From a virus (Duplodnaviria; Caudoviricetes), in the IMG/VR virus record IMGVR_UViG_3300021426_000073, positions 32,001-96,000 of that record: a stretch of DNA of 64,000 nt; one strand, given 5' to 3'. Below are positions 1 through 64,000 of this stretch, one piece after another. The notes below the pieces were generated by a model, which was not told where the DNA came from, did not search any database, and saw nothing but the letters and a program-made list of their open reading frames with translations. The position numbers were made by a program, and so were the translations under genes. Positions within the stretch are counted from its first letter, which is position 1, and every line of letters starts with the position of its first letter.

Positions 1-1
1 C

Positions 2-3000
2 AAGCTAAAAGAAAGCTTAACTAAGCTCGCTGATGAAGGAAAACTTACTAAAGAGAATTTCTTAAAGGAAGATGGTGCTAAAACTTGGGCAGATAAACTT
101 AATATTGACCTTGATGAAGCTATAAAAAAGATTAACAGTTTATCTAAAGATACTAGCAGACTTAGTAATCTCAAAGGTTCTGTAAGCAAACTACAAAATG
201 CTTATTCAGAAAAGCGTGATGCAGTCTTAACGAATCAAGACCAAACTAAGCAAAAAGGCAAACTAAATAAAGTTGAAGCTGCAAGTGCTAGTACGATTAA
301 CGACCTTGAAGCAGATTTTGGTGGACTAAAATACTGGAAGAAATATAAAGAAATAATTGGTTCTACTACTTCTACTGTTGACGAATGTCGTGAAGCTACA
401 AATAAATTATTAACTGAATTTTACAATGAAGGTAAATACATCAATGAAGTTGTAGATGCTACAGGCAAAGTTGATAAATCCACTAAAGATTATTATATAT
501 CTCAAATGGAAGAACTTGGCGTTGCTAATGCAGCTGAAGTTGTTAATAAAGAAATCCTTCAACGTAAGGTTGAGATATATCTTGCCAATAAAGATCTAAC
601 TGATGCTAGTAACGAACAATTAACGGCAATTGCAAAAGAAGCTGAAGCGTTAAATGATGAATCTGTTGCTGCTGATGAAGCTAGAAAAATGATTAACTTG
701 TTAGTTCTTCAGAAACTTACAGCAAAACATACATCATTAGCGATTGAAGGTGATTTATCATACTTAAAACAATTAGCTACATTTGCTGAAAGTGCTGGAT
801 TAAAAATAGCTGAATTAGCTCAAGCTGAAGCTATGTATGCACAAGCTGAAGCGTTAAGAAAATCTGGAAGTGGCTCTGCAAGCGTTGCTGATGAATTGTT
901 CAAAAAAGCTGATGCGTTAAGAAAAAAAGGCGAAACAAAACTTGAAAAAAAGTTAAAAATTGGTGTTATCGCAAGCGAATCTCCTAGAGATTCTAGTTTG
1001 GATAAAACAACTAATACTAACACTAAAAATACACAAAAGAAAACCAAAGAATATATTGACTGGATTGAACGTTATATAGAAGAACAGCAACACAAGATTA
1101 ACGCTGCTGAAGCTAAACTTGCTAATGTCTTCGGAGAAAAATCTCAAAACAAGATTTATAATAAAATCATAAAATACTATGGTAATATTGCTAAAGCTTA
1201 TAAGGTTGCAAGCAAGAAATATAAATCAAGTTTCAATGCATTTTTAGGCTCTAAAGATGGCAAGAAATATATAAACAAGGATATTGAAAACAGAATTAAG
1301 AACGGAACAATATCTGGAGATCCAAAGAAGTTAATACAAACATTTGGTGAAGAACGTGGCAAAGTAATCAAAGAAGCAATTGACCGTTGGAAGAAATATG
1401 AAGATGCTGAAGTCAATGCTGAAAAATCCTTAACAGATAAGCGTAATGCTAGAATCGAAAAGATTCAAAAACAAGCAGACCGTAGGCAAGCTTCTATGGA
1501 GCTTAATAAGCAATACGCAGAAGCTGAAGAACGTGGATATAAGGCACAGAATGATTATCTTGATAAATCTCAAAAGAAAAACGAACAACGTATCAAGAAG
1601 CTTATTAAGATTGCTAAAATTGAACACGATATTACTGAACAAAAGAAACTTCAAGAAGAACTTGAGCAATCAAGAATCGAAAATGAAAAGGCTAAATTTG
1701 ATAACCTAATAGCAGATTACGAAAGACAACGTGCTGCAAATGAACGTAATATTCAGAGAACACAAAACAGTATGGACTTACAAGCTGCTCGTGGAATGAA
1801 TATTAGTGAAAAATATTATAGAAGTCAAAATAGTCAATACAATGCCGAACTTAAGAATATTAATAACGAACTCGCTAAAGCTAGAGAAAAGATTAAGTCT
1901 ATAAAGCAAGGCACAGATGAACGTAATGAAGCCGAACAGAATATACTAGATTTAGAAACAGAATATAATACTAAGCTTCAAAGCATATACAATAACAATA
2001 AAGCTATTGTTGAATTATATAATAACTATTTAGATACAAGAGCTAATGTTAATGACCGTATGCTTAACGAGTTATCTTTCTTGGATAGTTTAGCTGATTA
2101 CGCTAAACATACGAGTAAAGAAGTTCAAGGATTCTTTACTGATGCTGGTTATGCCGCATTAGATGTTGCTCGTAAAGGTATGGAAATCTCCAAATCGAAC
2201 ATGGAAATGTATGCTGATAATCTTGCTAGATTACAAAAAGCTAGAAAGAATGCTGATGGTACGTTTACATATTTAACAAAAGAAGGAGATTCTGTAACTT
2301 TCAACTCTGAATTAGATTATGTAAAAGAATTACAAAACGCTTATGATAAGGTTCAGAATTATGCTAAGTCTTATTATGATAATACAGTAAAAGCTGTTGA
2401 CTTAATGAAGGAAAGATATCAGACAGAACTTGAGTTGGTAAAAGATTTAGTTGATGCCAAGAAACAAGAACTTGATGCTGAAAAAGACCTTCATGATTAT
2501 CAAAGAACTATTAGCGAAAAGACTACTAACATAACTAACCTTGAAAGACAGTTAGCAGCTTATTCAGGAAATACTTCTGAAGAAGGACGTGCTAAACTTC
2601 AGAGTTTACAAAAACAATTAAGTGATGCACAAAAAGACCTTGAAGAAACCGAATATGACAGATATATATCTGACCAGAAAAATATGCTTGATGACCTTTA
2701 TCAGAAATATAATGATGAGGTTACAAAGAGACTCGATCAGTTTAATAAATTACTCGAAGAAGCTTTAGGAGAAAATGGTGCAATTACTGAAGGCAATGCA
2801 TTTTTAAATCAAATTGCTAAAGGCATAGGCTATGATTCTGAATATAATGTACTAAAAGGCTTAGATGGTTTAAAGAAAGAAATTGCCACATTAGGACAAA
2901 GGGCTTATAAAGATAGCGGTATGGACGATGGCAAAGGAAATAATAATGGTGGTAATAATAACGGACGTATTGATGTTCCTGTTGCTCCAAAAGTTGAAAA

Positions 3001-3625
3001 TCCACCTATGTTATATACTGTTGCTGCTGCTGATTTAGATAAAAAAGCCAAACAAGAACTTCTTAATAAAGTTAAGGATATAGTTTCAAATTCTAAATAT
3101 CAAAAGAAGGATACCAATAATATATCTGATGTTAACAAATTACTATACAAGAAGTATAGAAAGGCGTTAACTACTAATGGCTTAAAAACTTTAGCTAATG
3201 TTTTAGGCGTTCCATATGGCAAAGATAAAAACAGCCTTTTATATAAAGCATTAAAAGAAATTGGTTTTGCCAAAGGTGGTATTGCTTCTATCATCAAAAA
3301 GAATGGCGACGATGGTATTGCTACTCTTAAACGTGGTGAAGCAGTCCTTACGCCAAAGCAGACTAGAGAGTTCACTACCCTCGCTAAGAATCTTGAATTT
3401 CTAAATCATGCTACTATGCTTAATGCAAACGTGCCTAAACAAGAGTTTAATAATAGTATCTCTTATGGCGATATGACTTTCAATTTTGAATTACCTAATG
3501 TAACAGATAGTCAAACATTCTTAAATGAAGTTAAGAATAATCAAAAGTTACAAAAGGCTCTTCAAGAAGTTACTATTAAACAATTAATTGATCCAAATAA
3601 ATTAGGTGTTAAAAAGATAAAATAA
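2..3625 (+). CDS. Tail tape measure protein, C-terminal part (gene begins before the window)
   Basis: Frame 2 is open from base 2 into the 506..3625 ORF. Long helical K/E/A-rich coiled coil with a C-terminal GFAKGG...ATLKRGEAVLT motif typical of SPbeta-like TMPs; directly upstream of Dit/Tal. Confidence 0.85.
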   Translation, partial: KLKESLTKLADEGKLTKENFLKEDGAKTWADKLNIDLDEAIKKINSLSKDTSRLSNLKGSVSKLQNAYSEKRDAVLTNQDQTKQKGKLNKVEAASASTINDLEADFGGLKYWKKYKEIIGSTTSTVDECREATNKLLTEFYNEGKYINEVVDATGKVDKSTKDYYISQMEELGVANAAEVVNKEILQRKVEIYLANKDLTDASNEQLTAIAKEAEALNDESVAADEARKMINLLVLQKLTAKHTSLAIEGDLSYLKQLATFAESAGLKIAELAQAEAMYAQAEALRKSGSGSASVADELFKKADALRKKGETKLEKKLKIGVIASESPRDSSLDKTTNTNTKNTQKKTKEYIDWIERYIEEQQHKINAAEAKLANVFGEKSQNKIYNKIIKYYGNIAKAYKVASKKYKSSFNAFLGSKDGKKYINKDIENRIKNGTISGDPKKLIQTFGEERGKVIKEAIDRWKKYEDAEVNAEKSLTDKRNARIEKIQKQADRRQASMELNKQYAEAEERGYKAQNDYLDKSQKKNEQRIKKLIKIAKIEHDITEQKKLQEELEQSRIENEKAKFDNLIADYERQRAANERNIQRTQNSMDLQAARGMNISEKYYRSQNSQYNAELKNINNELAKAREKIKSIKQGTDERNEAEQNILDLETEYNTKLQSIYNNNKAIVELYNNYLDTRANVNDRMLNELSFLDSLADYAKHTSKEVQGFFTDAGYAALDVARKGMEISKSNMEMYADNLARLQKARKNADGTFTYLTKEGDSVTFNSELDYVKELQNAYDKVQNYAKSYYDNTVKAVDLMKERYQTELELVKDLVDAKKQELDAEKDLHDYQRTISEKTTNITNLERQLAAYSGNTSEEGRAKLQSLQKQLSDAQKDLEETEYDRYISDQKNMLDDLYQKYNDEVTKRLDQFNKLLEEALGENGAITEGNAFLNQIAKGIGYDSEYNVLKGLDGLKKEIATLGQRAYKDSGMDDGKGNNNGGNNNGRIDVPVAPKVENPPMLYTVAAADLDKKAKQELLNKVKDIVSNSKYQKKDTNNISDVNKLLYKKYRKALTTNGLKTLANVLGVPYGKDKNSLLYKALKEIGFAKGGIASIIKKNGDDGIATLKRGEAVLTPKQTREFTTLAKNLEFLNHATMLNANVPKQEFNNSISYGDMTFNFELPNVTDSQTFLNEVKNNQKLQKALQEVTIKQLIDPNKLGVKKIK

Positions 3626-3629
3626 TTAT

Positions 3630-3659
3630 TAGGGGCTGTAACTCAGCCCCTAGTTTTTA
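3630..3659 (+). terminator. Rho-independent terminator after TMP
   Basis: TAGGGGCTG-TAACT-CAGCCCCTA followed by GTTTTTAT. Confidence 0.8.
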
Positions 3660-3724
3660 TTATTCGTTTTAAAATGACTTAAGACGAATATCTTTTAATT
3701 TAAGACGAATAAAGGAGAATAAAA

Positions 3725-3961
3725 ATGTTTGGAAGAAAAGATACTGCTTTCAAAATAATTGAAGAAGATAACAAAAAATTAAAAGAAGAAAATTATAAAT
3801 TAAAAAAGCAATTAAACGAAGTTCAGCAATACAAAACTGAATACGAAGAAGTTTTAAAAAATGTAAATGAATTAAAAAAAGAATATGAAAAACAAATAAA
3901 AGAATATGAAAAATTAAGATTAAAATTAGAAAAAGAAGCCGAAAGGTTATTAAATAAATAG
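3725..3961 (+). CDS. Small coiled-coil hypothetical protein
   Basis: AAGGAG RBS; K/E-rich heptad pattern; 78 aa. Confidence 0.7.
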   Translation: MFGRKDTAFKIIEEDNKKLKEENYKLKKQLNEVQQYKTEYEEVLKNVNELKKEYEKQIKEYEKLRLKLEKEAERLLNK

Positions 3962-3976
3962 AAAGGAAGGTGCATA

Positions 3977-6337
3977 ATGTACGCTACTGATTTTATATTT
4001 GATGGAGAAAGTCTATCTAGTAAGGGATATATGATTTGCGTATTTGATGGTGATTCTATAGTATCAGGTGGTGAGATAGAACCTATTGTAAAGAAAGCTC
4101 CTAATGCAGACGAGTATACTTATTATACTGCTCAAATAAACAATGTCCTTACTTGGCAGATAGACATCTGTAAGAGACCTTTATGCGAAGGTGATACTGC
4201 TAGTTCTTTTGAACCATTAACTCAATATGAAGAATCAGAACTTGCTCAATTCTTGTTAAAGACAGACGGATATAGGTGGCTACAATTTGTGCAACCAGAC
4301 GATTATCCTGATGTATTTTATAAAGTTTATATCAATATGACACCATACCAAATAGGCGGTCAAACATATGGATATAATTTAACAATAACATCTAACTGTG
4401 GTTATGGCTTTTCTCATGAGTATACTGCTACTCTTACTGATGATAATCAACCTTTAACAATTAATATAAATAATGATTTAAACAGATACATCTACCCTAC
4501 CGTTTCATTTGAAACAAATGCAGATGAATGTTGGATATATAATGAAAATGATTTAGAACAAAACTTAGATACTGGAAAAGAAAGCCATTTTTATAATCTA
4601 GGAGATAATGTAGATGTTCTTAAAGAAATATCTATGGATAGTACTAACGATGTTATTAACGGAATAGAAACTCCAGATCAATTTAATTGGAATTTTTTAA
4701 GATTGGTAAATGGTGAAAATAACATTTATGCAGATGGCATTCTTGCAGATGTTCACTACTCTACTACAGAATGGGAAACTGTAAGAGATGGAGCTACATT
4801 AACTAAAAATGGAAGTCGTACATTCGAATTAGAGCATCTACATAATGCTGGTGGAATTGTTGCTCGTACTGCTTTTGACTATGAATTACGTTATGACACT
4901 TTGCTAAGGTTTGGCTCTGCAAGTGCTGGTGAAACTATTGAATTAGATAATAATGTTACTTATGATTGGATTAAAGCTAAACTGAAAAAGCTTATCTTTA
5001 ATTTAGAACAAGAATATAACTATGTATACTTATATGCTGTAAATCCTTACCAAATTGAATTATATGGTTCAGCAGCTAGACTTGTATACAATGAAAATGA
5101 AGAACTTGTTCAAAACAATCAAGGTTTCGGATGGTTTGATTGCTATACTGTAAATATAGATTATATTACTGGTGAAATTAGCAATGTAACAAAAACATAT
5201 GGAATCAAGGCTGACAGAACTCATGTTGAAAACTTTTTATATGTTCCTACTCCTATTGTTCCGAAGGATGGTGGTGCTGGAATTACAATACCTTATAAAA
5301 CAGATTACATTCCTGAAATAATTAATGCAAGACGTACTGCTCCACTTTTCGAATTAAATGGATTGCCTGATGATTATAAAAGCGAATATGACTTTCGTAA
5401 CCTTACTGTCGGTGAAGGTAAGGGTGTTGTTGTTTTAAGAACTGATACTGATGAATATGAAATATGGGAATCAGATAAAGCTATTTTTGGTTATTATTTC
5501 TCTGGTGATTATATAGTATTGAGAGCAATAGATTATTCAGAATTAAAAATATATTCATACGATAAAACTGCCAAAATATGGAGTTTGACGCATAGAAGCA
5601 CTGGGGAGCATTTATCCCACGAACAACAAATGGGAATTAATGGCTTCTTGGGCGATACGGTATATATTTCTGAAAATGTAGTAATCTCATTTTTAAATGT
5701 AACACCTACAACTTCTTTTAATTTTGAAAATAAATGGGAAATCTATACAGGTGGAGAATTTATATCTGGTGGAAATGATGAAATAATTCAAAATTATAAG
5801 ACTCAGACTGGAGTCGAACCATTACAAATTTCAACAAGTTCAGAATTACCTGTTGTATCGTATAATTCATATACAAAATATTATTTTGACGAAGATAATC
5901 CTTTGCGTAATATTAATGTTAATAATGCTTTTATATATAATCCAAATGAATTTACCGTATCTATTGGTGCAAACATCTCTCTTGTTAGTCATACAGGCAC
6001 ATATCAAACGCAACACACACTTAATATGCCACTCTCTTTTAGAGAAAACGGTTATATAAATGTATACGAGCTTGGAAGAAATAAACGTGAAATACCAGCA
6101 AATACGAATGTATGTTTCCCACTAGAGAATGCTATTCTTGAAACTGACAATATTTCGATAATGTATGATTTTTTTGAAGAAGCAATATATAATATTGATA
6201 GAATAATAGACCATACTTGTGAAATTACTGGGGCTACACAAAATATGGTAGCAATAGAATATGAAAAATATTTGCCGGTAGAATCGCAACAAAATGCAAC
6301 TATTAAATATAGAGAAATAAGGAGAGTGTTAGTATGA
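3977..6337 (+). CDS. Distal tail protein (Dit) with a large internal insertion, probably carbohydrate-binding
   Basis: N-terminus MYATDFIFDGESLS...FLRLVNGENNI is Dit-like. The closing strand (ATIKYREIRRV) appears only after about 500 aa of aromatic beta-rich insert. Position after TMP fits. Confidence 0.7.
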   Translation: MYATDFIFDGESLSSKGYMICVFDGDSIVSGGEIEPIVKKAPNADEYTYYTAQINNVLTWQIDICKRPLCEGDTASSFEPLTQYEESELAQFLLKTDGYRWLQFVQPDDYPDVFYKVYINMTPYQIGGQTYGYNLTITSNCGYGFSHEYTATLTDDNQPLTININNDLNRYIYPTVSFETNADECWIYNENDLEQNLDTGKESHFYNLGDNVDVLKEISMDSTNDVINGIETPDQFNWNFLRLVNGENNIYADGILADVHYSTTEWETVRDGATLTKNGSRTFELEHLHNAGGIVARTAFDYELRYDTLLRFGSASAGETIELDNNVTYDWIKAKLKKLIFNLEQEYNYVYLYAVNPYQIELYGSAARLVYNENEELVQNNQGFGWFDCYTVNIDYITGEISNVTKTYGIKADRTHVENFLYVPTPIVPKDGGAGITIPYKTDYIPEIINARRTAPLFELNGLPDDYKSEYDFRNLTVGEGKGVVVLRTDTDEYEIWESDKAIFGYYFSGDYIVLRAIDYSELKIYSYDKTAKIWSLTHRSTGEHLSHEQQMGINGFLGDTVYISENVVISFLNVTPTTSFNFENKWEIYTGGEFISGGNDEIIQNYKTQTGVEPLQISTSSELPVVSYNSYTKYYFDEDNPLRNINVNNAFIYNPNEFTVSIGANISLVSHTGTYQTQHTLNMPLSFRENGYINVYELGRNKREIPANTNVCFPLENAILETDNISIMYDFFEEAIYNIDRIIDHTCEITGATQNMVAIEYEKYLPVESQQNATIKYREIRRVLV

Positions 6338-9321
6338 TAACAAAAAATATAATTAGATTAGATAAAAATACTAAAACTGTTTATACTCCTACCCTAACTC
6401 TTATGACAAGGGATTTTAAGCCATTAGGTAAAATAAGCAAATATTTAAATTGGAATATATCATTGCAAGCAAATGGCGTTGACGAAATATCTTTTGATGT
6501 TAATAAAACCTATTACGATGAATATGGGAATAAAATAACTTGTCCAGTATGGGATAATCTAATAGACTTGAAAATTGTTGATGTTGATGGATTAGGCAAG
6601 TTTGAAATAACCGTATCATATACAGATAATGCTGAAACTATCAAATCTGTTCACGGACAAAGTTTAGAAGTTGAATTAGGACAAGTGTACTTAAGAGATT
6701 TCCACGTCAATGATGAAGAAGCAATAACTGGCGAAATAACAGAATATAATAAAATGCACTTTGATGCAAGAGGCAATTTTATATCTACAGTTTTTTATGA
6801 CCCTAAAAATAAGTACAATTCATTATTGCATAGAGTTTTAGCAGATAAAGCTCCGCATTGGAGTATAGGATATGTAACACCTTATGTAACTATAGGTGAA
6901 AACGAAGAAGCTGAAAAGGTCGAAGATTTTGTGCGAACATATACTGTTGATGGTACTGACATATATAGTTTTTTAACTGAAGATGTTGCGAAAGAAACTA
7001 ATGTTGTATTCCTGTTCGACACAAACACAAGAACTATTAACTGCTATAGTTTAGAAGACTGTTATGTTGATGGTGAATTAGTTCAAAAGGCTATAGGTGA
7101 AGATACTAATGTATTAATTTCAAAAAAGAAACTCGCTAATGAAATAGGCATAGAATCAAATAAAGATGATGTAAAAAACTGCTTTAGAATATCTGGTGGC
7201 GATGATTTAATCACATCACAAATTGCTGCTGTTAATATGACTGGAAGCAATTACATATATAAGTTTGCTGACTTTCAATTAAATGATATGCCTGAAAGAT
7301 TGCGTAATAAAATCATAAGTTATCAAGCATACGCTGATAGCAGACGTGATGAATACTATGGTGAACACGGTATATATACTGAATTATGTAATGCTTATCA
7401 AACGTTAAATTATCTAAAATCAGAAATGATGCCAGACAGTACATTAAAAGAAACCAATGCTGAAAAACAGTATGAAGATATTGTAGAAAAACTTCAAAGA
7501 GGTGTCGGCATGGAAGACACTAATCGAAGCTTAGGGATTGTAAATAATAATGTATCTGCTATGGCTGAAGTATATTGTGATAGTCGATATAAAGTTTCTT
7601 TGATTAAGACTAATGCTACTTACTCTCCATCAACAAGAAAATGGAAAGGACAAATACAAGTAGTACGTACGACAGACGAAACTGATTCCTTCCCTACTTT
7701 GCCTAGTATGCTAGATAGAACTTTTGAAGTACCAATATTAACAGACGATGATAACTTAACATATACAAAGCAAAAACTAGAAAAGGCTCTTGCTAAAAAT
7801 GACATGACATCATTAAATGCAAGTTTTGATGAGAATGAAAGTACGGATCAAGAAATAAAAGAACAACTTGAATTGTATTGTTTAAATATGCTTAAGAATT
7901 TTAGAGATGGATACGAGAATTGTAAGAGCGTATTGTACAATACAAATCAATATACTACTTCAACTGATGCTATACCTAATGGACTTTATCAAAAATATAA
8001 TTCTAGATATCTTATTGCTTGTGAAGTATATGATGCACGAAAAAAGGAAGTTGATGATGTTCAGGCTTTAATTGACGAGTTGACTGTTAAACAACGTAAA
8101 TTCCAAGACGAGTTAAATTTTCCTAATTATTTGGTAAAAAACGAAGATGATGGAATTGAATTATATCGAATCTTTTGTTCGTATATTAGAGAAGATGAAT
8201 ATTCTAATAGCAATTATATATCAGATGGTTTAGAAACTACTAAAGACCTTATAGATAAAGCACAAGAACTTTTAGATGTTGCTGAAGCACAGTTAGATAA
8301 AGCTTGCGTATTGCAAAGAACAGTTTCAGTATCTCTTAATAATCTTCTTATACTTCCAGAGTTTGAAAGCTTATATGATAGTTTTGAATTATTTAATTAT
8401 ATTCGTGTGCGCAGCGAAGATGAATTATTCAAATTAAGGATTATAAGCATAGAGGTAAGTGGAGAAAACTATGCTGATATAAACGTAGGCTTTGCCGAAA
8501 GAGTTGAAGCTTTAGATGGTAAAATGAGTGATTTGCAAAGTATTGTTGCTCAAGCTTCTGCTATTGCTTCTTCTTACGATTCTACTATGCTTCAAGCAAA
8601 GCAAGGCAAACAAGCTAATGACGATATATATGAAATGTCAGTAGATGGAATTAATACACAAAAATATAGCGTTACAAATAGTAATGACAATGAATTAACT
8701 ATTAATTCTTCAGGATTACTTGCACGCAAAATGACAGACGAAGGTGTATATTCTCCAAAACAATTAAGAATAACTAACAACGGAATGTATTTGACAGATA
8801 ACAATTGGACTACTATTAAAGAAGCTATAGGCGAGGTAAAGTTTGACAACGGTGATGTTGCCTATGGAATCATAGCTGATAATATAATTGGCAAATTCAT
8901 TCTAGGAAGTAATCTCAAAATAAGTAACGGAGAATCTTCAGTTTCCATAACTGGAGATTATATAAAAATTGGCACTTGTGCCGAGTCTGATAATATTCAT
9001 ACGATAGGCGATTATACTGGTGTTGGATTATTTAAAGATGGTACGGTAGAGTTCGGTTCTGAAGATACAACAAATCCAAGTCAAACATTTAAGTCTAAAG
9101 CAACATTTGATATAAAAAGAGGTTTTATTATTACTGGAAATAGTGATATTACTAGTGAAAGTAATAATCATTCTCGTTGGAATTATGAATTAGTATTGAA
9201 CCCTATTATGAATGGCACGCCAAGTAGCCCGATAATTTCGTTTAGTGCCACTCCTGATGGCAGTTCTACGCCTTCATTTTTATGGCATATAGATCAGAAC
9301 GGACATATAAGCGTTGGTTAA
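6334..9321 (+). CDS. Tail tip / Tal-like minor structural protein
   Basis: Overlaps the Dit stop (ATGA). N-terminal beta-rich hub domain, coiled coil, C-terminal KQLRITNNG...DNW motif typical of prophage tail proteins. Confidence 0.75.
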   Translation: MITKNIIRLDKNTKTVYTPTLTLMTRDFKPLGKISKYLNWNISLQANGVDEISFDVNKTYYDEYGNKITCPVWDNLIDLKIVDVDGLGKFEITVSYTDNAETIKSVHGQSLEVELGQVYLRDFHVNDEEAITGEITEYNKMHFDARGNFISTVFYDPKNKYNSLLHRVLADKAPHWSIGYVTPYVTIGENEEAEKVEDFVRTYTVDGTDIYSFLTEDVAKETNVVFLFDTNTRTINCYSLEDCYVDGELVQKAIGEDTNVLISKKKLANEIGIESNKDDVKNCFRISGGDDLITSQIAAVNMTGSNYIYKFADFQLNDMPERLRNKIISYQAYADSRRDEYYGEHGIYTELCNAYQTLNYLKSEMMPDSTLKETNAEKQYEDIVEKLQRGVGMEDTNRSLGIVNNNVSAMAEVYCDSRYKVSLIKTNATYSPSTRKWKGQIQVVRTTDETDSFPTLPSMLDRTFEVPILTDDDNLTYTKQKLEKALAKNDMTSLNASFDENESTDQEIKEQLELYCLNMLKNFRDGYENCKSVLYNTNQYTTSTDAIPNGLYQKYNSRYLIACEVYDARKKEVDDVQALIDELTVKQRKFQDELNFPNYLVKNEDDGIELYRIFCSYIREDEYSNSNYISDGLETTKDLIDKAQELLDVAEAQLDKACVLQRTVSVSLNNLLILPEFESLYDSFELFNYIRVRSEDELFKLRIISIEVSGENYADINVGFAERVEALDGKMSDLQSIVAQASAIASSYDSTMLQAKQGKQANDDIYEMSVDGINTQKYSVTNSNDNELTINSSGLLARKMTDEGVYSPKQLRITNNGMYLTDNNWTTIKEAIGEVKFDNGDVAYGIIADNIIGKFILGSNLKISNGESSVSITGDYIKIGTCAESDNIHTIGDYTGVGLFKDGTVEFGSEDTTNPSQTFKSKATFDIKRGFIITGNSDITSESNNHSRWNYELVLNPIMNGTPSSPIISFSATPDGSSTPSFLWHIDQNGHISVG

Positions 9322-9332
9322 TGAGGTGTTTT

Positions 9333-9632
9333 ATGAAAAAGTTAAAGCAAAAAATTAAAAGAAAAATAAAAAAAATATTTAAGGGTCACATGAGTCACAT
9401 CATTGTGACCTTTTCTATTGCTACTGTAATTACATTTACTGTAGTAGATATATATTTAGAAATAAAAGATATACATTTGTCTGATACTTTGATTGAATGG
9501 GTTTATAAGTTCTTTGGATTAGAATTACTTGCCCTTTCAGGAATCAAAGTATCTAAGCATATAGGTTCTGCATTCGGACGTATGGACGAAGCTGTAGATG
9601 GTTCAGAACCTTTAGATGAAAGTGAGGAATAA
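9333..9632 (+). CDS. Membrane protein, holin-like
   Basis: GAGGTG RBS before ATG 9333; two hydrophobic segments; immediately upstream of the lysins. Confidence 0.55.
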   Translation: MKKLKQKIKRKIKKIFKGHMSHIIVTFSIATVITFTVVDIYLEIKDIHLSDTLIEWVYKFFGLELLALSGIKVSKHIGSAFGRMDEAVDGSEPLDESEE

Positions 9633-9636
9633 TATT

Positions 9637-9933
9637 ATGAGTATGATTATTGTTTTATTAACTATGTTTGCTTCTTTAACAACTTTAGTTACAGAAGGAG
9701 TTAAGAAAATTTTAGATGAATTAAAGATTAAATATTCTTCAAATATTGTAGCCACCCTCTGTGGGCTTGTTATTGGCACTGTAGGCACACTTTTATATTG
9801 TTATTATAAAAATATACCATTGGATACTAAAAACATGATTACGGCTATATTATGTGGCTTAGCAAGTGCGTTAGGTGCAATGGTTGGTTACGATAAAATC
9901 ATTCAGACTCTTAAGCAACTCGGAAAGGAGTGA
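9637..9933 (+). CDS. Holin-like protein with three TM segments
   Basis: GAGGA RBS before ATG 9637; three hydrophobic helices, C-terminal GYDKIIQTLKQ; precedes endolysin. Confidence 0.65.
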   Translation: MSMIIVLLTMFASLTTLVTEGVKKILDELKIKYSSNIVATLCGLVIGTVGTLLYCYYKNIPLDTKNMITAILCGLASALGAMVGYDKIIQTLKQLGKE

Positions 9934-10703
9934 TTAATATGACTCAAATTGGTCACGCAAGCATAGATGAAAATGGTCGTGCTTGTTACGGAAAAGCTGG
10001 GGATCAGAACGGTCGTGAAGTATTAATTCAAAATTGGTACTCTCACCCATGGCATACAGTAATAAGACCTATTAATTCTACTACTGCTAAAAAGATTGCA
10101 TATACAATGAAAGCAATTTGCAATAATAACAATATCGGCTATGACCAAACACAAAGAAAAACTCTTTATGATTTGGCTAGCAAAGTTAATTGGGATATTT
10201 CTAAAATCAAAACGCCTTGCGAAACTGACTGCTCTGCTGCTGTATGCGTATGTGTAAATGCTGCTGGAATAAAAGTTTCACCTTTAATGTATACAGGCAA
10301 TGAATTAGAAATACTCAAAGGTACTGGAAAATTCACAATATTAAAAGATGTTAAATATACTAAATCTCCTGACTATTTAAAATCAGGAGATATTTTATTG
10401 GCTAATGGACATACTGCTATCGTTGTAAGCAATGGCTCTAAAGTAAAGGAAGTTATTGTAGCTAAGCATAATCCTACTAAGTTTGATGCAAAGTTCAATA
10501 AACAATTTACTGTTATTAAAGATGCATATATTAGAGATGGTGCTGGAAAACATTTTATAGCATATAACCTTTTACACAAAGGAACGAAGGTTAAATGCTA
10601 TGGCAAGTATGATGTTAGTTCTAAATATGCATGGCTTTTTGTTGAAGCCGAAATTAACGGTACTGTAATAAACGGATACGTAATAAAAAATAAACTCAAA
10701 TAG
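9930..10703 (+). CDS. Endolysin 1: NlpC/P60-CHAP-like peptidoglycan hydrolase with C-terminal SH3-like domain
   Basis: Catalytic-type motifs ETDCSA and GDILL..GHTAIV; C-terminal YIRDGAG...VKCYG SH3b-like segment. Confidence 0.75.
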   Translation: MINMTQIGHASIDENGRACYGKAGDQNGREVLIQNWYSHPWHTVIRPINSTTAKKIAYTMKAICNNNNIGYDQTQRKTLYDLASKVNWDISKIKTPCETDCSAAVCVCVNAAGIKVSPLMYTGNELEILKGTGKFTILKDVKYTKSPDYLKSGDILLANGHTAIVVSNGSKVKEVIVAKHNPTKFDAKFNKQFTVIKDAYIRDGAGKHFIAYNLLHKGTKVKCYGKYDVSSKYAWLFVEAEINGTVINGYVIKNKLK

Positions 10704-10714
10704 TGGAGGTTTAT

Positions 10715-11398
10715 ATGGCAAAAAATATATCCAATAACGGAATAGATTTTATTGCCTCTTTCGAAGGTTGTAGGTTGTCAGCATATGATGACCTACAGCC
10801 TAATGTTACTTTGACAAATGGAACTAAAGTAAGAGGCACATTAACAATAGGCATAGGTCACATAGGTAAAGTTGATGGTAAACCTATCGTATGGTCTACA
10901 AAAATAACTAAAGAAAAGGCATATGCAATTTTTAAAAATGACATAGGTTCAAGAGTATCACAATTAAACAATATGTTAAGAGTATCTGTAACTCAAAATA
11001 TGTTTGATGCTCTACTCTCCTATGCATATAATTGTGGCTTTGAAAATCAGCATATGGCAAAAGCTCTTTATTATATTAACAATGGAGATTTTAGAAGAGC
11101 TGCACTTGAGCTTAAAAATGGAACTAATACAAGTAAAGGAATTGTATTAGGTGGCTTAACAAGAAGACGTGAAGCAGAATATCAGTTATTTTCAAAGAAT
11201 ATGCAGTATAAGATTATAACAACTAAAGACGGAGTTAACCTTCGAGAGAAGCCTGCACAGTCTACGAAAATACTTAAGAAATATAAAAAGGATACAAAAC
11301 TAACTATTACCGAGATCAGAACTGTACTAGACCGTAAGTACGGTAAAGTAAAAGGTACTGAAAACTGGGTAAGAATGAAATACACAAAGATTATTTAG
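10715..11398 (+). CDS. Endolysin 2: GH24 phage lysozyme with SH3b domain
   Basis: FEGCRLSAYDD...TIGIGH, FDALLSYAYNCG, GLTRRREAE motifs; C-terminal GVNLREKP...WVR. GGAGG RBS before ATG 10715. Confidence 0.85.
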   Translation: MAKNISNNGIDFIASFEGCRLSAYDDLQPNVTLTNGTKVRGTLTIGIGHIGKVDGKPIVWSTKITKEKAYAIFKNDIGSRVSQLNNMLRVSVTQNMFDALLSYAYNCGFENQHMAKALYYINNGDFRRAALELKNGTNTSKGIVLGGLTRRREAEYQLFSKNMQYKIITTKDGVNLREKPAQSTKILKKYKKDTKLTITEIRTVLDRKYGKVKGTENWVRMKYTKII

Positions 11399-11407
11399 GA
11401 GGTATAT

Positions 11408-14400
11408 ATGAGCGATATTTATGTAATAGTTGAAAATGAAGATGCTAGCATAACTGATGCTGATTTGATTTCCTCTGGAGATGTTAATGCAGTAAAGGCA
11501 CATTTTACTTTTACTGAAAATTGGGATGAATATCCTATCAAGACAATGTTTGTATACTCTATTACAAAAGCTGAAGAAAATAAAATAGGTACTGATTTTA
11601 TCGGAATAGATTCTGAAGGTATTGCCATTATTCCTAAAGAAACATTGTCAAGAGAAGGAAGATTATTTTTGTGCGTTATTGGTCAAAAAACTGATAATGA
11701 AGATGTATTAACCTCTACTAGAGTTACATTAAAAATTCGTAAAGGTTTTGAAATAGAAATAGAGGACGAAGATGATGATTTTTTAAGCAGATTACTTCCT
11801 GCTGGCGGAGAACAAGGAGAATTTTTAGTAAAGAACTCTGATAATGATTTTGATTATGGATGGGGAAAACCTGACGTAATTTTTGATACAGAAATGTCTG
11901 ACGAAAGTGAACACGGTGTTCAAAATAAAGTAATCAAGGCTTATGTAGATAGTATGGCTAGTGGTGTTTCGTTAACAGTATTTACAATAAATCCTTTCGG
12001 AACTGGTACTACCGTTACTTGTAATAAAACATATGAGGAGTTATCTACACTTATAGAAAATAATACATTTGTAGGCGTAGTAAAGTCAGAAACACCAACT
12101 GGTGAATATTGCTTTATGGCTATAGATGAAATCGTTACATCAGCTGGAACAAAGTTATTTTACGCATACTCGCTTAAAGGCGATACAAAATATAAATGCG
12201 TGATAACTACTACTTCAAGTTCTATGTCTGCACAATGGACTGAAATACCTAGTGGTGATGAATACACAGCAGGCGATAATATTGATATTACTAACAATGT
12301 AATATCAGCAGATATTGTTGAGTCTATTGTAACATTTACTGTTGAAAGTACAATGACTACTCCACCATATAGAGTAAGTTGTGATACACCTTACAGTGAA
12401 ATTATGGAAAGATATAACGCCAACAAATTAAAAGTACAAGCATATATACACGAAGGAAACAATGTATTTTCATACAAAGCACCTATGACATATATTTATT
12501 ATGGTGGTGGAGATACAAAATTCTACTTTGAATATTTAGACGGAGACAATACAGTAGAATGGGAAGTTGTTAAAGCTTCAGAAAATAATGAAAACTATAC
12601 AGTTTCTAAAACTATACATTCATATAATTATACTGCTGGAGATGGTATCCGTATTAATCAGAGAGAAGTTAGCGTAAAAGCACCTGATACATTTAATGTT
12701 GATGTTACTGATTTTACAGAGTATACATTTAACGATCAGGCTTCTATGTATGCTGCGTATGGATTTACTATTAACCAATTAAATAGAATTAATTCAAATA
12801 ATAAAATAGATACTTTGGTTGCATTGGCAACAGAAGGAACGGAAACTACAGATGATATTACTTGTGCTGTTACTGGCTTTAATTATGAAAGCGAGGAAGA
12901 TACAGAAATTGCAAATCATCACACAGACTTTTATAAAATATATTTTGAGTATATTAATACTGTTTATGAGTTAATGGTTGCTGTTTCTTATACAAATGAT
13001 GAAGCTGATAATTACAAAGTAAAACTTGCAGAAAAATCAGTAGGCGATATCTATGCGTTAAGAAAATACTACGGTAACGAAAACATAAACCTTGGCAATA
13101 ACAATGGAGTTCCTGCTAATACGTTTGATACTGGTGCAATATGGAACGAAGCTATTGGTGTAGGTAATTCTATAACTGGACAATACAATAGTGCTATTGG
13201 TAATAACAATAATATTTCTGGTACTTATAATAATATTACTGGCTATGGATTATATGTAAACGGTCAATTTAACGTAGCATTCGGTCCGATAATGCCAGAA
13301 GCTAAAAAATTACAAGGTATGTGTAACCTTGTAACTGCTTACGGAAATGATGTTAGCGGTAATGAGAATGCTGTGTTCGGCAACAATAATAAAGTTCGTG
13401 GCGATGCACATTTAATTGCTGGTCACGGACATGACGTGCAAGGTTATAACAACCTTGTTACAGGCGAATATTCAACTGTAACTGGTACGGATAATGCTGT
13501 TTTTGGTATTAATTATGGAACAATTCAAGGCAATAGCAATATCGTAAATGGATATTATACATATATCAAAGAAAACAGCAACCATAATATCGTAGGTGGT
13601 TCTTATCATACAATAACAGGTGGTAATAACTTAGTCGCAGGCGAACAAACTTCAAACGATAGTTTTACATTCCCTGATGATGAAGAAGCAACAACATTTG
13701 ACCATATTAACGGCTACGACAATATTTATTCTGGATTTATGGGTTCTATTACTGGAAGATATAACATTTTAACCGCTTCATACGGAAAAATATTAGGTGA
13801 CCAAAACCTTGTTATGGGCGAACATCACGCCGTTAAAGGCGGAAACAATATCTTGACTGGTTCTGGCGGAGATGGTGGATTCGTAGGTTCTAATAATATT
13901 GCAGTATTAGGTGGATACAGAAGTGTTATTAATAATGTTGAATATTCAAATATTCTCTCTGGTTATACAACTGCTGAAAATTTACGTTACGCAGCTTTAA
14001 ATGCTTTCTACTCACGTTTTCAAAATGCTCAATATATAAACGCAAATGGCTATGGATTAAAATTCTCTGGCACATTAGATGAAAACGATAACTATACAAA
14101 CCCTATTGGTTTAACTATCATTGGACAATGGAACGAAGATGGCAATGATAGAAACGATTATGTGTTTGTAGTTGGTGGAGGTACTGGTGATGATATCAAC
14201 AGAAAGAATGTATTTACAATTACTAAAAATGGTCAAGTAACTTGCACTATTAACAACAAAAAACATACTGTATTTGGCTCTTCTTGTGTAACAGATACAC
14301 TTCCACAAACTGGTCAAGAAGATACTCTTTATGTATTAACTTCATCTACCCAAAGTTTTACTTTAAATGGTGAATTACCAGATGAATTTAAAACACAATC

Positions 14401-15853
14401 CGCTTATGAAACTTGGAATGGTGGTGGCAAAGCAATGATGTTATGCGTTGATACGAACGCAACTGCTTACGCTACTCAGTTTGGTATCAAATACATATTG
14501 TTAGAAGGCATCGTTGTAGAACCATTTGCTCAAACAAGTGGTGGTCAAGATATCTACTATAAGGTTACGCAAGTAGGTAGCACACCAGTTCAGTATACTT
14601 ACAGTACAGTAAGTAATCAATGGACTGCTTCTCCTATTACTGGTGTATCTGTTGGAGATTATTTATATGCAGTAGGTAGTGCAACTGGTATTACGCCAAG
14701 AGATACTGATATTGTTATTGATGATTTAAACGGAAGTATTAGTTCTGATATTGGTTTGGAATGGATGTCTGGAAATGATACAAGTAATCAGTGGGATATC
14801 GAATACTCTCCTAGTCAATATATAACTCATACATACACTTATGCTGATAATGTTTATGAGATTTATACTGGCAATTCTCATGATTCAGCAAGTGGCTTAT
14901 ATATATACAAAAACAATGCTTATATTCAGATAGCTACTGGTGGCAGTGGTGGTTCGTATGTTGCTGGCGATAATATTGATATTACAGGCAATGTTATTTC
15001 AGCTGATATTATAGAGCCTATTGCAACATTTACATTAACTCCTACTGGAACAACACCAGCATATACAGTATCTTGTGATACTACATATTCAGAATTAATT
15101 TCAAGATATAATTCTGATAAATTAAAAACACAACTAATCGTTGAGGGTAACAATGGTGAAACTGTATTAAATATGGATCGCTTTGAATATAGAAGCGGAG
15201 TTGCTAAGTTCTATTTTGAATATACAGAAGAAGATTATTTATATGTATATGAGATAACTAAAACTGGAAATCCTAGTGCTGACACTTATAGTTACAATAA
15301 GATTAGTACAAGAGTGCAGAAAAAACTTACTCCTGGAACTAATATTACTATTGACAATACTGACCCTGATAATCCAGTAATTAATGCTACTGGAGGAGGT
15401 GGAGGAACTACTTACACAGCTGGTGTCGGTATTGATATTGATAGTAATAATGCAATTAATACAGTTAGAATAAAAGTAGCTCACTTAGATGTTACAGGAA
15501 CACCTAGTATAAACTATACATGGACTGAAATAAACAATTTATTAGGTTCTTATACTGCTTATGGTTCTGCCACATGCTATTTATGGTATGGACATACTGG
15601 AGCGGTATTTGATACAGCTATAGGTTCTTATGATATTAGTAACAACGGCATATCTATACATTTTACATGTATATATGGCAATACTATTGAATATAGAAGC
15701 TATTATCTTTCATCGGAAAATGTATTCACTATGACTCAAAGAACAGTTACTGATTATCAAAAGAAACTCACAGCAGGCACAGGTATTTCTATAGACCCAA
15801 CTACAAACACAATTTCACTAGACTTACCACAAGCTGAAGGAGGTGGATTCTAA
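11408..15853 (+). CDS. Large tail fibre/adhesin (BppU-like N-terminus, YadA-like beta-roll repeats, duplicated domains)
   Basis: N-terminal baseplate-attachment-like domain; recurrent YTAGxxIxI motifs; G/N-rich beta-roll repeats at about 13.1-14.0 kb; an approximately 120-aa domain present twice. Confidence 0.75.
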   Translation: MSDIYVIVENEDASITDADLISSGDVNAVKAHFTFTENWDEYPIKTMFVYSITKAEENKIGTDFIGIDSEGIAIIPKETLSREGRLFLCVIGQKTDNEDVLTSTRVTLKIRKGFEIEIEDEDDDFLSRLLPAGGEQGEFLVKNSDNDFDYGWGKPDVIFDTEMSDESEHGVQNKVIKAYVDSMASGVSLTVFTINPFGTGTTVTCNKTYEELSTLIENNTFVGVVKSETPTGEYCFMAIDEIVTSAGTKLFYAYSLKGDTKYKCVITTTSSSMSAQWTEIPSGDEYTAGDNIDITNNVISADIVESIVTFTVESTMTTPPYRVSCDTPYSEIMERYNANKLKVQAYIHEGNNVFSYKAPMTYIYYGGGDTKFYFEYLDGDNTVEWEVVKASENNENYTVSKTIHSYNYTAGDGIRINQREVSVKAPDTFNVDVTDFTEYTFNDQASMYAAYGFTINQLNRINSNNKIDTLVALATEGTETTDDITCAVTGFNYESEEDTEIANHHTDFYKIYFEYINTVYELMVAVSYTNDEADNYKVKLAEKSVGDIYALRKYYGNENINLGNNNGVPANTFDTGAIWNEAIGVGNSITGQYNSAIGNNNNISGTYNNITGYGLYVNGQFNVAFGPIMPEAKKLQGMCNLVTAYGNDVSGNENAVFGNNNKVRGDAHLIAGHGHDVQGYNNLVTGEYSTVTGTDNAVFGINYGTIQGNSNIVNGYYTYIKENSNHNIVGGSYHTITGGNNLVAGEQTSNDSFTFPDDEEATTFDHINGYDNIYSGFMGSITGRYNILTASYGKILGDQNLVMGEHHAVKGGNNILTGSGGDGGFVGSNNIAVLGGYRSVINNVEYSNILSGYTTAENLRYAALNAFYSRFQNAQYINANGYGLKFSGTLDENDNYTNPIGLTIIGQWNEDGNDRNDYVFVVGGGTGDDINRKNVFTITKNGQVTCTINNKKHTVFGSSCVTDTLPQTGQEDTLYVLTSSTQSFTLNGELPDEFKTQSAYETWNGGGKAMMLCVDTNATAYATQFGIKYILLEGIVVEPFAQTSGGQDIYYKVTQVGSTPVQYTYSTVSNQWTASPITGVSVGDYLYAVGSATGITPRDTDIVIDDLNGSISSDIGLEWMSGNDTSNQWDIEYSPSQYITHTYTYADNVYEIYTGNSHDSASGLYIYKNNAYIQIATGGSGGSYVAGDNIDITGNVISADIIEPIATFTLTPTGTTPAYTVSCDTTYSELISRYNSDKLKTQLIVEGNNGETVLNMDRFEYRSGVAKFYFEYTEEDYLYVYEITKTGNPSADTYSYNKISTRVQKKLTPGTNITIDNTDPDNPVINATGGGGGTTYTAGVGIDIDSNNAINTVRIKVAHLDVTGTPSINYTWTEINNLLGSYTAYGSATCYLWYGHTGAVFDTAIGSYDISNNGISIHFTCIYGNTIEYRSYYLSSENVFTMTQRTVTDYQKKLTAGTGISIDPTTNTISLDLPQAEGGGF

Positions 15854-16638
15854 TGACAGATACATTATATGGAATCTGGGAATCAACTCTTACAGGCATT
15901 GCTAATGCTATCAGAACCAAGAATCCTGATGTTACAGGTTTAGTTGACCCAGCCGATATGGAGCAGGATATACTTGATATTTCTGGTGAACCAACGAAAG
16001 TTTTAATTAGTGAGTTTGATTTTAAAACAGACATACCACATTATACACCATATTATGATACTGTAAAAGAGATAGACTTAGCAACAAATATGCGTGGTAT
16101 GAGTGCCGTTCAAGGCACAGGATTAAGATGTGATGCTGGTAATGCGAAATTAAGAACAGGTACAAATTTTGATTATGCAGGTATATATGAAATAGAAATA
16201 CCTTTTGGTACTTTTGATAGAACTACCGCCGTTCGTAATGGAAACAATTTTATACTAACAATAGGTAGAGGTACATACGCTCTTATGCTTTGCTATCAAT
16301 ATAACTCAAGCACAGATACAGGAAAATGGTGGGTTCACGACCAAACAGGTGCTAACGTATATCTTGATTATGGCGATAATGACCCATATTTCTTTGAAAA
16401 CAAAACATTGCATCTATTCTATGGTGCAAAGATTGTTGATGGAGAAATAGTAAGGGATGCTAACAGAGGTTATTTTTATGTTGATGATGTTCAATTAAAT
16501 TCAATAGGTGCTTATTTGACAGGTGATATAGATAATGGCGTACAAGTATTTATGTTAGGCGATGGCAGAGGAAGTGGTGGATTCATTGGTGTTGTTTATG
16601 AAAGTTTAAAGGTATATCAATATTTCAACAAATATTAA
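15853..16638 (+). CDS. Fibre-associated protein with beta-sandwich/lectin-like C-terminus
   Basis: N-terminal TLTGIANAIRTK motif common in phage fibre proteins; aromatic beta-rich C-terminal part. Confidence 0.55.
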   Translation: MTDTLYGIWESTLTGIANAIRTKNPDVTGLVDPADMEQDILDISGEPTKVLISEFDFKTDIPHYTPYYDTVKEIDLATNMRGMSAVQGTGLRCDAGNAKLRTGTNFDYAGIYEIEIPFGTFDRTTAVRNGNNFILTIGRGTYALMLCYQYNSSTDTGKWWVHDQTGANVYLDYGDNDPYFFENKTLHLFYGAKIVDGEIVRDANRGYFYVDDVQLNSIGAYLTGDIDNGVQVFMLGDGRGSGGFIGVVYESLKVYQYFNKY

Positions 16639-16746
16639 ACACCAGTTAGCCTTATGAGTGCAAGTCCATCTGAAAGCAAATCATCAAGTGAATCCGAATG
16701 AAAGACGGATGATGAAAAATCTGTCGAATATGTTGAATATTAATAA

Positions 16747-16784
16747 TTAAGGGACTGCTTCGGTAGTCCCTTAAATAATTTTTT
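16747..16784 (+). terminator. Rho-independent terminator
   Basis: TTAAGGGACTGC-TTCG-GTAGTCCCTTAA followed by an AT/T-rich tail. Confidence 0.8.
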
Positions 16785-16798
16785 AAGGAGGTTTTCCT

Positions 16799-16990
16799 AT
16801 GATTACAAATGATACTATTAAAAATCAAGGCGATGATGTAAAAGGATTTATAGGCTTATCCACAGATGATAAACCGATTGATAAAATTAATGGAATCACA
16901 TTAAAAAACGGAATGTATTTTTACGAAATTGACACTTGCGATGTTTATATGTTTAGTGAAAAAACACATGAATGGATTGTTCAAGACTAG
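16799..16990 (+). CDS. Small conserved-type phage tail-region protein (GLSTDDKP...FYEIDT motif)
   Basis: GGAG RBS; motif typical of small Bacillota phage structural-region proteins. Confidence 0.65.
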   Translation: MITNDTIKNQGDDVKGFIGLSTDDKPIDKINGITLKNGMYFYEIDTCDVYMFSEKTHEWIVQD

Positions 16991-17004
16991 AAAGGAGTTA
17001 ATCT

Positions 17005-18036
17005 ATGGATATTATCACATTATCTTTGGCTAAAAAATATACTGCTAATACTGCTGATGCTTTAGGTGCGGTAAAAGGTGCTCCTTGTAAAATAAAAAAC
17101 ATAGAATCTACATCTGAAGGAAACACTGTTACTTTTGAATGGAAAGGTGATAGCGGACAAATTCAGACACGTACAATGATTGTTAAAAATGGTACTGATG
17201 GTGAACAAGGTGCTTCTATTGCTTCCGCTGTTGTTACACAAGATGGTAATTTGATATTAACATTAACTGATGGTACAGTGGTCGACTGTGGCGTAGTTAC
17301 AGGTCAAGCACAATTGCAACAACCATTAACTGCTACAGTTGAAATCGGTACAGTAACAAACGGAAAAACATATGCCAAAGGAACAAATCTGGAACAAATT
17401 ATAAGAGATATGCTTATTAAATATTTACCGCCTGCTATTTCTTTAACTACTACTCCTGCTACTAAACTATACGACATTGTAACAGATAGTGTTGCTACTA
17501 TTCTTTTAAAGGCAGCAGTAACGAAAAAGACAAACAATGTAACAAAAGTTTCGTTTTACGTAGGAGATACGTTGGTTAATGAAGTAACTTCTGGTGTTGC
17601 TTCAGGCGGAAATTTTCAATTCCAATACACACCAGATACTGCCATTAGAACAGATGTAACGTTTAAGGCTACTGCTACTGATGGCAAACAAACAAGCACT
17701 TCTTCTTATGCGATTAAATTTGTAGGAAGAAGTTATTATGGTATTTGTGATGCTTCAGTATCTGACCCAGATGAAACTACTATTAAGAGTGGCTCTAATG
17801 TATTAAAGGATACTAGAAACTTGACATATTCTGGTATTACTACAAGTTGGGGTAAAGTATTTTATGCATATCCAAAGAGTTTTGGTGCATTAACATATAT
17901 TAAAGATGAAGTAAACAATATTAACTATTGGGACAGTTTTCAACGCAGCGATGTAACGATAGATGGTGTTCCATGTTATTGTTATACATTAATAGAACCA
18001 ACTGGTGCAACAGATAATCAGATAGTATTTAAATAA
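17005..18036 (+). CDS. Ig-like/beta-rich virion fibre protein
   Basis: T-rich beta strands; C-terminal domain (YYG...FYAYPKSFG) paralogous to that of the next gene. Confidence 0.6.
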   Translation: MDIITLSLAKKYTANTADALGAVKGAPCKIKNIESTSEGNTVTFEWKGDSGQIQTRTMIVKNGTDGEQGASIASAVVTQDGNLILTLTDGTVVDCGVVTGQAQLQQPLTATVEIGTVTNGKTYAKGTNLEQIIRDMLIKYLPPAISLTTTPATKLYDIVTDSVATILLKAAVTKKTNNVTKVSFYVGDTLVNEVTSGVASGGNFQFQYTPDTAIRTDVTFKATATDGKQTSTSSYAIKFVGRSYYGICDASVSDPDETTIKSGSNVLKDTRNLTYSGITTSWGKVFYAYPKSFGALTYIKDEVNNINYWDSFQRSDVTIDGVPCYCYTLIEPTGATDNQIVFK

Positions 18037-18050
18037 GGAGGAAGATAAAA

Positions 18051-19619
18051 ATGGCTATTAGTTTAATGGACAATCTTGATATTAGAAAATCTACTCCTAA
18101 TGTTAAGAGAGATATGTTTGAAACTATTGCTGATATGAAAGACTATAATGAAAATTATCTTCCTCAAGTATTTATTTCAACTTGTGTTGAAGATGGTTGC
18201 ATTTATATTTTTAATAAGGGCAATATAGTGGATGACACAACTGGCAAATGGAGAAAGTTCGAGGGTGGAACTGCCGATTTGCTAAACTATTACAACAAAA
18301 CAGAAGTCGATACACTTCTTGATGATAAAGTAGATAAAGAAACTGGAAAAGGTCTATCTACTAATGATTATGACGATGATGAAAAAGGACAAGTACAACA
18401 GAACAAAGAAGATATTGCAACTCTAAACGGAGATGCAACTGTTACTGGTTCTGTTGATAGCAAAGTAGCACAAGGCGTACAAGATGCTAAAAACTACACA
18501 GATGAGCAAATCGCACTTATAAATATTGACGAAGCTATTAAGTGTGATACTATGCCTACATATGATAGTGCTACAGATAAAATAACTTATATTAAAGACG
18601 GCACTTCTACTACAATAGATGCTGATGCAATATGGTTCTACTATGAAGATAATGATAAACTCATGCAGTCAATTCTTATTGATGGTGAATGGACTACTAT
18701 TGTTTCAGCTGGTAGTGTTAATTTTGCTGATTATGTATCAAAAACAAATGATGTTGTAAGTACATATACAGGCGATGAAGTTATTACTTCTAAAGTTCCT
18801 GACATTGCTGCAATGAAGGCTTTGCAGGCTATTGTAGAAACAGAACTTGATGATAAGGTTAGTATTTCACAAGGTTCTACAAATGCAGATAAGGCTGTTA
18901 TTACTGATGAAAACGGTGATATTACTCTTGCTCCACTATCTACTCTTGGTGGAGATGCAGAAAACATAACTTACACTAACACAGACTTTCCTACATACAC
19001 AGATGTAGATAAGGCACTTGATGCTATATTGGCAAAACTTTACTATGTAGAACCAGCAATTACAAGTTTCACTTCTACTCCATCGACTCTCACATATGAG
19101 AACGGTGCAGTTATTACTGGTGGCGTTGTATTTAACTGGACATACAATAAAGATATGACAACTCAGACTCTTACTGACTGTACGCTTGCTGATGAAACAG
19201 TAAGAACGGCTACATATGAAAATGATATTTCAGCAAGCAAAACATTTACTCTTAATTGTGGTGATGGTGAAAAGACTGCTAGTAAGTCAATAGCATTCCA
19301 GTTTATGAACAAAGTATACTGGGGTGTTTCAGCAGATCAAGATACTTATACTGATGCATGGATATTAGGTTTGAGCGGAAGTAAGTTAGCAACTAATGCA
19401 AAAGGCAGTTACAACTTTACTGCTGGTACTGGTCAGTATTGCTACTTCGCTCTTCCAACATCAATGAGTATTACGGTTAAAGTAAATGGATTTGATACAG
19501 ACCTTGATACAGTTGTTGCAAGTAAATCATTCCAGAATGCGAGTGGCTACACAACAACATATAAAATAGTTAGATTACATCAGCCAAGTCTTGGTACTTT
19601 GACTGCTGTAGTTAGTTAG
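18051..19619 (+). CDS. Virion fibre/decoration protein
   Basis: KVDKETGKGLSTNDY fibre motif; C-terminal Ig-like domain (VYWG...CYFALP). Confidence 0.65.
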   Translation: MAISLMDNLDIRKSTPNVKRDMFETIADMKDYNENYLPQVFISTCVEDGCIYIFNKGNIVDDTTGKWRKFEGGTADLLNYYNKTEVDTLLDDKVDKETGKGLSTNDYDDDEKGQVQQNKEDIATLNGDATVTGSVDSKVAQGVQDAKNYTDEQIALINIDEAIKCDTMPTYDSATDKITYIKDGTSTTIDADAIWFYYEDNDKLMQSILIDGEWTTIVSAGSVNFADYVSKTNDVVSTYTGDEVITSKVPDIAAMKALQAIVETELDDKVSISQGSTNADKAVITDENGDITLAPLSTLGGDAENITYTNTDFPTYTDVDKALDAILAKLYYVEPAITSFTSTPSTLTYENGAVITGGVVFNWTYNKDMTTQTLTDCTLADETVRTATYENDISASKTFTLNCGDGEKTASKSIAFQFMNKVYWGVSADQDTYTDAWILGLSGSKLATNAKGSYNFTAGTGQYCYFALPTSMSITVKVNGFDTDLDTVVASKSFQNASGYTTTYKIVRLHQPSLGTLTAVVS

Positions 19620-19629
19620 GAGGTTATAA

Positions 19630-21207
19630 ATGGCAATTAGATTAGCCGATACTGCTCGTCCTAATAACTATGTTGATCCTGAGCATCTGGGAACTTTCCC
19701 AGTTGCTTATGCAGAGGACGTGTGGTTTGCGGATGGTACAAGATTAAGTGAAAAAACTTTCGAGGGTCAGAGTATTCAGAAAGAGGAATTACCTCTTGCG
19801 ACTGCTATTGAAGAAGGAAATATATATCAGTATATTGGTGCTGATGGTACATATAAAAATGGTCGCTTTTATATTTGTAAGTATGTGGGTAGTTCTAATT
19901 ATTCGTGGTCAGAAATACCAATGGTTACTAATCCTGTTGTATATAGTGAAACTATTCCGTTGGTAGCCGGATATAACAGTGGTGCAATAGTATGTTACAC
20001 TGGCGAGAATAGTGGTGATTTCACAAAAGGACATTTATATCAAAAGAATGAAACATCTTATACTTATTATTATTGGACATTTTATAGAGATTTAGAAAAA
20101 ACACAGCCATACATATTCTATACAAGAGAAGAAACATTAGCTAATGGTGTAAATGTATATCAAGCTGATCCTACAACTGGAGAAGGCAATATATCACTTG
20201 TTGGTTCTATTACTAATTATCAAGAGTGGAGCTTTTTTGTAAATAGTTCAAGTACTGTTCAGTATTTCTATCCCGAAGCTAATACTTCAAAAAATAGAAA
20301 TGTTGCAGAGGGTAATTGGATTGATATAGGTGGCGGTAATGCGGTTGGTGGAATTATAGATGTAGAAACTCTGCCAACATCTGATATTAAAAATACATTT
20401 TATAGAACTAAAGAAGATGTTGGTGGAAAAACTAGAACAATAGAAGTGAGTCTTACGTCTGCAATGTCTTTTGATGAAAAGGTTGCATATCTTTCACAAT
20501 ACTTTATAGTACATCCAGACCAAGCTAATAATCGTATAGATATAGAAACATATCCTGATTTATATATGACCAGAGCATCTTGGACGAAGCATTATTCTGT
20601 TCCTGAAGAAACTTTAGCTTTAATGTATTTAAATACAGAAAGAATTGAACTTAATTGGGATGCAGATAATACTGGTACTCCACAGACAGAAACCAGTATG
20701 GTAATGCCTTTACTGTTTTCTTCTTCTCATTTTCCTAGTGCAGTGTATTATGCTGGAGATGAAATAAATCAGACTACTGAACGTATGGCAACATACGAAG
20801 ATATACCAAAAGAATTTATAGGCACACAAGCTGAATGGGATTCTCTTACCGCTGATGAGAAAGCACAATATATCATTGTTAATATCACTGATGATACTAA
20901 CACCAACGGAAAATTTATTGATATTACTTCACAATGTACCGTAGTTCTTGGTACAGCAAAGGTTATGAAGTGTGGACAGATTGTTGTGGTAAATGGCTAT
21001 GCACCTAAAGTGAGTGGTTCTAATGGCTTTAGAGAGGTTATAACGAGAGTCCCTGTACCAATAAGTAATGGTACTTCTAATACAGCAATTGGCAATGCAT
21101 TGCATACGTCTACTCAGAGTGTGAGGGTAACAGATTCTATACTGAGGGTGTACTGTTCAACATCCACTGAAACAAATTATAGTATTATGTACTTGACAGA
21201 TGAATAA
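19630..21207 (+). CDS. Tail fibre / receptor-binding protein
   Basis: Repeated LPxA...IYQYIG modules, FIGTQAEWDSL motif, small C-terminal beta domain. Confidence 0.6.
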   Translation: MAIRLADTARPNNYVDPEHLGTFPVAYAEDVWFADGTRLSEKTFEGQSIQKEELPLATAIEEGNIYQYIGADGTYKNGRFYICKYVGSSNYSWSEIPMVTNPVVYSETIPLVAGYNSGAIVCYTGENSGDFTKGHLYQKNETSYTYYYWTFYRDLEKTQPYIFYTREETLANGVNVYQADPTTGEGNISLVGSITNYQEWSFFVNSSSTVQYFYPEANTSKNRNVAEGNWIDIGGGNAVGGIIDVETLPTSDIKNTFYRTKEDVGGKTRTIEVSLTSAMSFDEKVAYLSQYFIVHPDQANNRIDIETYPDLYMTRASWTKHYSVPEETLALMYLNTERIELNWDADNTGTPQTETSMVMPLLFSSSHFPSAVYYAGDEINQTTERMATYEDIPKEFIGTQAEWDSLTADEKAQYIIVNITDDTNTNGKFIDITSQCTVVLGTAKVMKCGQIVVVNGYAPKVSGSNGFREVITRVPVPISNGTSNTAIGNALHTSTQSVRVTDSILRVYCSTSTETNYSIMYLTDE

Positions 21208-21221
21208 TCGGAGGTGAAATT

Positions 21222-22103
21222 ATGAGTGTAAATAGATATAACTCCGCAACAGGAGAACTTGAAAAAATTGCAGGTGGTACCTTATATGCGGATGCACCGA
21301 TTGGTACTATTAGTCCTTTCGGTGGTTCAGCGATCCCTAGTGGATATTTACTTTGTGATGGTACGGAGGTTCTTAAAACCGCCTACGCAGAGTTGTATGC
21401 AGTAATAGGTGATGCTTTCGGAACAGCGAGTGATAATACAAAATTTGTGTTGCCCGATTTAAGAGAGGCTACAACAAAAGGTGTTGGATTAAGCGGCAAA
21501 AGTGAAAATCATTATAGTGAAACTGGTGTTGTCCTCGGTGAGTTTATAGAGGATAGATTACAGTCACATACTCATGGTATTAGAAATGGTTTTGATGGTG
21601 CTGACCCCGATAGTGCAGAACGTGGTGATGGTAGGCATGGCTACTCTGCCAAATCAAATGATGCGTCGGGACGTACTGGTAACACTACCGAAGTTAAAGC
21701 AGTAGGTGTCAACTACATCATCAAAGCTAAACAGATTGCAATACCTGCTGACATTCAGTCAGCCATTGAAGAACAGAACTCCTACTCTACTGAGGAAACT
21801 TATACTGGCAAGAGATGGATAGATGGTAAACCGATTTATAGAAAAGTGCTTGTAAGAACAGGAAGTGCCTCTGGTACGGGTGAATTAACAATAGGAACAA
21901 TTGACAATTTTGCACAACTTGTCAATATTACAACTATAACAAATTCAAATGCTGGTAGCAACCAAGAGGTAGAATTTTATAGATATCGTGATAGTAGATT
22001 ATTGATATCAAATGGAACTGCGGCAGTCAAGATGGACAGGGTTAGTAATTACAATATTGACAAAGTAACTATGATTGTAGAATACACCAAAACTACAGAT
22101 TAA
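21222..22103 (+). CDS. Tail collar domain fibre protein
   Basis: PIGTISPFGG..IPSGYLLCDG...YAELYAVIG...FVLPDLR collar motif; C-terminal YSTEETYTGKRWIDGKPIYRK domain. Confidence 0.85.
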   Translation: MSVNRYNSATGELEKIAGGTLYADAPIGTISPFGGSAIPSGYLLCDGTEVLKTAYAELYAVIGDAFGTASDNTKFVLPDLREATTKGVGLSGKSENHYSETGVVLGEFIEDRLQSHTHGIRNGFDGADPDSAERGDGRHGYSAKSNDASGRTGNTTEVKAVGVNYIIKAKQIAIPADIQSAIEEQNSYSTEETYTGKRWIDGKPIYRKVLVRTGSASGTGELTIGTIDNFAQLVNITTITNSNAGSNQEVEFYRYRDSRLLISNGTAAVKMDRVSNYNIDKVTMIVEYTKTTD

Positions 22104-22170
22104 AATAAATAAGGGTTTCTTTATAAAATATTAAGGATTTATAATTAATATTTATAAAGGAGATATATAA

Positions 22171-22407
22171 ATGTGCAAAAATATAAAACTTTGTTCTTTA
22201 ATTAAACCAGAAATAGATAGGTGTTATGAGCTATGCAACTTCACATATGATGAATCTGAATATTTTAAACTTAAAACTAAAGATAAATCTAATGTAGCTA
22301 TAGCACAAGAAATGAATGTTAGTGAAGCACAAGTTTCTAAACTTGCACGCAGAGTAAAGGATAAAATATTAAAACTAATTGAATTAGGATTATTAGATAT
22401 GGAGTGA
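22171..22407 (+). CDS. LuxR/GerE or sigma-region-4-like HTH regulator
   Basis: CNFTxDE...SNVAIAQEMNVSEAQVSKLARRVKDKI helix-turn-helix pattern. Confidence 0.7.
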   Translation: MCKNIKLCSLIKPEIDRCYELCNFTYDESEYFKLKTKDKSNVAIAQEMNVSEAQVSKLARRVKDKILKLIELGLLDME

Positions 22408-22429
22408 TGAAAGTCACTCCATTTTTTTA
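22399..22429 (+). terminator. Terminator-like hairpin after the HTH gene
   Basis: ATGGAGTGAT-GAAA-GTCACTCCAT followed by a T-run. Confidence 0.7.
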
Positions 22430-22523
22430 CAATTTTTGTATAATTTTCATAAATGAGGTGTATAAGTACACCTCATTTTTTTACTCTATACTATTACTAT
22501 AAAACAACGAAAGGTTATATGTT

Positions 22524-22904
22524 ATGGGATACGTTTATTACAATCCTAATCCTAAAGCATTGCGAGTTGGGGATTGCACAGTTCGTGCAATCTCTAAACT
22601 CTTAAGCCAAGATTGGGAAACAACATATATTCAACTTTGCTTGCAAGGGCTTGAAATGAATGATATGCCATCATCTAATAATGTTTGGGGTTCATTCCTT
22701 ATGAGCAAAGGATATCAAAGATATATTATACTAGACTCTTGCCCTAACTGTTATACGGTTAAAGATTTCTGTATTGATCATTCGACAGGAGATTATTTAC
22801 TTTGTACTGGAACGCACGTTGTTGCAGTTATGGATGGAGGAAATTACTTTGACACTTGGGATAGTGGCGATGAAGTTCCTGTGTTTTATTTTAGAAAGGA
22901 GTAA
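22524..22904 (+). CDS. Putative papain/C39-like cysteine peptidase-fold protein
   Basis: Candidate triad: GDCTVRAI (Cys), GTHVVAV (His), YFDTWDS (Asp). Confidence 0.5.
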   Translation: MGYVYYNPNPKALRVGDCTVRAISKLLSQDWETTYIQLCLQGLEMNDMPSSNNVWGSFLMSKGYQRYIILDSCPNCYTVKDFCIDHSTGDYLLCTGTHVVAVMDGGNYFDTWDSGDEVPVFYFRKE

Positions 22905-22907
22905 AAA

Positions 22908-23306
22908 ATGGCATTTAATATTCCTACAAATTACCAACAAATATATTACCCACAACCAGCACCACAAATGCCTCAGCAACAACAGAGTTGCAACATAACA
23001 TGGGTATCTGGAGAAGCTGGTGCTAAATCATATTTGGTAGCCCCTAATACTACTGTTCAACTTTGGGATAGCGAATCACAGACTATCTATTTAAAATCAG
23101 CAGATGCATCGGGTATGCCTACAATAAAGACGTTAGATTACACGATAAGAGATACTCAAGTTCCAAATCCTAGCGTGAATGTTATGGAGCGTGAAGAAAC
23201 TTCTTATGTAACAAAAGATGAATTTGATGATTTAAAAGACGAGCTAGAACAGATAAAAGATAAACTCTATTCAGAAAAAGAAAACAATAAAAGATTTAGG
23301 GGGTAA
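22908..23306 (+). CDS. Cassette protein (Q/P-rich N-terminus, WVSGEAGAKSY domain, C-terminal coiled coil)
   Basis: AAGGAG RBS; 132 aa; tightly packed in the operon. Confidence 0.75.
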   Translation: MAFNIPTNYQQIYYPQPAPQMPQQQQSCNITWVSGEAGAKSYLVAPNTTVQLWDSESQTIYLKSADASGMPTIKTLDYTIRDTQVPNPSVNVMEREETSYVTKDEFDDLKDELEQIKDKLYSEKENNKRFRG

Positions 23307-23311
23307 ATATT

Positions 23312-23515
23312 ATGGGTAATCCTTTATTTAATACTTATGGAAATAATAATATTATACAAAAATTTATGCAATTTAAAAATTCATATAACGGAGACCCTAA
23401 ACAACAAATACAACAAATGTTGAATAGCGGTCAACTAACACAAGAACAATACAATCAAGCAGTTGAAAAAGCAAATCAATTGCAGATGTTATTAAACGGA
23501 TTTAAAAATATATAG
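23312..23515 (+). CDS. Small Q/N-rich helical cassette protein
   Basis: 67 aa, MGNPLF...DPKQQIQQMLNSG motif. Confidence 0.7.
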   Translation: MGNPLFNTYGNNNIIQKFMQFKNSYNGDPKQQIQQMLNSGQLTQEQYNQAVEKANQLQMLLNGFKNI

Positions 23516-23580
23516 CATACACTAGACAAAATTCACACGATATATATTGCAATATATAAATAAATTTAAGGAGGTTCATT

Positions 23581-24375
23581 ATGGCTTTAGATGGAAATGA
23601 AGGAATGGTAATGCCAGTATCACCTATGTATGGTGGTAATGGTGGCGGATTCGGAAATGGTTTCGGAGACGGCTCTGGCTGGTGGATTTTACTTCTCTTT
23701 ATCTTATTAGGCGGTTGGAACAACGGCTTTGGCGGTAATGGAAATGGCACTCCATATGTAGTTGGTAACACTGTACAAGATGGTTTTAATCAAGCTGCTT
23801 TGACAAGTGGTATTGGCGATATTCAGAGTGCTCTTTGTAATGGTTTCGCAGGTGTAAATTCAAATGTGGCTAATGGATTTGCCCAAGCAGAAATCGCAGA
23901 TAACTCAAGACAAATTGCTAATATGCAGCAATCATTCGCAAATCAGACAGCTATGAATAGTGGCTTTAACGCTCTCCAGTCACAGCTAGCAAGTTGTTGT
24001 TGCGAATCAAGACTTGCATCAGCCAACTTACAGAATGTAATCCAGTCTGAAAATTGTGCTGACAGAAGTACTATTAGCGATGGCATAAGAGATATTCTTG
24101 TTGCTAACAACAATAATACTCAGCGTATTTTAGATCAATTATGTAATGATAAGATTGATGCTAAAAACGAGAAAATTGCTGATCTTGAGAGACAACTTAC
24201 AATGGCTAACTTATCAGCTAGTCAGAATACTCAAACACAAACACTACTTGCAGATAACTTTGCTCAAACAAGTGCTTTAGAGCAATATCTTGCACCAGTA
24301 CCTAGACCTGCATACATCGTGCAGAATCCTAATTGCTGTGCTCAGAATGTAGGCTGTGGTTGCGGTTCATACTAG
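23581..24375 (+). CDS. Gly-rich, single-TM, coiled-coil, Cys-tailed protein
   Basis: AGGAGG RBS; GGNGGGFG repeats flanking WWILLLFILL; N/Q-rich heptads; CCCE; C-terminal CCAQNVGCGCG. Confidence 0.8.
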   Translation: MALDGNEGMVMPVSPMYGGNGGGFGNGFGDGSGWWILLLFILLGGWNNGFGGNGNGTPYVVGNTVQDGFNQAALTSGIGDIQSALCNGFAGVNSNVANGFAQAEIADNSRQIANMQQSFANQTAMNSGFNALQSQLASCCCESRLASANLQNVIQSENCADRSTISDGIRDILVANNNNTQRILDQLCNDKIDAKNEKIADLERQLTMANLSASQNTQTQTLLADNFAQTSALEQYLAPVPRPAYIVQNPNCCAQNVGCGCGSY

Positions 24376-24392
24376 AAATGAGGTGATTACTT

Positions 24393-24875
24393 ATGGCTGA
24401 ATATACAAACGCTGCTATTCAATCTGTATCACCTAGTCAGCCTGTATTATTGAATACAACTATTGGCTGCCCAAAAGGATATGTTATCCATCGTGAGGGA
24501 AGTGGTATCTTAACATTAAGGGGCATTGTAAATTGTCCTAATTCATGCTTTGCAAGATACCAAGTAACATTTAATGGCAATATAGCCATACCTGAAGGTG
24601 GTACTGCTCCAGCTCCTGTTAGCGTTTCTATCGCAATTGACGGAGAACCGTTAACAACTAGTAAGGCTATTGTTACGCCAGCTGCTGCTGCAGAAGCTCC
24701 ACCATCAACAAACAACTACTTTAATGTAACGAGTACGGCTATAGTAACTGTACCTAGAGGCTGTTGCTTTAATATTTCTGTAGAGAATACAAGCGAAAGC
24801 TTAACTCCAGCTACTACTCCAGCTCCTACAATTAATGTAGCAAACGCTAACCTTGTTGTTAGCCGAATAGCGTAG
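24393..24875 (+). CDS. BclA-CTD/C1q-TNF-like jelly-roll protein
   Basis: All-beta pattern GILTLRG...YQVTFNGN...ISVENT...NANLVVSRIA resembling BclA C-terminal domains. Confidence 0.55.
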   Translation: MAEYTNAAIQSVSPSQPVLLNTTIGCPKGYVIHREGSGILTLRGIVNCPNSCFARYQVTFNGNIAIPEGGTAPAPVSVSIAIDGEPLTTSKAIVTPAAAAEAPPSTNNYFNVTSTAIVTVPRGCCFNISVENTSESLTPATTPAPTINVANANLVVSRIA

Positions 24876-24891
24876 AGAGGAGGATTTTGAT

Positions 24892-25266
24892 ATGATAGAT
24901 GCTATGGATAAATTATGCGACACTCTATACAAAGCATTAGATGAAGTATCTGAAAAACCATTAACAACTTCTTCTTTAGATAATATTTTTAAAATTGTTG
25001 GTTCAATTTATAAATTAGAGAAGATGGAGAAGAAAGATGATGGTTATTCATCAAACTCTTCTTATGCTAGAGGAAGTTCCATGAGATATGGTCAGAATAG
25101 TTACGGACGTGATTATATGCGTGGTAATTCGAACGACTATATCATGGGTACAAGCAGACATAACAAAGAAGATGTCAAAATGGAACTTTACAAATTAATG
25201 CAAGATACTGATGATGAAAATGTCAAAGATATGTTGCAGAACTTTATAAGAGAAATGGAAAGATAA
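24892..25266 (+). CDS. Cassette protein (helical ends, S/Y/R/G-rich disordered middle)
   Basis: GGAGG RBS; last gene before the terminator. Confidence 0.7.
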   Translation: MIDAMDKLCDTLYKALDEVSEKPLTTSSLDNIFKIVGSIYKLEKMEKKDDGYSSNSSYARGSSMRYGQNSYGRDYMRGNSNDYIMGTSRHNKEDVKMELYKLMQDTDDENVKDMLQNFIREMER

Positions 25267-25288
25267 ATCCTATCTGAATACTATGTCA

Positions 25289-25328
25289 AAAAGGGAGGCG
25301 TACCGAAAATGGTACGCCTCTTTATTTA
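25289..25328 (+). terminator. Terminator at the convergence of + and - transcription units
   Basis: GAGGCGTACC-GAAAAT-GGTACGCCTC with flanking A and T runs; coding strand switches here. Confidence 0.8.
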
Positions 25329-25366
25329 GGAATAATTAATGATTCTATTAAAGAATCCTTAATAGC

Positions 25367-26419
25367 TTATTTAGTTTTTATTTTTTTCACTGACCACTTG
25401 CCCAATGTATCATATCCTACCGCTCTAACTCTAATATAATAAGTCTTTTTACGCTTTAGTTTTTTGATTGTCTTGATTGAATCAATTACATTATACGCTT
25501 TAGCCTTTTTGAAATTTTTCTTTAAAGAAATTTGAATCTGATATTTCATTGCGAAATCAACTTCGTTAAATGATACTGTTACCTTATTCCTTTTTACTTT
25601 AGCCTTGAGGTTTTTGATACCAAGATTAACTCTTGATTTTGAATTAGTTACATTAGACTGGTTTACAATATTTGTTATTGTAGATGTATTACCTACTATT
25701 GTTGTTGTAATTTTAGGCGTTTCAATTTTAGGGTAACCAACGTGTTCTACAAACCATTGATTTTCATTTATAACATAACTTGCTGCATTGAAGTTAGAAA
25801 AATTTAAAGAATTATAGTATGAATATTTTTTAATTTCTTCAGGCAGTAATGCAAATGTCCATGCAGCATTTCTTCTCCACATAAGAGAATTGTATTTGCC
25901 AGTTTCTGAATTTAATACATTACATTCTTTTACCAACTGTTCGTATTGTTTTACTTCTGTGTTATTAATAATTTGTTTTAAAAATACTAAATGTGTTAGA
26001 TAATAATTATAATAGTTTCTGTAGTCTATTGTTTTTGTAACTTTTTCGTATTGTTGATACCACTCGTTGTTTTCGTCTCTATGACCTATATAATCATAAT
26101 ATTCATATGTTTTTGAAAATGTTTCATAATTAAAATTAGTAGCTGATAAATTGTAAACACTATCGCTTGCTTTTCTTCCGTTTAATCTGATGCAATCCAA
26201 TACATCATTATACTTGCCCATCCAATTAGAAGCTTTTGTTCTAAAATCATCAGTATCATATGAATTAAAATTATCGTGTCCAATAGCTTTTAATTCATTA
26301 ATAAGTCCGTCTATTAGTCCTATTGCTACTTCCTTGTCTGTCTTTTCTTTAGCATCTACAGTATTGATTCCACTAAAACATAATATTAATACTAATAATA
26401 AACTAATTATCTTTTTCAT
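25367..26419 (-). CDS. Secreted/surface protein with C-terminal FN3-like domain (possible lysogenic conversion gene)
   Basis: Signal peptide MKKIISLLLVLILCFSGINTVDA; C-terminal YQIQIS...KKLKRKKTYYIRVRA...GKWS; adjacent to attP. Confidence 0.75.
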   Translation of the reverse strand: MKKIISLLLVLILCFSGINTVDAKEKTDKEVAIGLIDGLINELKAIGHDNFNSYDTDDFRTKASNWMGKYNDVLDCIRLNGRKASDSVYNLSATNFNYETFSKTYEYYDYIGHRDENNEWYQQYEKVTKTIDYRNYYNYYLTHLVFLKQIINNTEVKQYEQLVKECNVLNSETGKYNSLMWRRNAAWTFALLPEEIKKYSYYNSLNFSNFNAASYVINENQWFVEHVGYPKIETPKITTTIVGNTSTITNIVNQSNVTNSKSRVNLGIKNLKAKVKRNKVTVSFNEVDFAMKYQIQISLKKNFKKAKAYNVIDSIKTIKKLKRKKTYYIRVRAVGYDTLGKWSVKKIKTK

Positions 26420-26557
26420 TGTAATCACCTTCCTTTGTTTTATAATAACACTTTAAAACTACTTTGAAAAGTATTTTAAGGTATATAACAAACTATTTAT
26501 AAAAAAATAAATTCTTATATAACTTAAAATGTCTAATACATCTGCTCTCCTTTCTTA

Positions 26558-26750
26558 TATGGTTACCTTTTGGTTACTTTTTAATAATCAATTAAGTATA
26601 ATACTTGAATTTAAGCCATTTTTTTATTAGTTCTGATTTCGAATCCCACCGTCTCCGCTACTTTTCGGCTTTAAACCGTCATTTTGGGATAGTCGAAATT
26701 GGTTACTTTTGATTTTTGGGTGGTTACTTTTTCGGGTTGAGTAACCATGG
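26558..26750. mobile_element. Phage attachment site attP (core = tRNA 3' end, probably Ser) with integrase arm-type repeats
   Basis: TTCGAATCCCACCGTCTCCGC at 26638-26658 is a T-loop plus acceptor 3' strand. TGGTTAC repeats near 26560, 26571, 26700 and 26721 with an inverted GTAACCA near 26741 flank it. Phage genes lie on both sides. Confidence 0.8.
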
Positions 26751-27972
26751 ATTCAAGTTGTGTTACTAAGCTAGCTTTATAATCCATATTTCCAATATCA
26801 TAAGTATAGTAATTGTTATTTACTTCAATAGAATTGCCAAGTAAGCTTGATGCAATAAAAGTGTTTGCTCCTAAAGATTTTATATAAGAGTTAAATGTTC
26901 TTCTTAATGCGTGAATACTTTTGTTTTTCATTCCAGCTTGCTTGGTTTTTTTACGTCCGCAGCTTGAAATAGCACTACAATGTATTTTGCCGTTTTTGTT
27001 TGAAAACACATACTCTGTTAAAAATCCATATTCTTCTTCTACTGCATGAAGTCTTTCTAGCAATGTTTTGATATTATCTGTCAAAGGAAGAAATCTTATC
27101 TTATTTGTTTTGGTAGTTGATATGTAATAACAATTATTTATTCTATCTTGTTTTTCAGAACGCATAATTACTATTCTGTTTTTCTTATAATCAATATCTT
27201 CCCATTTTAATCCAGCCAATTCACCGACTCTTAATCCAGTAAGCATAGCTAACTGTACTGCATATGGTGTTATCAACTCAGGCTTGTATATATGGTCTTC
27301 TTCCAACTTATTCCATAAAGTAACAAGTTCGTTTTCTGACAATATCCTTTCTTCTGGCATCTTATAATTTTCTTTGCAAAACTTTTGAAACATCTTTATC
27401 TCTACATAATCACAAGGATTATTTTCAAGCTTATGTTTTCTTATTGCATAATTAAAAATACCATTTAACATTTGGTAGAATTGTTTGATACATTTATATG
27501 TATACTCTCCATTGGTTAGTATACTTCTTATGTGATTACCAATGTCTACCTCGGTTATAGAACGGATATCTATTTGAGATATTTCTTTGTCATTTAGAAA
27601 CCTTTTGTAATTACTTTTATATTTGATTATAGTTGCACTTGATACACCCATAGCGGTTTTGTACTCGATCCACTCTGGAAAAATTTCTTCTATATTAATA
27701 AGAAATAATTTTTCATAATGTTCGTTCAACTGCTCAATTAGTTTATCTTTAGATTTTTTCTTTATAAGTTTTCTTTTACCATCAACCATTAAATGCGTTC
27801 GCCAGAAGCCATCAGCTCCTTGCCAAATACTGTATTGATGATTCTTTACTTCCATTTTCTCCTTTACAGATGTATTAGACAATGCTATATTACACTGCTC
27901 AAGGAGTTTTTTCAAGACATCTTCTTCTATTTCAATCATGCGTATCCCCCAAAAGTCCCTAAATACATCCAA
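26671..27972 (-). CDS. int: Tyrosine integrase
   Basis: TGLRVGEL (R), TTKT (K), IHALRR (HxxR), LLGNS, terminal YY. Likely start is MIEIEE near 27939. Confidence 0.9.
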   Translation of the reverse strand: MDVFRDFWGIRMIEIEEDVLKKLLEQCNIALSNTSVKEKMEVKNHQYSIWQGADGFWRTHLMVDGKRKLIKKKSKDKLIEQLNEHYEKLFLINIEEIFPEWIEYKTAMGVSSATIIKYKSNYKRFLNDKEISQIDIRSITEVDIGNHIRSILTNGEYTYKCIKQFYQMLNGIFNYAIRKHKLENNPCDYVEIKMFQKFCKENYKMPEERILSENELVTLWNKLEEDHIYKPELITPYAVQLAMLTGLRVGELAGLKWEDIDYKKNRIVIMRSEKQDRINNCYYISTTKTNKIRFLPLTDNIKTLLERLHAVEEEYGFLTEYVFSNKNGKIHCSAISSCGRKKTKQAGMKNKSIHALRRTFNSYIKSLGANTFIASSLLGNSIEVNNNYYTYDIGNMDYKASLVTQLESMVTQPEKVTTQKSKVTNFDYPKMTV

Positions 27973-28253
27973 GTGTCTTTGTAATTACCATACTGATATA
28001 CCTCGGTAGTAAAAGGATCTTGAACAAAAACAGTTATCATCTTATCTTTTCCTAACTGCTCTACTATTTCATTAAATGTAAGGAACTCTAAATCCATACA
28101 TAAACCTTCGCAATATTCTTTATTCCAGTTTAATTGAGTAGGCTTTAGGTTTGATACTCCGCCAGTATATACACAAGTCTTAGAAACGGTATCAAACTCA
28201 ATCAATTGCTGGTTTTGTTCTTCCTCAGTAAGCATTCGCATACAGTTACTCAT
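27936..28253 (-). CDS. Hypothetical protein overlapping the integrase start
   Basis: GAGGTG RBS; 105 aa. Confidence 0.6.
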   Translation of the reverse strand: MSNCMRMLTEEEQNQQLIEFDTVSKTCVYTGGVSNLKPTQLNWNKEYCEGLCMDLEFLTFNEIVEQLGKDKMITVFVQDPFTTEVYQYGNYKDTWMYLGTFGGYA

Positions 28254-28359
28254 TATCGTTCACCTCTTCCGATTCTGTAACTATTACAGTACCTAATCTT
28301 TTACATTCTTTTTTAAAAGAGTAATAGTCTATAATATTACTCCAACGTTTCATCCAAAA

Positions 28360-28398
28360 CAGAAATAGCTCGGCTTCTGTACACCGAGCTATTCTGCC
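28360..28398 (-). terminator. Strong hairpin / terminator upstream of the integrase unit
   Basis: Minus strand GCAGAATAGCTCGG-TGTACAGAAG-CCGAGCTATTTCTGT followed by TTT. Confidence 0.6.
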
Positions 28399-28626
28399 AT
28401 TTTTAATCTCCACACTTATCACCTACTGGTTCACAGAAGACTACGTCTCCTAATTTATCTTTTATGATTTTGTATGTAATTTTTCCATCATCGAAATATT
28501 GAACTTCGTATGTATTTTTTGCTTTATCTTGTTTTCTTAAACTATGTCCTAACAAACATAAACAAATAAACATTAAAATTAATAAAAACATCATGCGTAA
28601 ACAAAATTTAGCTTCTTCAATCATAA

Positions 28627-28974
28627 TTACCACCTCATAGCATCCTCATAATAAAACGGACACTTTTTTTCATATCCTAATGTATTAGACAAAAGCATAC
28701 ACTTACCATCATATTCGTTGTAGCATCCTTTATGTTTACACGTTGGTAAAAACATAGGTTGATATTCTAAATCAATTTTTCTTCCAAAAAATCTATCAAT
28801 ATCTTTTCTTAAATATTTATGTGGCTTATCTCCATGTTTGTACCATTTCGTCAATGTAGATGCATCAACATTAATAGCCTCTGCAAGCGTTGCTAATTCT
28901 GTATTTGTACTATCAATTAATTCCCTAAAAGTCATTATTTCTCCCCTTGCGTTGCATATAATTTTGCCATTCAA
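28627..28974 (-). CDS. XRE/Cro-like HTH protein with Cys-rich C-terminus
   Basis: LATLAEAINVDASTLTKWY HTH; C...C...C...CPF tail; probable start MTFRELI. Confidence 0.6.
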   Translation of the reverse strand: MNGKIICNARGEIMTFRELIDSTNTELATLAEAINVDASTLTKWYKHGDKPHKYLRKDIDRFFGRKIDLEYQPMFLPTCKHKGCYNEYDGKCMLLSNTLGYEKKCPFYYEDAMRW

Positions 28975-29084
28975 TATCTATAATGAATAGTGATATATAC
29001 ATAATAAATGTTGAAACTACCGATGCTATTGCAGCATCTTTAGTTGTGGCATATGTACTACCTATTAAAGTTCCGAATAAAATA

Positions 29085-29765
29085 CTAATCACTCCGTCTT
29101 TCCAATTCATCGTTACGCTCTCCAATCTTTTTGGTTAAATCTTTTACTATTGATTTATCTTCGAAATACAAAGATTCTGCTCTCTTACCAACTTTCTTTC
29201 TGGCTGATGTAGAACCGTTAATTAAATAATCGATATGATCTACTATGTTAGGATTAAGATTTATAAACTTTGTATTAGGTTTGTGTTTTCTTATATACCT
29301 TTTAAAAACAGAATCATCACCACGTTTCTTTTCTTTCCAGTCATCATACTCATTGGAATTGTAATAATGTAACGCACAATGATTAGCTAAATAATTAGGT
29401 ATCTTTATACAAGGAAAAGAAAACCATAACATTGATAAATCATTACTTTCTTCGTTATAAAAGTCTTTACGTTTTTTATCATAAAAAGTACAAAGACCAC
29501 AAACTAATCCATCGAAATCGTTATACTTTTGTGTTTTTTCATAAAAATCTCTGCTAATGCAAACATCATCTTGTAAATGCCATGTGTGTCCATCTTCAGG
29601 AACATATTTAAATGATTGCATACAAGACTCTAAATTGCCCACACCATGCCTGTCTATCCAAATAATAATGTCATCAACGTCTATTCCTTGCTCAAGCATT
29701 GACGGTACTAAAAATTCATCTACATACCATTCACGTTGAGGACAAGCGTGTATTATATAATTCAT
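29085..29765 (-). CDS. Glycosyltransferase-like protein (GT-A fold)
   Basis: WHLQDDV motif and PNIVDH C-terminal motif seen in phage GT-like proteins. Confidence 0.5.
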   Translation of the reverse strand: MNYIIHACPQREWYVDEFLVPSMLEQGIDVDDIIIWIDRHGVGNLESCMQSFKYVPEDGHTWHLQDDVCISRDFYEKTQKYNDFDGLVCGLCTFYDKKRKDFYNEESNDLSMLWFSFPCIKIPNYLANHCALHYYNSNEYDDWKEKKRGDDSVFKRYIRKHKPNTKFINLNPNIVDHIDYLINGSTSARKKVGKRAESLYFEDKSIVKDLTKKIGERNDELERRSD

Positions 29766-29808
29766 ATTTTTAAAATCCTTTTATTTTGCAATGAATTTTG
29801 TCTAGTTT

Positions 29809-29858
29809 ATATTATCTCTAAGGGCACGTTTATTAACGTGCCCAGCAGAAAATAATAT
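29809..29858 (-). terminator. Long hairpin closing the tRNA cluster
   Basis: GGGCACGTT-TATT-AACGTGCCC core extended by ATATTAT/ATAATAT arms. Confidence 0.55.
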
Positions 29859-29884
29859 GAAATCAATCAGCTAATATAGCTTAA

Positions 29885-29961
29885 CAGGAACTCGGGGAAT
29901 CGAACCCAAAAAACGACTTCTGATTTTGGAGATCAGCGTGCTACCATTACACCAAGAACCT
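29885..29961 (-). tRNA. tRNA-Trp(CCA), atypical (two U-U acceptor mismatches, longer variable loop)
   Basis: Minus: AGGTTCT TG GTGT AATGGTA GCAC G CTGAT CT CCA AA ATCAG ... TTGGG TTCGATT CCCCG AGTTCCT G. Confidence 0.75.
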
Positions 29962-30072
29962 ATGTACGGTTTATAGTTAACCGCAAACTGCACATCACCG
30001 ATATTAGCCTGAAGCATTAATTAACTTAACACCTCACTGAGTTTCGGTATCATTTGCTCTCTAACTCTCGCA

Positions 30073-30146
30073 TAAGGATGACAAGATTTGAACTTGCAAT
30101 TTCAGAGTACCAAACTCTGCGTTCTGCCAGATTGAACTACATCCCT
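30073..30146 (-). tRNA. tRNA-Pro(UGG)
   Basis: Minus: AGGGATG TA GTTC...GAAC G CAGAG TT TGG TA CTCTG ... GCAAG TTCAAAT CTTGT CATCCTT A. Confidence 0.9.
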
Positions 30147-30168
30147 AATAGGTATATATACCTTAGAA

Positions 30169-30249
30169 TAGGAAAGAAAGGATTTGCACCTTTGAACCCG
30201 AAGGAACGGTTTTACAGACCGCCTGCTTTGTCTACTTGCATACTTTCCT
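30169..30249 (-). tRNA. tRNA-Tyr(GUA)
   Basis: Minus: AGGAAAG ... GCGGT CT GTA AA ACCGT, variable arm CCTTCGGG, AAAGG TGCAAAT CCTTT, CTTTCCT A. Confidence 0.85.
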
Positions 30250-30682
30250 AAGAGGTTTCCGCACGGCAAAAGTCTTTCGATGAAAATCCGTATGGCAATT
30301 TTCACTCTATTCATCAAGAGGTATAAAAAATGAATAGTATGTTAACCAACAAAAAAGTTGATTGCTAACGACTATATGCGGCAAAAGACTTTCGTGGAAA
30401 ATCCGCATCAAGAAATTTTCCTATGATTGGATTGAATCAAAATATATGAAAAAAATATTGGAGTATATTGTTATACACTTTCTTAATGATAACTACAACA
30501 ACGGTTTGCCTATCCTAAAAACAAATATAAGAGAGTATAATACTCAGTTACAAACAGTTGCTAAGAAAAGTTTGTTTTATCCCCATTATAGCTATGCTAC
30601 AAAAAGCAAACCGTTGTTAGCTATCAATTTTAAAAATCCTTTACAGTGGGTTTAAGAGTAACTTATAATTACTCCACGCACT

Positions 30683-30775
30683 CTGAGTCTCCCACGGCTA
30701 AAGTCGAAGGATTCTTGGGACTAGTAGATTAATATCCACTTTATTACCAAGCTAACCGGACAACTCCTGCCCTTA
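30683..30775 (-). ncRNA. Orphan TnpB-type omegaRNA / IS605 right-end scaffold with no adjacent tnpB
   Basis: Minus GGGCA-GGAG-TTGTCC, TAGC, CTTGG...CCAAG, GTGGAT-ATTA-ATCTAC, AAT CCTTCGACTTTAGCCGTGGG AGACTCAG. Same stem order as the reRNA at 42305-42400, with compensatory changes. Confidence 0.7.
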
Positions 30776-30976
30776 TATTTATATTATAAAAATAATATCA
30801 TCAATAATTCACATAGCACTTGGTGCTAAACAATGTCAATGTAAATATATGTGTATAGGAATTAATACAATAAAAACAAAAAAGGTTTGGTTTTCACCAC
30901 TAAATTAATGGAAGATTTTTCTACCAAATGCTATGTGAAATGCTGCATCAATTCTCTATGATTTTTGTCTAGTTAA

Positions 30977-31049
30977 CGGCGGTAATAGGATTTGAACCTA
31001 TATCATTGGAGTCAAAGTCCAATATACTAACCACTTGTACTATACCGCT
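30977..31049 (-). tRNA. tRNA-Gln(UUG)
   Basis: Minus: AGCGGTA TA GTAC...GTAT A TTGGA CT TTG AC TCCAA ... ATAGG TTCAAAT CCTAT TACCGCC G. Confidence 0.9.
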
Positions 31050-31169
31050 AAAGTAGGACGGTTTTAAAGTCAACCAACTACTTATCTTTACTGTTGTTTT
31101 GTTATCAGTATAATTGATTATTTTAAGAAAGGAGGCTAGTCTGGAACTAGCATGCCTACGATAAAAAAA

Positions 31170-31243
31170 TTGCGGAGATTGGATTTGAACCAATGACCTT
31201 GAGTTTATGAGACTCACGAGCTACCGAACTGCTCTACTCCGCT
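31170..31243 (-). tRNA. tRNA-Met(CAU), initiator-like 1:72 mismatch
   Basis: Minus: AGCGGAG TA GAGC AGTTCGGTA GCTC G TGAGT CT CAT AA ACTCA ... ATTGG TTCAAAT CCAAT CTCCGCA A. Confidence 0.9.
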
Positions 31244-31318
31244 ATGTTACCAAACGAAAAATAAACATTTTCGAAGGGAGTTCAATAAATATTCACTTGT
31301 TTCATTTGGTATGCCTTA

Positions 31319-31347
31319 AGTATAAATGATGGTGTGAATTTTGTCAA
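31319..31347 (-). promoter_or_regulatory. Near-consensus sigma-A promoter driving the tRNA/ncRNA cluster
   Basis: Minus TTGACA-17 bp-TATACT with an A/T-rich upstream region. Confidence 0.85.
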
Positions 31348-31364
31348 GTTTAAAGTTAAATTTT

Positions 31365-32780
31365 TTATATTTTTTTTAATTCATCATCATAAGACATTTT
31401 ATAAAAGCCTATATCTTTAATAGTATTCTGCGATTGATTAAACTCTAATATAATCTGATTATCAGCATCGCCAAAACGATTTTTTAAAAAGAATACTATA
31501 ATATACTTACTACTATCATTTAATGTAATAAGTTTCTTTTGTCCGTTTTCTACTATAAAAGGTTTTATATACTTCTTCTCATTATCGGTTAAATGTCTAA
31601 AGGCTATACCTACAGCTGCACATTCACATATAGCCTTTGATTTTCCTACGCTAGTCTGATCCAAAAACTTGTTATGTAAAGAGTCCGTAGCTAATTGTGC
31701 TGATGCAATTATAGCAACGTTTTCTTTTTTTGCTATACAATATAATTCTTTGGCATTATCAGCTAATTCTGCCCACGCTTTGTCGCTAGAATCTTTAACT
31801 GGTTTTAATACATCATAAAAGAAATATTTGCAACCTTGCTTTGACATTTTTCTGATTACCTTTTTAACATTAACTATATCATAGTTATCCATAGCCTTAA
31901 ATCTGATACGCCCTTTTTGAGCACCTATCCATGCAATAGCTTCTTCTACTTTTTGCATTTGTTCATCATTATAAGAACCTTTCATTATTTTAGCACGAGT
32001 CAAGCCTGTATCATCTATAATCTTGCTAAACAATACAGTTGATATAATCATATTTCTCCATTGCTTTGAGTTTTGCTCATTACATATAATAGTTATTGTC
32101 TCTCCATCTTCTATTGCTGGAAGAATAAACAATGGTACAGATGATGAACTCTTGCCCTTTCCACCGCCAGCAATCACCAACATAAGTTCTCCTCTGTGAA
32201 CGCCTGATGTAGTATAGTCAATAAATTGGCTACCCATTCTAAAACCAATATTCTTTTTATTGATAACTTCTTTAAGCCACTCATTATAACCTTCAGAGTC
32301 TGACAAGTCTTCTATTTCTGATTTTTGAATACTAGTTAGGTTTATGTCTGATAACTTATACTCATAGTAATCGTACACTTCTTCGCAAGACATATTAGCA
32401 AACTCTTTTAAGTTTTCTAAAACATTGAATCCTTCCGAATGCAATTTGATTAAGAAGTTAGATTTAATTAATTCATCGTAATACGCTTCTATATTATCTA
32501 TATTAACAGACTGTTTCAACTCACCAAACTGTTTGTATTGCTTCTTTATTGATGGTTTAGAATCTAGGTAGTTCTTTACGGATACTTCATCTGCTGATTC
32601 ATACCCTAATTTATACATATTAGAAATAATGCCGTAATAAATTTTTCCAGAATCTGTTATTATATCTGTACCATTTATTATGTTTTTATAATCATCACAT
32701 AAACTTATATCCTTGTATAACGATGCTATAAAGTTTAATTCTATTGTTTCTCTGTTTTCTAATAATTCATTTGGAATCAT
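31365..32780 (-). CDS. DnaB-like replicative helicase (SPbeta-type)
   Basis: Walker A AGGGKGKSS, ICNEQ, FFYD, ASAQL, KNRFG motifs. Confidence 0.85.
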   Translation of the reverse strand: MIPNELLENRETIELNFIASLYKDISLCDDYKNIINGTDIITDSGKIYYGIISNMYKLGYESADEVSVKNYLDSKPSIKKQYKQFGELKQSVNIDNIEAYYDELIKSNFLIKLHSEGFNVLENLKEFANMSCEEVYDYYEYKLSDINLTSIQKSEIEDLSDSEGYNEWLKEVINKKNIGFRMGSQFIDYTTSGVHRGELMLVIAGGGKGKSSSSVPLFILPAIEDGETITIICNEQNSKQWRNMIISTVLFSKIIDDTGLTRAKIMKGSYNDEQMQKVEEAIAWIGAQKGRIRFKAMDNYDIVNVKKVIRKMSKQGCKYFFYDVLKPVKDSSDKAWAELADNAKELYCIAKKENVAIIASAQLATDSLHNKFLDQTSVGKSKAICECAAVGIAFRHLTDNEKKYIKPFIVENGQKKLITLNDSSKYIIVFFLKNRFGDADNQIILEFNQSQNTIKDIGFYKMSYDDELKKI

Positions 32781-32971
32781 AATTATTCCTCTAGTTCATA
32801 ATATAATAAAAATTTTCTATTGAAAGCCATCTTTTTGCTACCGTCTTCTTTACTAAAAAGAACATGAGTATCAGTATTAACTGCATACCATTCATCGGCA
32901 TTAAGCTTAATAATTTTACTTGCTTTAAAATCTTTTCCACACACAATTTTGTAATACATTATTGCTCCTAT

Positions 32972-33493
32972 CTAACCAAGAATCTTAACAATGCTTTGCT
33001 CTAATGCTGCCATATCACCACTGTTGTCAATAACATCAACATTGTACTTGCCATTGTTAATTTCTTCTTCAAATTTTGTAAATTGCCAAGCTTCACTTTG
33101 TTCTCTTGCTTGGTATATTTCCTCGTCATTTAAACGCTTCAATATGCGTTCTTTGCGAGTTTCGTTGTCAGCCTTAACATATATAACCTTAAATCTCATA
33201 TCGGGCATATTGCTTAATAATTCACGCATACCGTTAGGGTCTATAACGTATACATCATTAGTCAACATTTGTATCTTTGTTGCAAAGTACAAATAACCAT
33301 TTATTTCTGTCTGACACACTCTTCCGTGAATTTGGTCTAGTTCTTCCTTGTCTAAAAAAACATGAGTATTCTCACTAGGGTGTCTTTTAGGTCTATTTGT
33401 ATAAGACTTAAGTATTCTCTTTCTGTAATGTTTTTCAATAAATTTTGCAACGGTATCTTTTCCAGAACCACTTCTACCTAATATCAATATCAT
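32972..33493 (-). CDS. Guanylate kinase-like nucleotide kinase
   Basis: GRSGSGKDT P-loop, SYTNRPKR, YVIDPNG motifs. Confidence 0.85.
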   Translation of the reverse strand: MILILGRSGSGKDTVAKFIEKHYRKRILKSYTNRPKRHPSENTHVFLDKEELDQIHGRVCQTEINGYLYFATKIQMLTNDVYVIDPNGMRELLSNMPDMRFKVIYVKADNETRKERILKRLNDEEIYQAREQSEAWQFTKFEEEINNGKYNVDVIDNSGDMAALEQSIVKILG

Positions 33494-33701
33494 TAAGTTT
33501 GTCCCCTTTCAAATTTAGTAACCAATCTGCTGAAATATTTAATGCTTCACATAAAGTTTTTAAATTATTTGTTTGAATAATTCTCTGATCATTTACCCAT
33601 CTGCTAATAGATGACTGCGGTAAGTTCATTATGTCAGCCAATTCGGTCTGTGTCATTCCATTGTATTCAAGTGCTAATTTAATCTTTTCTCCTACAGTCA
33701 T
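33474..33701 (-). CDS. XRE-family HTH regulator
   Basis: MTQTELADIMNLPQSSISRWVN...ALNISADWLL. Confidence 0.85.
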   Translation of the reverse strand: MTVGEKIKLALEYNGMTQTELADIMNLPQSSISRWVNDQRIIQTNNLKTLCEALNISADWLLNLKGDKLNDIDIR

Positions 33702-33706
33702 AATAA

Positions 33707-36700
33707 TTACCTCTCTGCTGATGTTACTTTAGGTGGCACAAGATTGATGCCTACTGCTTTTTCTAAGCATTCCACACAATATGGTGTATTCTTAAAACCA
33801 GCCTTTACAATCACATCTTCTTCCTTGAATATCTTTCCACACTTTGAACACTTGATTGTTTTAAAATTATTTGCTACATAAGCTGCAAACTCTGAAATAT
33901 TTTTCCACTCTTCTGGAGAATAATCCTTTGGTGGATTTTCAACTCCCCATTGTAATGCTTCTCTAATTATTTTATTTTCATTCATTTGTATTTCCTCCTT
34001 TAACAATAATATTTAATGCATTTTCCAACGCTTCTTTTGATTCTTCCCACATCTTAATGTCGCTATCCCATTTAGATGATTTGATTTTAGAATCACAAAA
34101 CTTCTTTAATTGATTTAAATTAATAATTATATCTGATGTTTTCACTGATCTATCCTTTCGTTAAGTTCACAATTTTTGCATACGTAATATTTTGTACCAC
34201 TAAGTTTACTAATATGCTTGTATGCTTTGGTGAAATAGAAATTTCCTCTGCACGTAGCACATTTATAATGAACCATAAATACTTTATTTTTCTTCATTTA
34301 TTCACCGTCCTTTAAATACTCTACAATACTTTCAAATAAATAAATTATCTTTAGCTTTTCTTCCCAAGTTAATTCTTCATCGATAGCATCATTAATGCAA
34401 GATAATTGCATTAATACATCGGATGTTTTGCTATCGTAAATTTGTGATAAAGCCAACATTAAGTCTGCTTGTCCACCACTACTCATATTCCATATTGCAT
34501 CTGCGATTTCTCTCGATGTTGGTACTATATTTACTTCTACATTTCTTGTTATCATTTATTTATCCTCTTTAATCCACTTACTAAATATGTTATAGTAGTT
34601 GCCTTTGTTACCATATGCTTTCTTTGATATAGCCATTGCTAATCCTTTTTCTGGATCAAATTTTTCTCCATCAGCTTTTACTACTGTCTTTGTTCCGTCT
34701 TTCCAGAATACAATAGTAGCTGGCTTGTTAAATATAACTTTATCTATTTTCATTTTTCTTTCATGAATAAAATCATCAAACCCATCAAAACCATTGTAAG
34801 TACCTACAATACTAATTCCTTCTATTCTTTCAAAATCTTTAGTTGGCATTTTTTCATTCTCCTTATTCTCTATTACTGTCAAAATCTATGAACGATGGAT
34901 AATCCTCGCCCATGTCTACTACAACAATAACAGCTCCATTATTCTTGTATTTTTCGCACCATTCTTTACGAATATCAATGAATTTGTCAGACGTTGTCCA
35001 TCCGTTTTTAGAACAATCACCCTGAATCATAAATGTATACTCTGCATTACAAGGGCTAGTCATTATAGGACCTACTATGTCTATATCGAATGGCTCGATT
35101 ACTTTATTAAATGTCTTAATGGCATCGTCTCTTAATTTTGTTATCTCATCGAGATTCCAATGATGCACTAATGTTACTCTGTTTCTAATTGTTCCCATTA
35201 TTACTTTCCTCCTTATCATTTTTTATAGGACACCATTTAGGTTCACTATTAAGATGATTTCTTAACTTTGGTTTAAATGAACATATGACAAATTTGCTAT
35301 TTTCAATATTGCCATATTTTGGATGAACTATATATCTATATTTGCATTCACTACAATTCATTTAATTACTTTCCTCACTTTCTGATTGTCTTTGCAAGGC
35401 ATCATAATAGCCCTTATCATAAGCCTTTTCTAATGCATACGCCTGTTGGGTAGCTGTTACCCATTTCTTTGTAACATCTTCGCCATATCTGGTATAGTAA
35501 ATAGCGTGAAGATACGCTGTTGCTATTACCATAGGTGGCATTTTAGATAATTCATCTATTAACAGTTTGCTTTTATTATTCATTTAATCAATTCCTCCAT
35601 ACAGTAATAACATCTATTCACAGTACAAGTATTCTGTAAAATATACCATTGATTACATTTTTTACAAAAGTAATAATACATTTACTCACTCTCCCTTAAA
35701 TTAAGTATTCCAAAGTGTTAGGTATAGTATTTCATGCCTATTAATTTCTTTGCTTTTAAAAGGAAACTTTTTACATATAGGGCACAATATAGTGTCATAG
35801 CAATCCTCGTCATCTAGTCCATCACCTGTCCAATGACTGTCTGTGCTTATTCCGTATACTTCATCACCTAAATCTTCAATTTCTGCCAACCTATCTCCAT
35901 CAGACCCATCATATTGAAACTCGTTAATAAGCACATTGGTTATTTCTTGTCCGCAATTATTACACTTCATCTCTTATTCTCCTTTTCATTTCCACTCCAC
36001 AATTAGGACAAAAGTTTTCTGTTCCTTTTAAATTCCAATCACCAACTTTACAACAAGAACACATATAAGCTCCTTCGTCATCTGCTTGTAATGGATGTAC
36101 TTTTATCCAATGTCCTGTCTTTGACTTTTGCTCTAATGCTTGAACTGCAATGTCAAGTGCTTCTTTCGCCTGTGGGAGTAGGTTTGCAAAATAACAATGC
36201 TCTTTTATATTCTTGATTGCTTCTTTATTATCCATTTAATCACTCTCCATTTCCGCACCACATTTAGGACAATATTTGTAGCCAAAGAAATCAGTATGCA
36301 TTGTAAATCCACAATTTGAGCATTTCCAATCTATATTGTATCCATTGTCTACTGTATGCATTTTCCATTTCGCCTTTTTATGATTTTTATCGCATCCTAT
36401 CTTTGACTCTGTTGAATACTTTTTCATGAATCCAACAATCCACTTTGTAAATGGTATCTCCACTGGCTCTGACGGATATGTGTGCTCTTTCCATAACGTG
36501 TTTTCATTTACGATATGTTCTCCCCAAGGAAGATACCTTGAATGTGACCATACAAACCCTATATCTTTATCCCAATTCGCATAATAGAAGTTGTCGAGCC
36601 TTTGACCAATCCAATAATCGTCTATTGATTCAACATAATAAAATTTCAATTCGTTTTCATCGTCTTTTCTTGGCTCTTGCTCTAATGCTTTAATAATAAT

Positions 36701-38988
36701 TTCAGTAACATCATCTTGTATGGTATGGTCACAATTAGGATATTTTATACATTCCTCACAAACTTCCGAATGATAATCGCTACTTGCTTTTAAACAATAC
36801 AATGCTAATTTTCTTTCTTCATCTGTCATTTAATCACTCTCCTTTACTTACATTGTATAAGGTTTTAATATTCATACAATGAAATTACTTTTTCTACTAC
36901 ATTATCATTTTCATCAAGCACATCTTCTTCAAAACAGCCTATTATTTCATCTTGCTCCTTTACACTACACCTTCCGTGTGAATACAACATCACTCGTTGA
37001 TTTTCATCATACTTTTTCAACTCTTTAATTAATTCTCCTACTGTCATTCCTTATTCCTCACTTTCTACCTTATCAGCAATGATTGCAAGGCTTTTGGATA
37101 TATCTGCAAGCATTGTAGCAATTGCACCAAGCGAAAATGCTACTTTTTCCTCATAAGTTCCAGATGGCTCGCATTGCACTCTTCTATCCATTTCATTAAC
37201 AACCATTCTATTTTCTTCAAGTCTTGTCATGCCTACACCTCACTTTCCTTATCTGCTTCAATTATTGTTGGAGCATCATCAATGTCAGCCATTTCATCAT
37301 CATATTGACAAGCTCTGCATCTGACTCCATTAATACTGTTGCAATCTATACATCTTGATTTTTTTATCTGTTCAATTAAAGCATCAGCATCAATCAATCT
37401 TCCGTGACTCTTTGGAAGTGGTGTGCCATTTGCAATTGTATATACAGCGATATTTCTAATACTGCAAAGTCTAGTATTACCAATCTTTATATCATTATAA
37501 TCTTCTTCATTTATATCAATTACTATCTGCATCGGTTTCCTCACTTTCTGCCTTCATCCTTTCGTATAAGATTTCCTTGGAACAATTACCGTCCTCATAT
37601 AACCAACAAGCGTCACAACCAGATGGTTGGTCAGATATATTATCACAAAGGACTTCAACTAAATTCTTTAATTCGCTAATTTTTTCTTTATCTGTCATAT
37701 TATTCCTCACTTTCTGCCTTGTGGCTCGTATTCTTATATTACAGTACATTTAACAAAATCTGCATCAATCTCAAATATATCGCTATATATGTCTGCATCT
37801 TCATCATCACAAATTATCAGTTTTTGTTTGGCATCTCCTTTGTGCATTACTTCTATTTTCCAAATGCCCTTGCCGTCTTTACCATATTCAACATGGATAA
37901 TCGTGTCATCTGTAAACAAGATGCGAACCACCGAATCGAAGCATCCTATTTCATCGTAGGGATATATATTTTGCTCTGTTTCAATTTCCACTAAATCATC
38001 TGACATTCCATATACTTTAGTTTTCATTTAATCACCTACTTTCTAAATATTGGATACAATGCCCCAACAGACATTCCTATAATCATTAATGCTATTAATA
38101 TCTTCATACTATCTCCTTCGAAAAACATCATCGTTTATTTGCTTATCACTCCTACTTGCAGCTCTTGCGTATAATGTTTTTACACAATTATGTGGATTGC
38201 CATTACACTTCTTAGCATCGTTACAAGCACCACCATGACAATAATAAATCACACCTTTATCTGTTGGTATTTCCTCATAACGTGGGCAATGTTTACCCAT
38301 TAAATTTACTGGCTTGTTTGGATTATGCCTAGGTTTTCCTTTTCCCATTTGCTTTATCTCCTAATAGTTTTTTCTAAAAAATGAATTAAATCTTCTTGCG
38401 TTGTATATCCTGTAACTGTTAATTCAACTGGATCATTTAACTTTCTTGTAGTTGTTATATTATTTATCATTGAAAGTGATGGGCAATCTTTTTCGTTATC
38501 TTGAAATAATTTATGTACTGTTGTTAAAGTTTCACCATCAACACTTATTGTTAAATCATAAAATATATCTTTCATTATTCGTCACCTCTTTCTGGATAGA
38601 ATACTTTACAATGCATTCCACTATTAAGAATAATTCTATTAGTTCTGTCTAACCCTTCCGATGTGACATCAACCATCGTCGTAGAATTATCAAACGGCAT
38701 ATATTCAGGACTTGATACTAAAGATACTAAATCATAAGTTGACATTTTCTTTCTTTTTGATTTGTTGATTTTTAAGAAGTTATCAAACTCGTACTTACAA
38801 CTAGGACATAAGTCCATTTCTTCGCACTTTTCTCCCTCGTAATACATATTAGTTTTTTTGGCTTTTGTAGGAGTTATCAAGCGAAAAGATTCTTCACACT
38901 CTGAACCACATCTATCACAAATACATACTTTTTTAATCATTTGTTTCACCTCTTTGAATTTTGTCTTGCAACTCCGCACAAGAATCAA
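33707..38988 (-). other. Array of about 20 small early hypothetical ORFs (many Zn-ribbon CPxCG proteins)
   Basis: Tightly tiled minus-strand ORFs of 50-200 aa with RBSs (e.g. 34556..34882, 35960..36235, 36236..36829, 37233..37544, 38109..38348). Confidence 0.75.
36865..37047 (-). CDS. 60-aa hypothetical protein, paralogue of 60384..60566
   Basis: MTVGELIKELKKYDE.QRVMLYSHGRC...VISLYEY is shared by both copies. Confidence 0.75.
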   Translation of the reverse strand: MTVGELIKELKKYDENQRVMLYSHGRCSVKEQDEIIGCFEEDVLDENDNVVEKVISLYEY

Positions 38989-39697
38989 TTAACTCTTTAG
39001 CTTCAGTATTATCATCAGTTACAATGGCGTTGTTTTCAAGTACCTTTATTAACTTATCAATATCTTGTTGCTTATCAATATCGCAAGTGTAATCATTGAT
39101 AGCATGATATGAATAATAATCAATATGATTTAATGGATAATTTGTAATTACTTGCCATAATTCCCACGCTATCGGATGTCTTTTGAACTTGCCCTGTTCC
39201 TTATATAACTTGGTTTGCTCTATAGCCTTTTTAAATTTTTCTGTATCATTAACTTTAAAAGCAAAAGGTTCTGCCCAAGGTTTAATATAATCTTCTGAAA
39301 ATGGTGGGGCAGATGCAAAAAACTGTATATCATATACTTCAGTTTCAACAATAGTTTTGATTGCGTTTTCTGAAAAGTATACATCTCCAAAGAGATAGCA
39401 CACTGGTTCTTCTGTTAGCATAAACGCATCTACATAATACCCAGTTATTTTATTTTCTGGCGTAACAGTAAATTCATTTTTACGATGAATAACTTCACAA
39501 GGAAGATAATCAAAGTAATCATATGTGGCTGGATCTAAACTAGTAGTTACTGCTATGTCAGTAGCTCCATATTTTTTTAATAATCTAATAGTTCTTTCAA
39601 CTAAAACTTCATCATTTATTTTTGATAATTGTCTAGGCTTATCCCATCTAGTATAATTACCGCCACACATAATTAAATATTTACAATTCAATTTCAT
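38933..39697 (-). CDS. Nucleotidyltransferase-like protein (LicC/IspD/MobA fold)
   Basis: LIMCGGNYTRWDKPRQL...ERTIRLL, YLFGDVYF, CDIDKQQD motifs. Confidence 0.65.
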   Translation of the reverse strand: MKLNCKYLIMCGGNYTRWDKPRQLSKINDEVLVERTIRLLKKYGATDIAVTTSLDPATYDYFDYLPCEVIHRKNEFTVTPENKITGYYVDAFMLTEEPVCYLFGDVYFSENAIKTIVETEVYDIQFFASAPPFSEDYIKPWAEPFAFKVNDTEKFKKAIEQTKLYKEQGKFKRHPIAWELWQVITNYPLNHIDYYSYHAINDYTCDIDKQQDIDKLIKVLENNAIVTDDNTEAKELIDSCAELQDKIQRGETND

Positions 39698-40370
39698 TCA
39701 CCTCTCTTAATATATTTGATAAAGTGCAATTCTGTTTTAACACTTCTTCTCTGCTTAAAGATTTGTAATTAACAGGTGTCCAAGAATTATGAAGAACAAA
39801 CATATCCACATCGTTAACATCTTCTAAAATGTAATTACGATTGAAATAAAAATCGATATAATTGCTTCGACTTGTTCCACCTTCAATCATTGTTAATTCT
39901 GGTCTGCATTTTTCGATAGGATATATCTTAACCTCTTTGTGGCTAGGTACATATGTATCAGTAAACATATTAACTAACACGGACCAGTGTTTTGAATGAT
40001 TAGGATTAGCAATAGTTTTGTCCTGATATTTAGCCCATTCGATAAAGAAGTCTTTAGCTTCTTCTGTATAATGAGATACACCAGTCGAATGAGTTCTCTT
40101 TGTAACGTCACCAATTACGTTTTCTTCAATTAATTTACCAGTTGCTATAATAGTATCAGCATCCAACCAATAACCGCCGTGATCACGTAATACGTGTGCT
40201 CTAACAGCATCCGACACTTGTGGTAAAGTGAATGTCTTCACTCCTTTAATATCTATGTCTGTATACTGTAATAAGTTACTATAATTTAAAATAGTGAAAT
40301 CAAACTTCCAAGTATCTAGGCATAGTTTAATATAGTCAGGCATCTTGCCTTCCCAAAAAGTAAAAATCAT
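39681..40370 (-). CDS. Capsular polysaccharide synthesis / GT32-like DXD glycosyltransferase
   Basis: TFWEGKMPDYIKLCLDTW and SDAVR..L..HGGYWLDAD motifs. Confidence 0.75.
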   Translation of the reverse strand: MIFTFWEGKMPDYIKLCLDTWKFDFTILNYSNLLQYTDIDIKGVKTFTLPQVSDAVRAHVLRDHGGYWLDADTIIATGKLIEENVIGDVTKRTHSTGVSHYTEEAKDFFIEWAKYQDKTIANPNHSKHWSVLVNMFTDTYVPSHKEVKIYPIEKCRPELTMIEGGTSRSNYIDFYFNRNYILEDVNDVDMFVLHNSWTPVNYKSLSREEVLKQNCTLSNILREVNEIEL

Positions 40371-40423
40371 ACTATTCTCCTTTTTTTATATAGTCTATCG
40401 TGTTTAAATGTACTTAAATGTAG

Positions 40424-41665
40424 TTAAACTACATTATTAAGCCAATATATTTTATTATATTTCCAAAGTAACTTACATTTTTTAGCATTAACCTTTTTAC
40501 AATGCTTTGTAGGACTTTGGAAATTCAAAGCATTTAGTTCGGGATATAGGGCTGTAACATAGCCTCTATGCGTTTCTCCATTTTTGAATGTGTATTCCAC
40601 TAAATCTCTATGCTTGATACCTAAAACATTATCTGTATTTGCTTTGCTTTGCCTACGCATAGGTTTAATAATCCACTCTTTAATATCCGTAGTATCAGGT
40701 TTTAAGTTTGTAATACAGACAGCGTCGTTTGAATGTGATTTATCTATATCCCAATCAATACGCTTATTTGCGGTATCGCCACCATTAGTTAAATACAAAG
40801 TACCAAGTTCAGATAATTGTTTTCTTAACCAAGTTTTACCTATCATTACGTGTTGTGCATAATTAAGTTTTTTTGTATCATAAGTAAAAAGCATATCGAA
40901 ATAATGTTGCATATACTGTTCTTCTTTACCTTCTGTCTTTTGATGGCATTTGCTACATAAAGTAATCATATTATCAAAAGTGTTAGAACCATTTAATCTT
41001 CGTGGTTTAATATGATGTACTTCAAGTTTAGTATTAGTTTTACCACATTCCATACACTTATAATTATCTCTAAAGATTACCGCTTTACGTATGTTTTCAT
41101 CTAATCTATTAGATTTTTGATACTTCCACCTATAAGGTTTGTATCCATCAGTTAATGCTCTTATATCTATCGCAACATCTTCAAGCCAATAAGAATTAAT
41201 ATTGATCCATTTATTAAGTTGGTTGACAACTCTTAATGTTGCTTGACGTTTTTGTAATATACTAGGAGCGATACGTTCTTTTCTTTTTAAAGATTTACGA
41301 TTATTAAATCTAGCTTCACGATACCTTTTATGGTATCTATGGTATCTTCTATAACCTCTACGTAATTCCATTAAATGCTTTACATCATTTCTTTGTTCTA
41401 TTGTTCCTTTGAACAATGTTTTGTTTTTAGTCTTGCATTTCTGCACTATTGCAATACCTACGTGTAAACCACCATCATCTATACCACATCGTATTTCATC
41501 TTTGCATATTTCATCATCAGGTATAGTGCGTTTAAGTTGTATCACCATAGGATACTTACTAACTAATTTAGCCTTACCTTTTCGAATCATATACCATGCC
41601 TTTGTTTCTTTTGTTGGTGATAATGGTTTTCCATCAGCATCCAATACAAATGCATAATTTGTCAT
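40424..41665 (-). CDS. iscB: IscB RNA-guided endonuclease
   Basis: PLMP-like GKPLSPT, RuvC-I GIDDG, Arg-rich bridge helix, RuvC-II LEDV, HNH (VHHIKPR...N...CH), RuvC-III SHSNDA; catalytic residues appear intact. Confidence 0.92.
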
Positions 41666-41981
41666 TTCTGACCACCTTCCTTTCGGAGTATTTTTCTTCT
41701 TGCCAATGTCGGATAGAGGATATGTGTTTCTCTGTTATCATCGCAGGGCATTAGCGATGTTTCTTGATTGGCACTCACAGAGCTTCAGACTGAAGATTAC
41801 ATCTAAAGGTGTGTATTTACCTTACTATCTAACGTAGTTCATATCTGCAACATACCTTTCGGCAGTAGCAGTCACTTAGGCTTGAAACCTACTGTTAAGT
41901 CCATATCTCAAAAGACTTATTGTGCCCACTTTCGAGTATGCTTAATCACATATTTCTATGTTTTTGGTCACTTAACAGTTA
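41666..41981 (-). ncRNA. IscB omegaRNA (HEARO-like) scaffold
   Basis: Non-coding structured 315 nt directly 5' of iscB; 5' stem ACTGTTAAGT/ACTTAACAGT; motifs CAAGCCTAAGT, AACTACGTT, AGCTCTG, GACATTGGCAAG typical of this RNA. Confidence 0.8.
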
Positions 41982-42159
41982 GTCCCATCATATAAACTTT
42001 TATAATATCTTCAATGGGCTTAATTGTCCCATCGTATAAACTTTTATAATATCTGTATTTAGGTAATTGCAGCAATTTACTTCTAATAGAGCAATCTTGA
42101 ATAACAGTTCTGTCCACAAAGTATTCTTGCAACAACTTTCTACAAGGACATTCAATCAT
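41968..42159 (-). CDS. 63-aa hypothetical protein overlapping the omegaRNA guide region
   Basis: GGAG RBS downstream of a promoter; 3' end contains a 29-bp duplication. Confidence 0.45.
   Translation of the reverse strand: MIECPCRKLLQEYFVDRTVIQDCSIRSKLLQLPKYRYYKSLYDGTIKPIEDIIKVYMMGLTVK
41982..42054. repeat. 29-bp direct repeat (1 mismatch) at the IscB guide position
   Basis: GTCCCATCATATAAACTTTTATAATATCT (41982-42010) versus GTCCCATCGTATAAACTTTTATAATATCT (42026-42054). Confidence 0.95.
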
Positions 42160-42258
42160 ATTTTTTCTCCAAATGAATTTTGTCTAGTTTGTTTGTAAAA
42201 AAGAATCACTCTGTATAGAGCAATTTAGATTATGAATTTCGTCTAGTTAACTATAATA

Positions 42259-42286
42259 ATTATACCATATCTGGTAAGAATGTAAA
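42259..42286 (-). promoter_or_regulatory. Sigma-A-like promoter upstream of ORF63/omegaRNA/iscB
   Basis: Minus TTTACA-16 bp-TATAAT with a TG extended -10. Confidence 0.65.
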
Positions 42287-42400
42287 TAGCAAATAAGCAA
42301 GTTCGTGAATTGCTCATGATTAAAATCATAAGCTTCCTAGTCAATATTCCTAACGGAACAAGTTTACCTAGGCTATCTCTGTGATTCCCACAGTTGTCAT
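42285..42400 (-). ncRNA. TnpB reRNA/omegaRNA with flank-derived guide (GAACTTGCTTATTTGCTATT...)
   Basis: Scaffold overlaps the tnpB 3' end; the guide begins right after the TCAC right end. Confidence 0.75.
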
Positions 42401-43533
42401 CCTCAAACCTTCGTTGAGAATATTTATTGCAGCATTTATATCTCTTTCATGATGTATACCACAAATAGGGCAAGTCCATTCTCTAATAGATAAAGTTTTC
42501 TTACCGTCTTTATATCCACAACTAGAACATATTTGACTCGAAGGATACCATGTATCAATTTTTATAATTTCACGACCATACCATTCAGCCTTATATTCTA
42601 ATTGTCTTACAAATTCACTCCAAGATACATCTGCTATTGCTTTTGCTAAATTATGATTTCGCATCATATTTTTAACCTTAAGACTTTCTAGTACTATAAC
42701 TTGATTTTCGTTAATTAGTTTTTTAGAAAGTTTGTGTAAAAAATCTTTTCTTTGGTTAGTTATCTTTTCATACTGCCTTGCAACTTTTATTCTACATTTT
42801 TCTCTGTTTTTACTATCTTTCTTACATCGAGATAAATCCTTTTGCAGTTTCCTCAATTTTTTCTCTGCTTTTAGAAAATACTTTGGATTATTTATTAACT
42901 CTCCGTTAGAAGTAATAGCAAATTCTTTTATACCAAGATCTATTCCTATTTTGTTTTTATTTGCAGATAATTTATGTTGTTCCATAGTATCTACTAAAAC
43001 AGAAACAAAATACTTTCCAGATGGATTTTGAGAAATTGTAACCGATTTTATTACTCCGTTAAAATCTCTATGCTTCTTTACTTTAACTAATCCAATTTTA
43101 GGTAACTTGATATACTTGTTGGTTATTCTTATATTATCTTTTTGGTTATTTGTAGTATAAGAATTATAATGATTCTTCTTACTTTTAAATTTAGGATGAC
43201 CAACTTCAGGTCTTTTAAAGAAGTTATTGTAAGCAGTTTGCAAATTTAGTTGAGCATTTGCTAACGCTAGCGAATCAACTTCCTTAAGCCAAGTAAATTC
43301 TTTTTTATATTGAGCAGGAGTATTGTTAAGCTTTTGTTTTGTTTGTTTATAATATTCAATTTTGTCTGCAAGCATTTTATTGTATATAAAACGAACGCAC
43401 CCAAAGCATTTGGAAAAATATATCTGCTGTTCCTTGTTTGGATACAATCTATATTTATAAGCTTTAAGCATAAACAACTCCTTTCTGTAAACGTTCATTA
43501 ACTCATGACTAAAGTCACAAGTATGCTTTCACA
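42305..43533 (-). mobile_element. IS200/IS605-family, TnpB-only (IS1341-like) element
   Basis: Inserted 3' of TTGAT (43534-43538, overlapping the TGA stop of 43535..43747). Left-end hairpin ACTTGTGACTTTAGTCATGAGT; right-end hairpin GCTTATGATTTTAATCATGAGC ending in TCAC; no tnpA. Confidence 0.85.
42368..43471 (-). CDS. tnpB: TnpB RNA-guided endonuclease
   Basis: [10 protein letters not shown]-terminus, RuvC GIDLG, VLESL, zinc finger [19 protein letters not shown]; AAGGAG RBS before ATG 43471. Confidence 0.92.
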
Positions 43534-46500
43534 ATCAATTAATTCTTTTATCGTCATATACAAACTCCCAACTTCTTATTGCATCACCACATATATCAGC
43601 AAGTGTATCTAAACATTCAATAGCGTAATCAAATGGTTCTGCATTAAATCCATCAATATTATATTGATGTGCTATTTTCTCAAGTAATCTTCTTTGCTTT
43701 ATCAGTTTTTGTTTATTGCTAACTAATTCATCATATACTACTCTCATATTTTATGCTCCTCTTCTAACAACCACTCACGCATATCCTTTTGACAAGTAGT
43801 TGAATTAAATCTACACTTGCTGCAAGGATATGTCTGCATGGCTTTTGCTCTTAATATTTCATAATCGTCAGTAATACAATAGCTTTGCACTATCATATCG
43901 ACAAAGTGTTCTTGATTAATTTGTACTATCTTCTCTAAGTTCGTCATGTTCTAACTCCGAAATACGATTGTAAATATCTTGATATGCAATTATTGCACCT
44001 TTATTCATATCTTCGTTCGCTAATCCGATATCTGATACTTCTCTTGCAAATAAAACTTTGCTTAAACTTTCTTTGATATCTTCTACAATTGCAATATACT
44101 TAACTTGTTCATTAAGAGTATCTTTAAGATTCTTATGGCTATAAGTATCTACAACAGTTTCAAGTTGTTCTTTCGTTAAGCCTACTTCTTTAATAATCTG
44201 TTCCAACGTCATCGATATCACACTCCTTAATTTTCCTTTATTTAATGTGAATGATAGCTTTCGCATTCTTTTTGATATTCTTCGTATTCTTCTAGTTTCT
44301 TTAATTTTTTTAGCACTTGAGCATCAGGTTCTATGCTATTAACTACATTTATAAGCATTTGTTTTATTATTGGAGCATTTTCAATCCATTCAATGTTGTC
44401 AAGACAATCAAGGCTTTTAATAACCTCTTGTCTGCTGATATAATCCGTAAATATTTTCATATTAATTCTCCTTATTCATTGCTTTGCTCATACTATTGTA
44501 ATACCATTTTAATTCTTTAAATTCCTTATCTGACAATCCAACAACCTCTATACATTGAAGTTCTGTATTGTAAACAATTCTTAAATAATCATCGGCAGCA
44601 ACGGCTTCAATATTTCCTACCTTTTCTTTGTGTGTATCAATATCAATAGCACATAATAATTCACTTTCACTAGGACTACAAGTTGAATGGTTATAAATAC
44701 CATAAGGTGCTCTGTATATATTTTCTTTTACTATACGTTTTGCTATTTCTAATTTATCTTTCATTTAATTATCTCCTTTATATGGTTCTGGTAATGGAAA
44801 CCAAGCAAGTGGCTCATATTCACAATCGTCTAAAACAAATTCATCCGTTTGCCAATGAGTGCCATTCCACCAAGCAATATGCGGTTGATTGTTAGAAAAT
44901 AAATATACGAGTACTTCTTTATTAACTTCAGGTAATCTGTCTTTTACAGAAACCCAAGAGTATTTTTCTTTATATTTTTTCTTTATATTTTTTCTTTTTC
45001 TTAGGCATTGGTGGTACGTTTTTTGTAATGGTATATTTGTTTCAACAATTGGAGGGATTCCTTTTCCACTCTTTATATCTTCCCACAATCTTTTTTCTTC
45101 TAGCGTCGAGTAAATTGGTCTATAGGCTCCTTTTATCATAATAATTCTCCTTTTCTTTTGTATTATCCACCTGATACACTTATCTTTTTGCCATCTTTTA
45201 ACTTATATGTATTGAAAACCCATTTCGGATCAGTACAACGTGTTTCTTCAATGATGTCCTCTACGGCTAAATAAACTTGATAAGGCAAAAAGCAATAAGC
45301 ATTGCTAACCATTCTCTCGTTAAACATTAATATAGACTGTTCATCATCAAGCCACATCGAATTAGATAAATCCGTTAACTCTGTATATGGATTTCCCATA
45401 AAGTCTTTTTCTTTATTTACAACCTGTTGATGCCGTTCATTTATTAATCTTCTTGTAATCTTATCAATAACTTCAAACATCCCCATTACATCATCAATTT
45501 CGCCCTCGTAACATCCGTCTTCATCTATTTCAATACCTTTAGATGTTATAAATTCTTCCCACTCTTGGTAGTATTCATTATTCCCGAATACTTGTTTGTT
45601 GTTTACGTATGTTCTATACGACATCTTGTTCTCCTTTGTTTAAAAATATATTTTGTCACACTCTTTTACGTAGAAAGACTTGCTAGCATTGCTTAAGTAT
45701 CTATCTGCAAACCACTCTACGTCAGACATTGGGCACAATGAGAATTTTGAAAATTCTTCAGCCACTTTTTTCTCCGCCTCTTCTTTAGTCAAAAATCTTT
45801 CACGGTCTGTATAAGTATATGGTTCTTGGTCACTACTATAACAATGGTCATTAAAGTATCTCCAATAAGCAATATAATGTTTTAATGCTATCATAACTAT
45901 TTTTCTCCCATCTCCGCTCCACAGTTAGGGCAGAACTTAAAACCGCTCAATCCCATGTGTGCATTGCAGACACTACATACTTTAGCCCCACCTATATTAC
46001 TTTTCATCCAATGTCCTTTTTTAAGTGGTTTTAACTGAATAGCTCTAGTAAAGCCTAATTTATCGGTTACGACCATTACTTTGTCATTTACAGACATACC
46101 ATTACAAAGAATCGGTTCATCTATTCTAAAATCAGATAACATTTCATCATCAATAATTGCTATATATTTCATCTATATCACCTCTTATTATTAATTTTTT
46201 AACTTTAATATATTTACTATAACTACTTGATCTAAATCAGTTTGTTGTATGATTGAATCAATTAGTATATTGTAATTTTCTGATTTTAAAAAATCCAAAC
46301 CAGTCTCTATTATGATACTTCCCCATCCTTGTTTACCTGTATTTTCTGTGAAATGATAACTAATCATGTACTTATTAACTCTTTTCTTAAACATTATTAA
46401 TTCTCCTCATAATTGTCTCGGATACCTTTAACGCATTCGTAACAGTTGCTTCCATCGGTTTCGGATTTATAAACACAAGTATCACACTTATTACTATTAG

Positions 46501-46833
46501 ATTGAGCCTTTAAACTTGCAATTGCCATGTCTAAAGCTATTTGATAATCGAGTGGATACTCCCATTCAATTTCGGCTTTTGCGACTTCTAATATTTCAAT
46601 AGCTCTTTCATTTGTCATTTTAGTTATTCTCCTCATATTTAGGTGGTTTTAATTCAATTGTTTCAAATATTTCGCCACACGATTTACACCTATTCGGATA
46701 AAACCAAGGCTCTGTATGTATCATAAAATCTGGCATATCTAATATATTATAGCCATAAGCTACTTCATCTTCTATTATTGCACCACAGTTTGAACAACGT
46801 GGTTTATATATTATTCTGCACATTCATATCTCC

Positions 46834-47658
46834 TTAATAACAATAATTTTCAGCCTTTTCTTTTTCAGTAAAAAAATGAATACCGCTAGCACATTGAATA
46901 TTATATTCACAATTGAAATCGTATATTGTGATTTCATCTCCTACATAATATGATATTTCGTTATCAAAGAGTGAATATGCTCTATCTTTTCCGTCTATAT
47001 TAATTACTTTAGCCTTGTTAGTTCTACATTTAACTCCGTTGATAGAAAAGACTATCGCACCTCTAGGTATTTCAAGAGTTACCATTACATCATTTTTACA
47101 CTTCTTATATCCGATTATAGGCTCTGTTAGTATCTTTCCTTTTCTATATTCAATTAAGCTTCCATTAGCACCATCTAAAGCAGCACCTGCCAAGTTAGCA
47201 CTAATCAAGTTGACATTACTTAAATCAGTATCAATCAAACTAGCACAGCTCAAGTTAGCACCATCTAAGTCTGCATCATTTAAGTTGGCACGATACAATT
47301 CAGCATTACGCAAACTAGCACAACCCAAGTTTGTACTACACAAATTAGTACCAATTAAATAAGCAAGATTCAAGCTTGCAAAAGCTAAACACGAATTACT
47401 TAAATCTGCACCACTTAAGTCAGCAAAATCTAAATTAGCACATCTCAAGTCAACACCTCTTAAATCAACAAAGCTCAAGTCAGCATGGCTTAAATCGGCA
47501 CATATTGCTTCCTGTTTATCGTCATCATTAGTTAACCAATTTTCATGACTTATAAGTATTTGTTCTAAAGTTTTCCCATTAATAATAACATCTTCTGTAT
47601 TTCTCATATCACACCTCTCAACTAATAACTTTTCATAAAGCTTACTCTTTTTAAGCAT
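46834..47658 (-). CDS. Pentapeptide-repeat protein with DUF5758-like C-terminal domain
   Basis: A(D/N)Lxx repeats followed by IIGYKKC...LEIP...KCRTNKAKV...CASGIHFF. Confidence 0.85.
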   Translation of the reverse strand: MLKKSKLYEKLLVERCDMRNTEDVIINGKTLEQILISHENWLTNDDDKQEAICADLSHADLSFVDLRGVDLRCANLDFADLSGADLSNSCLAFASLNLAYLIGTNLCSTNLGCASLRNAELYRANLNDADLDGANLSCASLIDTDLSNVNLISANLAGAALDGANGSLIEYRKGKILTEPIIGYKKCKNDVMVTLEIPRGAIVFSINGVKCRTNKAKVINIDGKDRAYSLFDNEISYYVGDEITIYDFNCEYNIQCASGIHFFTEKEKAENYCY

Positions 47659-49649
47659 TCAGGACTTCCACATCCGATGTAGTATCAAACCATTTTATTT
47701 TATTAGTTTCTAAATTTACACATCTAACATTATTTATTTCTTTATTGCCTAATCCTAATATTCTATATCTTTGACCATCGCAATAAAAAATATCGTTAAC
47801 CATTAACCACCCAACTTCTGTTGGTCTAAATTTATTATCCATTTAATTACTCTCCTTTTTCTATTGATTGACCTATGACCTTTTGCTCCCAATCAATCTG
47901 TTGCTCGACTTCCACATATATCAACACGAACAATTCCCCTTGTATATTTAGTTGCAATTATACCTTTCTAATAACCCATTTTTGGGTTGTCTGAAAATCT
48001 TAATATTTCCCTAATTTCCACCAATGTACGTTCATCTGTCAAATGTGATTTACTGTTATCTACTAATGTTTCACCTATTCTTAATATTGCACTATGCTGT
48101 CTTATACATAATCTTCTTAATGTTTCTATGTCGTCACATTCTTCTATCTCTATTCTATTCATATTTTATTCTCCTAAATGCTTATTCATAAAATCTGCCA
48201 ATGGTTATTGTTCTTTTAAAAAGATTTATATATAAATATGTTTCGTCTCCCCAATGAGATAAACAAATTCCAAAACTCCATTGTTCTTCCCAAAGTTTCT
48301 CTATCTTTACACCAAACTTAACTAATTTTCCTTCACTCATAACTCGCTCCTATCAATTATTGTTCCTGTTATTGATGACAATGCTAAAGAATTATTTATT
48401 CTTATCGGATTATCAAACCATATCGATGGTATTCCATATTCTTTAGGAATGTCCAAATTAAAATTCATGTTGCATTTGTATGTATAAAACACATCGCAGC
48501 ATTGCCCATCTTTGGTAATCTTATACCACTCACCACTATTCCACTCTTGGGCAAGTATTAAAATATTGTTGTAATCATTCTTTCCCCAAAAGCCATTATA
48601 AACACCGTTAGATAAAAACATTATTCTATTAAAGTATTTACTGCTATCATATGGCTTTGCATTTTCTATCAATTCTTTAAGTGCTTTCTTCATATCTTAT
48701 ATCCTCTGATAAATGTTTGTTAATAATATCCTCTGCTCTTTCCATTCCTTCGCCAAAATAGTTTTTTGGCAACGGATAATCTCCATCGATATAGTAATGA
48801 TCGAATTTTAAAACATCATTTTTATATTCGTTATAATCAGCGTGAGCATAACTTTTTTCTTCTTCAATTTGTTCTTTGATTTTATTCCAAGCCTCAAGAT
48901 ATCTTATAACTTTTTCGTGACATTCAATTTGTTTTCCAAATGATACTGGCTTATATTTACAATGATTGCAATCTTCATCAAGGCATTGTGTCACTCCTGT
49001 TATCTGAAATTCTAAACATTGTAATTCTATTTTTAATATTTTAATAGCTTCATTTATATCCATATTAATTCCCTTAATTATTCATCTTCCTTTACGAAAT
49101 CTATAGTGCTCTCTAAAGTTTCTTCGATAATCTTATACAAAGGAATAAATTCAGAAGCATCAAATGTTTTCCTATAGCGAAGAATAAATCCGTCCTCGTT
49201 TTTCACTTCATCAATAACCTCTAATTCATCGCCCCATTTAGAAAATGAAAAATCGATATCGTATTCAATACATGATTCTAAAAACTCTTTTAATGTCATA
49301 TTATTCTCCTTTAAAGTGTTCTTCTATGTTAAACCACTTGTCATCCATAATGTTGCCTATTATTTTTATAGAGCTACCCCATCCGTCTGATTTAACTCTA
49401 CAATATTTACCTTCTAAATCTTCCCATTTTTCTACGCCGACAACATCCATAATCTTCATCATGGCAGTTAAACCTTTGTCAGTAGCATCAAATTCTTTAG
49501 CATCTAGATATCCATGCCCTATAACATAACCACCAAAGCAACAAAAACTTGCTCCTAGATCTAATCCTAAATTAAATGTTAATACTCCATGATCAGCCAT
49601 ACTGATTGAAACATATCTAATTTTTGCATTTATTATTTCAGACATATTC

Positions 49650-50159
49650 TCACCTCACTATCATTCTTCCACACCACGGACAAAACTTGTTACTTGCAAA
49701 TAATATGTGTTCGCAATTAGAACAATGAGGTGTATCAAAATCATCATAACAAATATTAGTCGTTTCATTTGTATGTGGTGCGTCCCACCATTCTTTATCA
49801 AATGTACCGAACGGTGTTACAACTTTCGTGTTGTTATAATTATTAAAATGTTCAGTTGTATTAAATGTATTTAACACTACTTCGCCGTTGGTTAATGGTC
49901 TGCTTACACTTGCTGTATCGTTAATACTTATTTCAGAATCAGTAGTAAGAGTATACTCTCCGTCTTCATCACCAAACAGCCAATCAGTTGTTATATTTAA
50001 TGCTTTTGTAATATTTCTTATTGTTCTAATACTAGGATTTACCTCGCCAGTTAATGCTCTGCTTAATGTACTTTCATTAACACCAGATAACTCAGCCAAG
50101 TCTTTTTGAGTGATATTTTTTTCTTTAAGTATGCTGATTAATTTTTCTCTCCAGTTCAT
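49650..50159 (-). CDS. XRE HTH regulator fused to a Zn ribbon
   Basis: ITQKDLAELSGVNESTLSR HTH; C-terminal CSNC...FCPWCG. Confidence 0.8.
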   Translation of the reverse strand: MNWREKLISILKEKNITQKDLAELSGVNESTLSRALTGEVNPSIRTIRNITKALNITTDWLFGDEDGEYTLTTDSEISINDTASVSRPLTNGEVVLNTFNTTEHFNNYNNTKVVTPFGTFDKEWWDAPHTNETTNICYDDFDTPHCSNCEHILFASNKFCPWCGRMIVR

Positions 50160-50756
50160 AGCTTACTCCTTGATTCTTTTAACATAAGGACAATAGTCCT
50201 CTTCCTCCAGCGTATATCCATATCTACGCCAGATTTCTTTTTTATCTTCATACTCTAGCGGACACATATTCAAATCTGTGTTCATGTACATAACCTCAAA
50301 AGCTATGCAAAAGAACCTCTTACGTCCATCTTTGTCTATGTATGCTTGTTTATTACCGCAACCTTTGCAGCGATCACGTTTAGATATTTTATTCTTTTTG
50401 CCCATCTTCAAACCCTATATATACTGTAGCCTCATATTCATCTGGAAAATAAAAGTCGTTATCGTTATACTGTGTTACCGTCATATTTTTTTCTATGTAT
50501 TCTGCAAATTTTTTAGCCAATTCTCTTTTTACTTCTTTTAATAATATGACTTTGTTTGTTTCATTCTTTTTTAAAACTTGATGTGGATAAATGTTACCAA
50601 AGGTATATTTGAAAGTTTTTCTTTCACATCTAATTTCTGTTATAGGAAATTTCTGTATAGGATTATTTAATTCTTTTAATCTTTGATATTCTTTTTTATA
50701 CTTCTTTGCCTTCTGCCTTGCGTTCATAAAAAACACTCCTCTTATTCCTTTTTTAA

Positions 50757-51551
50757 TTACCAGTTACAATAAACATCTATCGTACCATAAGCACAACCAC
50801 AATCGTATACTTTAGCTGGACCGAGACTAATCATAAGTGTAGCTCCTCTTGGATAAAAACTTGGATTAGCAGCCACGCATATGTAACCGTCTTTATCTCT
50901 AACAGTTCCATCTTTCGCAACGTGTCTTCCAGATATTTTTAATCCACCGCCAGCTAATACTTTTTGACTGTAATATGTTTCTCTGTGTCCGTTGTAATAT
51001 ACAACTCCTTTACTCTTTGTTAATTTGTTAGAAGAAACATTATAGTGTTCGTTGTAACTAAGTAATACACCATTGAAACTCTTTTTCTTAATGTTGTTTA
51101 TTTTCTTTTTAAGAGTCCTAATTGATTTTCTTAGTTTCTTCTTTTTACTTGTACATTTATTAAGTTTTTTCTTATAACCTTGAATTTCTTTTAAGGCTTC
51201 TTTTTTGTGGCTGATTAGAAAAGACTTGTAACTATTCAAGCTTGTTGAATATGCTACATCTAAAACATATCCAGATTCTATTTGCTTTTTTATACTTTCA
51301 AAAAATGTGATATCGTCTTCAATGTTTTTTATATAAATCCTATCTTTCTTAATTAGACCACTAATACTTTTAATATCCGAATTAATCTTCGAAAGAGATT
51401 TTTCTTTACCAGATAATTCTTTTTGAAGTTTATCTAATTGAGTTTCAGCATTAACTGAAGTTGTAAAACAAAATCCAAAAACAAGGGATAGTAAAAGTAT
51501 TATTTTTTTAATACTCATATAACACCATGCTGAAATAAATAAGTTCCACAA
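50757..51551 (-). CDS. Secreted coiled-coil protein with 3D-like (MltA-type) cell-wall domain
   Basis: Signal peptide (KKIILLLSLVFGFCFTTSVNA), long coiled coil, ETYY...ICVAAN...VYDCGCAYGTIDVY. Confidence 0.6.
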   Translation of the reverse strand: MWNLFISAWCYMSIKKIILLLSLVFGFCFTTSVNAETQLDKLQKELSGKEKSLSKINSDIKSISGLIKKDRIYIKNIEDDITFFESIKKQIESGYVLDVAYSTSLNSYKSFLISHKKEALKEIQGYKKKLNKCTSKKKKLRKSIRTLKKKINNIKKKSFNGVLLSYNEHYNVSSNKLTKSKGVVYYNGHRETYYSQKVLAGGGLKISGRHVAKDGTVRDKDGYICVAANPSFYPRGATLMISLGPAKVYDCGCAYGTIDVYCNW

Positions 51552-51761
51552 AATTTATGGACATTTAGAAAAATATACAACTAGCCAACTCTAAACCATC
51601 ATCTTTAAACGAATACTAATCGTCTGTAAAAGTATTTTTAAAGATGCTTAAGTATTTACTCCAGTCCTTTCTTTTTGTTTTTTGTAAACTCTTGCAAGTT
51701 GGTTGTATATATAAGTGGTAACTTGCAAGGTTGTTTACAATATAAGGAATAAGAGAAGCAT

Positions 51762-52376
51762 CTATTCACCTCTGATTTTTTTTACATATGGTAAATCTAG
51801 AAGAATGCCACAAAACTCTCTCCATTCAAAAAGTTTATGATTACTTCTTTGGTTTATAATGTTCATTACGTTTTCGTAATTCATACTAACTGTAGCTTTA
51901 AGGTTATAACCTTGAGGAAGCAACTCTAACATAGCTCTCCAATATTTCTTTTCTTTGGTTTCATTAAATAAAACTCTTAATCTTTCTAACTCTTCTAACA
52001 CTATGTTGAACACTTCTTCAGTACGTCCACCACATTCATCTATGCCCTCGTGTGAAAAGTCATCCTTTTCAAAAGACTTAACGTGTATTCTATGCATCTT
52101 AGAACATGAGTTTCTAGTAACTCCAATCTTGTATGTGTCGAACTCGCCCCAAAATATATGATGTGATGTTATATCCATACTTACAAATATCTGCCTTAAA
52201 TACTTTCGATGTTCATTTCCAGCTTTGTATAATCTTTTTGCTAAATCTAAATCGGCTTCACCTAATATATCATTGTCCAAATCGCTATCTGATTTATTCC
52301 AACTATTCATAGCATTTCTAGCCGAATACACCGCTCTTGTTATGTTGTATACATTTATATTCTCGACTTTAATCAT
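51762..52376 (-). CDS. ThyX-like (flavin-dependent thymidylate synthase-related) protein
   Basis: EHRKYLRQI...FDTYKIG...NSCSKMH...LPQGY...QRSNHKLFEWREF pattern of the phage ThyX-like family. Confidence 0.55.
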   Translation of the reverse strand: MIKVENINVYNITRAVYSARNAMNSWNKSDSDLDNDILGEADLDLAKRLYKAGNEHRKYLRQIFVSMDITSHHIFWGEFDTYKIGVTRNSCSKMHRIHVKSFEKDDFSHEGIDECGGRTEEVFNIVLEELERLRVLFNETKEKKYWRAMLELLPQGYNLKATVSMNYENVMNIINQRSNHKLFEWREFCGILLDLPYVKKIRGE

Positions 52377-52862
52377 TATTCATATCCTCTAATTCTTTTA
52401 TTTGTTTTGATACCTGAATAATTTCATTCCAGATATGTTGTTTCTTTTCCATAAAATTTGAATATGATGGTTCTATTCTTACTAACACTCCGTGTTCATC
52501 AAGAAACCAATATCTATCTATTTGGAAATTATTATTTTTAAAATCACTTACTAAGGTTTGCAACTGTGATTTTAAAGCTTGCAATTTTATAGTATGATTT
52601 TTGTCTAGTCTCATATTCATCGAATAACCTCTATATCTTCTAGCCATTTGTCAAACACTTGTTTGATAAAATATTTATCATCGTTATCGCACATTGCTTC
52701 AGTATCAGCAACCCATTTATCGTTTTCATCTTTAATTATCTGTAATTCTCCCCAGCCTATATTACTATTCCAAGTAAAGCACATATTGTCTTCATCTACA
52801 TAACTTAATGTTACATCAAATATATCAACCATTGATTATTTCTCCTTAAACTGCTTTTTTAT

Positions 52863-52891
52863 AATATAGCACAATGTATGAATTATGTCTA
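52863..52891 (-). promoter_or_regulatory. Putative promoter using the repeated motif as its -35
   Basis: Minus TAGACA-17 bp-TATATT with TG extension. Confidence 0.55.
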
Positions 52892-53368
52892 GCAGGCAAG
52901 TGAAACTTTTTTATTTTTTTAACGCTGCAATACCCATAAAATCAAATTCTGCTTCATGTATCATACTTCCAACCAAATCAGGAAAACGTTTTTCAAAAAT
53001 AATCATAGCTTCCTCTTTGGAACGTGCATATGTAATTGCTACATTCTCTTCGTCTATTAGTACAAATAACTTTTTATTAAATCTCATTACTTATTCTCCT
53101 TTTCTACTTTGGAAAGTATTTTTTCGCGATCTGGTAACTCAGCCCATAGTACTACATTTATAACTTCGTAATGTCCATACTCACTATCGTACTTGTACCA
53201 ACCACTCCTTTTTGAATTATAAAAATCATAATTGTCGACTTTATATAAGTTTTTTGCGAAATTTAAAATATCATAATATGTTCCAAACCTACTCTTTGTT
53301 ATAACAAAATATGTTCCGTTTTTTCTTGGCTTATCTTTATGCCATATAATTTTACTTTCAATCATAAT

Positions 53369-53638
53369 CTAATCCTTTTTCAATACATATCTTCGCTTTT
53401 GAATTGCACTAACTGAACGTTCTAATTTACTTGCTAGTTCTCTGTCGGGAATACTATGAGCTAAAATCAGCTCGTCTTCTTTTGATGTGTATGGCTTAGG
53501 CGGATATTCACCGCTTCCAGTTCTTTTGGCATATCTCCTTTTTGCCGCATTCCTTACTTCTCTCCACTTATTTACGTCTTTATAGTTGTTTGTTCTAAAA
53601 CTCAATATATAGTCACCTCTTTCATTTCTGCTCCACAA
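53369..53638 (-). CDS. Myb/SANT-like HTH DNA-binding protein
   Basis: YTSKEDELIL...DRELASKLERSVSAIQKRR. Confidence 0.6.
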   Translation of the reverse strand: MWSRNERGDYILSFRTNNYKDVNKWREVRNAAKRRYAKRTGSGEYPPKPYTSKEDELILAHSIPDRELASKLERSVSAIQKRRYVLKKD

Positions 53639-54031
53639 ACTTCACAATAATTACTTTTAGTATCGTGATATGATTTGCAATGAATGCATTGATATTTCAA
53701 TTCACCATCAACATCATCAATCATCCACTTGCTATAAATAATTGGTGCTACTCTAGGCTTTTTTATTTTAGTTTCAATTTCATTTGCTATAAATTGTTTG
53801 CCTTTAATACCAACATCTATGTTTTTTCTTTTGAGTAAGTTGACTATGTACTCAACTGCATCTGCTTCGTTAATCAAAATCTTCATCTCCTTCATAACCA
53901 CTACACTCAGACTTGTGAGGACAAAACTCACAAAACTGATCTTCATAATCTCCTGTACGATAGCAGTAATCATACATATCTTCGCCATCGTTTAATAAAG
54001 GTTCTCTATAATCATTCATAATAATTCTCCT

Positions 54032-54664
54032 TTATAACCAACGTATTATTGGTTCACCTTCAAATCCTTTTTCCCAGACAAACCAACAATAACAAACTGC
54101 TGAACTTTCAGTGCCAAAAATACCATTCTTCCCACACATAACTCTTTCAGAAAATACATATACAACTTTAGGTGGATATTCTTCGAATAGAGGTCTTCTA
54201 GATTTACTTTCTAAGAATTGAATTTTTAATAACATAGCCACTTTAGTTCCTTTGTTTGATATATCCAAAGCGTGTTTAACAAAATCCTTTGCCATTGAAT
54301 ATGGTGAATTTGTAATGATGTCTCTATCATTATCTTTAGTAACTAAAAAATCTAATTCTTCAGTGTCAATATATCCTCTATCTACAATATCAGAACATCT
54401 AACATCGTATCCATATTCTTTTAATACCTCAGCCATGTCACCCCCACCGACTGAACATTCCCAAACATTGTGATTAAACTTCTCAACATCTAGCAATGCT
54501 CTAGTTGCTTTAGGTGGTGTGCAATAGTAGTCATTACTAGCTCTTTCACCTTTCGAATGACTACTTGCACCTAGTATGGCATAGCTTGAAATCTTATTAC
54601 CGTTCCAATCTTTATTTTCCGCTACTGCCAAAACCTTTATCTCCTCTCTCTGTGTTGCTATCAA
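54032..54664 (-). CDS. Orphan amino-DNA methyltransferase (motif IV NSPY)
   Basis: DYYCTP, WECSVGGG (motif I), DIITNSPY, YCWFVWEKG; true start probably near 54631. Confidence 0.75.
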   Translation of the reverse strand: MIATQREEIKVLAVAENKDWNGNKISSYAILGASSHSKGERASNDYYCTPPKATRALLDVEKFNHNVWECSVGGGDMAEVLKEYGYDVRCSDIVDRGYIDTEELDFLVTKDNDRDIITNSPYSMAKDFVKHALDISNKGTKVAMLLKIQFLESKSRRPLFEEYPPKVVYVFSERVMCGKNGIFGTESSAVCYCWFVWEKGFEGEPIIRWL

Positions 54665-55025
54665 TCTTATCTACAACCTCAACCATTTCATAAAGTACTG
54701 GCATAACAACTAATTGTGTAATTTTATCTCCAGCACTAACGTAATATTCATCACTTGAGTGGTTGTATAACTTAACCTTGATTGAACCTGTATAACCCTC
54801 GTCAATAAGTCCTGTAGATGTAATGCCATAATTGACATTTAATCCACTCTTGCTCATTAACACACCACAAGTTCCTTTAGGTAGTTCAACATGAACTCCA
54901 GTATCAAATACTGCTGAACCTTTAGGTGGTATCATTCCACCTTTAGCTGCTTTTAAATCAATTCCTGCATCTGTTCTATGTGCTCTTTCAATTTTGTGTG
55001 CTCCGTTATCGTATTTTACTTTCAT
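54612..55025 (-). CDS. dut: Trimeric dUTPase
   Basis: DAGIDL, KSGL, GLIDEGYTG, GDKITQL, RGDKGFGSSG motifs. Confidence 0.95.
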   Translation of the reverse strand: MKVKYDNGAHKIERAHRTDAGIDLKAAKGGMIPPKGSAVFDTGVHVELPKGTCGVLMSKSGLNVNYGITSTGLIDEGYTGSIKVKLYNHSSDEYYVSAGDKITQLVVMPVLYEMVEVVDKIDSNTERGDKGFGSSGK

Positions 55026-55484
55026 TTGTTATATCCTTTCTCGCAACGTGAATTGTGTCTAGTTGCTATTTTATATTTAAAGGTGATAAAATATTCACCT
55101 TTGTATCTAAACCATGTTTAAAGTGCTAAAGAATGTGTCCTAGCCCCATCTGCCTGTAGATTCTCTTAAGCCAGTTGTTTCTGAAGCTTCACTCATTGCA
55201 ACAATAATTGTTTCTAATGCCTCGTTAAATAATCTTTTAAGCTTGTATGTCACCTCATCTTCAAGTCCATATTCTCTGCTAGTATCTTCTAACGCCATTT
55301 GGTATGCCATTTCTGATGTTGTGAAAATATCCATCAGTTTAGTTAACCCAATATTAACCTTTGCGTTTTTAATATGCTTTTGCAATTCACTATCAAGCTT
55401 AATTAATTCTTCACTAGATAATTGATTTAAATCAGTTTCGTTGATTGCATTTACTAATTGTGTTAATTTCATTTTTAATCTCCT

Positions 55485-56315
55485 TTACATTCCTAATAAA
55501 TCTTTGTATTTATTAAACTTATCATTAAGTTTTACATATCTTCTGTCTTTGCACTTAACCTCGTATGGTATGCACATCTCCATAAGTCTTGAATAAATTC
55601 TTTGCTTGTCTATTGATTTAGGATGCTTTAAATCATCTCCAGTTAAATTTGTTGTAATTATCAAAGGCTTTCTGTTTCTGTATCTAGCATCGATAATTGA
55701 AAATACTAGCTCGTTCATGTACTCAGTATTTCTTTCAGTTGCCAAATCATCAATAACCACCAAGTCAAAGTTATTTAAGTTATCTAATACTTCTTGTTTG
55801 TTGTGAAAGTTATCAGATAGTGTATTGGTTAATCTAGCAAAGTTAGTAATTGTAGCACTAATGCCTTTATCAATTAAAGCATTAACTATGCAAGCAGATA
55901 TATAACTTTTACCACCACCAACAGATCCAAACAGTAATAAACCCTGACCATCTTTTTTTGCTTCATCAAAATGCTCAACATAATTTTTAGCTATATTTGT
56001 TAATTTTTCATTAGACTTATCATCGTTTTCAAATGTCCAGTCTTTCATTTCAGATTCAGCAAAGCCTACACTTCTCATATCTCTAATTCTTTTTTGCTCG
56101 TCTTTAATTCTAACTTCTTCATCGTATTTATCTCTTTCGATAGTTTTACATTTGCATAACATCATGACTTTTGTTGTCATACCACCAACAGTTATAACTC
56201 TCTGTTTAGGAGTATTGCATTTACCACAATACCAAATATCATCTTTGAGATAATCGCATTCTTCAACTTTTATGTTAGAATTATTAGCAATGTTATTCAT
56301 TAATCCTTCAACCAT
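55485..56315 (-). CDS. DnaC/IstB-like helicase loader ATPase
   Basis: GLLLFGSVGGGKS, VIDDL, IIDARY...IITTNL, RIYSRL; follows the replication initiator. Confidence 0.9.
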   Translation of the reverse strand: MVEGLMNNIANNSNIKVEECDYLKDDIWYCGKCNTPKQRVITVGGMTTKVMMLCKCKTIERDKYDEEVRIKDEQKRIRDMRSVGFAESEMKDWTFENDDKSNEKLTNIAKNYVEHFDEAKKDGQGLLLFGSVGGGKSYISACIVNALIDKGISATITNFARLTNTLSDNFHNKQEVLDNLNNFDLVVIDDLATERNTEYMNELVFSIIDARYRNRKPLIITTNLTGDDLKHPKSIDKQRIYSRLMEMCIPYEVKCKDRRYVKLNDKFNKYKDLLGM

Positions 56316-56326
56316 ATTTGAACTCC

Positions 56327-57127
56327 TTAAAAAATATTATCTAAAATTTTTGTATTAGCTTCATTGTATCCACTCCAATTACATTGAGTATTTGTTCTGT
56401 TTTTATCATTACGTTCCCAAGTTCTTACCGCTGCTTTCCAATCTTTCATTTTATTTTTTCCAATCATCCAATCTTTTGATTCATAGAAATCAATAAAGTA
56501 TTGTGCATCTATTCCATTATTTCTTTCATTGCAATAATTAATAACATCTTCAAGTTTAGGTGGAATAATATTTCTGATTTTCTTTTTAGATATATCTTTA
56601 GATATATCTTTTTCTTTTATATCTATATCTTTATCTATATCTATATTCTTATCTCTATACTCTATACTCTTATCTCTATACTCTGTCGGACAATTTGTCC
56701 CCTTTTTGTCCACTAGCATGTCTGCTTGATTGTCTTTCAACTTTTTTCTTAAGCGGTATTCTCTTTTTTTGATAGCATCTTTAGATGCTGATTCGCTACC
56801 TATCATCTCGTGATAATTAGACATTTTTAATAATCCGTCTTCTTGTTCATAAATTAAACCTAATTTTTTAAAAAGTTCTAATGCTACTATCACTGTATCA
56901 ATGTCAAAGTATTTTGAATCTCTTGCTATTTTTTTTGCATCATAGGGAATTATCATTTCTCCTATTTGAGTTGACATTAACCCACCATTGTTTGCTGTTT
57001 TTAAACAAAGCATTTGATATAAAACAATATATTCACAACCATTTTCTTGTGACATTAAAAAATCAATTGCTTCTTGATTAAAAAAATCAGTTTTTAATTT
57101 AATCCAGTAAAATTTTTTATTATCCAT
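56327..57127 (-). CDS. Phage replisome organiser / replication initiator
   Basis: FYWIKLKTDFF N-terminal domain; C-terminal FIDFYES..W.IGKNKMKDWKAAVRTWE. Confidence 0.9.
   Translation of the reverse strand: MDNKKFYWIKLKTDFFNQEAIDFLMSQENGCEYIVLYQMLCLKTANNGGLMSTQIGEMIIPYDAKKIARDSKYFDIDTVIVALELFKKLGLIYEQEDGLLKMSNYHEMIGSESASKDAIKKREYRLRKKLKDNQADMLVDKKGTNCPTEYRDKSIEYRDKNIDIDKDIDIKEKDISKDISKKKIRNIIPPKLEDVINYCNERNNGIDAQYFIDFYESKDWMIGKNKMKDWKAAVRTWERNDKNRTNTQCNWSGYNEANTKILDNIF
56586..56686. repeat. Iteron-like repeats inside the initiator gene (probable ori)
   Basis: TAGATATATCTT x2, TATCTATATC repeats, TCTTATCTCTATACTCT x2. Confidence 0.65.
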
Positions 57128-57147
57128 TAACCCCTATTTCCTTTCTG

Positions 57148-57447
57148 CTATTCTGTAATTCTTTTATAGACTGCTACTGTCTTACCTGTATACTGACATC
57201 TCTTTTTGCCAATAGGTTCAACAATTCTTTTGTTCATCAACTCGTGCAATCTAGGAGCTGATAGGTTCCTTTCAGCAGTAGGTGCATAACCTCTTCTGTT
57301 CATTTCTACTGCAATTTCTTTAGCTGTCATTTCTTTATCACCTAGGATAGATAAAATCTGTTGATATCTTTTTGTTTTATCAACACTTTTTTCAGCATCT
57401 GCTCTTGTTTCTAAAGTTACAACTTGTCCAGCTCTTGCGTATTCCAT
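57148..57447 (-). CDS. Winged-helix DNA-binding protein
   Basis: MTAKEIAVEM...APRLHEL...IGKKRCQYTGKTVAVY. Confidence 0.65.
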   Translation of the reverse strand: MEYARAGQVVTLETRADAEKSVDKTKRYQQILSILGDKEMTAKEIAVEMNRRGYAPTAERNLSAPRLHELMNKRIVEPIGKKRCQYTGKTVAVYKRITE

Positions 57448-57573
57448 TTAATATTACTCCTTTCGTCTTGCGTGAATTATGTCTAGTTCACATTCTTTGC
57501 CATCTAGAATTGATTTTTATTATCTAGATGAATATTTTATTGCTTGAATATTAAAAACGTCTTAAAACGAAAA

Positions 57574-57867
57574 TTATGAGGTCAAATACGAACGACCATA
57601 TCTTTGTCTAAAGTCATCTTCTGTTTTACTATAATATTCCATCCATCGTCTTTGAGCTAACTGTTTTAATTCTAAATCTAACTCATGTCCATTCTTACTA
57701 TGCACACCCATATTACCTTCATGATGTTCGTAACAAAGATAAACCGTTAATCCATCTTGGTCTGCAAGTTTTCTATTTGCAGTACCATGCATACAATGGT
57801 GAGAGTGTAGGTTGTATGTAGTTTCACACACATAACATTTCTTTTCTGTTTGGATTATACTTTTCAT
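57574..57867 (-). CDS. HNH-like/Zn-binding recombination-module nuclease
   Basis: CYVC...HSHH...LCYEHH...GVH motif. Confidence 0.65.
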   Translation of the reverse strand: MKSIIQTEKKCYVCETTYNLHSHHCMHGTANRKLADQDGLTVYLCYEHHEGNMGVHSKNGHELDLELKQLAQRRWMEYYSKTEDDFRQRYGRSYLTS

Positions 57868-58094
57868 ACTTATTCTCCGAACATATCGGCAGTATAAATA
57901 TAAGTACTATTATCTACATTCAAATGATAGCCTAAAAGTCCACTATCTTTAGGTGGCTTGCCATTAGCACTTGATCCGATAGAAAAGATTTCTATTACTT
58001 CTGCTTCTTCTCCAGAATGAGAAGCCATTGTTTCATTTACATATACACCATAATCATCGCCTACATTTAAGTTTTTTAATTTAATCTTCATAAG

Positions 58095-58595
58095 TTACTC
58101 CTTCCATGCTTGCTTGAGTCTCTCTATCTCAATCGGAGTTAGAGTTTCTATGTCTAATTGTTCTGCTTCTTGTACTATTCCGCTAATAAATATATTCATT
58201 TCAGAGGTTGTGTATTCTGAACTTCCTTTGAAAATTTTGTAGTGAGAAAACTCTTTACCATTAAGTACAGTTTCACCTACTTTTTCGTAGTATTTAAAAT
58301 AACCTTTTACATCTATTTCGGAAAGTACTGAAACCATTTCAGACTGTCCATAATGCTTAAGCATATCTAAATACACTTCTTCTTTGTCTAGTCTTAACAC
58401 ATCTGCAATTTTAGTTATTAAATTCCAAGCATAATTATTAGCATTTCTGCTACGCTTAGGCTTATATTCTTTAATTTCAAATTCTTTATCTTTATTGATT
58501 TCTAATTGACCAACAAGATATGTTATAAGTTTATTTGCTTTACCTACCATTAAGTTCCTTTCTTTCTTCATGACCATACCCACCGAAGTGGGCAT
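58095..58595 (-). CDS. NinB/Orf-like recombination protein
   Basis: KRSRNANNYAW...GSSEYTTSEM..FI..IVQEA motif. Confidence 0.7.
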   Translation of the reverse strand: MPTSVGMVMKKERNLMVGKANKLITYLVGQLEINKDKEFEIKEYKPKRSRNANNYAWNLITKIADVLRLDKEEVYLDMLKHYGQSEMVSVLSEIDVKGYFKYYEKVGETVLNGKEFSHYKIFKGSSEYTTSEMNIFISGIVQEAEQLDIETLTPIEIERLKQAWKE

Positions 58596-58630
58596 AGCCT
58601 AGAAGAACATTAAAAATGAATTACGTTACA

Positions 58631-59035
58631 TTAGAAAGGGAGTCCATCATCATTAACGACATCAGGAATGTCTAAGAAATTATTATCCTGAGTGTTCTGT
58701 GATGGAGCTGATGCTTCAGCATTACTATCCTTTGTACCACAGAAATTGATTTCGTTTACAATTACATCAGTTGTATACTGTGTAGTGCCATCGTCTTTTT
58801 TGTAAGAACCAGTCTGGATTCTACCGCTTACAAGTATTTCAGAACCTTTCTTAAAATACTTTTCGATAAGTTCAGCTGATTTGCCAAAAGAAACACAATT
58901 GATAAAGTCCGCCTCGTCTCTCTTAAAACGATTTACTGCAATTCTAAATCTTGCTACTACTTTCTGATCCTGAGTATATCTAACATCAGGGTCTGAACAT
59001 AATCTTCCTTGTAAAACTACTGAATTTAAACTCAT
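58631..59035 (-). CDS. ssb: Single-stranded DNA-binding protein
   Basis: LNSVVLQGRL, ADFINCV, GRIQTGSY, acidic tail ending DDGLPF. Confidence 0.95.
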   Translation of the reverse strand: MSLNSVVLQGRLCSDPDVRYTQDQKVVARFRIAVNRFKRDEADFINCVSFGKSAELIEKYFKKGSEILVSGRIQTGSYKKDDGTTQYTTDVIVNEINFCGTKDSNAEASAPSQNTQDNNFLDIPDVVNDDGLPF

Positions 59036-59056
59036 TTTTTAAATCTCCTTATTTAT

Positions 59057-59650
59057 TTATTTATTTTCAAAACACTCTTTTACGAAATCCCATACTAGAG
59101 GTTCGTTAATAGGAATGTCTACGAATCTACGTTTGTCATCTTTAAGATGAACTCCTTTTAAAAATTTCCATTCTACATCGTAGCATTGTCTGTATGCTAT
59201 TCTGTATAGGTTTAATTGGTATCCTAGATATTCTTTATCTAGTGTTGAAACACATTTAATATCTCCACCACCAATTTCATTATTCATTTGTAATACTAAA
59301 TCTAATCTTCCAGCTGCGATTGGCTTATCTTCCATGAATAGTATTACAGGAACTTCATTTTCTAATACTTCAAATCCGTATTGCTTTTGTAGAAACTTGA
59401 AGTTTTGAAGTTCTTTTAAATTGCTTTCTTTACCTTGAGTACAATACTCTTCAATAGCAAGATGGGTAGCAGTACCTCTTTCGCTTGCTTTCTTTAAAAC
59501 ATCTTTATTAACAAAATCATACTTATTACCAAACTTCTTTTTTAGTAATGTAGTTATGCTAGGAAGTATCTCTCCATCTACAAGATAGAGATGTTCATCA
59601 TCATAGTATTCAACAGTATGATTTTTTATTTTCCATACTTCAATTTCCAT
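59057..59650 (-). CDS. PD-(D/E)XK exonuclease
   Basis: LPSITT, RGTATH, AGRLDL...DIK, YQLNLY. Confidence 0.8.
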   Translation of the reverse strand: MEIEVWKIKNHTVEYYDDEHLYLVDGEILPSITTLLKKKFGNKYDFVNKDVLKKASERGTATHLAIEEYCTQGKESNLKELQNFKFLQKQYGFEVLENEVPVILFMEDKPIAAGRLDLVLQMNNEIGGGDIKCVSTLDKEYLGYQLNLYRIAYRQCYDVEWKFLKGVHLKDDKRRFVDIPINEPLVWDFVKECFENK

Positions 59651-60383
59651 ATTTCTCCTTTAACTTTCTTGATAAAATTTTACCGTTTAAAATTTCGTCA
59701 GCTATTCTATCACTATAATCAAGTATAAATTTATAAGGATTTAATTTGATTTCTCTATAAATATATTCTGGTATATCAATTACTATTTGCATTGCATATC
59801 CTCACTTTCTAACAGTTTAATACGTGCATAAATATCACAATATGTTTCATCGTAGTAATCATCTACTTTTTCAATGAACCAAGGCTTTCCCACTACTTCG
59901 TTGAAATAGTAACTCCAATTACCACCACCTATTCTGGAGTGGATATATAGTATATCTTCACGACCTACATACTTATTCCACATATCATATTGTGTTTTAA
60001 TACGTTTCTTATAGTTGTGAATAGCAAGTTTTAGTCTCTTTCTTTTCCATCCGTGTATTCTTTCCCATCTTACTCTTACAGGTTCATTATCTTTATATTC
60101 TATGAAAAATTGCTTAAGATACTCTGTGTAATTATTGTACGTCCAGTAATATGGTTTATTTGACCAAAATGGTACTGCTGTACATAACGCCTCAACGCAC
60201 TCTATATCAGCACCATCAAATAGGTCGGTATAATCAACCTCTTTTTCATCTTTCATAAGTCTGTACCCACGCAAACGTGGAACTTCTATGTCGTTAGCTT
60301 TTGCTATTCTTTCAATATCTTCTATCTGTGCATAGGCTCCTAAATCCATTTCTTTATTCCTCACTTTCTATCTTTATAACGAT

Positions 60384-60566
60384 TTAATATTCATACAATG
60401 AGATTACTTCTTCTACTACATAATCGTTTTCATCATATATCTCTTGTTCATAACAGCCTAATATTTCATCTTGTTCTGCTACTCCACATCTACCGTGCGA
60501 ATACAACATCACTCGTTGCTTTTCATCATACTTTTTCAATTCTTTAATAAGTTCTCCTACTGTCAT
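60384..60566 (-). CDS. 60-aa hypothetical protein, paralogue of 36865..37047
   Basis: Near-identical protein and DNA. Confidence 0.75.
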   Translation of the reverse strand: MTVGELIKELKKYDEKQRVMLYSHGRCGVAEQDEILGCYEQEIYDENDYVVEEVISLYEY

Positions 60567-60943
60567 TTAACCACTCCTTTTTCCAATATTTACACCTATA
60601 TCCGTGTAACTTTGGTTTATTCATATAATTTTCACTGTTGAATAACAACCGTTTACCCATTTTACATTTGTAGATATATTTTGTATTAAATGCAATTCTG
60701 CACCAAAAACAGTTGCTACAATTTTTCATTTAATCACTCTCCTTCTTCTACTGCCTCTATGTTTATTGTTATATTCAAATGATGATATTGTTTTTTTATC
60801 AACTCCTCAAATATAGCGTGTTCCACTAGCCTATGTATTTTAACAAAAAATTCGTCTTTTTCTGCCTCATTAGTAATCTTAAAATTTTCAAACTCTTTTG
60901 CCGTCATCTTAATCACTCTCCTTATTTGCTTCTATGATTCGTT

Positions 60944-61153
60944 TCATACTCTTGTATTCCAATATTCAATTGTTCTCTCCATCGCTTCATCAATATCAAC
61001 ATCTTTACATACATTCTTAAATCCTTTAAGTCCACAGTCAGCACACTGAATTTGTACACTATACAAAACATCTATTTTAGGAAATGGCATATAAATTCTT
61101 TTAGAACCGCACATAGGACACGGTTTTGCTATGTTCGTTAAATCTCTTGTCAT
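60944..61153 (-). CDS. Lar-like restriction alleviation protein
   Basis: KPCPMCGS...IQCADCG...IEYWNTR pattern. Confidence 0.65.
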   Translation of the reverse strand: MTRDLTNIAKPCPMCGSKRIYMPFPKIDVLYSVQIQCADCGLKGFKNVCKDVDIDEAMERTIEYWNTRV

Positions 61154-61425
61154 TCTTCAACCTCCTTGATTTCAAATCCTTGGTACATTGCATTTGATAA
61201 TGCGTTGACAAATTGTTCATCTTCTGCCTGTTCATAACCTAGATGTGCCAATATTCCGTGGAGCATTTCGTGTATTATAGTTTCTTTTTTGATTTCATCA
61301 TTCATATTTTTATTTATTTTGATTTCTGCTTTTGTATAATCAATTTGACCGCAATGCGTATCCATATCAAATCTATCTTCACACTCAATTACCTTATGTG
61401 AAATACCACAAATATTTACTATCAT
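61150..61425 (-). CDS. Small HExxH metallopeptidase-like protein
   Basis: GQIDY...I.IN...ETIIHEMLHGIL. Confidence 0.7.
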   Translation of the reverse strand: MIVNICGISHKVIECEDRFDMDTHCGQIDYTKAEIKINKNMNDEIKKETIIHEMLHGILAHLGYEQAEDEQFVNALSNAMYQGFEIKEVEE

Positions 61426-61968
61426 TCTTCTATCTCCTTTAAATGTTCTTCTATAATATCCAAAGCACTTTCTAAACCATCCTTAAAACCGCTTAAATAA
61501 ATATCACAAGCACTTTTATCATAACTTTCAGTATAGTTTTTTATAATACGTCTACTTGATATTTCTTTTTTTACTTCATTCCAAGCCTCAAGGCTTTTAA
61601 TTGCCATGTTGTAAGCTTCAACGTACTTTCCACAAGGTATAGAATATTTTTTTAATTCTTTTATCGCTTGTTCTACTGTCATTTATTTTTTTCTCCTTTT
61701 TTTAGTTAATTCACATTCAATATAGAAACATAACCACTCTAATGATGTAGTGATAATCCGATGATTATTATCCCATCTCTGTTCGTCATCTAGCCATGCT
61801 ACTTGATCTGGCACAACGCAGATTGTAGGGATTAAATACCAAGAACTTTTTTCTGCTCCGATAGCTATTTTAAACGCACCTATTTTTAAATATTTTCTCA
61901 TTCATTTTTCTCCTCAATATAATATGCAATCTCCATTATTTCTTGTCATCTTTGATTTTTTTGATATG

Positions 61969-62418
61969 TCATAATCCCAACATCTCCGCTTTAATTTTTG
62001 CGTATTTGTCTTGTGCTATTTTTTCTGCATGTTTATTATCTCTTGCAACAACGTAAAATACCCAAAATTTATATTTTTCTTTATTTTTATAATCAGAATA
62101 TTCTTCGCATTTATACTCACTATTTATGCAACTACGTTGCGTTTCTTTATTGTTAACTCTAACCTCATGCACTACGAATTGATTGCAATAATAATCGTTT
62201 TCATTTTCAGAATAATCTACTACATAGAATTTTTTACCAGCCGCAATTATATTTTTAATCTGTTCATCTAAATTATCGCAATTCAACTCTGTATCAAATA
62301 CTTCTATATAATCCGCATTGAAATGTTTTTTTAAAGTATTAGCATCTTTTAAACTCTCAGCAACTCCAACGATGTAATAATCGCTATATTCACCTTTTGT
62401 TACTACGTACACTTTCAT
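61969..62418 (-). CDS. Hypothetical protein (start corrected to MKVYVVTKGEYSDY)
   Basis: AGGAGG RBS before ATG 62418; the longer ORF-track start overlaps the tRNA-like RNA. Confidence 0.7.
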   Translation of the reverse strand: MKVYVVTKGEYSDYYIVGVAESLKDANTLKKHFNADYIEVFDTELNCDNLDEQIKNIIAAGKKFYVVDYSENENDYYCNQFVVHEVRVNNKETQRSCINSEYKCEEYSDYKNKEKYKFWVFYVVARDNKHAEKIAQDKYAKIKAEMLGL

Positions 62419-62458
62419 TTTATTCCTCCTATTTAATATAAAATACAAAATATAAAAT

Positions 62459-62583
62459 AACTGTGGGTGGGGATTCGAACCCCACAATCCTTTTACCAGA
62501 AGGTAAGCCGTCTCAAACCATATAGGGATGGTGGTTAACCAATTACATTAAACGTCCACGTTTACCAGTTCCGTCACCACAGT
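62459..62583 (-). ncRNA. tRNA-like RNA (Leu/Ser-type D and T arms) with enlarged, non-canonical anticodon domain
   Basis: Acceptor ACTGTGG/CCACAGT, D-arm ACG-GAACTGGTAAA-CGT, T-arm GTGGGG-TTCGAAT-CCCCAC; about 70 nt between D and T arms. Confidence 0.7.
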
Positions 62584-62589
62584 AATTGT

Positions 62590-62895
62590 TTATTTTACCT
62601 TTATTCTGATACTTGGTTTTACTGTCGACATTGATACATACTGATCATAAAGATTAGGATAATCTTCTTTTAATTTTTTGTTATCAAATTTCTCTTTATC
62701 AAATGAGTCAACATAACTAATTGCTAACTCTTCAGTTTCAATCTTTACTAGTCCTTTTGATTTCATTTCTTCAAGGATTGCAGCTTTAAGTTCATCTTCT
62801 TGTTTCTTTAATTCTTTTATTTGTGATTCAAAATCTGCAATCTGACATGATGTAACTTTGTTTAACTGACCATCTTGTGTAATTAAATTTTCCAT
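62590..62895 (-). CDS. Coiled-coil recombination-module protein
   Basis: FDNKKLKEDYPNLY.QY motif typical of exonuclease-associated phage proteins. Confidence 0.6.
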   Translation of the reverse strand: MENLITQDGQLNKVTSCQIADFESQIKELKKQEDELKAAILEEMKSKGLVKIETEELAISYVDSFDKEKFDNKKLKEDYPNLYDQYVSMSTVKPSIRIKVK

Positions 62896-63181
62896 ATTAT
62901 TCTCCTTTAATTATCTAAATATCTTACACCAAAACCACCTTTAACTTTTACGATACTATTAATATCTACAAGGTGATAAGCTCTATCTTCTTCATTGAAC
63001 ATCTGTAATTCTACAATTCGTTTTCCACTATCCATATCAAATGGGGTTAATTGTTTAGAAAATAGTTTCATCTTAACTAACAAAACTTTCCCGAACGCAA
63101 AATCCTGATTCTTATCTGTTTTAATTTTTTGTAATCTATCTACGAATATTCCGCTTCTTAATTTATTCATTATTTCTCCTT

Positions 63182-63217
63182 TTAAAGTAGGTGGACTAAC
63201 AATGAGTCAGCCCACCT
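63182..63217 (-). terminator. Rho-independent terminator after the SSAP gene
   Basis: Minus GGTGGGCTGAC-TCATT-GTTAGTCCACC followed by TACTTT. Confidence 0.65.
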
Positions 63218-63225
63218 TGATAGTA

Positions 63226-63804
63226 TTATTTCTTTAATTTACCGATTAACTCTGATGCTTTAGTCATAGGTAAATCCTGAATTTTTTCAATGTTGTTTGC
63301 CTTAAGTAACTTTGTTAGATTATCATCTTTGTATACTCCAAGAAGAATTTCAATCTGCTTTGGAGTTGCTTTTTTATCTGAGTCAATATTTTTTGAAACT
63401 TTATTTTCTACATTTTGATTAGCGATAGCGTTTACAACTTCTTCTGCTGAAGCTATAGAAGTATCAATTCCGAATCCAGCCATTCCTAATGCACGACCAA
63501 CTGCTGATGTTTCACAGTTTTCAATATAAGATGTTTTATTTATGAATGTTGAATTTTCTTTTTCATAAGCAGTTCCTGTGCCTAATACAATCTGATTGCC
63601 ATCATCATAATATCCTACTAATGACTTAAATATACACACTCCGTTATCATTGCTTGTCATTTCATTAAGGATAAACCCATTAGGATAAACCATTCTAAAT
63701 GCTTTAATTCTCTGATTAACTTCGGCGTAATCTTTTCCTTTAATGTCTGTAGTTTTAATTGTTTCATTTGCTTTTAAAATTTGCTCATAAGTAATTTCTT
63801 TCAT
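63226..63804 (-). CDS. Single-strand annealing protein (Rad52/Sak-like)
   Basis: KGKDYAEVNQRI, GTAYE, ENCETSAVGRAL...GFGI, C-terminal ATPKQI motif. Confidence 0.7.
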   Translation of the reverse strand: MKEITYEQILKANETIKTTDIKGKDYAEVNQRIKAFRMVYPNGFILNEMTSNDNGVCIFKSLVGYYDDGNQIVLGTGTAYEKENSTFINKTSYIENCETSAVGRALGMAGFGIDTSIASAEEVVNAIANQNVENKVSKNIDSDKKATPKQIEILLGVYKDDNLTKLLKANNIEKIQDLPMTKASELIGKLKK

Positions 63805-64000
63805 TGTTTAATCTCCTTTTTATTATATTATGAATTATGTCTAGTCAAATTTAAAATAAATAGGGATTATAATTAATCCCCATTTATAATAAATTCGTAT
63901 AAACTTAATAAGTCTTCGTTAGGAATTTTATTTACTATTTCCGAAAATGTAATCTTAGGATAATCAAAAATTTCTATTTCTGTATTAAGAAGATTTGCAG

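Follow-up and report, generated by a model that had tools for sequence, protein, structure and literature searches.

Among the systems described so far, one of the closest to the locus reported here is that of ExsFA/BxpB with its partner BclA or F-Anchor (Bacillus exosporium nap and F-ENA anchoring; PDB 7r1m, 8d02, 9h3d and 9h38). The inter-subunit clefts of ExsF trimers bind Pro-rich leader peptides, and the leader of BclA is proteolytically trimmed (PMC12357932). In the window (the whole 64,000-nucleotide stretch of phage DNA that was analysed), seven plus-strand genes, g1 to g7, form a cassette at 22171–25266 that recalls this arrangement: the product of g6 is predicted to have the same TNF/C1q fold (E about 1e-6, TM 0.63–0.78), and g5, like the fibrous partner that docks on ExsFA/BxpB, has a Pro-rich terminal peptide, with a putative peptidase gene nearby. 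The two situations differ, however, in that g6 has no sequence similarity to the exosporium proteins, the cassette lacks a collagen repeat and encodes its coiled-coil stalk as a separate polypeptide, and the Pro-rich peptide of g5 is C-terminal and not N-terminal. Moreover, the cassette is phage-borne, and its hosts include non-sporulating bacteria.

All seven open reading frames of the original prediction, as listed with their translations, were borne out as real genes, and their order recurs in 166 fetched phage and prophage loci. Counts of gene order were restricted to the 107 loci having enough flank; of these, 94 keep the order, with g1–g7 complete in 65 and g2–g7 in another 29. In the same 107 loci, g1 lies directly 5' of g2 in 71 and g7 directly 3' of g6 in 106 (jackhmmer), and g2 is retained together with g3–g7 in about 90% of loci. 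Median intergenic gaps across the relatives range from -17 to 64 nt (g2/g3, -1 nt), g3 and g4 overlapping by a median of 17 nt. The grouping of the seven genes is far beyond chance. No family match above threshold was found for any of them in Pfam or NCBIfam, and the PADLOC defence models gave nothing beyond one chance-level helix-turn-helix (HTH) match for g1. All seven have PHROGs matches, which for g2–g7 are to families of unknown function only and for g1 are weak, to several sigma-factor and transcription-regulator families (E 4e-4 to 2e-3). The prediction of a self-contained, co-conserved and uncharacterised system is strongly supported. In short, the cassette is a tightly conserved, portable cargo of many gut and rumen phages.

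The contigs that carry it are about 20 to 157 kb long, and Lachnospiraceae, Oscillospiraceae and Ruminococcus predominate among the hosts. Full cassettes occur in prophages of Butyrivibrio sp. INlla21, Selenomonas sp. AE3005 and Eubacterium ruminantium ATCC 17233, and g2–g6 are encoded by Butyrivibrio phage Ceridwen, which is apparently virulent (only lytic growth was observed) and whose host, Butyrivibrio fibrisolvens, is non-sporulating (PMC7372960). The cassette usually follows lysis genes and precedes the integrase or the early genes. On its 5' side it is mostly flanked by endolysins, holins and tail fibres, and in four cases the neighbour is a tail-collar fibre; on its 3' side, 25 neighbours are integrases and 12 are SNF2 helicases, repressors occur as well, and five are Clp-type prohead proteases. 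The phage studied here has a separate lysis cassette at 9282–11398 of the window. With the window's own genome as positive control, g2, g5 and g6 were absent from three complete phages of ~110 kb that share its fibre block; the kinship of these phages to the present one is confined to that block, so they do not demonstrate dispensability in an otherwise identical genome. We take the cassette to be a transcriptionally insulated accessory operon, tied to no one virion design or replication system.

The gene g6 (24393–24875, + strand; phrog_20016, E 2e-37) encodes a 160-aa protein for which a BclA-like jelly-roll head had been proposed, and the structural comparison agrees with this. Its AF2 model (pLDDT 89) has a TNF/C1q-type jelly roll, and in Foldseek the best matches are BclA-type domains; F-BclA CTD, ExsFA, BxpB, BclA and the TNF ligands 4-1BBL and EDA were recovered with E values from 1e-6 to 2e-4 and TM values reaching 0.78. 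Chlamydia Pgp3, the CBD of the short tail fibre of cyanophage A-1(L) and the A4 tail complex also match. By sequence, no Pfam match (PF18573 included) and no relative in PDB were found. A GCC motif and the termini MAEY... and ...RIA are conserved in this family of at least 8000 clusters, in which fusions are almost nil: three longer proteins, none with collagen repeats, stand against at least 8000 of similar length.

The gene g2 (22524–22904, + strand; phrog_3754, E 4e-22) is predicted to encode a 126-aa, stand-alone, papain-like Cys-His-Asp enzyme. In the family alignment C18, H98, D110 and D113 are invariant or near-invariant and N7 and N9 are invariant; further cysteines are found in C73-P-x-C76 and at C83. 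The AF2 model (pLDDT 78) places C18 at the N-terminus of a helix and H98 and D110/D113 on the following strands, an arrangement shared with the C39 domains of ComA, LahT150 and PCAT1. All top VIA-align matches are clan-CA peptidases (Z 6–7.2), the best being Josephin, the C39 domains of ComA and LahT150 (both Z 6.7), staphopain and AvrPphB (Z 6.3–7.2). The earlier suggestion of a peptidase-like protein with Cys, His and Asp is thus upheld by the modelled fold and the conserved residues. The model indicates a minimal papain-like fold, and the likeness to C39 and Josephin would be one of fold, not of sequence.

Membership in the C39 family by sequence was considered and rejected. We found no Pfam match for g2 at E<1, PF03412 included, and its alignment scored an hhalign probability of 0.2% against five C39 domains of host PCAT transporters. 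The conserved Gln six residues ahead of the Cys is missing from the alignment, the invariant N7 and N9 standing in its place. At 90% identity the family falls into more than 2500 clusters, and at 50% it has 2288 representatives; the best 150 of these 2288 are nearly all stand-alone proteins of roughly 90–190 residues, and the few longer ones among them have no transporter domain, ABC exporters included. Nor did a Pfam search find a transporter gene within the cassette. The presumed substrate, a coiled-coil protein of 264 residues, is also different from the small peptides on which C39 domains act. Moreover, Bacillus Tsamsa-like phages, Geobacillus phage GBK2 and Lak megaphages have a lone g2 among their early genes, so its substrate need not be g5.

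This presumed substrate, encoded by g5 (23581–24375, + strand; phrog_16490, E 2e-34), begins with an acidic leader that closes in GG, followed by a segment rich in Gly, Asn and aromatic residues. A hydrophobic core of 13 residues (WWILLLFILLGGW) is next, and then come another Gly-rich segment, a helical region bearing CCC, the Pro-rich PVPRPAYIV and a C-terminus rich in Cys. Among 132 homologues, CCC is kept in 123, the Pro-rich tail in 107 and the terminal CC/CxC in 109. The consensus of double-glycine leaders is L-12 S-11 E-8 L-7 I-4 G-2 G-1. About a third of the g5 N-termini (48 of 132) read [LM][ST][PA]AD[IVF]AAVxG[NG], with double-glycine spacing and G-N or G-G at -2/-1, and the rest end in strings like MPVxPMYGG; that of the window (MVMPVSPMYGG) is of the second type and fits a double-glycine leader in part. 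In the 35 residues ahead of the core there are, in the median, 0 Lys/Arg and 3 Asp/Glu. The prediction of a Gly-rich protein with one transmembrane segment, heptads and Cys clusters holds for the Gly-rich and hydrophobic segments, the helical region and the cysteines; the supposed transmembrane core, however, is short (about 13 residues) and Gly/Trp-flanked, and no 19-residue window exceeds KD 1.4. Judged from hydropathy, membrane spanning is plausible but not certain. True homologues with a leader-like N-terminus were also found in a Bacteroides phage and a crAss-like phage, with neither g2 nor g6 nearby. Depositors have labelled g5 homologues 'viral fiber' or 'spike'.

Two further systems resemble g5 in its layout. 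The lambda-type i-spanins (Rz) likewise join an N-terminal hydrophobic segment to a coiled coil whose cysteines are conserved, and their genes, too, often follow directly on that of the endolysin. However, g5 exceeds them in size and has a leader and Gly-rich flanks, and the phage has its own lysis genes; a spanin pair was rejected, as the cassette has no gene for a lipoprotein partner and most hosts, being mainly of the three groups named above, are single-membrane bacteria. In the TNF-family ligands and Chlamydia Pgp3, a hydrophobic anchor, a helical stalk and a TNF-fold head are combined in a way that g5 and g6 together mirror, but in the cassette stalk and head are two proteins, phage-encoded and with no secretion signal.

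Three further genes encode low-complexity proteins. The product of g3 (22908–23306, + strand, 132 aa; phrog_21718, E 3e-28) is Q/P/Y-rich at the N-terminus and has a beta-rich core that is conserved, followed by a C-terminal YVTKxEFDxL helix; it has no relative in PDB or Pfam. The product of g4 (23312–23515, + strand, 67 aa; phrog_22984, E 2e-17) is Q/N-rich and helical, with the pattern NPLFN...F..F...GDP...SGxxSQxQxNQ. Of the two Q/N-rich helical proteins that had been expected here, g4 is therefore one, whereas g3, with its beta-rich core, is not simply helical. The product of g7 (24892–25266, + strand, 124 aa), foreseen as an S/Y/R/G-rich protein, is so in its centre, where a low-complexity segment of variable length lies between helical ends; it has no relative in Pfam or PDB.

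Our preferred, though tentative, reading (probability about 0.35) is that gut and rumen Bacillota phages carry the cassette as a portable accessory operon and that, late in infection or once induction has occurred, its products would form a single protein assembly on the inner side of the infected cell's membrane. The enzyme encoded by g2 would cut off the acidic, double-glycine-like leader of g5, and the cleavage would expose the Gly/Trp-flanked hydrophobic segment, which may insert into the membrane or cluster at it. The rest of g5 would then form a coiled-coil stalk, probably trimeric and held by the Cys clusters, and we infer, by analogy with the leaders of BclA and F-Anchor in ExsF/BxpB, that its Pro/Cys-rich tail may dock in a TNF-fold trimer of g6. 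The low-complexity g3, g4 and g7 would serve as assembly partners or matrix. Because no N-terminal signal peptide was seen in g2–g7 when the translations were read by eye, cytoplasmic assembly is the simplest reading. The benefit to the phage might be the exclusion of other phages, the control of release or the conditioning of cell debris. We regard it as a speculative and rather unlikely extension that non-sporulating bacteria harbor an undescribed supramolecular structure, in which a coiled coil, cleaved of its leader, anchored hydrophobically and knotted by cysteines, is joined to an ExsF/BclA-like TNF-fold trimer amid prion-like Q/P/Y-rich and S/Y/R/G-rich proteins. If so, the phage would in effect make an exosporium-like layer or condensate at the cell membrane and thereby alter the fate of the infected cell or of what is left of it, for instance through exclusion of other phages or control of release. 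The original prediction of a protease-matured, membrane-inserting fibre or toxin is partly supported by the peptidase fold of g2, the leader spacing of g5 and the ExsF/BclA-like trimer fold of g6; against it stand the lack of sequence kinship between g2 and C39, the occurrence of g2 alone elsewhere and that of g5 without g2 in Bacteroides phages.

Several other explanations must be weighed against the preferred reading. The genes may specify an accessory part of the virion, with g5 and g6 forming a trimeric coiled-coil fibre that bears a TNF-like binding knob on the head or tail, and g2, g3, g4 and g7 acting in maturation or assembly. TNF-like knobs are known in phage receptor-binding proteins, as the A-1(L) and A4 matches of g6 recall, and the depositors' labels on g5, the lack of visible signal peptides and the few neighboring prohead proteases and tail-collar fibres also point this way. 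However, the cassette travels as a unit among phages that differ greatly in size and build, has terminators at its borders, usually follows the lysis genes and is missing from phages with the same fibre block, and a hydrophobic segment with three low-complexity proteins is atypical for fibres, so that we think this unlikely. A bacteriocin-like toxin released by lysis, with g5 as the membrane-active component activated by g2 and the other proteins as immunity or carrier factors, seems less probable still. It would suit g5, in which a Gly-rich hydrophobic segment comes after the double-glycine-like leader and cysteines lie at the C-terminus, as well as the resemblance of the g2 fold to bacteriocin-processing C39 domains, and the position, without an exporter, beside lysis genes. 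But g5 after the presumed cleavage would retain about 240 residues, mostly coiled coil; the cassette has no immunity-like membrane protein, the apparently virulent Ceridwen is also a carrier (PMC7372960), and the steady pairing with a TNF-fold protein is unaccounted for.

The best single structural matches of g2, the Josephin-type deubiquitinases and bacterial ubiquitin 'clippases' (PDB 6pgv and 9f5t; Z 7.2 and 6.6), suggest another function, in host takeover or counter-defence. Here g2 would be a Josephin/DUB-type deconjugase or clippase acting on a host or defence protein, and the rest of the cassette would be separate; Josephin-2 and the bacterial clippases are at or near the top of its fold matches, and lone g2 genes lie among early genes in the Bacillus, Geobacillus and Lak phages. 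Yet scores of Z 6–7 do not separate Josephin from C39, staphopain and AvrPphB, and are tied with several other clan-CA families; g2 has no sequence similarity to Josephins, no ubiquitin-like gene is present in the cassette, and g2 overlaps or abuts g3 and is rarely parted from g3–g7. We therefore hold this explanation to be very improbable. The poorest candidate is the first one put forward in the original prediction, an exosporium-like, spore-surface or protective-shell module expressed in sporulating lysogens, which had in its favor the fold of g6, nearest to ExsFA/BxpB and BclA, the Cys-rich partner proteins and a weak GerE match of g1. However, Spo0A_C and SpoIVA gave no match in four cassette-carrying host genomes, including those of the Butyrivibrio, Selenomonas and E. 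ruminantium strains named above, although the Bacillus subtilis control was matched, and Ceridwen grows on a non-sporulating host (PMC7372960). A spore module is thus contradicted as a general function, no link to sporulation was seen, and this explanation is left with a negligible likelihood.

In the preferred reading of an assembly at the membrane, control of the operon would fall to g1 (22171–22407, + strand), the last gene before the insulating terminator. Its product is a putative 78-aa HTH protein of the sigma-70 region 4/LuxR type and, as a small sigma-region-4-like DNA binder closing the upstream unit, it would act on a promoter or attenuator just 5' of g2. The predicted GerE/LuxR-like HTH agrees in type with the weak matches, but the scores lie under the family thresholds (19 bits for GerE, whose cut-off is 23.5; 15.1 against 25.7 for Sigma70_r4_2; 22.9 against 42.9, E 5e-5, for TIGR02937). 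Bounding terminators had been placed at 22399 and 25289, and hairpins were found at both borders. One on the plus strand (22399–22422) has a 10-bp stem followed by a T7 run and overlaps the stop codon of g1; a symmetric G+C-rich hairpin (25295–25320) ends both the cassette and a converging minus-strand unit. A terminator-like hairpin lies within 260 nt 5' of g2 in 72 of 134 distinct loci and within 150 nt 3' of g7 in 43 of 120, compared with 56 of 820 background windows. Behind the first hairpin is the motif AATTTTTGTATAAT (22431–22444, + strand), which contains a TATAAT box without a good -35 and, from its letters, may be an activator-dependent promoter or a regulator site. Right after it comes a second plus-strand hairpin (22451–22478) with a 12-bp stem and a T-run, possibly a 5' leader attenuator. 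A related motif, TTTT[TC][GA]TANA, is present 5' of g2 in 16 of 132 loci, compared with 1.8% of background windows, and the relatives share the same layout of motif, 12-bp hairpin and T-run.

The 112-kb phage record that contains the window has direct terminal repeats. Its cassette consists of seven plus-strand ORFs, namely g1 (22171-22407), g2 (22524-22904), g3 (22908-23306), g4 (23312-23515), g5 (23581-24375), g6 (24393-24875) and g7 (24892-25266). A series of tail and fibre genes precedes g1, the last of them encoding a tail-collar protein (21222-22103, plus strand; Pfam Collar). Two hairpins with T-runs (22399-22422 and 22451-22478) lie between g1 and g2, and at the far end a symmetric, G+C-rich hairpin (25295-25320) divides the cassette from a minus-strand unit that converges on it. 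The original prediction, made from the sequence alone, had placed and described the cassette correctly in all main points, the seven ORFs and the hairpins having been found again here. The minus-strand gene converging on the cassette terminator (25367-26428) encodes a secreted protein of 353 aa that begins with a signal sequence and has, in its C-terminal part, a weak match to fibronectin type III; it looks like a typical gene of the lysogenic-conversion type and is adjoined, in the same unit, by a tyrosine integrase gene (26671-27972).

By means of g2, 80 viral contigs and 80 loci from species-representative genomes were fetched, and the seven proteins were searched in them by tblastn and then by iterated HMMs. 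Order was counted in the 107 loci having at least 4 kb downstream and at least 0.8 kb upstream: g1-g2-g3-g4-g5-g6-g7 stand in that order in 65, g2-g7 in a further 29, and few are partial or rearranged. The claim that these genes are conserved as a unit is thus borne out across phage and prophage loci (94/107 with g1-g7 or g2-g7). The median gaps from g2 to g7 are -1, -17, 64, 14 and 11 nt, and the cassette is at times divided into g2-g3-g4 and g5-g6-g7. Contigs of about 20 to 157 kb carry it, and so does Ceridwen, an isolated Butyrivibrio phage, as five 'hypothetical' genes 3' of the endolysin gene and a terminator. Scans of all seven proteins with Pfam, NCBIfam and PADLOC gave nothing above threshold, and the PHROG matches were to families of unknown function for g2-g7 and, weakly, to transcription-regulator and sigma-factor families for g1. 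The libraries searched gave no function for any member, and no publication on the cassette turned up in the literature searched. In short, the cassette is real, widespread and uncharacterised, and is among the more widespread unexplained gene sets of gut and rumen phages.

The two nearest large genes on each side of the cassette were scanned against Pfam. The upstream neighbours are mostly endolysin domains (PG_binding_1, GH25, CHAP, ELLD, Amidase_2 and NlpC/P60), holins and tail-collar fibres, and the downstream ones include integrases (25), SNF2 helicases (12), Cro/CI-type repressors and five Clp-type prohead proteases. Of 134 distinct loci, 72 have a terminator-like hairpin within 260 nt 5' of g2; 3' of g7, 43 of 120 have one within 150 nt, against 56 of 820 random windows. 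Judging from these neighbours and hairpins, the cassette is an insulated cargo block, usually situated at the boundary between late genes and lysogeny or early genes. At 22431-22486, 5' of g2, a AATTTTTGTA(T/G)A-type motif is followed directly by a 12-bp hairpin and a T-run. The motif is conserved in nine related loci (L003, L040, L045, L051, L092, L098, L099, L124 and L141) and occurs in 16 of 132 loci, as against 1.8% of background windows; by its sequence, the layout resembles a promoter running straight into an attenuator. In some loci (L003:7907-8035, L010, L016, L098 and L141), a further ORF of only 30-45 aa (M-x-D-I-S...L..IM....C....A.L.L), preceded by a good ribosome-binding site, lies between the terminator and g2. 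It was rejected as an eighth cassette gene, being confined to a subset and absent from the window.

The regulator-like g1 is an HTH protein of the sigma-70-region-4/LuxR type, with scores under the family thresholds. In g3 the N-terminus is rich in Q, P and Y, the core is conserved and beta-rich, and the C-terminus is a helix; g4 is a small, Q/N-rich helical protein, and g7 has an S/Y/R/G-rich centre of variable length between helical ends. Profile searches with g3, g6 and g7 against PDB sequences returned only chance-level rows.

Conservation of g2 is high: its matches share about 60% identity, and C18, H98, D110 and D113 are invariant or nearly so, along with N7, N9 and a C73-P-x-C76...C83 cluster. 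In the AF2 model (pLDDT 78), a helix starts at C18, and the strands after it bear H98 and the Asp residues. The top matches of an exhaustive structural comparison were almost only clan-CA peptidases: Josephin-2 (Z 7.2), the C39 domains of ComA and LahT150 (6.7), bacterial Josephin-type clippases, staphopains and AvrPphB. With scores so modest and so close together, the comparison shows the fold and not the family. The protein had been predicted to be a Cys-His-Asp peptidase; the model upholds a papain-like clan-CA fold, but hhalign of the g2 profile against true C39 domains from the hosts' own exporters showed no relationship. Clustered at 50% identity, the family comprises 2288 representatives; almost all stand alone and are roughly 90-190 residues long (most near 125), and a fusion (Rosetta-stone) search of the longer relatives revealed no informative domains. 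Homologues of g2 also exist alone, without g3-g7, in Bacillus Tsamsa-like phages, Geobacillus phage GBK2 (locus L167) and Lak megaphages; those of Kirov (L168), GBK2 and the Lak megaphages are 33-38% identical, and in the Kirov and GBK2 regions inspected they lie among early genes. Because g2 thus occurs alone in other phages, a dedicated link between g2 and g5 is weakened. In Kirov and the related Bacillus phages Izhevsk and KoopaTroopa, the g2 homologues are annotated as 'putative peptidase' or 'peptidase'.

At its N-terminus g5 has an acidic segment, 20-30 residues long, in which Lys and Arg are essentially absent. It takes the form [LM][ST][PA]AD[IVF]AAVxG[NG] in 48 of 132 homologues and ...MVMPVxPMYGG in most others, including the window copy; the spacing of the former is that of double-glycine leaders. 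Past this leader, stretches rich in Gly, Asn and aromatic residues flank a 13-residue hydrophobic core. Next is a helical region, long and marked by a CCC motif (123/132), then a Pro-rich stretch such as PVPRPAYIV (107/132) and finally a Cys-rich end (109/132). True homologues with the same landmarks, without g2 or g6, are encoded by the Bacteroides phage C3_41T2LP and a crAss-like phage; the completed hhalign comparisons of the proteins beside the homologues in C3_41T2LP and the crAss-like cr52_1 with g6 and g7 showed no relationship. The ESM Atlas gave only unnamed viral clusters for g5 and g3. The cr52_1 homologue (L170:3569-4492), annotated 'spike protein/glycoprotein', is interrupted by two in-frame stops when read with table 11, which would fit stop-codon recoding in that phage, and the gene just upstream was annotated as sigma factor-like by the depositors, a parallel to g1.

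The AF2 model of g6, a confident one (pLDDT 89), is a TNF/C1q jelly roll. Its best fold matches are the F-BclA head, ExsFA/BxpB and BclA, all Bacillus exosporium proteins, and then TNF ligands, a cyanophage tail-fibre domain and Pgp3. The family has at least 8000 clusters at 90% identity and is practically never fused, the longer matches in the fusion search being three chimeric-looking proteins. In the exosporium, ExsF trimers hold Pro-rich leader peptides in clefts, and the BclA leader is trimmed (PMC12357932). The ExsF/F-Anchor structure from that study offers a concrete analogy for a possible pairing of g5 with g6.

Complete or near-complete cassettes exist in prophages of Butyrivibrio sp. 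INlla21, Selenomonas sp. AE3005 and Eubacterium ruminantium ATCC 17233. Searches of these three genomes for Spo0A_C and SpoIVA gave no match, while the Bacillus subtilis control scored. For Ceridwen, whose host does not sporulate, only lytic growth was seen, and its authors judged it virulent (PMC7372960). The proposal that the cassette is a spore-surface module fails for both of these reasons and is rejected. The other proposal, a protease-matured membrane fibre or toxin, fares better in part: it is favoured by the anatomy (peptidase fold, leader, hydrophobic segment, stalk and TNF-fold partner), but the solitary occurrence of g2 elsewhere counts against it.

The reading that we put forward, with a confidence of about one in three, is that of an operon that is portable and self-regulated. 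The leader of g5 would be processed, and its coiled coil, hydrophobically anchored, would dock with the TNF-fold g6 in a complex assembled at the host membrane late in infection. Its rivals are that the cassette forms a virion fibre, that it supplies a toxin released by lysis, or that it is a counter-defence enzyme accompanied by passengers. The make-up suggests that phages build here an assembly of a new kind, and not a variant of lysis, defence or virion modules: behind a regulator and a terminator of its own, the cassette brings together a minimal cysteine peptidase, a Cys-knotted coiled coil with a leader, a TNF-fold protein of the exosporium type and three low-complexity proteins. A function in exclusion or release control would make the cassette relevant to phage competition in the gut; should it prove to be a new membrane-anchored scaffold, the BclA/ExsF docking principle would extend beyond spores. 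Ceridwen and Butyrivibrio fibrisolvens DSM 3071 are a cultivable pair suited to direct tests.

The tail-fibre block 5' of the cassette (17005-22103, plus strand; proteins of 343, 522, 525 and 293 aa) is common to DTR phages of about 110 kb (L177-L186); the blastn pieces are 66-86% identical in nucleotides, and the 522-aa protein is 82-89% identical in amino acids. Elsewhere these phages are unrelated to the window phage at the DNA level, and the sequences give a clear picture of mosaic exchange of a host-range module. At the same junction they have a holin-like gene and genes for an M15 endolysin, two small membrane proteins and an integrase; homologues of the holin-like gene, the M15 endolysin and the integrase were absent from the window genome. 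In the three complete phages of this group, g2, g5 and g6 are all absent (the positive control on the window genome worked), which shows that the cassette is independent of this fibre set and carries no evidence on dispensability in an isogenic background. As near-isogenic controls lacking the cassette these phages were rejected, their DNA match being limited to the fibre block. Replacement of the phage's lysis genes by the cassette was likewise rejected, because the phage has its own lysis block (9282-11398, plus strand), in which the genes for two small membrane proteins resembling holins (9282-9632 and 9616-9933) are followed by those for an ELLD endolysin-like protein (9930-10703) and a Phage_lysozyme protein (10703-11398). 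This block lies amid large tail and fibre genes, not 3' of them. Beside it, a plus-strand gene (11408-15853) encodes a 1481-aa protein that matches LbR_Ice_bind ('grass antifreeze beta roll') at residues 646-715; it is probably a tail protein, either a beta-helical fibre or depolymerase-like.

Follow-up and report, generated by a model that had tools for sequence, protein, structure and literature searches.

Why should the tRNA array of a phage contain an RNA scaffold of the kind used by the nuclease TnpB, when the tnpB gene of this phage is located about 11.6 kb away? We addressed this question for a virus record of 112,063 bp with direct terminal repeats, bases 32001-96000 of which form the window, that is the whole 64-kb stretch of DNA analysed here. 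A first-pass annotation of the window had described a scaffold on the strand of the tRNA genes with the same stem order as the omegaRNA of the resident TnpB, and had proposed either a second guide, which would give a new target to a TnpB of the phage or of a host or would serve as a decoy, or a decayed insertion sequence (IS) remnant. The features discussed below are collected in Table 1.

Homology to known scaffolds was assessed with two covariance models, both built without the orphan scaffold. An alignment (A1) of 91-114 nt segments ending at right ends was assembled for 13 TnpBs on viral contigs that are related to the resident one, with the orphan left out, and has a consensus fold of 26 pairs, 14 of which exhibit double changes (12 relatives). 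The first model (R1), built on this alignment, was derived from 12 tnpB-linked scaffolds of the resident lineage and was run on both strands of the window with filters off. The orphan was the second-ranking match and was full length (29.0 bits, E 7.9e-5), while the next match scored 12.7 bits. The second model (R2), from nine scaffolds of a second lineage, matched the orphan at full length with 69.2 bits (E 7e-14) and the resident omegaRNA with a lower score of 60.2 bits; among 64 further tnpB-linked matches the orphan was mid-range. These matches, which run from 30774 down to 30683, bear out the location and strand given in the first-pass annotation, and they establish homology in both sequence and structure to scaffolds lying directly 3' of intact tnpB genes. 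Judged from its sequence, the segment at 30683-30774 (- strand) is a genuine full-length TnpB omegaRNA scaffold without a gene or a left end. The whole 112-kb genome contains two such scaffolds, the orphan and the resident, and no third. Weak, non-significant matches at 21880-21966 (- strand; R1 12.7 bits, E 0.6, ending in TTCAC) and at 8282-8370 (- strand; R2 15.4 bits, E 0.13) are probably due to chance.

The minimum-energy fold of the orphan alone was no better than those of shuffled sequences (z -0.29) and did not reproduce stem 1, and the case for the orphan therefore rests on homology and covariation and not on thermodynamics. This unremarkable fold, together with Rfam searches in gathering and E-value modes that returned tRNAs and noise only and no match to the scaffold, might point to a chance look-alike or to another structured RNA of the tRNA operon. 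The likelihood of this is practically nil: it is refuted by the scores of two independent models (E 8e-5 and 7e-14, both over the full length) and by the coincidence, to the base, of the end of the model match with an insertion junction defined by sister phages. A blastn search of the region against the phage GenBank collection gave no match, and an exact 26-mer of the scaffold was not found in IMG/VR.

Table 1. Features of the orphan scaffold, its surroundings and the resident TnpB element (positions in the window)
Feature	Position	Strand	Details
tRNA array	29884-31244	-	Five tRNA genes: tRNA-Met, tRNA-Gln, 725-nt gap, tRNA-Tyr, tRNA-Pro, tRNA-Trp; scaffold within gap
Promoter-like site heading tRNA array	31347-31319	-	TTGACA-17-TATACT
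DnaB-like helicase gene	31365-32780		Adjoins tRNA array
Left flank up to tRNA-Gln	30776-30975	-	Common to sister phages; no tnpB or left-end remnant
Orphan omegaRNA scaffold, lineage 2	30683-30774	-	92 nt; AA before stem 1 through right-end TCAG; R2 model positions 1-92
Stem 1	30758-30772	-	5' arm 30772-30768, loop GGAGT 30767-30763, 3' arm 30762-30758; 0/5 pairs broken
Stem 2 with inner hairpin	30714-30751	-	30751-30747 with 30718-30714, enclosing hairpin; 0/5 stem-2 pairs broken
Inner hairpin	30723-30740	-	30740-30734, loop 30733-30730, 30729-30723; 0/7 pairs broken
Right-end hairpin	30691-30710	-	30710-30703, loop TTTA 30702-30699, 30698-30691; 2/5 modelled pairs broken (U.U, A.C)
Pseudoknot tail ACTC	30685-30688	-	Pairs with loop 30766-30763 (GAGT); 4/4 pairs kept
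Would-be guide	30663-30682	-	DNA flanking right end; 100% identical in L324 and L316, there directly after 23-24 unrelated nt
Resident tnpB	42368-43498	-	Pfam OrfB_IS605, Cas12f1-like_TNB, HTH_OrfB_IS605; likely start Met at 43471
Resident omegaRNA scaffold, lineage 1	42305-42395	-	R1 95.4 bits; ends TTCAC; guide from 42304 downward

As an RNA the orphan looks whole, since on pairing of its sequence stem 1, stem 2, the inner hairpin and the pseudoknot contain no broken pairs. The stem pairs named in the first-pass annotation (GGGCA/TGTCC and CTTGG/CCAAG) were correct and correspond to the stems of the model, as was the TCAG end compared with TCAC in the resident scaffold. The first pair of stem 1 is G-C in the orphan and C-G in 59 of 60 relatives, a double change, and the arms of the inner hairpin, which are closest to those of L254, differ from most relatives yet still pair, with a closing U-A in place of C-G. 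The pseudoknot retains all four pairs through two double substitutions, such that the loop GGAGT (for GGAAC) is complementary to the tail ACTC (for GTTC). Four of 18 invariant columns of the lineage are missed by the orphan; these departures, like most of the other bases that set it apart, are paired, as matched double changes. We therefore rejected decay as an explanation for the departures from invariant columns, as they are mostly paired double changes.

Support for these helices comes from 60 distinct scaffolds (alignment A6), in which 94.5% of cells are paired across the whole structure as compared with 74.5% in shuffles and 31-47% when partners are slid, and in which 28 of 30 pairs show double changes (0/500 shuffles as high). 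A6 was fitted to the model, which biases these values towards the nested helices; the four-pair pseudoknot helix lies outside the model and is 95.4% paired over the same 60 scaffolds, with double changes in three of its four pairs. The orphan thus has covariation-backed helices that include a loop-to-tail pseudoknot. In A6 the covarying columns are 9-12 with 190-194, corresponding to the stem-1 loop and to a four-base tail that stops two bases short of the end of the scaffold. The resident RNA has its own version of this pseudoknot (42386-42383 with 42310-42307), with a double change (loop GGAAT, tail ATTC). The pseudoknot of the orphan agrees in layout with the one in the ISDra2 cryo-EM structure, which joins nucleotides -5 to -3 to -103 to -105 by base pairing and is stacked on stem 1 (PMC10097598).

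The right-end hairpin differs from the other helices. Two or more broken pairs in this hairpin occur in only 6 of 66 aligned scaffolds, and it pairs throughout in the close tnpB-linked relatives L222, L227, L230 and L232, which were read directly. In IS608, an analogous hairpin is recognized and bound by the TnpA transposase. By analogy, the two mismatches indicate that the orphan is probably immobile.

Comparison of sequences shows that the orphan belongs to a different omegaRNA lineage and is no copy of the RNA of the resident TnpB (42305-42395). It keeps 22 of the 35 columns that are conserved at >=85% among 77 tnpB-linked lineage-1 scaffolds (75 from bacterial genomes), and it lacks their junction motifs and GTTCAC end; a cognate guide of the resident TnpB would carry these near-invariant motifs and end in TTCAC, and the orphan does neither. 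R1 ranked it below 75 of the 76 tnpB-linked scaffolds that it recovered, the TnpBs of which are 55-82% identical to the resident. A pattern from the stem-2 region of the orphan identified 13 viral loci with a second type of scaffold, ending in GGTTCAG or GTCAA. Several of these lie directly 3' of intact tnpB genes and others are gene-less mini-elements in which a left-end hairpin is fused to the scaffold. The nearest scaffold, L254, shares 68 of 92 positions and the same inner hairpin, and a scan of viral contigs for the orphan-specific inner hairpin found the contig of L254 alone; the TnpB of this closest gene-linked relative shares only 52% identity with that of our phage. In the 112-kb genome as a whole, tnpB gave a single match, the resident gene, consistent with the earlier statement that none is nearby, and the phage thus appears to encode no nuclease of the matching lineage. 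Use of the orphan by the resident TnpB is doubtful because the scaffold lineages differ.

TnpBs of the second lineage are common in large phage contigs, many of which derive from metagenome 3300045988, also the source of most relatives of the resident TnpB. Phage contigs with both lineages have a TnpB for each (L019 with L267; L017 with L284 and L308). In L222 (6359-7648, - strand; the same locus as L235) the tnpB frame of 430 codons has no stop before the right end and reads through the entire omegaRNA scaffold and about 100 nt into flanking DNA. In another phage contig a lineage-2 tnpB element (L267:640-800) is inserted a few tens of bases past the 3' end of a tRNA gene, and tRNA neighbourhoods may be a recurrent landing place for such elements. 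An IscB-type gene (Pfam RRXRR and HNH; window 40424-41665, - strand) adjoins the resident tnpB. In L316 an IscB-type gene with the same two Pfam domains (L316:2716-3969; not aligned to ours) is immediately upstream of the helicase gene, and hence these genes occupy different loci in the two phages.

The history of the site was examined in related phages. Helicase homologues (69% identity and below) led to contigs L315, which is the same phage, and L316, a relative, while L324 was the only match in a scan of metagenome contigs with 22 nt of the right flank; the same scan of viral contigs and a peptide-pattern search for the helicase in IMG/VR found nothing. Over 11.7 kb, L324 and our phage share 97.5% identity; L316 is 78-96% identical to our phage block by block, with 91-93% in the flanks of the site. 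Both align to our phage up to window position 30776 and resume at 30682. In place of our 93 nt (30683-30775), these sisters have 23-24 unrelated nt (L324:449-471), and R2 found no scaffold on L316. The right junction is located exactly at the TCAG end of the scaffold. The scaffold thus stops where the transposon does, and its guide consists of flanking DNA; over the following 60 nt, which take in the entire 'guide', all three phages have the same sequence. On the other side, the flank is common to the sisters to within 1 nt of the scaffold, which agrees with the reported lack of a left-end hairpin, and the 201 nt between tRNA-Gln and the scaffold are entirely shared flank with no gene. The annotation had looked to related phages either for a scaffold kept with varying guides or for an empty site; L324 and L316 show the empty site. 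This absence of the scaffold from both sisters, and the complete conservation of the 'guide' as flank, speak against a second guide that has been maintained for retargeting or as a decoy.

The local tree is ((ours, L324), L316). As the short form is present both in L324, the closest phage, and in the outgroup L316, gain of the scaffold in our lineage is the parsimonious history. In the 205 nt upstream of the left junction our phage and L324 differ at four positions, none of them more than 46 nt from it, and the 100 nt downstream are free of differences; this clustering fits a repair or recombination patch and could be a co-conversion tract from homing. The opposite history, in which the scaffold is ancestral and was lost by the sisters, leaving 23-24 nt as filler or scar, is unlikely. 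At 11 of its 12 positions, a 12-mer of the short form agrees with stem 1 of certain lineage-2 scaffolds, the short form ends in the stem-2 word CTTGGT, and local trees can be misled by the mosaicism of phage genomes. The resemblance to stem 1 is, however, not significant, as 94 of 500 shuffles and 146 of 1000 random 24-mers of the phage genome score as high, and the sisters' 23 nt were thus rejected as a decayed scaffold; nor are they copied from elsewhere. Moreover, flanks that are 97.8-99.5% identical to L324 lead to an expectation that a homologous remnant would be near-identical to our scaffold, which is not the case, and the same short form occurs in the more distant L316.

The region of the tRNA array is plastic, and the arrays of these near-identical phages differ. 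Ours has the order Met-Gln-(scaffold)-Tyr-Pro-Trp, that of L324 (174-2465) is Gln-(short form)-Pro-Thr-His-Ser-Tyr-Leu-Trp and that of L316 (5532-7475) is Met-Gln-(short form)-Gln-ORF222-Ser-Trp, where the extra ORF222 (222 aa) has a sub-threshold match to HNH_3 (20.5 bits against a cut-off of 24.8). The more distant helicase relatives P0005, P0008 and P0011 have no tRNA array at this place and are uninformative. An open reading frame on the + strand (30362-30655, 97 aa), antisense to the tRNA operon, was rejected as a gene: it is intact in L324 and has stops and frame changes in L316. Because of this disruption, the 430 nt from the scaffold to tRNA-Tyr are probably non-coding and possibly a structured RNA. 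A 15-nt motif, ACTAGACAAAAATCA, lies directly after tRNA-Gln (30959-30973, - strand); L324 has the same sequence and L316 a slightly altered one.

What could a guide at this position target? There is no second copy of the guide in the phage genome. A 14-mer scan of viral contigs in IMG/VR gave at least 120 matches; among the matches listed, the exact run never exceeds 17 nt and none is preceded by TTGAT, and these look like chance matches. Between these listed matches and the exact 22-nt scan, the sole perfect match outside this phage is the unoccupied site of the sister phage L324. The first-pass annotation had suggested that targets be sought behind a TTGAT; the five bases before the sister target are TTGGT. 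The guide is a pre-existing flank, as at every IS605 right end, and not a chosen or selected spacer.

The target-adjacent motif (TAM) fits imperfectly. A TTGAT is present upstream of the scaffold as the annotation had noted (30804-30800, 28 nt upstream of stem 1), but it is not the TAM of this insertion, because the sequence is TTAAT in both sisters and the difference is a lineage-specific base change in shared flank. The left end of the resident tnpB element is preceded by TTGAT (43538-43534), the left ends of relatives of this element follow (T/G)GAT, as also in L267/L277, and the lineage-2 relatives with a visible left end (L236, L237, L247-L249) suggest a TAM of TTTAT. Neither lineage would thus find a perfect TAM in the TTGGT of the sister site.

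We consider it most likely, with a probability of roughly 0.68, that the orphan is a recently gained and immobile right-end remnant of an IS200/IS605-type element or mini-element, of a lineage unlike that of the resident, and that its role is most likely none. The right-end module, comprising the omegaRNA scaffold and cleavage site of an IS200/IS605 element or of a gene-less mini-element resembling a PATE, would have reached the plastic tRNA array in the recent past, or have been brought in from a relative by recombination. The loss of about 23 nt of old flank presumably also removed the left end and any tnpB, and with its left end gone the piece could no longer transpose. Gene-less mini-elements of this scaffold type in phage contigs L224, L225 and L226 (two copies) are possible donors. 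Counting against a remnant, the segment unique to this phage is almost exactly the scaffold (93 nt as compared with a 92-nt model), an outcome that a random deletion would seldom produce unless the donor was already a mini-element. As the scaffold has the same direction as the tRNA operon, it is probably transcribed within that transcript, and the resulting RNA would still possess every helix and the pseudoknot that a TnpB would need. Activity in trans is possible on this basis, and its only conceivable form may be ordinary TnpB 'homing', with cutting of the unoccupied allele of the sisters. Other observations also run against a remnant: no pairs are broken where TnpB matters, the scaffold shares its strand with a tRNA operon that has a strong promoter, the guide matches the sister allele at 20 of 20 positions and the four substitutions near the left junction could be a co-conversion tract. 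The compensated scaffold fits a working RNA, though the changes may predate the insertion. The alternative offered in the annotation, a decayed IS remnant, was thus essentially right as to the remnant and wrong as to decay, since the helices relevant to TnpB and the pseudoknot are intact.

These observations bring into question whether the RNA works in trans. One possibility is that it is a guide for the phage's own TnpB, with the RNA cut from the tRNA transcript and loaded by the resident lineage-1 nuclease, which would then cleave sisters without the insert and either convert their allele (homing) or harm a competitor in co-infection. The intact helices and pseudoknot, the shared strand with the tRNA operon, the perfect match of the 20 nt past the scaffold to the unoccupied site in L324 and L316, and the clustering of substitutions on one side of the junction are all consistent with such a guide. 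It also shares its architecture with the resident RNA, to which R2 gives 60 bits; TnpB itself can process the 5' end of omegaRNA (PMC10278001); and the omegaRNAs of PATEs are thought to use TnpB in trans (PMC10055086). We nonetheless regard this as improbable, because the R1 score is only 29 bits and below 75 of 76 tnpB-linked scaffolds, the near-invariant single-stranded motifs of lineage 1 differ in the orphan, contigs holding both lineages encode a TnpB of either one, the TTGGT of the sister site departs from the apparent TAM TTGAT and from the (T/G)GAT of relatives, and the two nearest relatives have not conserved the module.

Any activity of the orphan would need a TnpB made elsewhere, because there is no nuclease gene in the piece, and the RNA could instead serve a foreign lineage-2 TnpB of the host, a co-infecting phage or another element, such that the phage parasitizes or decoys this nuclease. 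The 69-bit fit to lineage 2, a score also seen among scaffolds that accompany intact TnpBs, and the frequency of lineage-2 TnpBs in large phage contigs suit this proposal. It is very unlikely given that no lineage-2 tnpB is tied to a host, that the guide has no match beyond the sisters (in the genome, in the 22-nt scan of metagenome contigs and among the matches listed in the 14-mer viral scan) and that relatives have not conserved the module. A further speculation, to which we give rather little credence, is a gene-less 'hitch-hiker' drive, made from the tRNA-operon transcript and loaded in trans by the resident TnpB across the lineage gap or by the lineage-2 TnpB of another element. If true, this drive would cut the exact unoccupied allele of sisters in co-infection and be copied in with a short tract of left flank. 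There are hints of this in the compensated pseudoknot, which indicates an RNA still fit for loading, and in the substitution cluster beside the junction, which could be traces of conversion.

Taken alone, an immobile right-end remnant such as the orphan is an ordinary by-product of IS200/IS605 activity in phages. Its value lies in the comparisons that it permits. Phages that are about 97.5% identical and have occupied and unoccupied alleles, with the junction placed to the base, provide a ready substrate for studying TnpB homing between co-infecting phages. As the lineage of the orphan is not that of the only TnpB of the phage, the pair is a clean test case for the range of cross-reactivity between TnpB and omegaRNAs. 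Finally, covariation in 60 phage scaffolds for an ISDra2-like pseudoknot may aid in telling intact from decayed orphan scaffolds.

Among known systems, the orphan most resembles the ISDra2-type omegaRNA (reRNA) of IS200/IS605 TnpB, in which the scaffold likewise ends at the right end and the guide is the flank (Karvelis 2021, PMC8612924; Nakagawa 2023, PMC10097598). It shares with these RNAs a multi-stem fold and a pseudoknot in which a 5' loop pairs with the nucleotides that immediately precede the guide (PMC8612924, PMC10097598). Unlike them, it lacks both a tnpB in cis and a left end, it is of another sub-lineage than the one TnpB of the phage and its activity is putative. It is also not a complete IS200/IS605 or IS1341-type element, in which tnpB, with or without tnpA, lies between two ends.

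An omegaRNA-type guide can be used beyond transposon maintenance, as exemplified by TldRs, and in this respect they are a parallel for the orphan. Wiegand and colleagues reportedly found that TldR guides adjoin their protein gene and have spacers matching a host promoter. TldRs are nuclease-dead repressors derived from TnpB that use guide RNAs and sometimes occur in prophages (Wiegand et al., PMC10705468). The orphan, unlike these, has no adjacent protein, and its guide is only local flank.

Altae-Tran and colleagues are said to have described stand-alone omegaRNA loci in 2021. PATEs are gene-less mini-elements of the IS200/IS605 type with omegaRNAs that need TnpB in trans (Meers et al. 2023, PMC10055086), and TnpB-omegaRNA complexes normally cut the unoccupied allele (Meers et al., PMC10055086). 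The orphan is similar to a PATE in consisting of an omegaRNA scaffold and a right end without a nuclease gene. A PATE, however, has a left-end hairpin with a TAM as well as a right-end hairpin and retains both ends, so that it can be mobilized by TnpA, whereas the orphan has no left-end hairpin, its left flank being shared to within 1 nt of the scaffold, and two mismatches in its right-end hairpin make it a dead end and no mini-transposon. Mini-elements without a gene, each with a left-end hairpin fused about 13 nt ahead of a complete lineage-2 scaffold, occur at L224:6030-6122, L225:5882-5974 and L226:5938-6030 and 6894-6986, the two copies in L226 being 950 nt apart, and these look like true PATEs of the RNA lineage of the orphan. 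Stand-alone omegaRNAs are thus already known in the form of PATEs, and the orphan adds one more.

Follow-up and report, generated by a model that had tools for sequence, protein, structure and literature searches.

A 29-nucleotide duplication at the right end of a phage IscB element and a guide possibly directed at sister phages

The locus lies in a window of 64,000 nucleotides, the whole stretch of DNA that was analysed, which covers positions 32,001 to 96,000 of IMG/VR record IMGVR_UViG_3300021426_000073. All genes of the locus are on the minus strand and follow each other in the order tnpB, a 63-amino acid ORF, the omegaRNA, iscB, and a glycosyltransferase gene at 39681-40370 (Table 1). The product of the intact iscB gene matches the Pfam families RRXRR (2.8e-48) and HNH (4.7e-13) and aligns over residues 4-411 with HfmIscB, for which a structure has been solved (PDB code 9k2z; E 2e-194). 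The GIDDG and EVHHIK motifs are both present. The protein thus has the N-terminal PLMP/RRXRR region, the split RuvC, and the inserted HNH domain that characterize IscB.

The omegaRNA is located directly upstream of iscB on the same strand. With 41.9 bits (E 1.4e-6), its match to the HEARO family (RF02033; 41688-41925, minus strand) falls short of the gathering score, which is 83. Stem P1 is a perfect 10-bp inverted repeat (41970-41979 and 41891-41900), and the scaffold is conserved at 73-87% across more than 40 related loci; the mini elements L001 and L002, which lack IscB, have an omegaRNA that is 86-87% identical to it. A search of the 112-kb genome for a Y1 (HUH) TnpA gave no match to PF01797, with control genomes positive. 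The element is therefore non-autonomous, as are most iscB elements (Meers et al., bioRxiv 10.1101/2023.03.14.532601), and its spread would rely on homing or on a host transposase.

In the IscB-less miniatures (2886-3375 in L001 as well as in L002), the right end, the omegaRNA, and the left end are kept, and iscB is cut to ∼45 codons. Shorter fusions of right end and left end, 40-90 nt in length, occur in other phages (L005, L014, L043, and L061 are the miniature derivatives listed). All of these derivatives may be orphan guide RNAs, possibly acting in trans, or deletion remnants.

Table 1. Features of the locus, with positions in the window
Feature	Position	Strand	Description
TnpB element	42305..43540	-	tnpB at 42368-43498; right end at 42305; left (high-coordinate) limit putative
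Promoter-like site TTTACA-16-TGgTATAAT	42259..42286	-	upstream of the small ORF; 11/12 matches, with TG; conserved in relatives
Small ORF P0001	41968..42159	-	63 aa; contains both repeat copies
Upstream repeat copy (site X)	42026..42054	-	native codons R-Y-Y-K-S-L-Y-D-G-T of the small gene
Guide match in upstream copy	42030-42045	-	16 nt, one mismatch at 42034
TAM position of upstream copy	42026-42029	-	reads GGAC
Spacer AATTAAGCCCATTGA	42011..42025	-	15 nt, native codons I-K-P-I-E
Flank part of downstream copy	41986..42010	-	25 nt replacing the native 16 nt AGAAATTWTYAAAAAA
Predicted guide AAAAGUUUAUAUGAUG	42001..41986	-	16 nt, within the downstream copy
GGAC, first 4 nt of the IscB element right end (transposon-encoded motif)	41982..41985	-	from family alignment and empty/filled pairs
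IscB element, non-autonomous, IS200/IS605-type	40381..41985	-	1,605 bp; right end and omegaRNA at the high-coordinate side
OmegaRNA (HEARO) scaffold	41688..41985	-	from RF02033 and relatives
iscB	40424..41665	-	413 aa, intact
Left end with subterminal hairpin AATGTAG-TTTAA-CTACATT	∼40381-40440	-	from family alignment
GGAG adjoining the left end	40377..40380	-	putative TAM; Shine-Dalgarno of the glycosyltransferase gene
Glycosyltransferase ATG	40370..40368	-	after GGAG 40377-40380

A repeat search showed that the 29 nucleotides at 41982-42010 (GTCCCATCATATAAACTTTTATAATATCT) recur at 42026-42054 (GTCCCATCGTATAAACTTTTATAATATCT). The two copies agree at 28 of 29 positions and start 44 nt apart, just as the original prediction from the window had it. 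The single mismatch is an A at 41990 of the plus strand versus a G at 42034. Direct repeats that are 29 nt or longer, have no more than one mismatch, and are spaced by 30-100 nt occur just twice in the whole 112,063-bp genome, so the duplication is not a product of chance. The second such repeat (30 nt, spacing 59; AACTAATAGTATATGATAACATATATAATA) is found at genome position ∼4562, which is 27,438 nt ahead of the window start. Moreover, five contigs, which come from separate samples (L107, L108, L109, L110, and L141), carry exactly the duplicated sequence, with no difference across 1,820 nt in three of them, and its recurrence in independent assemblies rules out an assembly artefact. As 44 is not a multiple of 3, the two copies are read in different frames of the 63-amino acid ORF.

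The same prediction was right in stating that the repeat adjoins the omegaRNA, as seen from the HEARO match and the P1 stem, and that the downstream copy, which flanks the right end of the IscB element, is the guide template. Its register was 4 nt off; the GGAC at 41982-41985 is the right end of the element, and the guide ends in ...GATG. Without the GGAC that the upstream copy happens to share, the repeat would measure 28 nt and not 29. Similarly, the AATTAAG that had been placed after the upstream copy has to be replaced by GGAC(AATT) at the TAM position.

To define the family, IMG/VR was searched with a pattern of 16 nt that represents the omegaRNA 5' end, yielding ∼45 loci that represent 18 independent insertion sites. 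The flank is different at each of these sites, whereas the right end starts with GGAC at all 18. The only variant, GAAC, is a point mutant of an already known site, and it was all that a search with the pattern lacking GGAC recovered. Two pairs of empty and filled sites locate the ends of the element: ...GAACAAAA/GGAGAATATT in L122-124 compared with filled L119, and ...TAAACAA/GGAGAATAAT in L132/134/137 compared with filled L067. In both pairs, the element sits exactly between the flank and GGAG, scarless and with no target-site duplication. The 4 nt following the left end read GGAG in 17 of 19 insertions, the exceptions being L004 (GGAC) and the mini element L014 (GGGT). The following gene has this GGAG as its Shine-Dalgarno, and the upstream flank usually terminates with a stop codon and A residues. 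Judged by these alignments, the IscB family inserts scarlessly and immediately 5' of GGAG, always beginning with GGAC.

From this placement exactly before GGAG (both pairs and 17 of 19 insertions), we infer that GGAG is the TAM and that GGAC, one base different, is a self-protecting end motif. GGAC would have to be non-permissive because each family element keeps a perfect guide match beside GGAC in its own DNA. In described IscB elements, the right end likewise delimits the omegaRNA, the TAM adjoins the left end, and a difference between end motif and TAM protects the guide locus from being cut (Meers et al., bioRxiv 10.1101/2023.03.14.532601). An alternative left-end model with GACTA as TAM' at ∼40388 is ruled out by the empty/filled pairs, which put the boundary at ...AAAAAAA/GGAG.

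The insertion in L004 (∼4620-4660) is the sole full-length family member with GGAC after the left end, and 7 of 7 contigs of this site are filled. GGAC is therefore perhaps not strictly non-permissive for integration, or the site was mutated after insertion; in the latter case, the L004 element may have been fixed by the mutation of its TAM. Empty sites for the L004, L055, and L084 insertions were looked for and none was found.

Insertions of this gut-phage family are in sense orientation and fall between a stop codon and the ribosome-binding site of the next gene (L010/L119 versus L122-124; L067 versus L132/134/137; window 40377-40380). The Shine-Dalgarno stays attached to the downstream gene, and the guide corresponds to the last 16 nt of the upstream ORF. 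A Shine-Dalgarno GGAG serving as TAM would explain this precise, sense-oriented placement between genes.

The duplication is not a property of the family. When the 20-nt flank plus GGAC was scanned at up to five mismatches, none of the 17 other independent insertions had a duplicated guide, so the search for similar duplications that had been proposed for other iscB loci returned nothing. Being unique among 18 independent insertions, the duplication reflects neither a family-wide design nor a family-wide RNA switch.

Both copies lie within the small ORF, which falls into a 90% cluster; most of the remaining members have 57 amino acids and end in ...KYRYYKSLYDG[R/T]IKPIEEIIKKGE. The native end is ...IEEIIKKGE at residue 57, and the ORF of the carrier ends in ...IEDIIKVYMMGLTVK. 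It keeps 54 of the 57 native residues, continues into a new tail (VYMMGLTVK), and terminates at a UGA in stem P1 of the omegaRNA. In the element-free relatives (related phages of ∼50-110 kb), the glycosyltransferase gene comes straight after the small gene, and the locus is without both IscB and the TnpB element. The sequence of the upstream copy is found in frame in the 57-amino acid orthologues of the element-free L111-L118, L140, and L142. On the DNA level, the relatives align with a single copy and then AGAAATTWTYAAAAAA GGAGAATAG TATG, and the native DNA reads ...AGATATTATAAAAGTTTATA[T/C]GATG GGA[G/C]AAT[A/T]AAACCYATTGA ahead of these segments. At the place of the spacer, they have AATAAAACCYATTGA or AATTAAACCTATTGA.

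Upstream copy and spacer together are thus native codons (RYYKSLYDGTIKPIE) that are present in relatives without IscB, and the alignments establish the upstream copy as native coding sequence near the 3' end of a conserved small phage gene. Most differences between the orthologues are synonymous, indicating that the small gene is real. Relatives of the small ORF were found neither in IMG/VR nor in GenBank phages, and the distant glycosyltransferase-linked loci L087-L089 have no small-gene homologue.

A read-through transcript from the promoter-like site at 42259-42286 would carry both copies and the omegaRNA. A further candidate promoter, which would have been created by the duplication itself (TTGAAG-16-TATGAT, 42014-41987), is improbable. 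It matches at 9 of 12 positions only, promoter-like sites are no commoner than in shuffled sequence, and a transcript from it would begin at the scaffold, without the guide. Translation of the small gene may compete with folding of the omegaRNA; the UGA of the ORF (41968-41970) is in the 5' strand of P1, and translating ribosomes must cross the guide and open this stem. A 17-nt motif (AACTAGAC[G/A]AAATTCAT) occurs twice (42232-42248 and 42173-42189, minus strand, 59 nt apart) in the small-gene 5' UTR, a short distance after the strong promoter at 42259-42286. This motif is conserved in relatives and may be an operator of a phage regulatory circuit.

The right end of the neighbouring TnpB element was placed by aligning 10 related TnpB loci. 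Its guide template (GAACTTGCTTATTTGC...) occupies ∼42304-42285 and runs into the -35 region of the small-gene promoter. L111 and L112 are without the TnpB element and have the intact empty site ...TTTTTTAA/GAACTTGC. A link of the 29-nt repeat to the TnpB element is ruled out: the right end stops at 42305, and the guide at 42304 to ∼42285 is unrelated. The other local repeat, AACTAGACRAAATTCAT, which is present twice, is native 5'-UTR sequence and also occurs in relatives. In the element-free L113-L116, a 44-nt insert is situated between the two AACTAGACRAAATTCAT motifs in the small-gene 5' UTR (corresponding to window ∼42190-42200). The insert resembles the reRNA 3' end, or right end, of TnpB (..GATTTTAATCATGAGTAGTTCA..) and looks like a solo TnpB end remnant.

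The segment between the two repeat copies contains CCCATTG, and the original prediction had it pair with either copy and named an RNA switch as one of several options. In such a switch or processing signal, a CGAUGGG/CCCAUUG hairpin would mask one of the copies or define where the omegaRNA begins, for instance by blocking host RNases or by serving as their substrate. Pairing with the upstream CGATGGG is indeed stable (-9.3 kcal/mol, z -5.65), the hairpin is kept in the centroid of a 396-nt fold, and two SNPs of the carrier turn G:U pairs into G:C pairs. Pairing with the downstream guide copy, however, is weak (-6.9 kcal/mol; 13 of 200 shuffles fold equally well). The arms of the hairpin are native codons with the same pairing potential in all element-free relatives (tested with L142). 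The alleles are found in all four combinations, and the changes, being transitions at third codon positions that preserve pairing by default, do not amount to true covariation. Other family members have no such hairpin. Because the native arms pair in the relatives and real covariation is missing, an evolved RNA switch is unlikely, and we give this reading hardly any weight.

A target census covered the sister phages and the carrier genome. In 9 of 10 element-free contigs (L112-L118, L140, and L142), a 16/16 match to the guide is followed by GGAGAATA, the same 8 nt that follow the left end of this IscB element. A 15/16 match followed by GGACAATT is found in all five element-bearing contigs and in the element-free L111. 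The mismatch in site X of the carrier is at guide position 5 from the TAM and would result in an rU:dG wobble. Elsewhere in the 112-kb genome, no site matches the guide with fewer than two mismatches. At the empty insertion point (...AAATTWTYAAAAAA/GGAG), none of the relatives observed matches the guide, which leaves site X as the only available target in known relatives. The exact empty allele of the carrier's insertion was not found among the relatives, which have 16 different nucleotides at the junction.

The original prediction had also proposed a built-in self-target for autoregulation. The IscB-omegaRNA complex would bind the upstream copy without cutting and thereby block transcription that starts at the promoter at 42259-42286 and runs through the small gene, the omegaRNA, and iscB. 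A potential self-target the upstream copy is, with its 15/16 match and a lone mismatch that amounts to a U:G wobble, and its place on the transcribed unit is after the promoter and before the omegaRNA. In Cas9-like enzymes, including IscB, recognition of the TAM precedes R-loop formation. The TAM position of the upstream copy, however, reads GGAC, the very motif that must prevent recognition of the guide locus in every family member, and the feature is absent at the 17 other insertions. With GGAG as the TAM of the family and GGAC at the upstream copy, this copy looks disarmed rather than like a working autoregulatory target, and autoregulation appears improbable.

The closest empty relative, L142, does not differ from the carrier over ∼270 nt to the left of site X, counted from the TnpB end, and on the right side of the element the nearest SNP is found at +168. 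In between, five SNPs (T>C, G>C, A>T, A>G, and T>C) are crowded into a 20-nt stretch that begins at guide position 5 and includes the TAM. Four of them are synonymous and one is R>T; two of the synonymous SNPs are beyond the TAM. The element-bearing contigs form one near-identical lineage, so the association of element and immune allele effectively has n=1. These phages are fine-scale mosaics in this region, and the existence of the L111 allele without the element, the two SNPs beyond the TAM, and this mosaicism mean that the patch could be an ordinary recombination tract.

Two candidate routes to the second copy start from the native gene end, which contains two imperfect repeats, AGATATTATAAAAG...GGAGAATA and AGAAATTWTYAAAAAAGGAGAATA, that share AGAWATTATHAAAA and GGAGAATA. 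By one possible route, the second native repeat was converted by the first, giving an in-frame allele (ending in ...IEDIIKVYMMGE and the stop) with GGAG, into which the element then inserted in the ordinary way. Insertion at the GGAG of this allele would give exactly the sequence of the window. In that case, the upstream copy would have exposed the phage to lethal self-targeting before the GGAC allele took its place. By another possible route, the element was first inside site X of a phage with the T/GGAG-type allele and was moved by 44 bp through misaligned recombination at the microhomologies. The T of the guide copy and the C of the upstream copy are the two natural alleles, which is compatible with either route.

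The expected intermediates were sought in 15 billion proteins and in the JGI metagenomes. Neither the 60-amino acid "N2" allele, with both copies and no element, nor an element inside site X was present in them, and the JGI metagenomes contained no element-free two-copy junction (...TATATGATG/GGAGAATAGTATG). The earlier suggestion of a scar of guide acquisition or break repair is kept as a live option for the origin of the duplication, with its precursors not found.

Such an origin could also be a neutral accident, in which gene conversion or a template switch copied the first native repeat over the second, IscB later inserted at the GGAG, and the patch of SNPs is mosaicism, with nothing selected. 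The guide would then be present twice simply because its flank was already a duplicate. Native microhomologies do flank the replaced 16 nt on both sides, and the hypothetical pre-insertion allele is in frame (+9 nt) and keeps the stop codon, the Shine-Dalgarno, and the TAG-T-ATG junction. The family inserts at any GGAG of the Shine-Dalgarno type, and a one-time accident fits with the singularity of the duplication among the 18 insertions, the mosaic nature of the region, and the GGAC allele that exists without the element in L111. However, an upstream copy flanked by GGAG would be cut by an active IscB that has this guide and resides in the same genome, and some selection on this copy is thus hard to avoid. 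The five SNPs in 20 nt fall exactly on seed and TAM within ∼440 nt that are otherwise identical to L142, and the two-copy element-free allele is missing from the 15 billion proteins and the JGI metagenomes. We consider a purely neutral history the main rival, less likely than not but deserving of more weight than either of the regulatory readings above.

On balance, we favor the view that the two copies are a protospacer and its guide template, and that the IscB is directed at sister phages in a manner known from intronless homing. The downstream copy flanks the right end of the 1,605-bp element and would therefore be transcribed as the guide of the omegaRNA. The IscB would cut nearly all element-free sister phages at site X (16/16 match plus GGAGAATA), 44 bp from the position of the element, and site X of the carrier would be spared by GGAC and the rU:dG mismatch at guide position 5. 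Repair of the cut with the carrier genome as template would transfer the element along with the immune patch and the second copy. In such RNA-guided homing, self and non-self would be told apart by substitutions and not by an element that interrupts the target. Placement of the element after the gene and not inside it would preserve 54 of the 57 codons.

In a more general and more tentative form, the phage-borne IscB may act as an RNA-guided free-standing homing or exclusion nuclease. The target of its guide would be a conserved gene that sister phages carry, 44 bp away from where the element is inserted, and self-immunity would be provided by a one-base change of the TAM (GGAG to GGAC) and a wobble in the seed. 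With the Shine-Dalgarno as TAM, the family would fit between phage genes and cause no polar damage.

IscB and TnpB are generally accepted to re-cut the site that their transposon leaves empty on excision; in this role, the element destroys the target by being present. The guide described here matches none of the observed empty insertion sites, but it has an intact, TAM-flanked site in most sister phages. Should the predicted cleavage pattern hold true, this would be a natural OMEGA nuclease with substitution-based discrimination of self and non-self, the logic followed by the T4 Seg and Mob endonucleases and by phage-phage competition. The two alleles, which differ by a few bases, would also offer a simple experimental system for the stringency of TAM and seed in a compact IscB that is close to a solved structure.

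The layout of the element (right end, omegaRNA, iscB, left end, and no TnpA) is that of the IscB elements of Meers et al. It also shares with them the scarless insertion beside a short TAM motif, an end motif that differs from the TAM, and a guide that is read from the flank. The element has the orientation of the upstream gene, so the guide would be made by read-through, as in known IscB elements. IscB elements of this kind, with the omegaRNA at the right end and "cut-and-copy" homing, are the subject of Meers et al. and reportedly also of Altae-Tran et al. (2021). The phage IscB has the same RuvC and HNH motifs as HfmIscB. In canonical IscB elements, the guide matches only the empty site, and self-protection is achieved by interruption. 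Here, in contrast, an intact site is present 44 bp away in the own genome as well as in sister phages, the guide is unmatched at the empty insertion site of any observed relative, and the putative TAM is a Shine-Dalgarno GGAG.

Self-targeting CRISPR spacers are tolerated through PAM or seed mutations in the protospacer. The locus resembles them in a near-perfect match to the own genome that is predicted to be disabled at the adjacent motif and in the seed. Unlike them, it has no array and no acquisition machinery, and the "spacer" is DNA flanking a transposon.

A parallel in logic exists with the free-standing homing endonucleases SegF, SegG, and Mob of T4. There, too, the nuclease gene lies next to its target instead of interrupting it, a small number of substitutions in the target distinguish the carrier from sensitive relatives, and co-conversion of flanking markers together with the nuclease gene is expected. 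Intronless homing and localized marker exclusion by such phage endonucleases have been reviewed (PMC13565253), and in the terms of this review the system would, by our analysis, somewhat more probably than otherwise count as non-restorative homing with substitution-based discrimination. SegF, SegG, and Mob differ in that their DNA recognition is by protein, whereas an RNA guide and a TAM are predicted here, with the nuclease residing in a transposon-type element.
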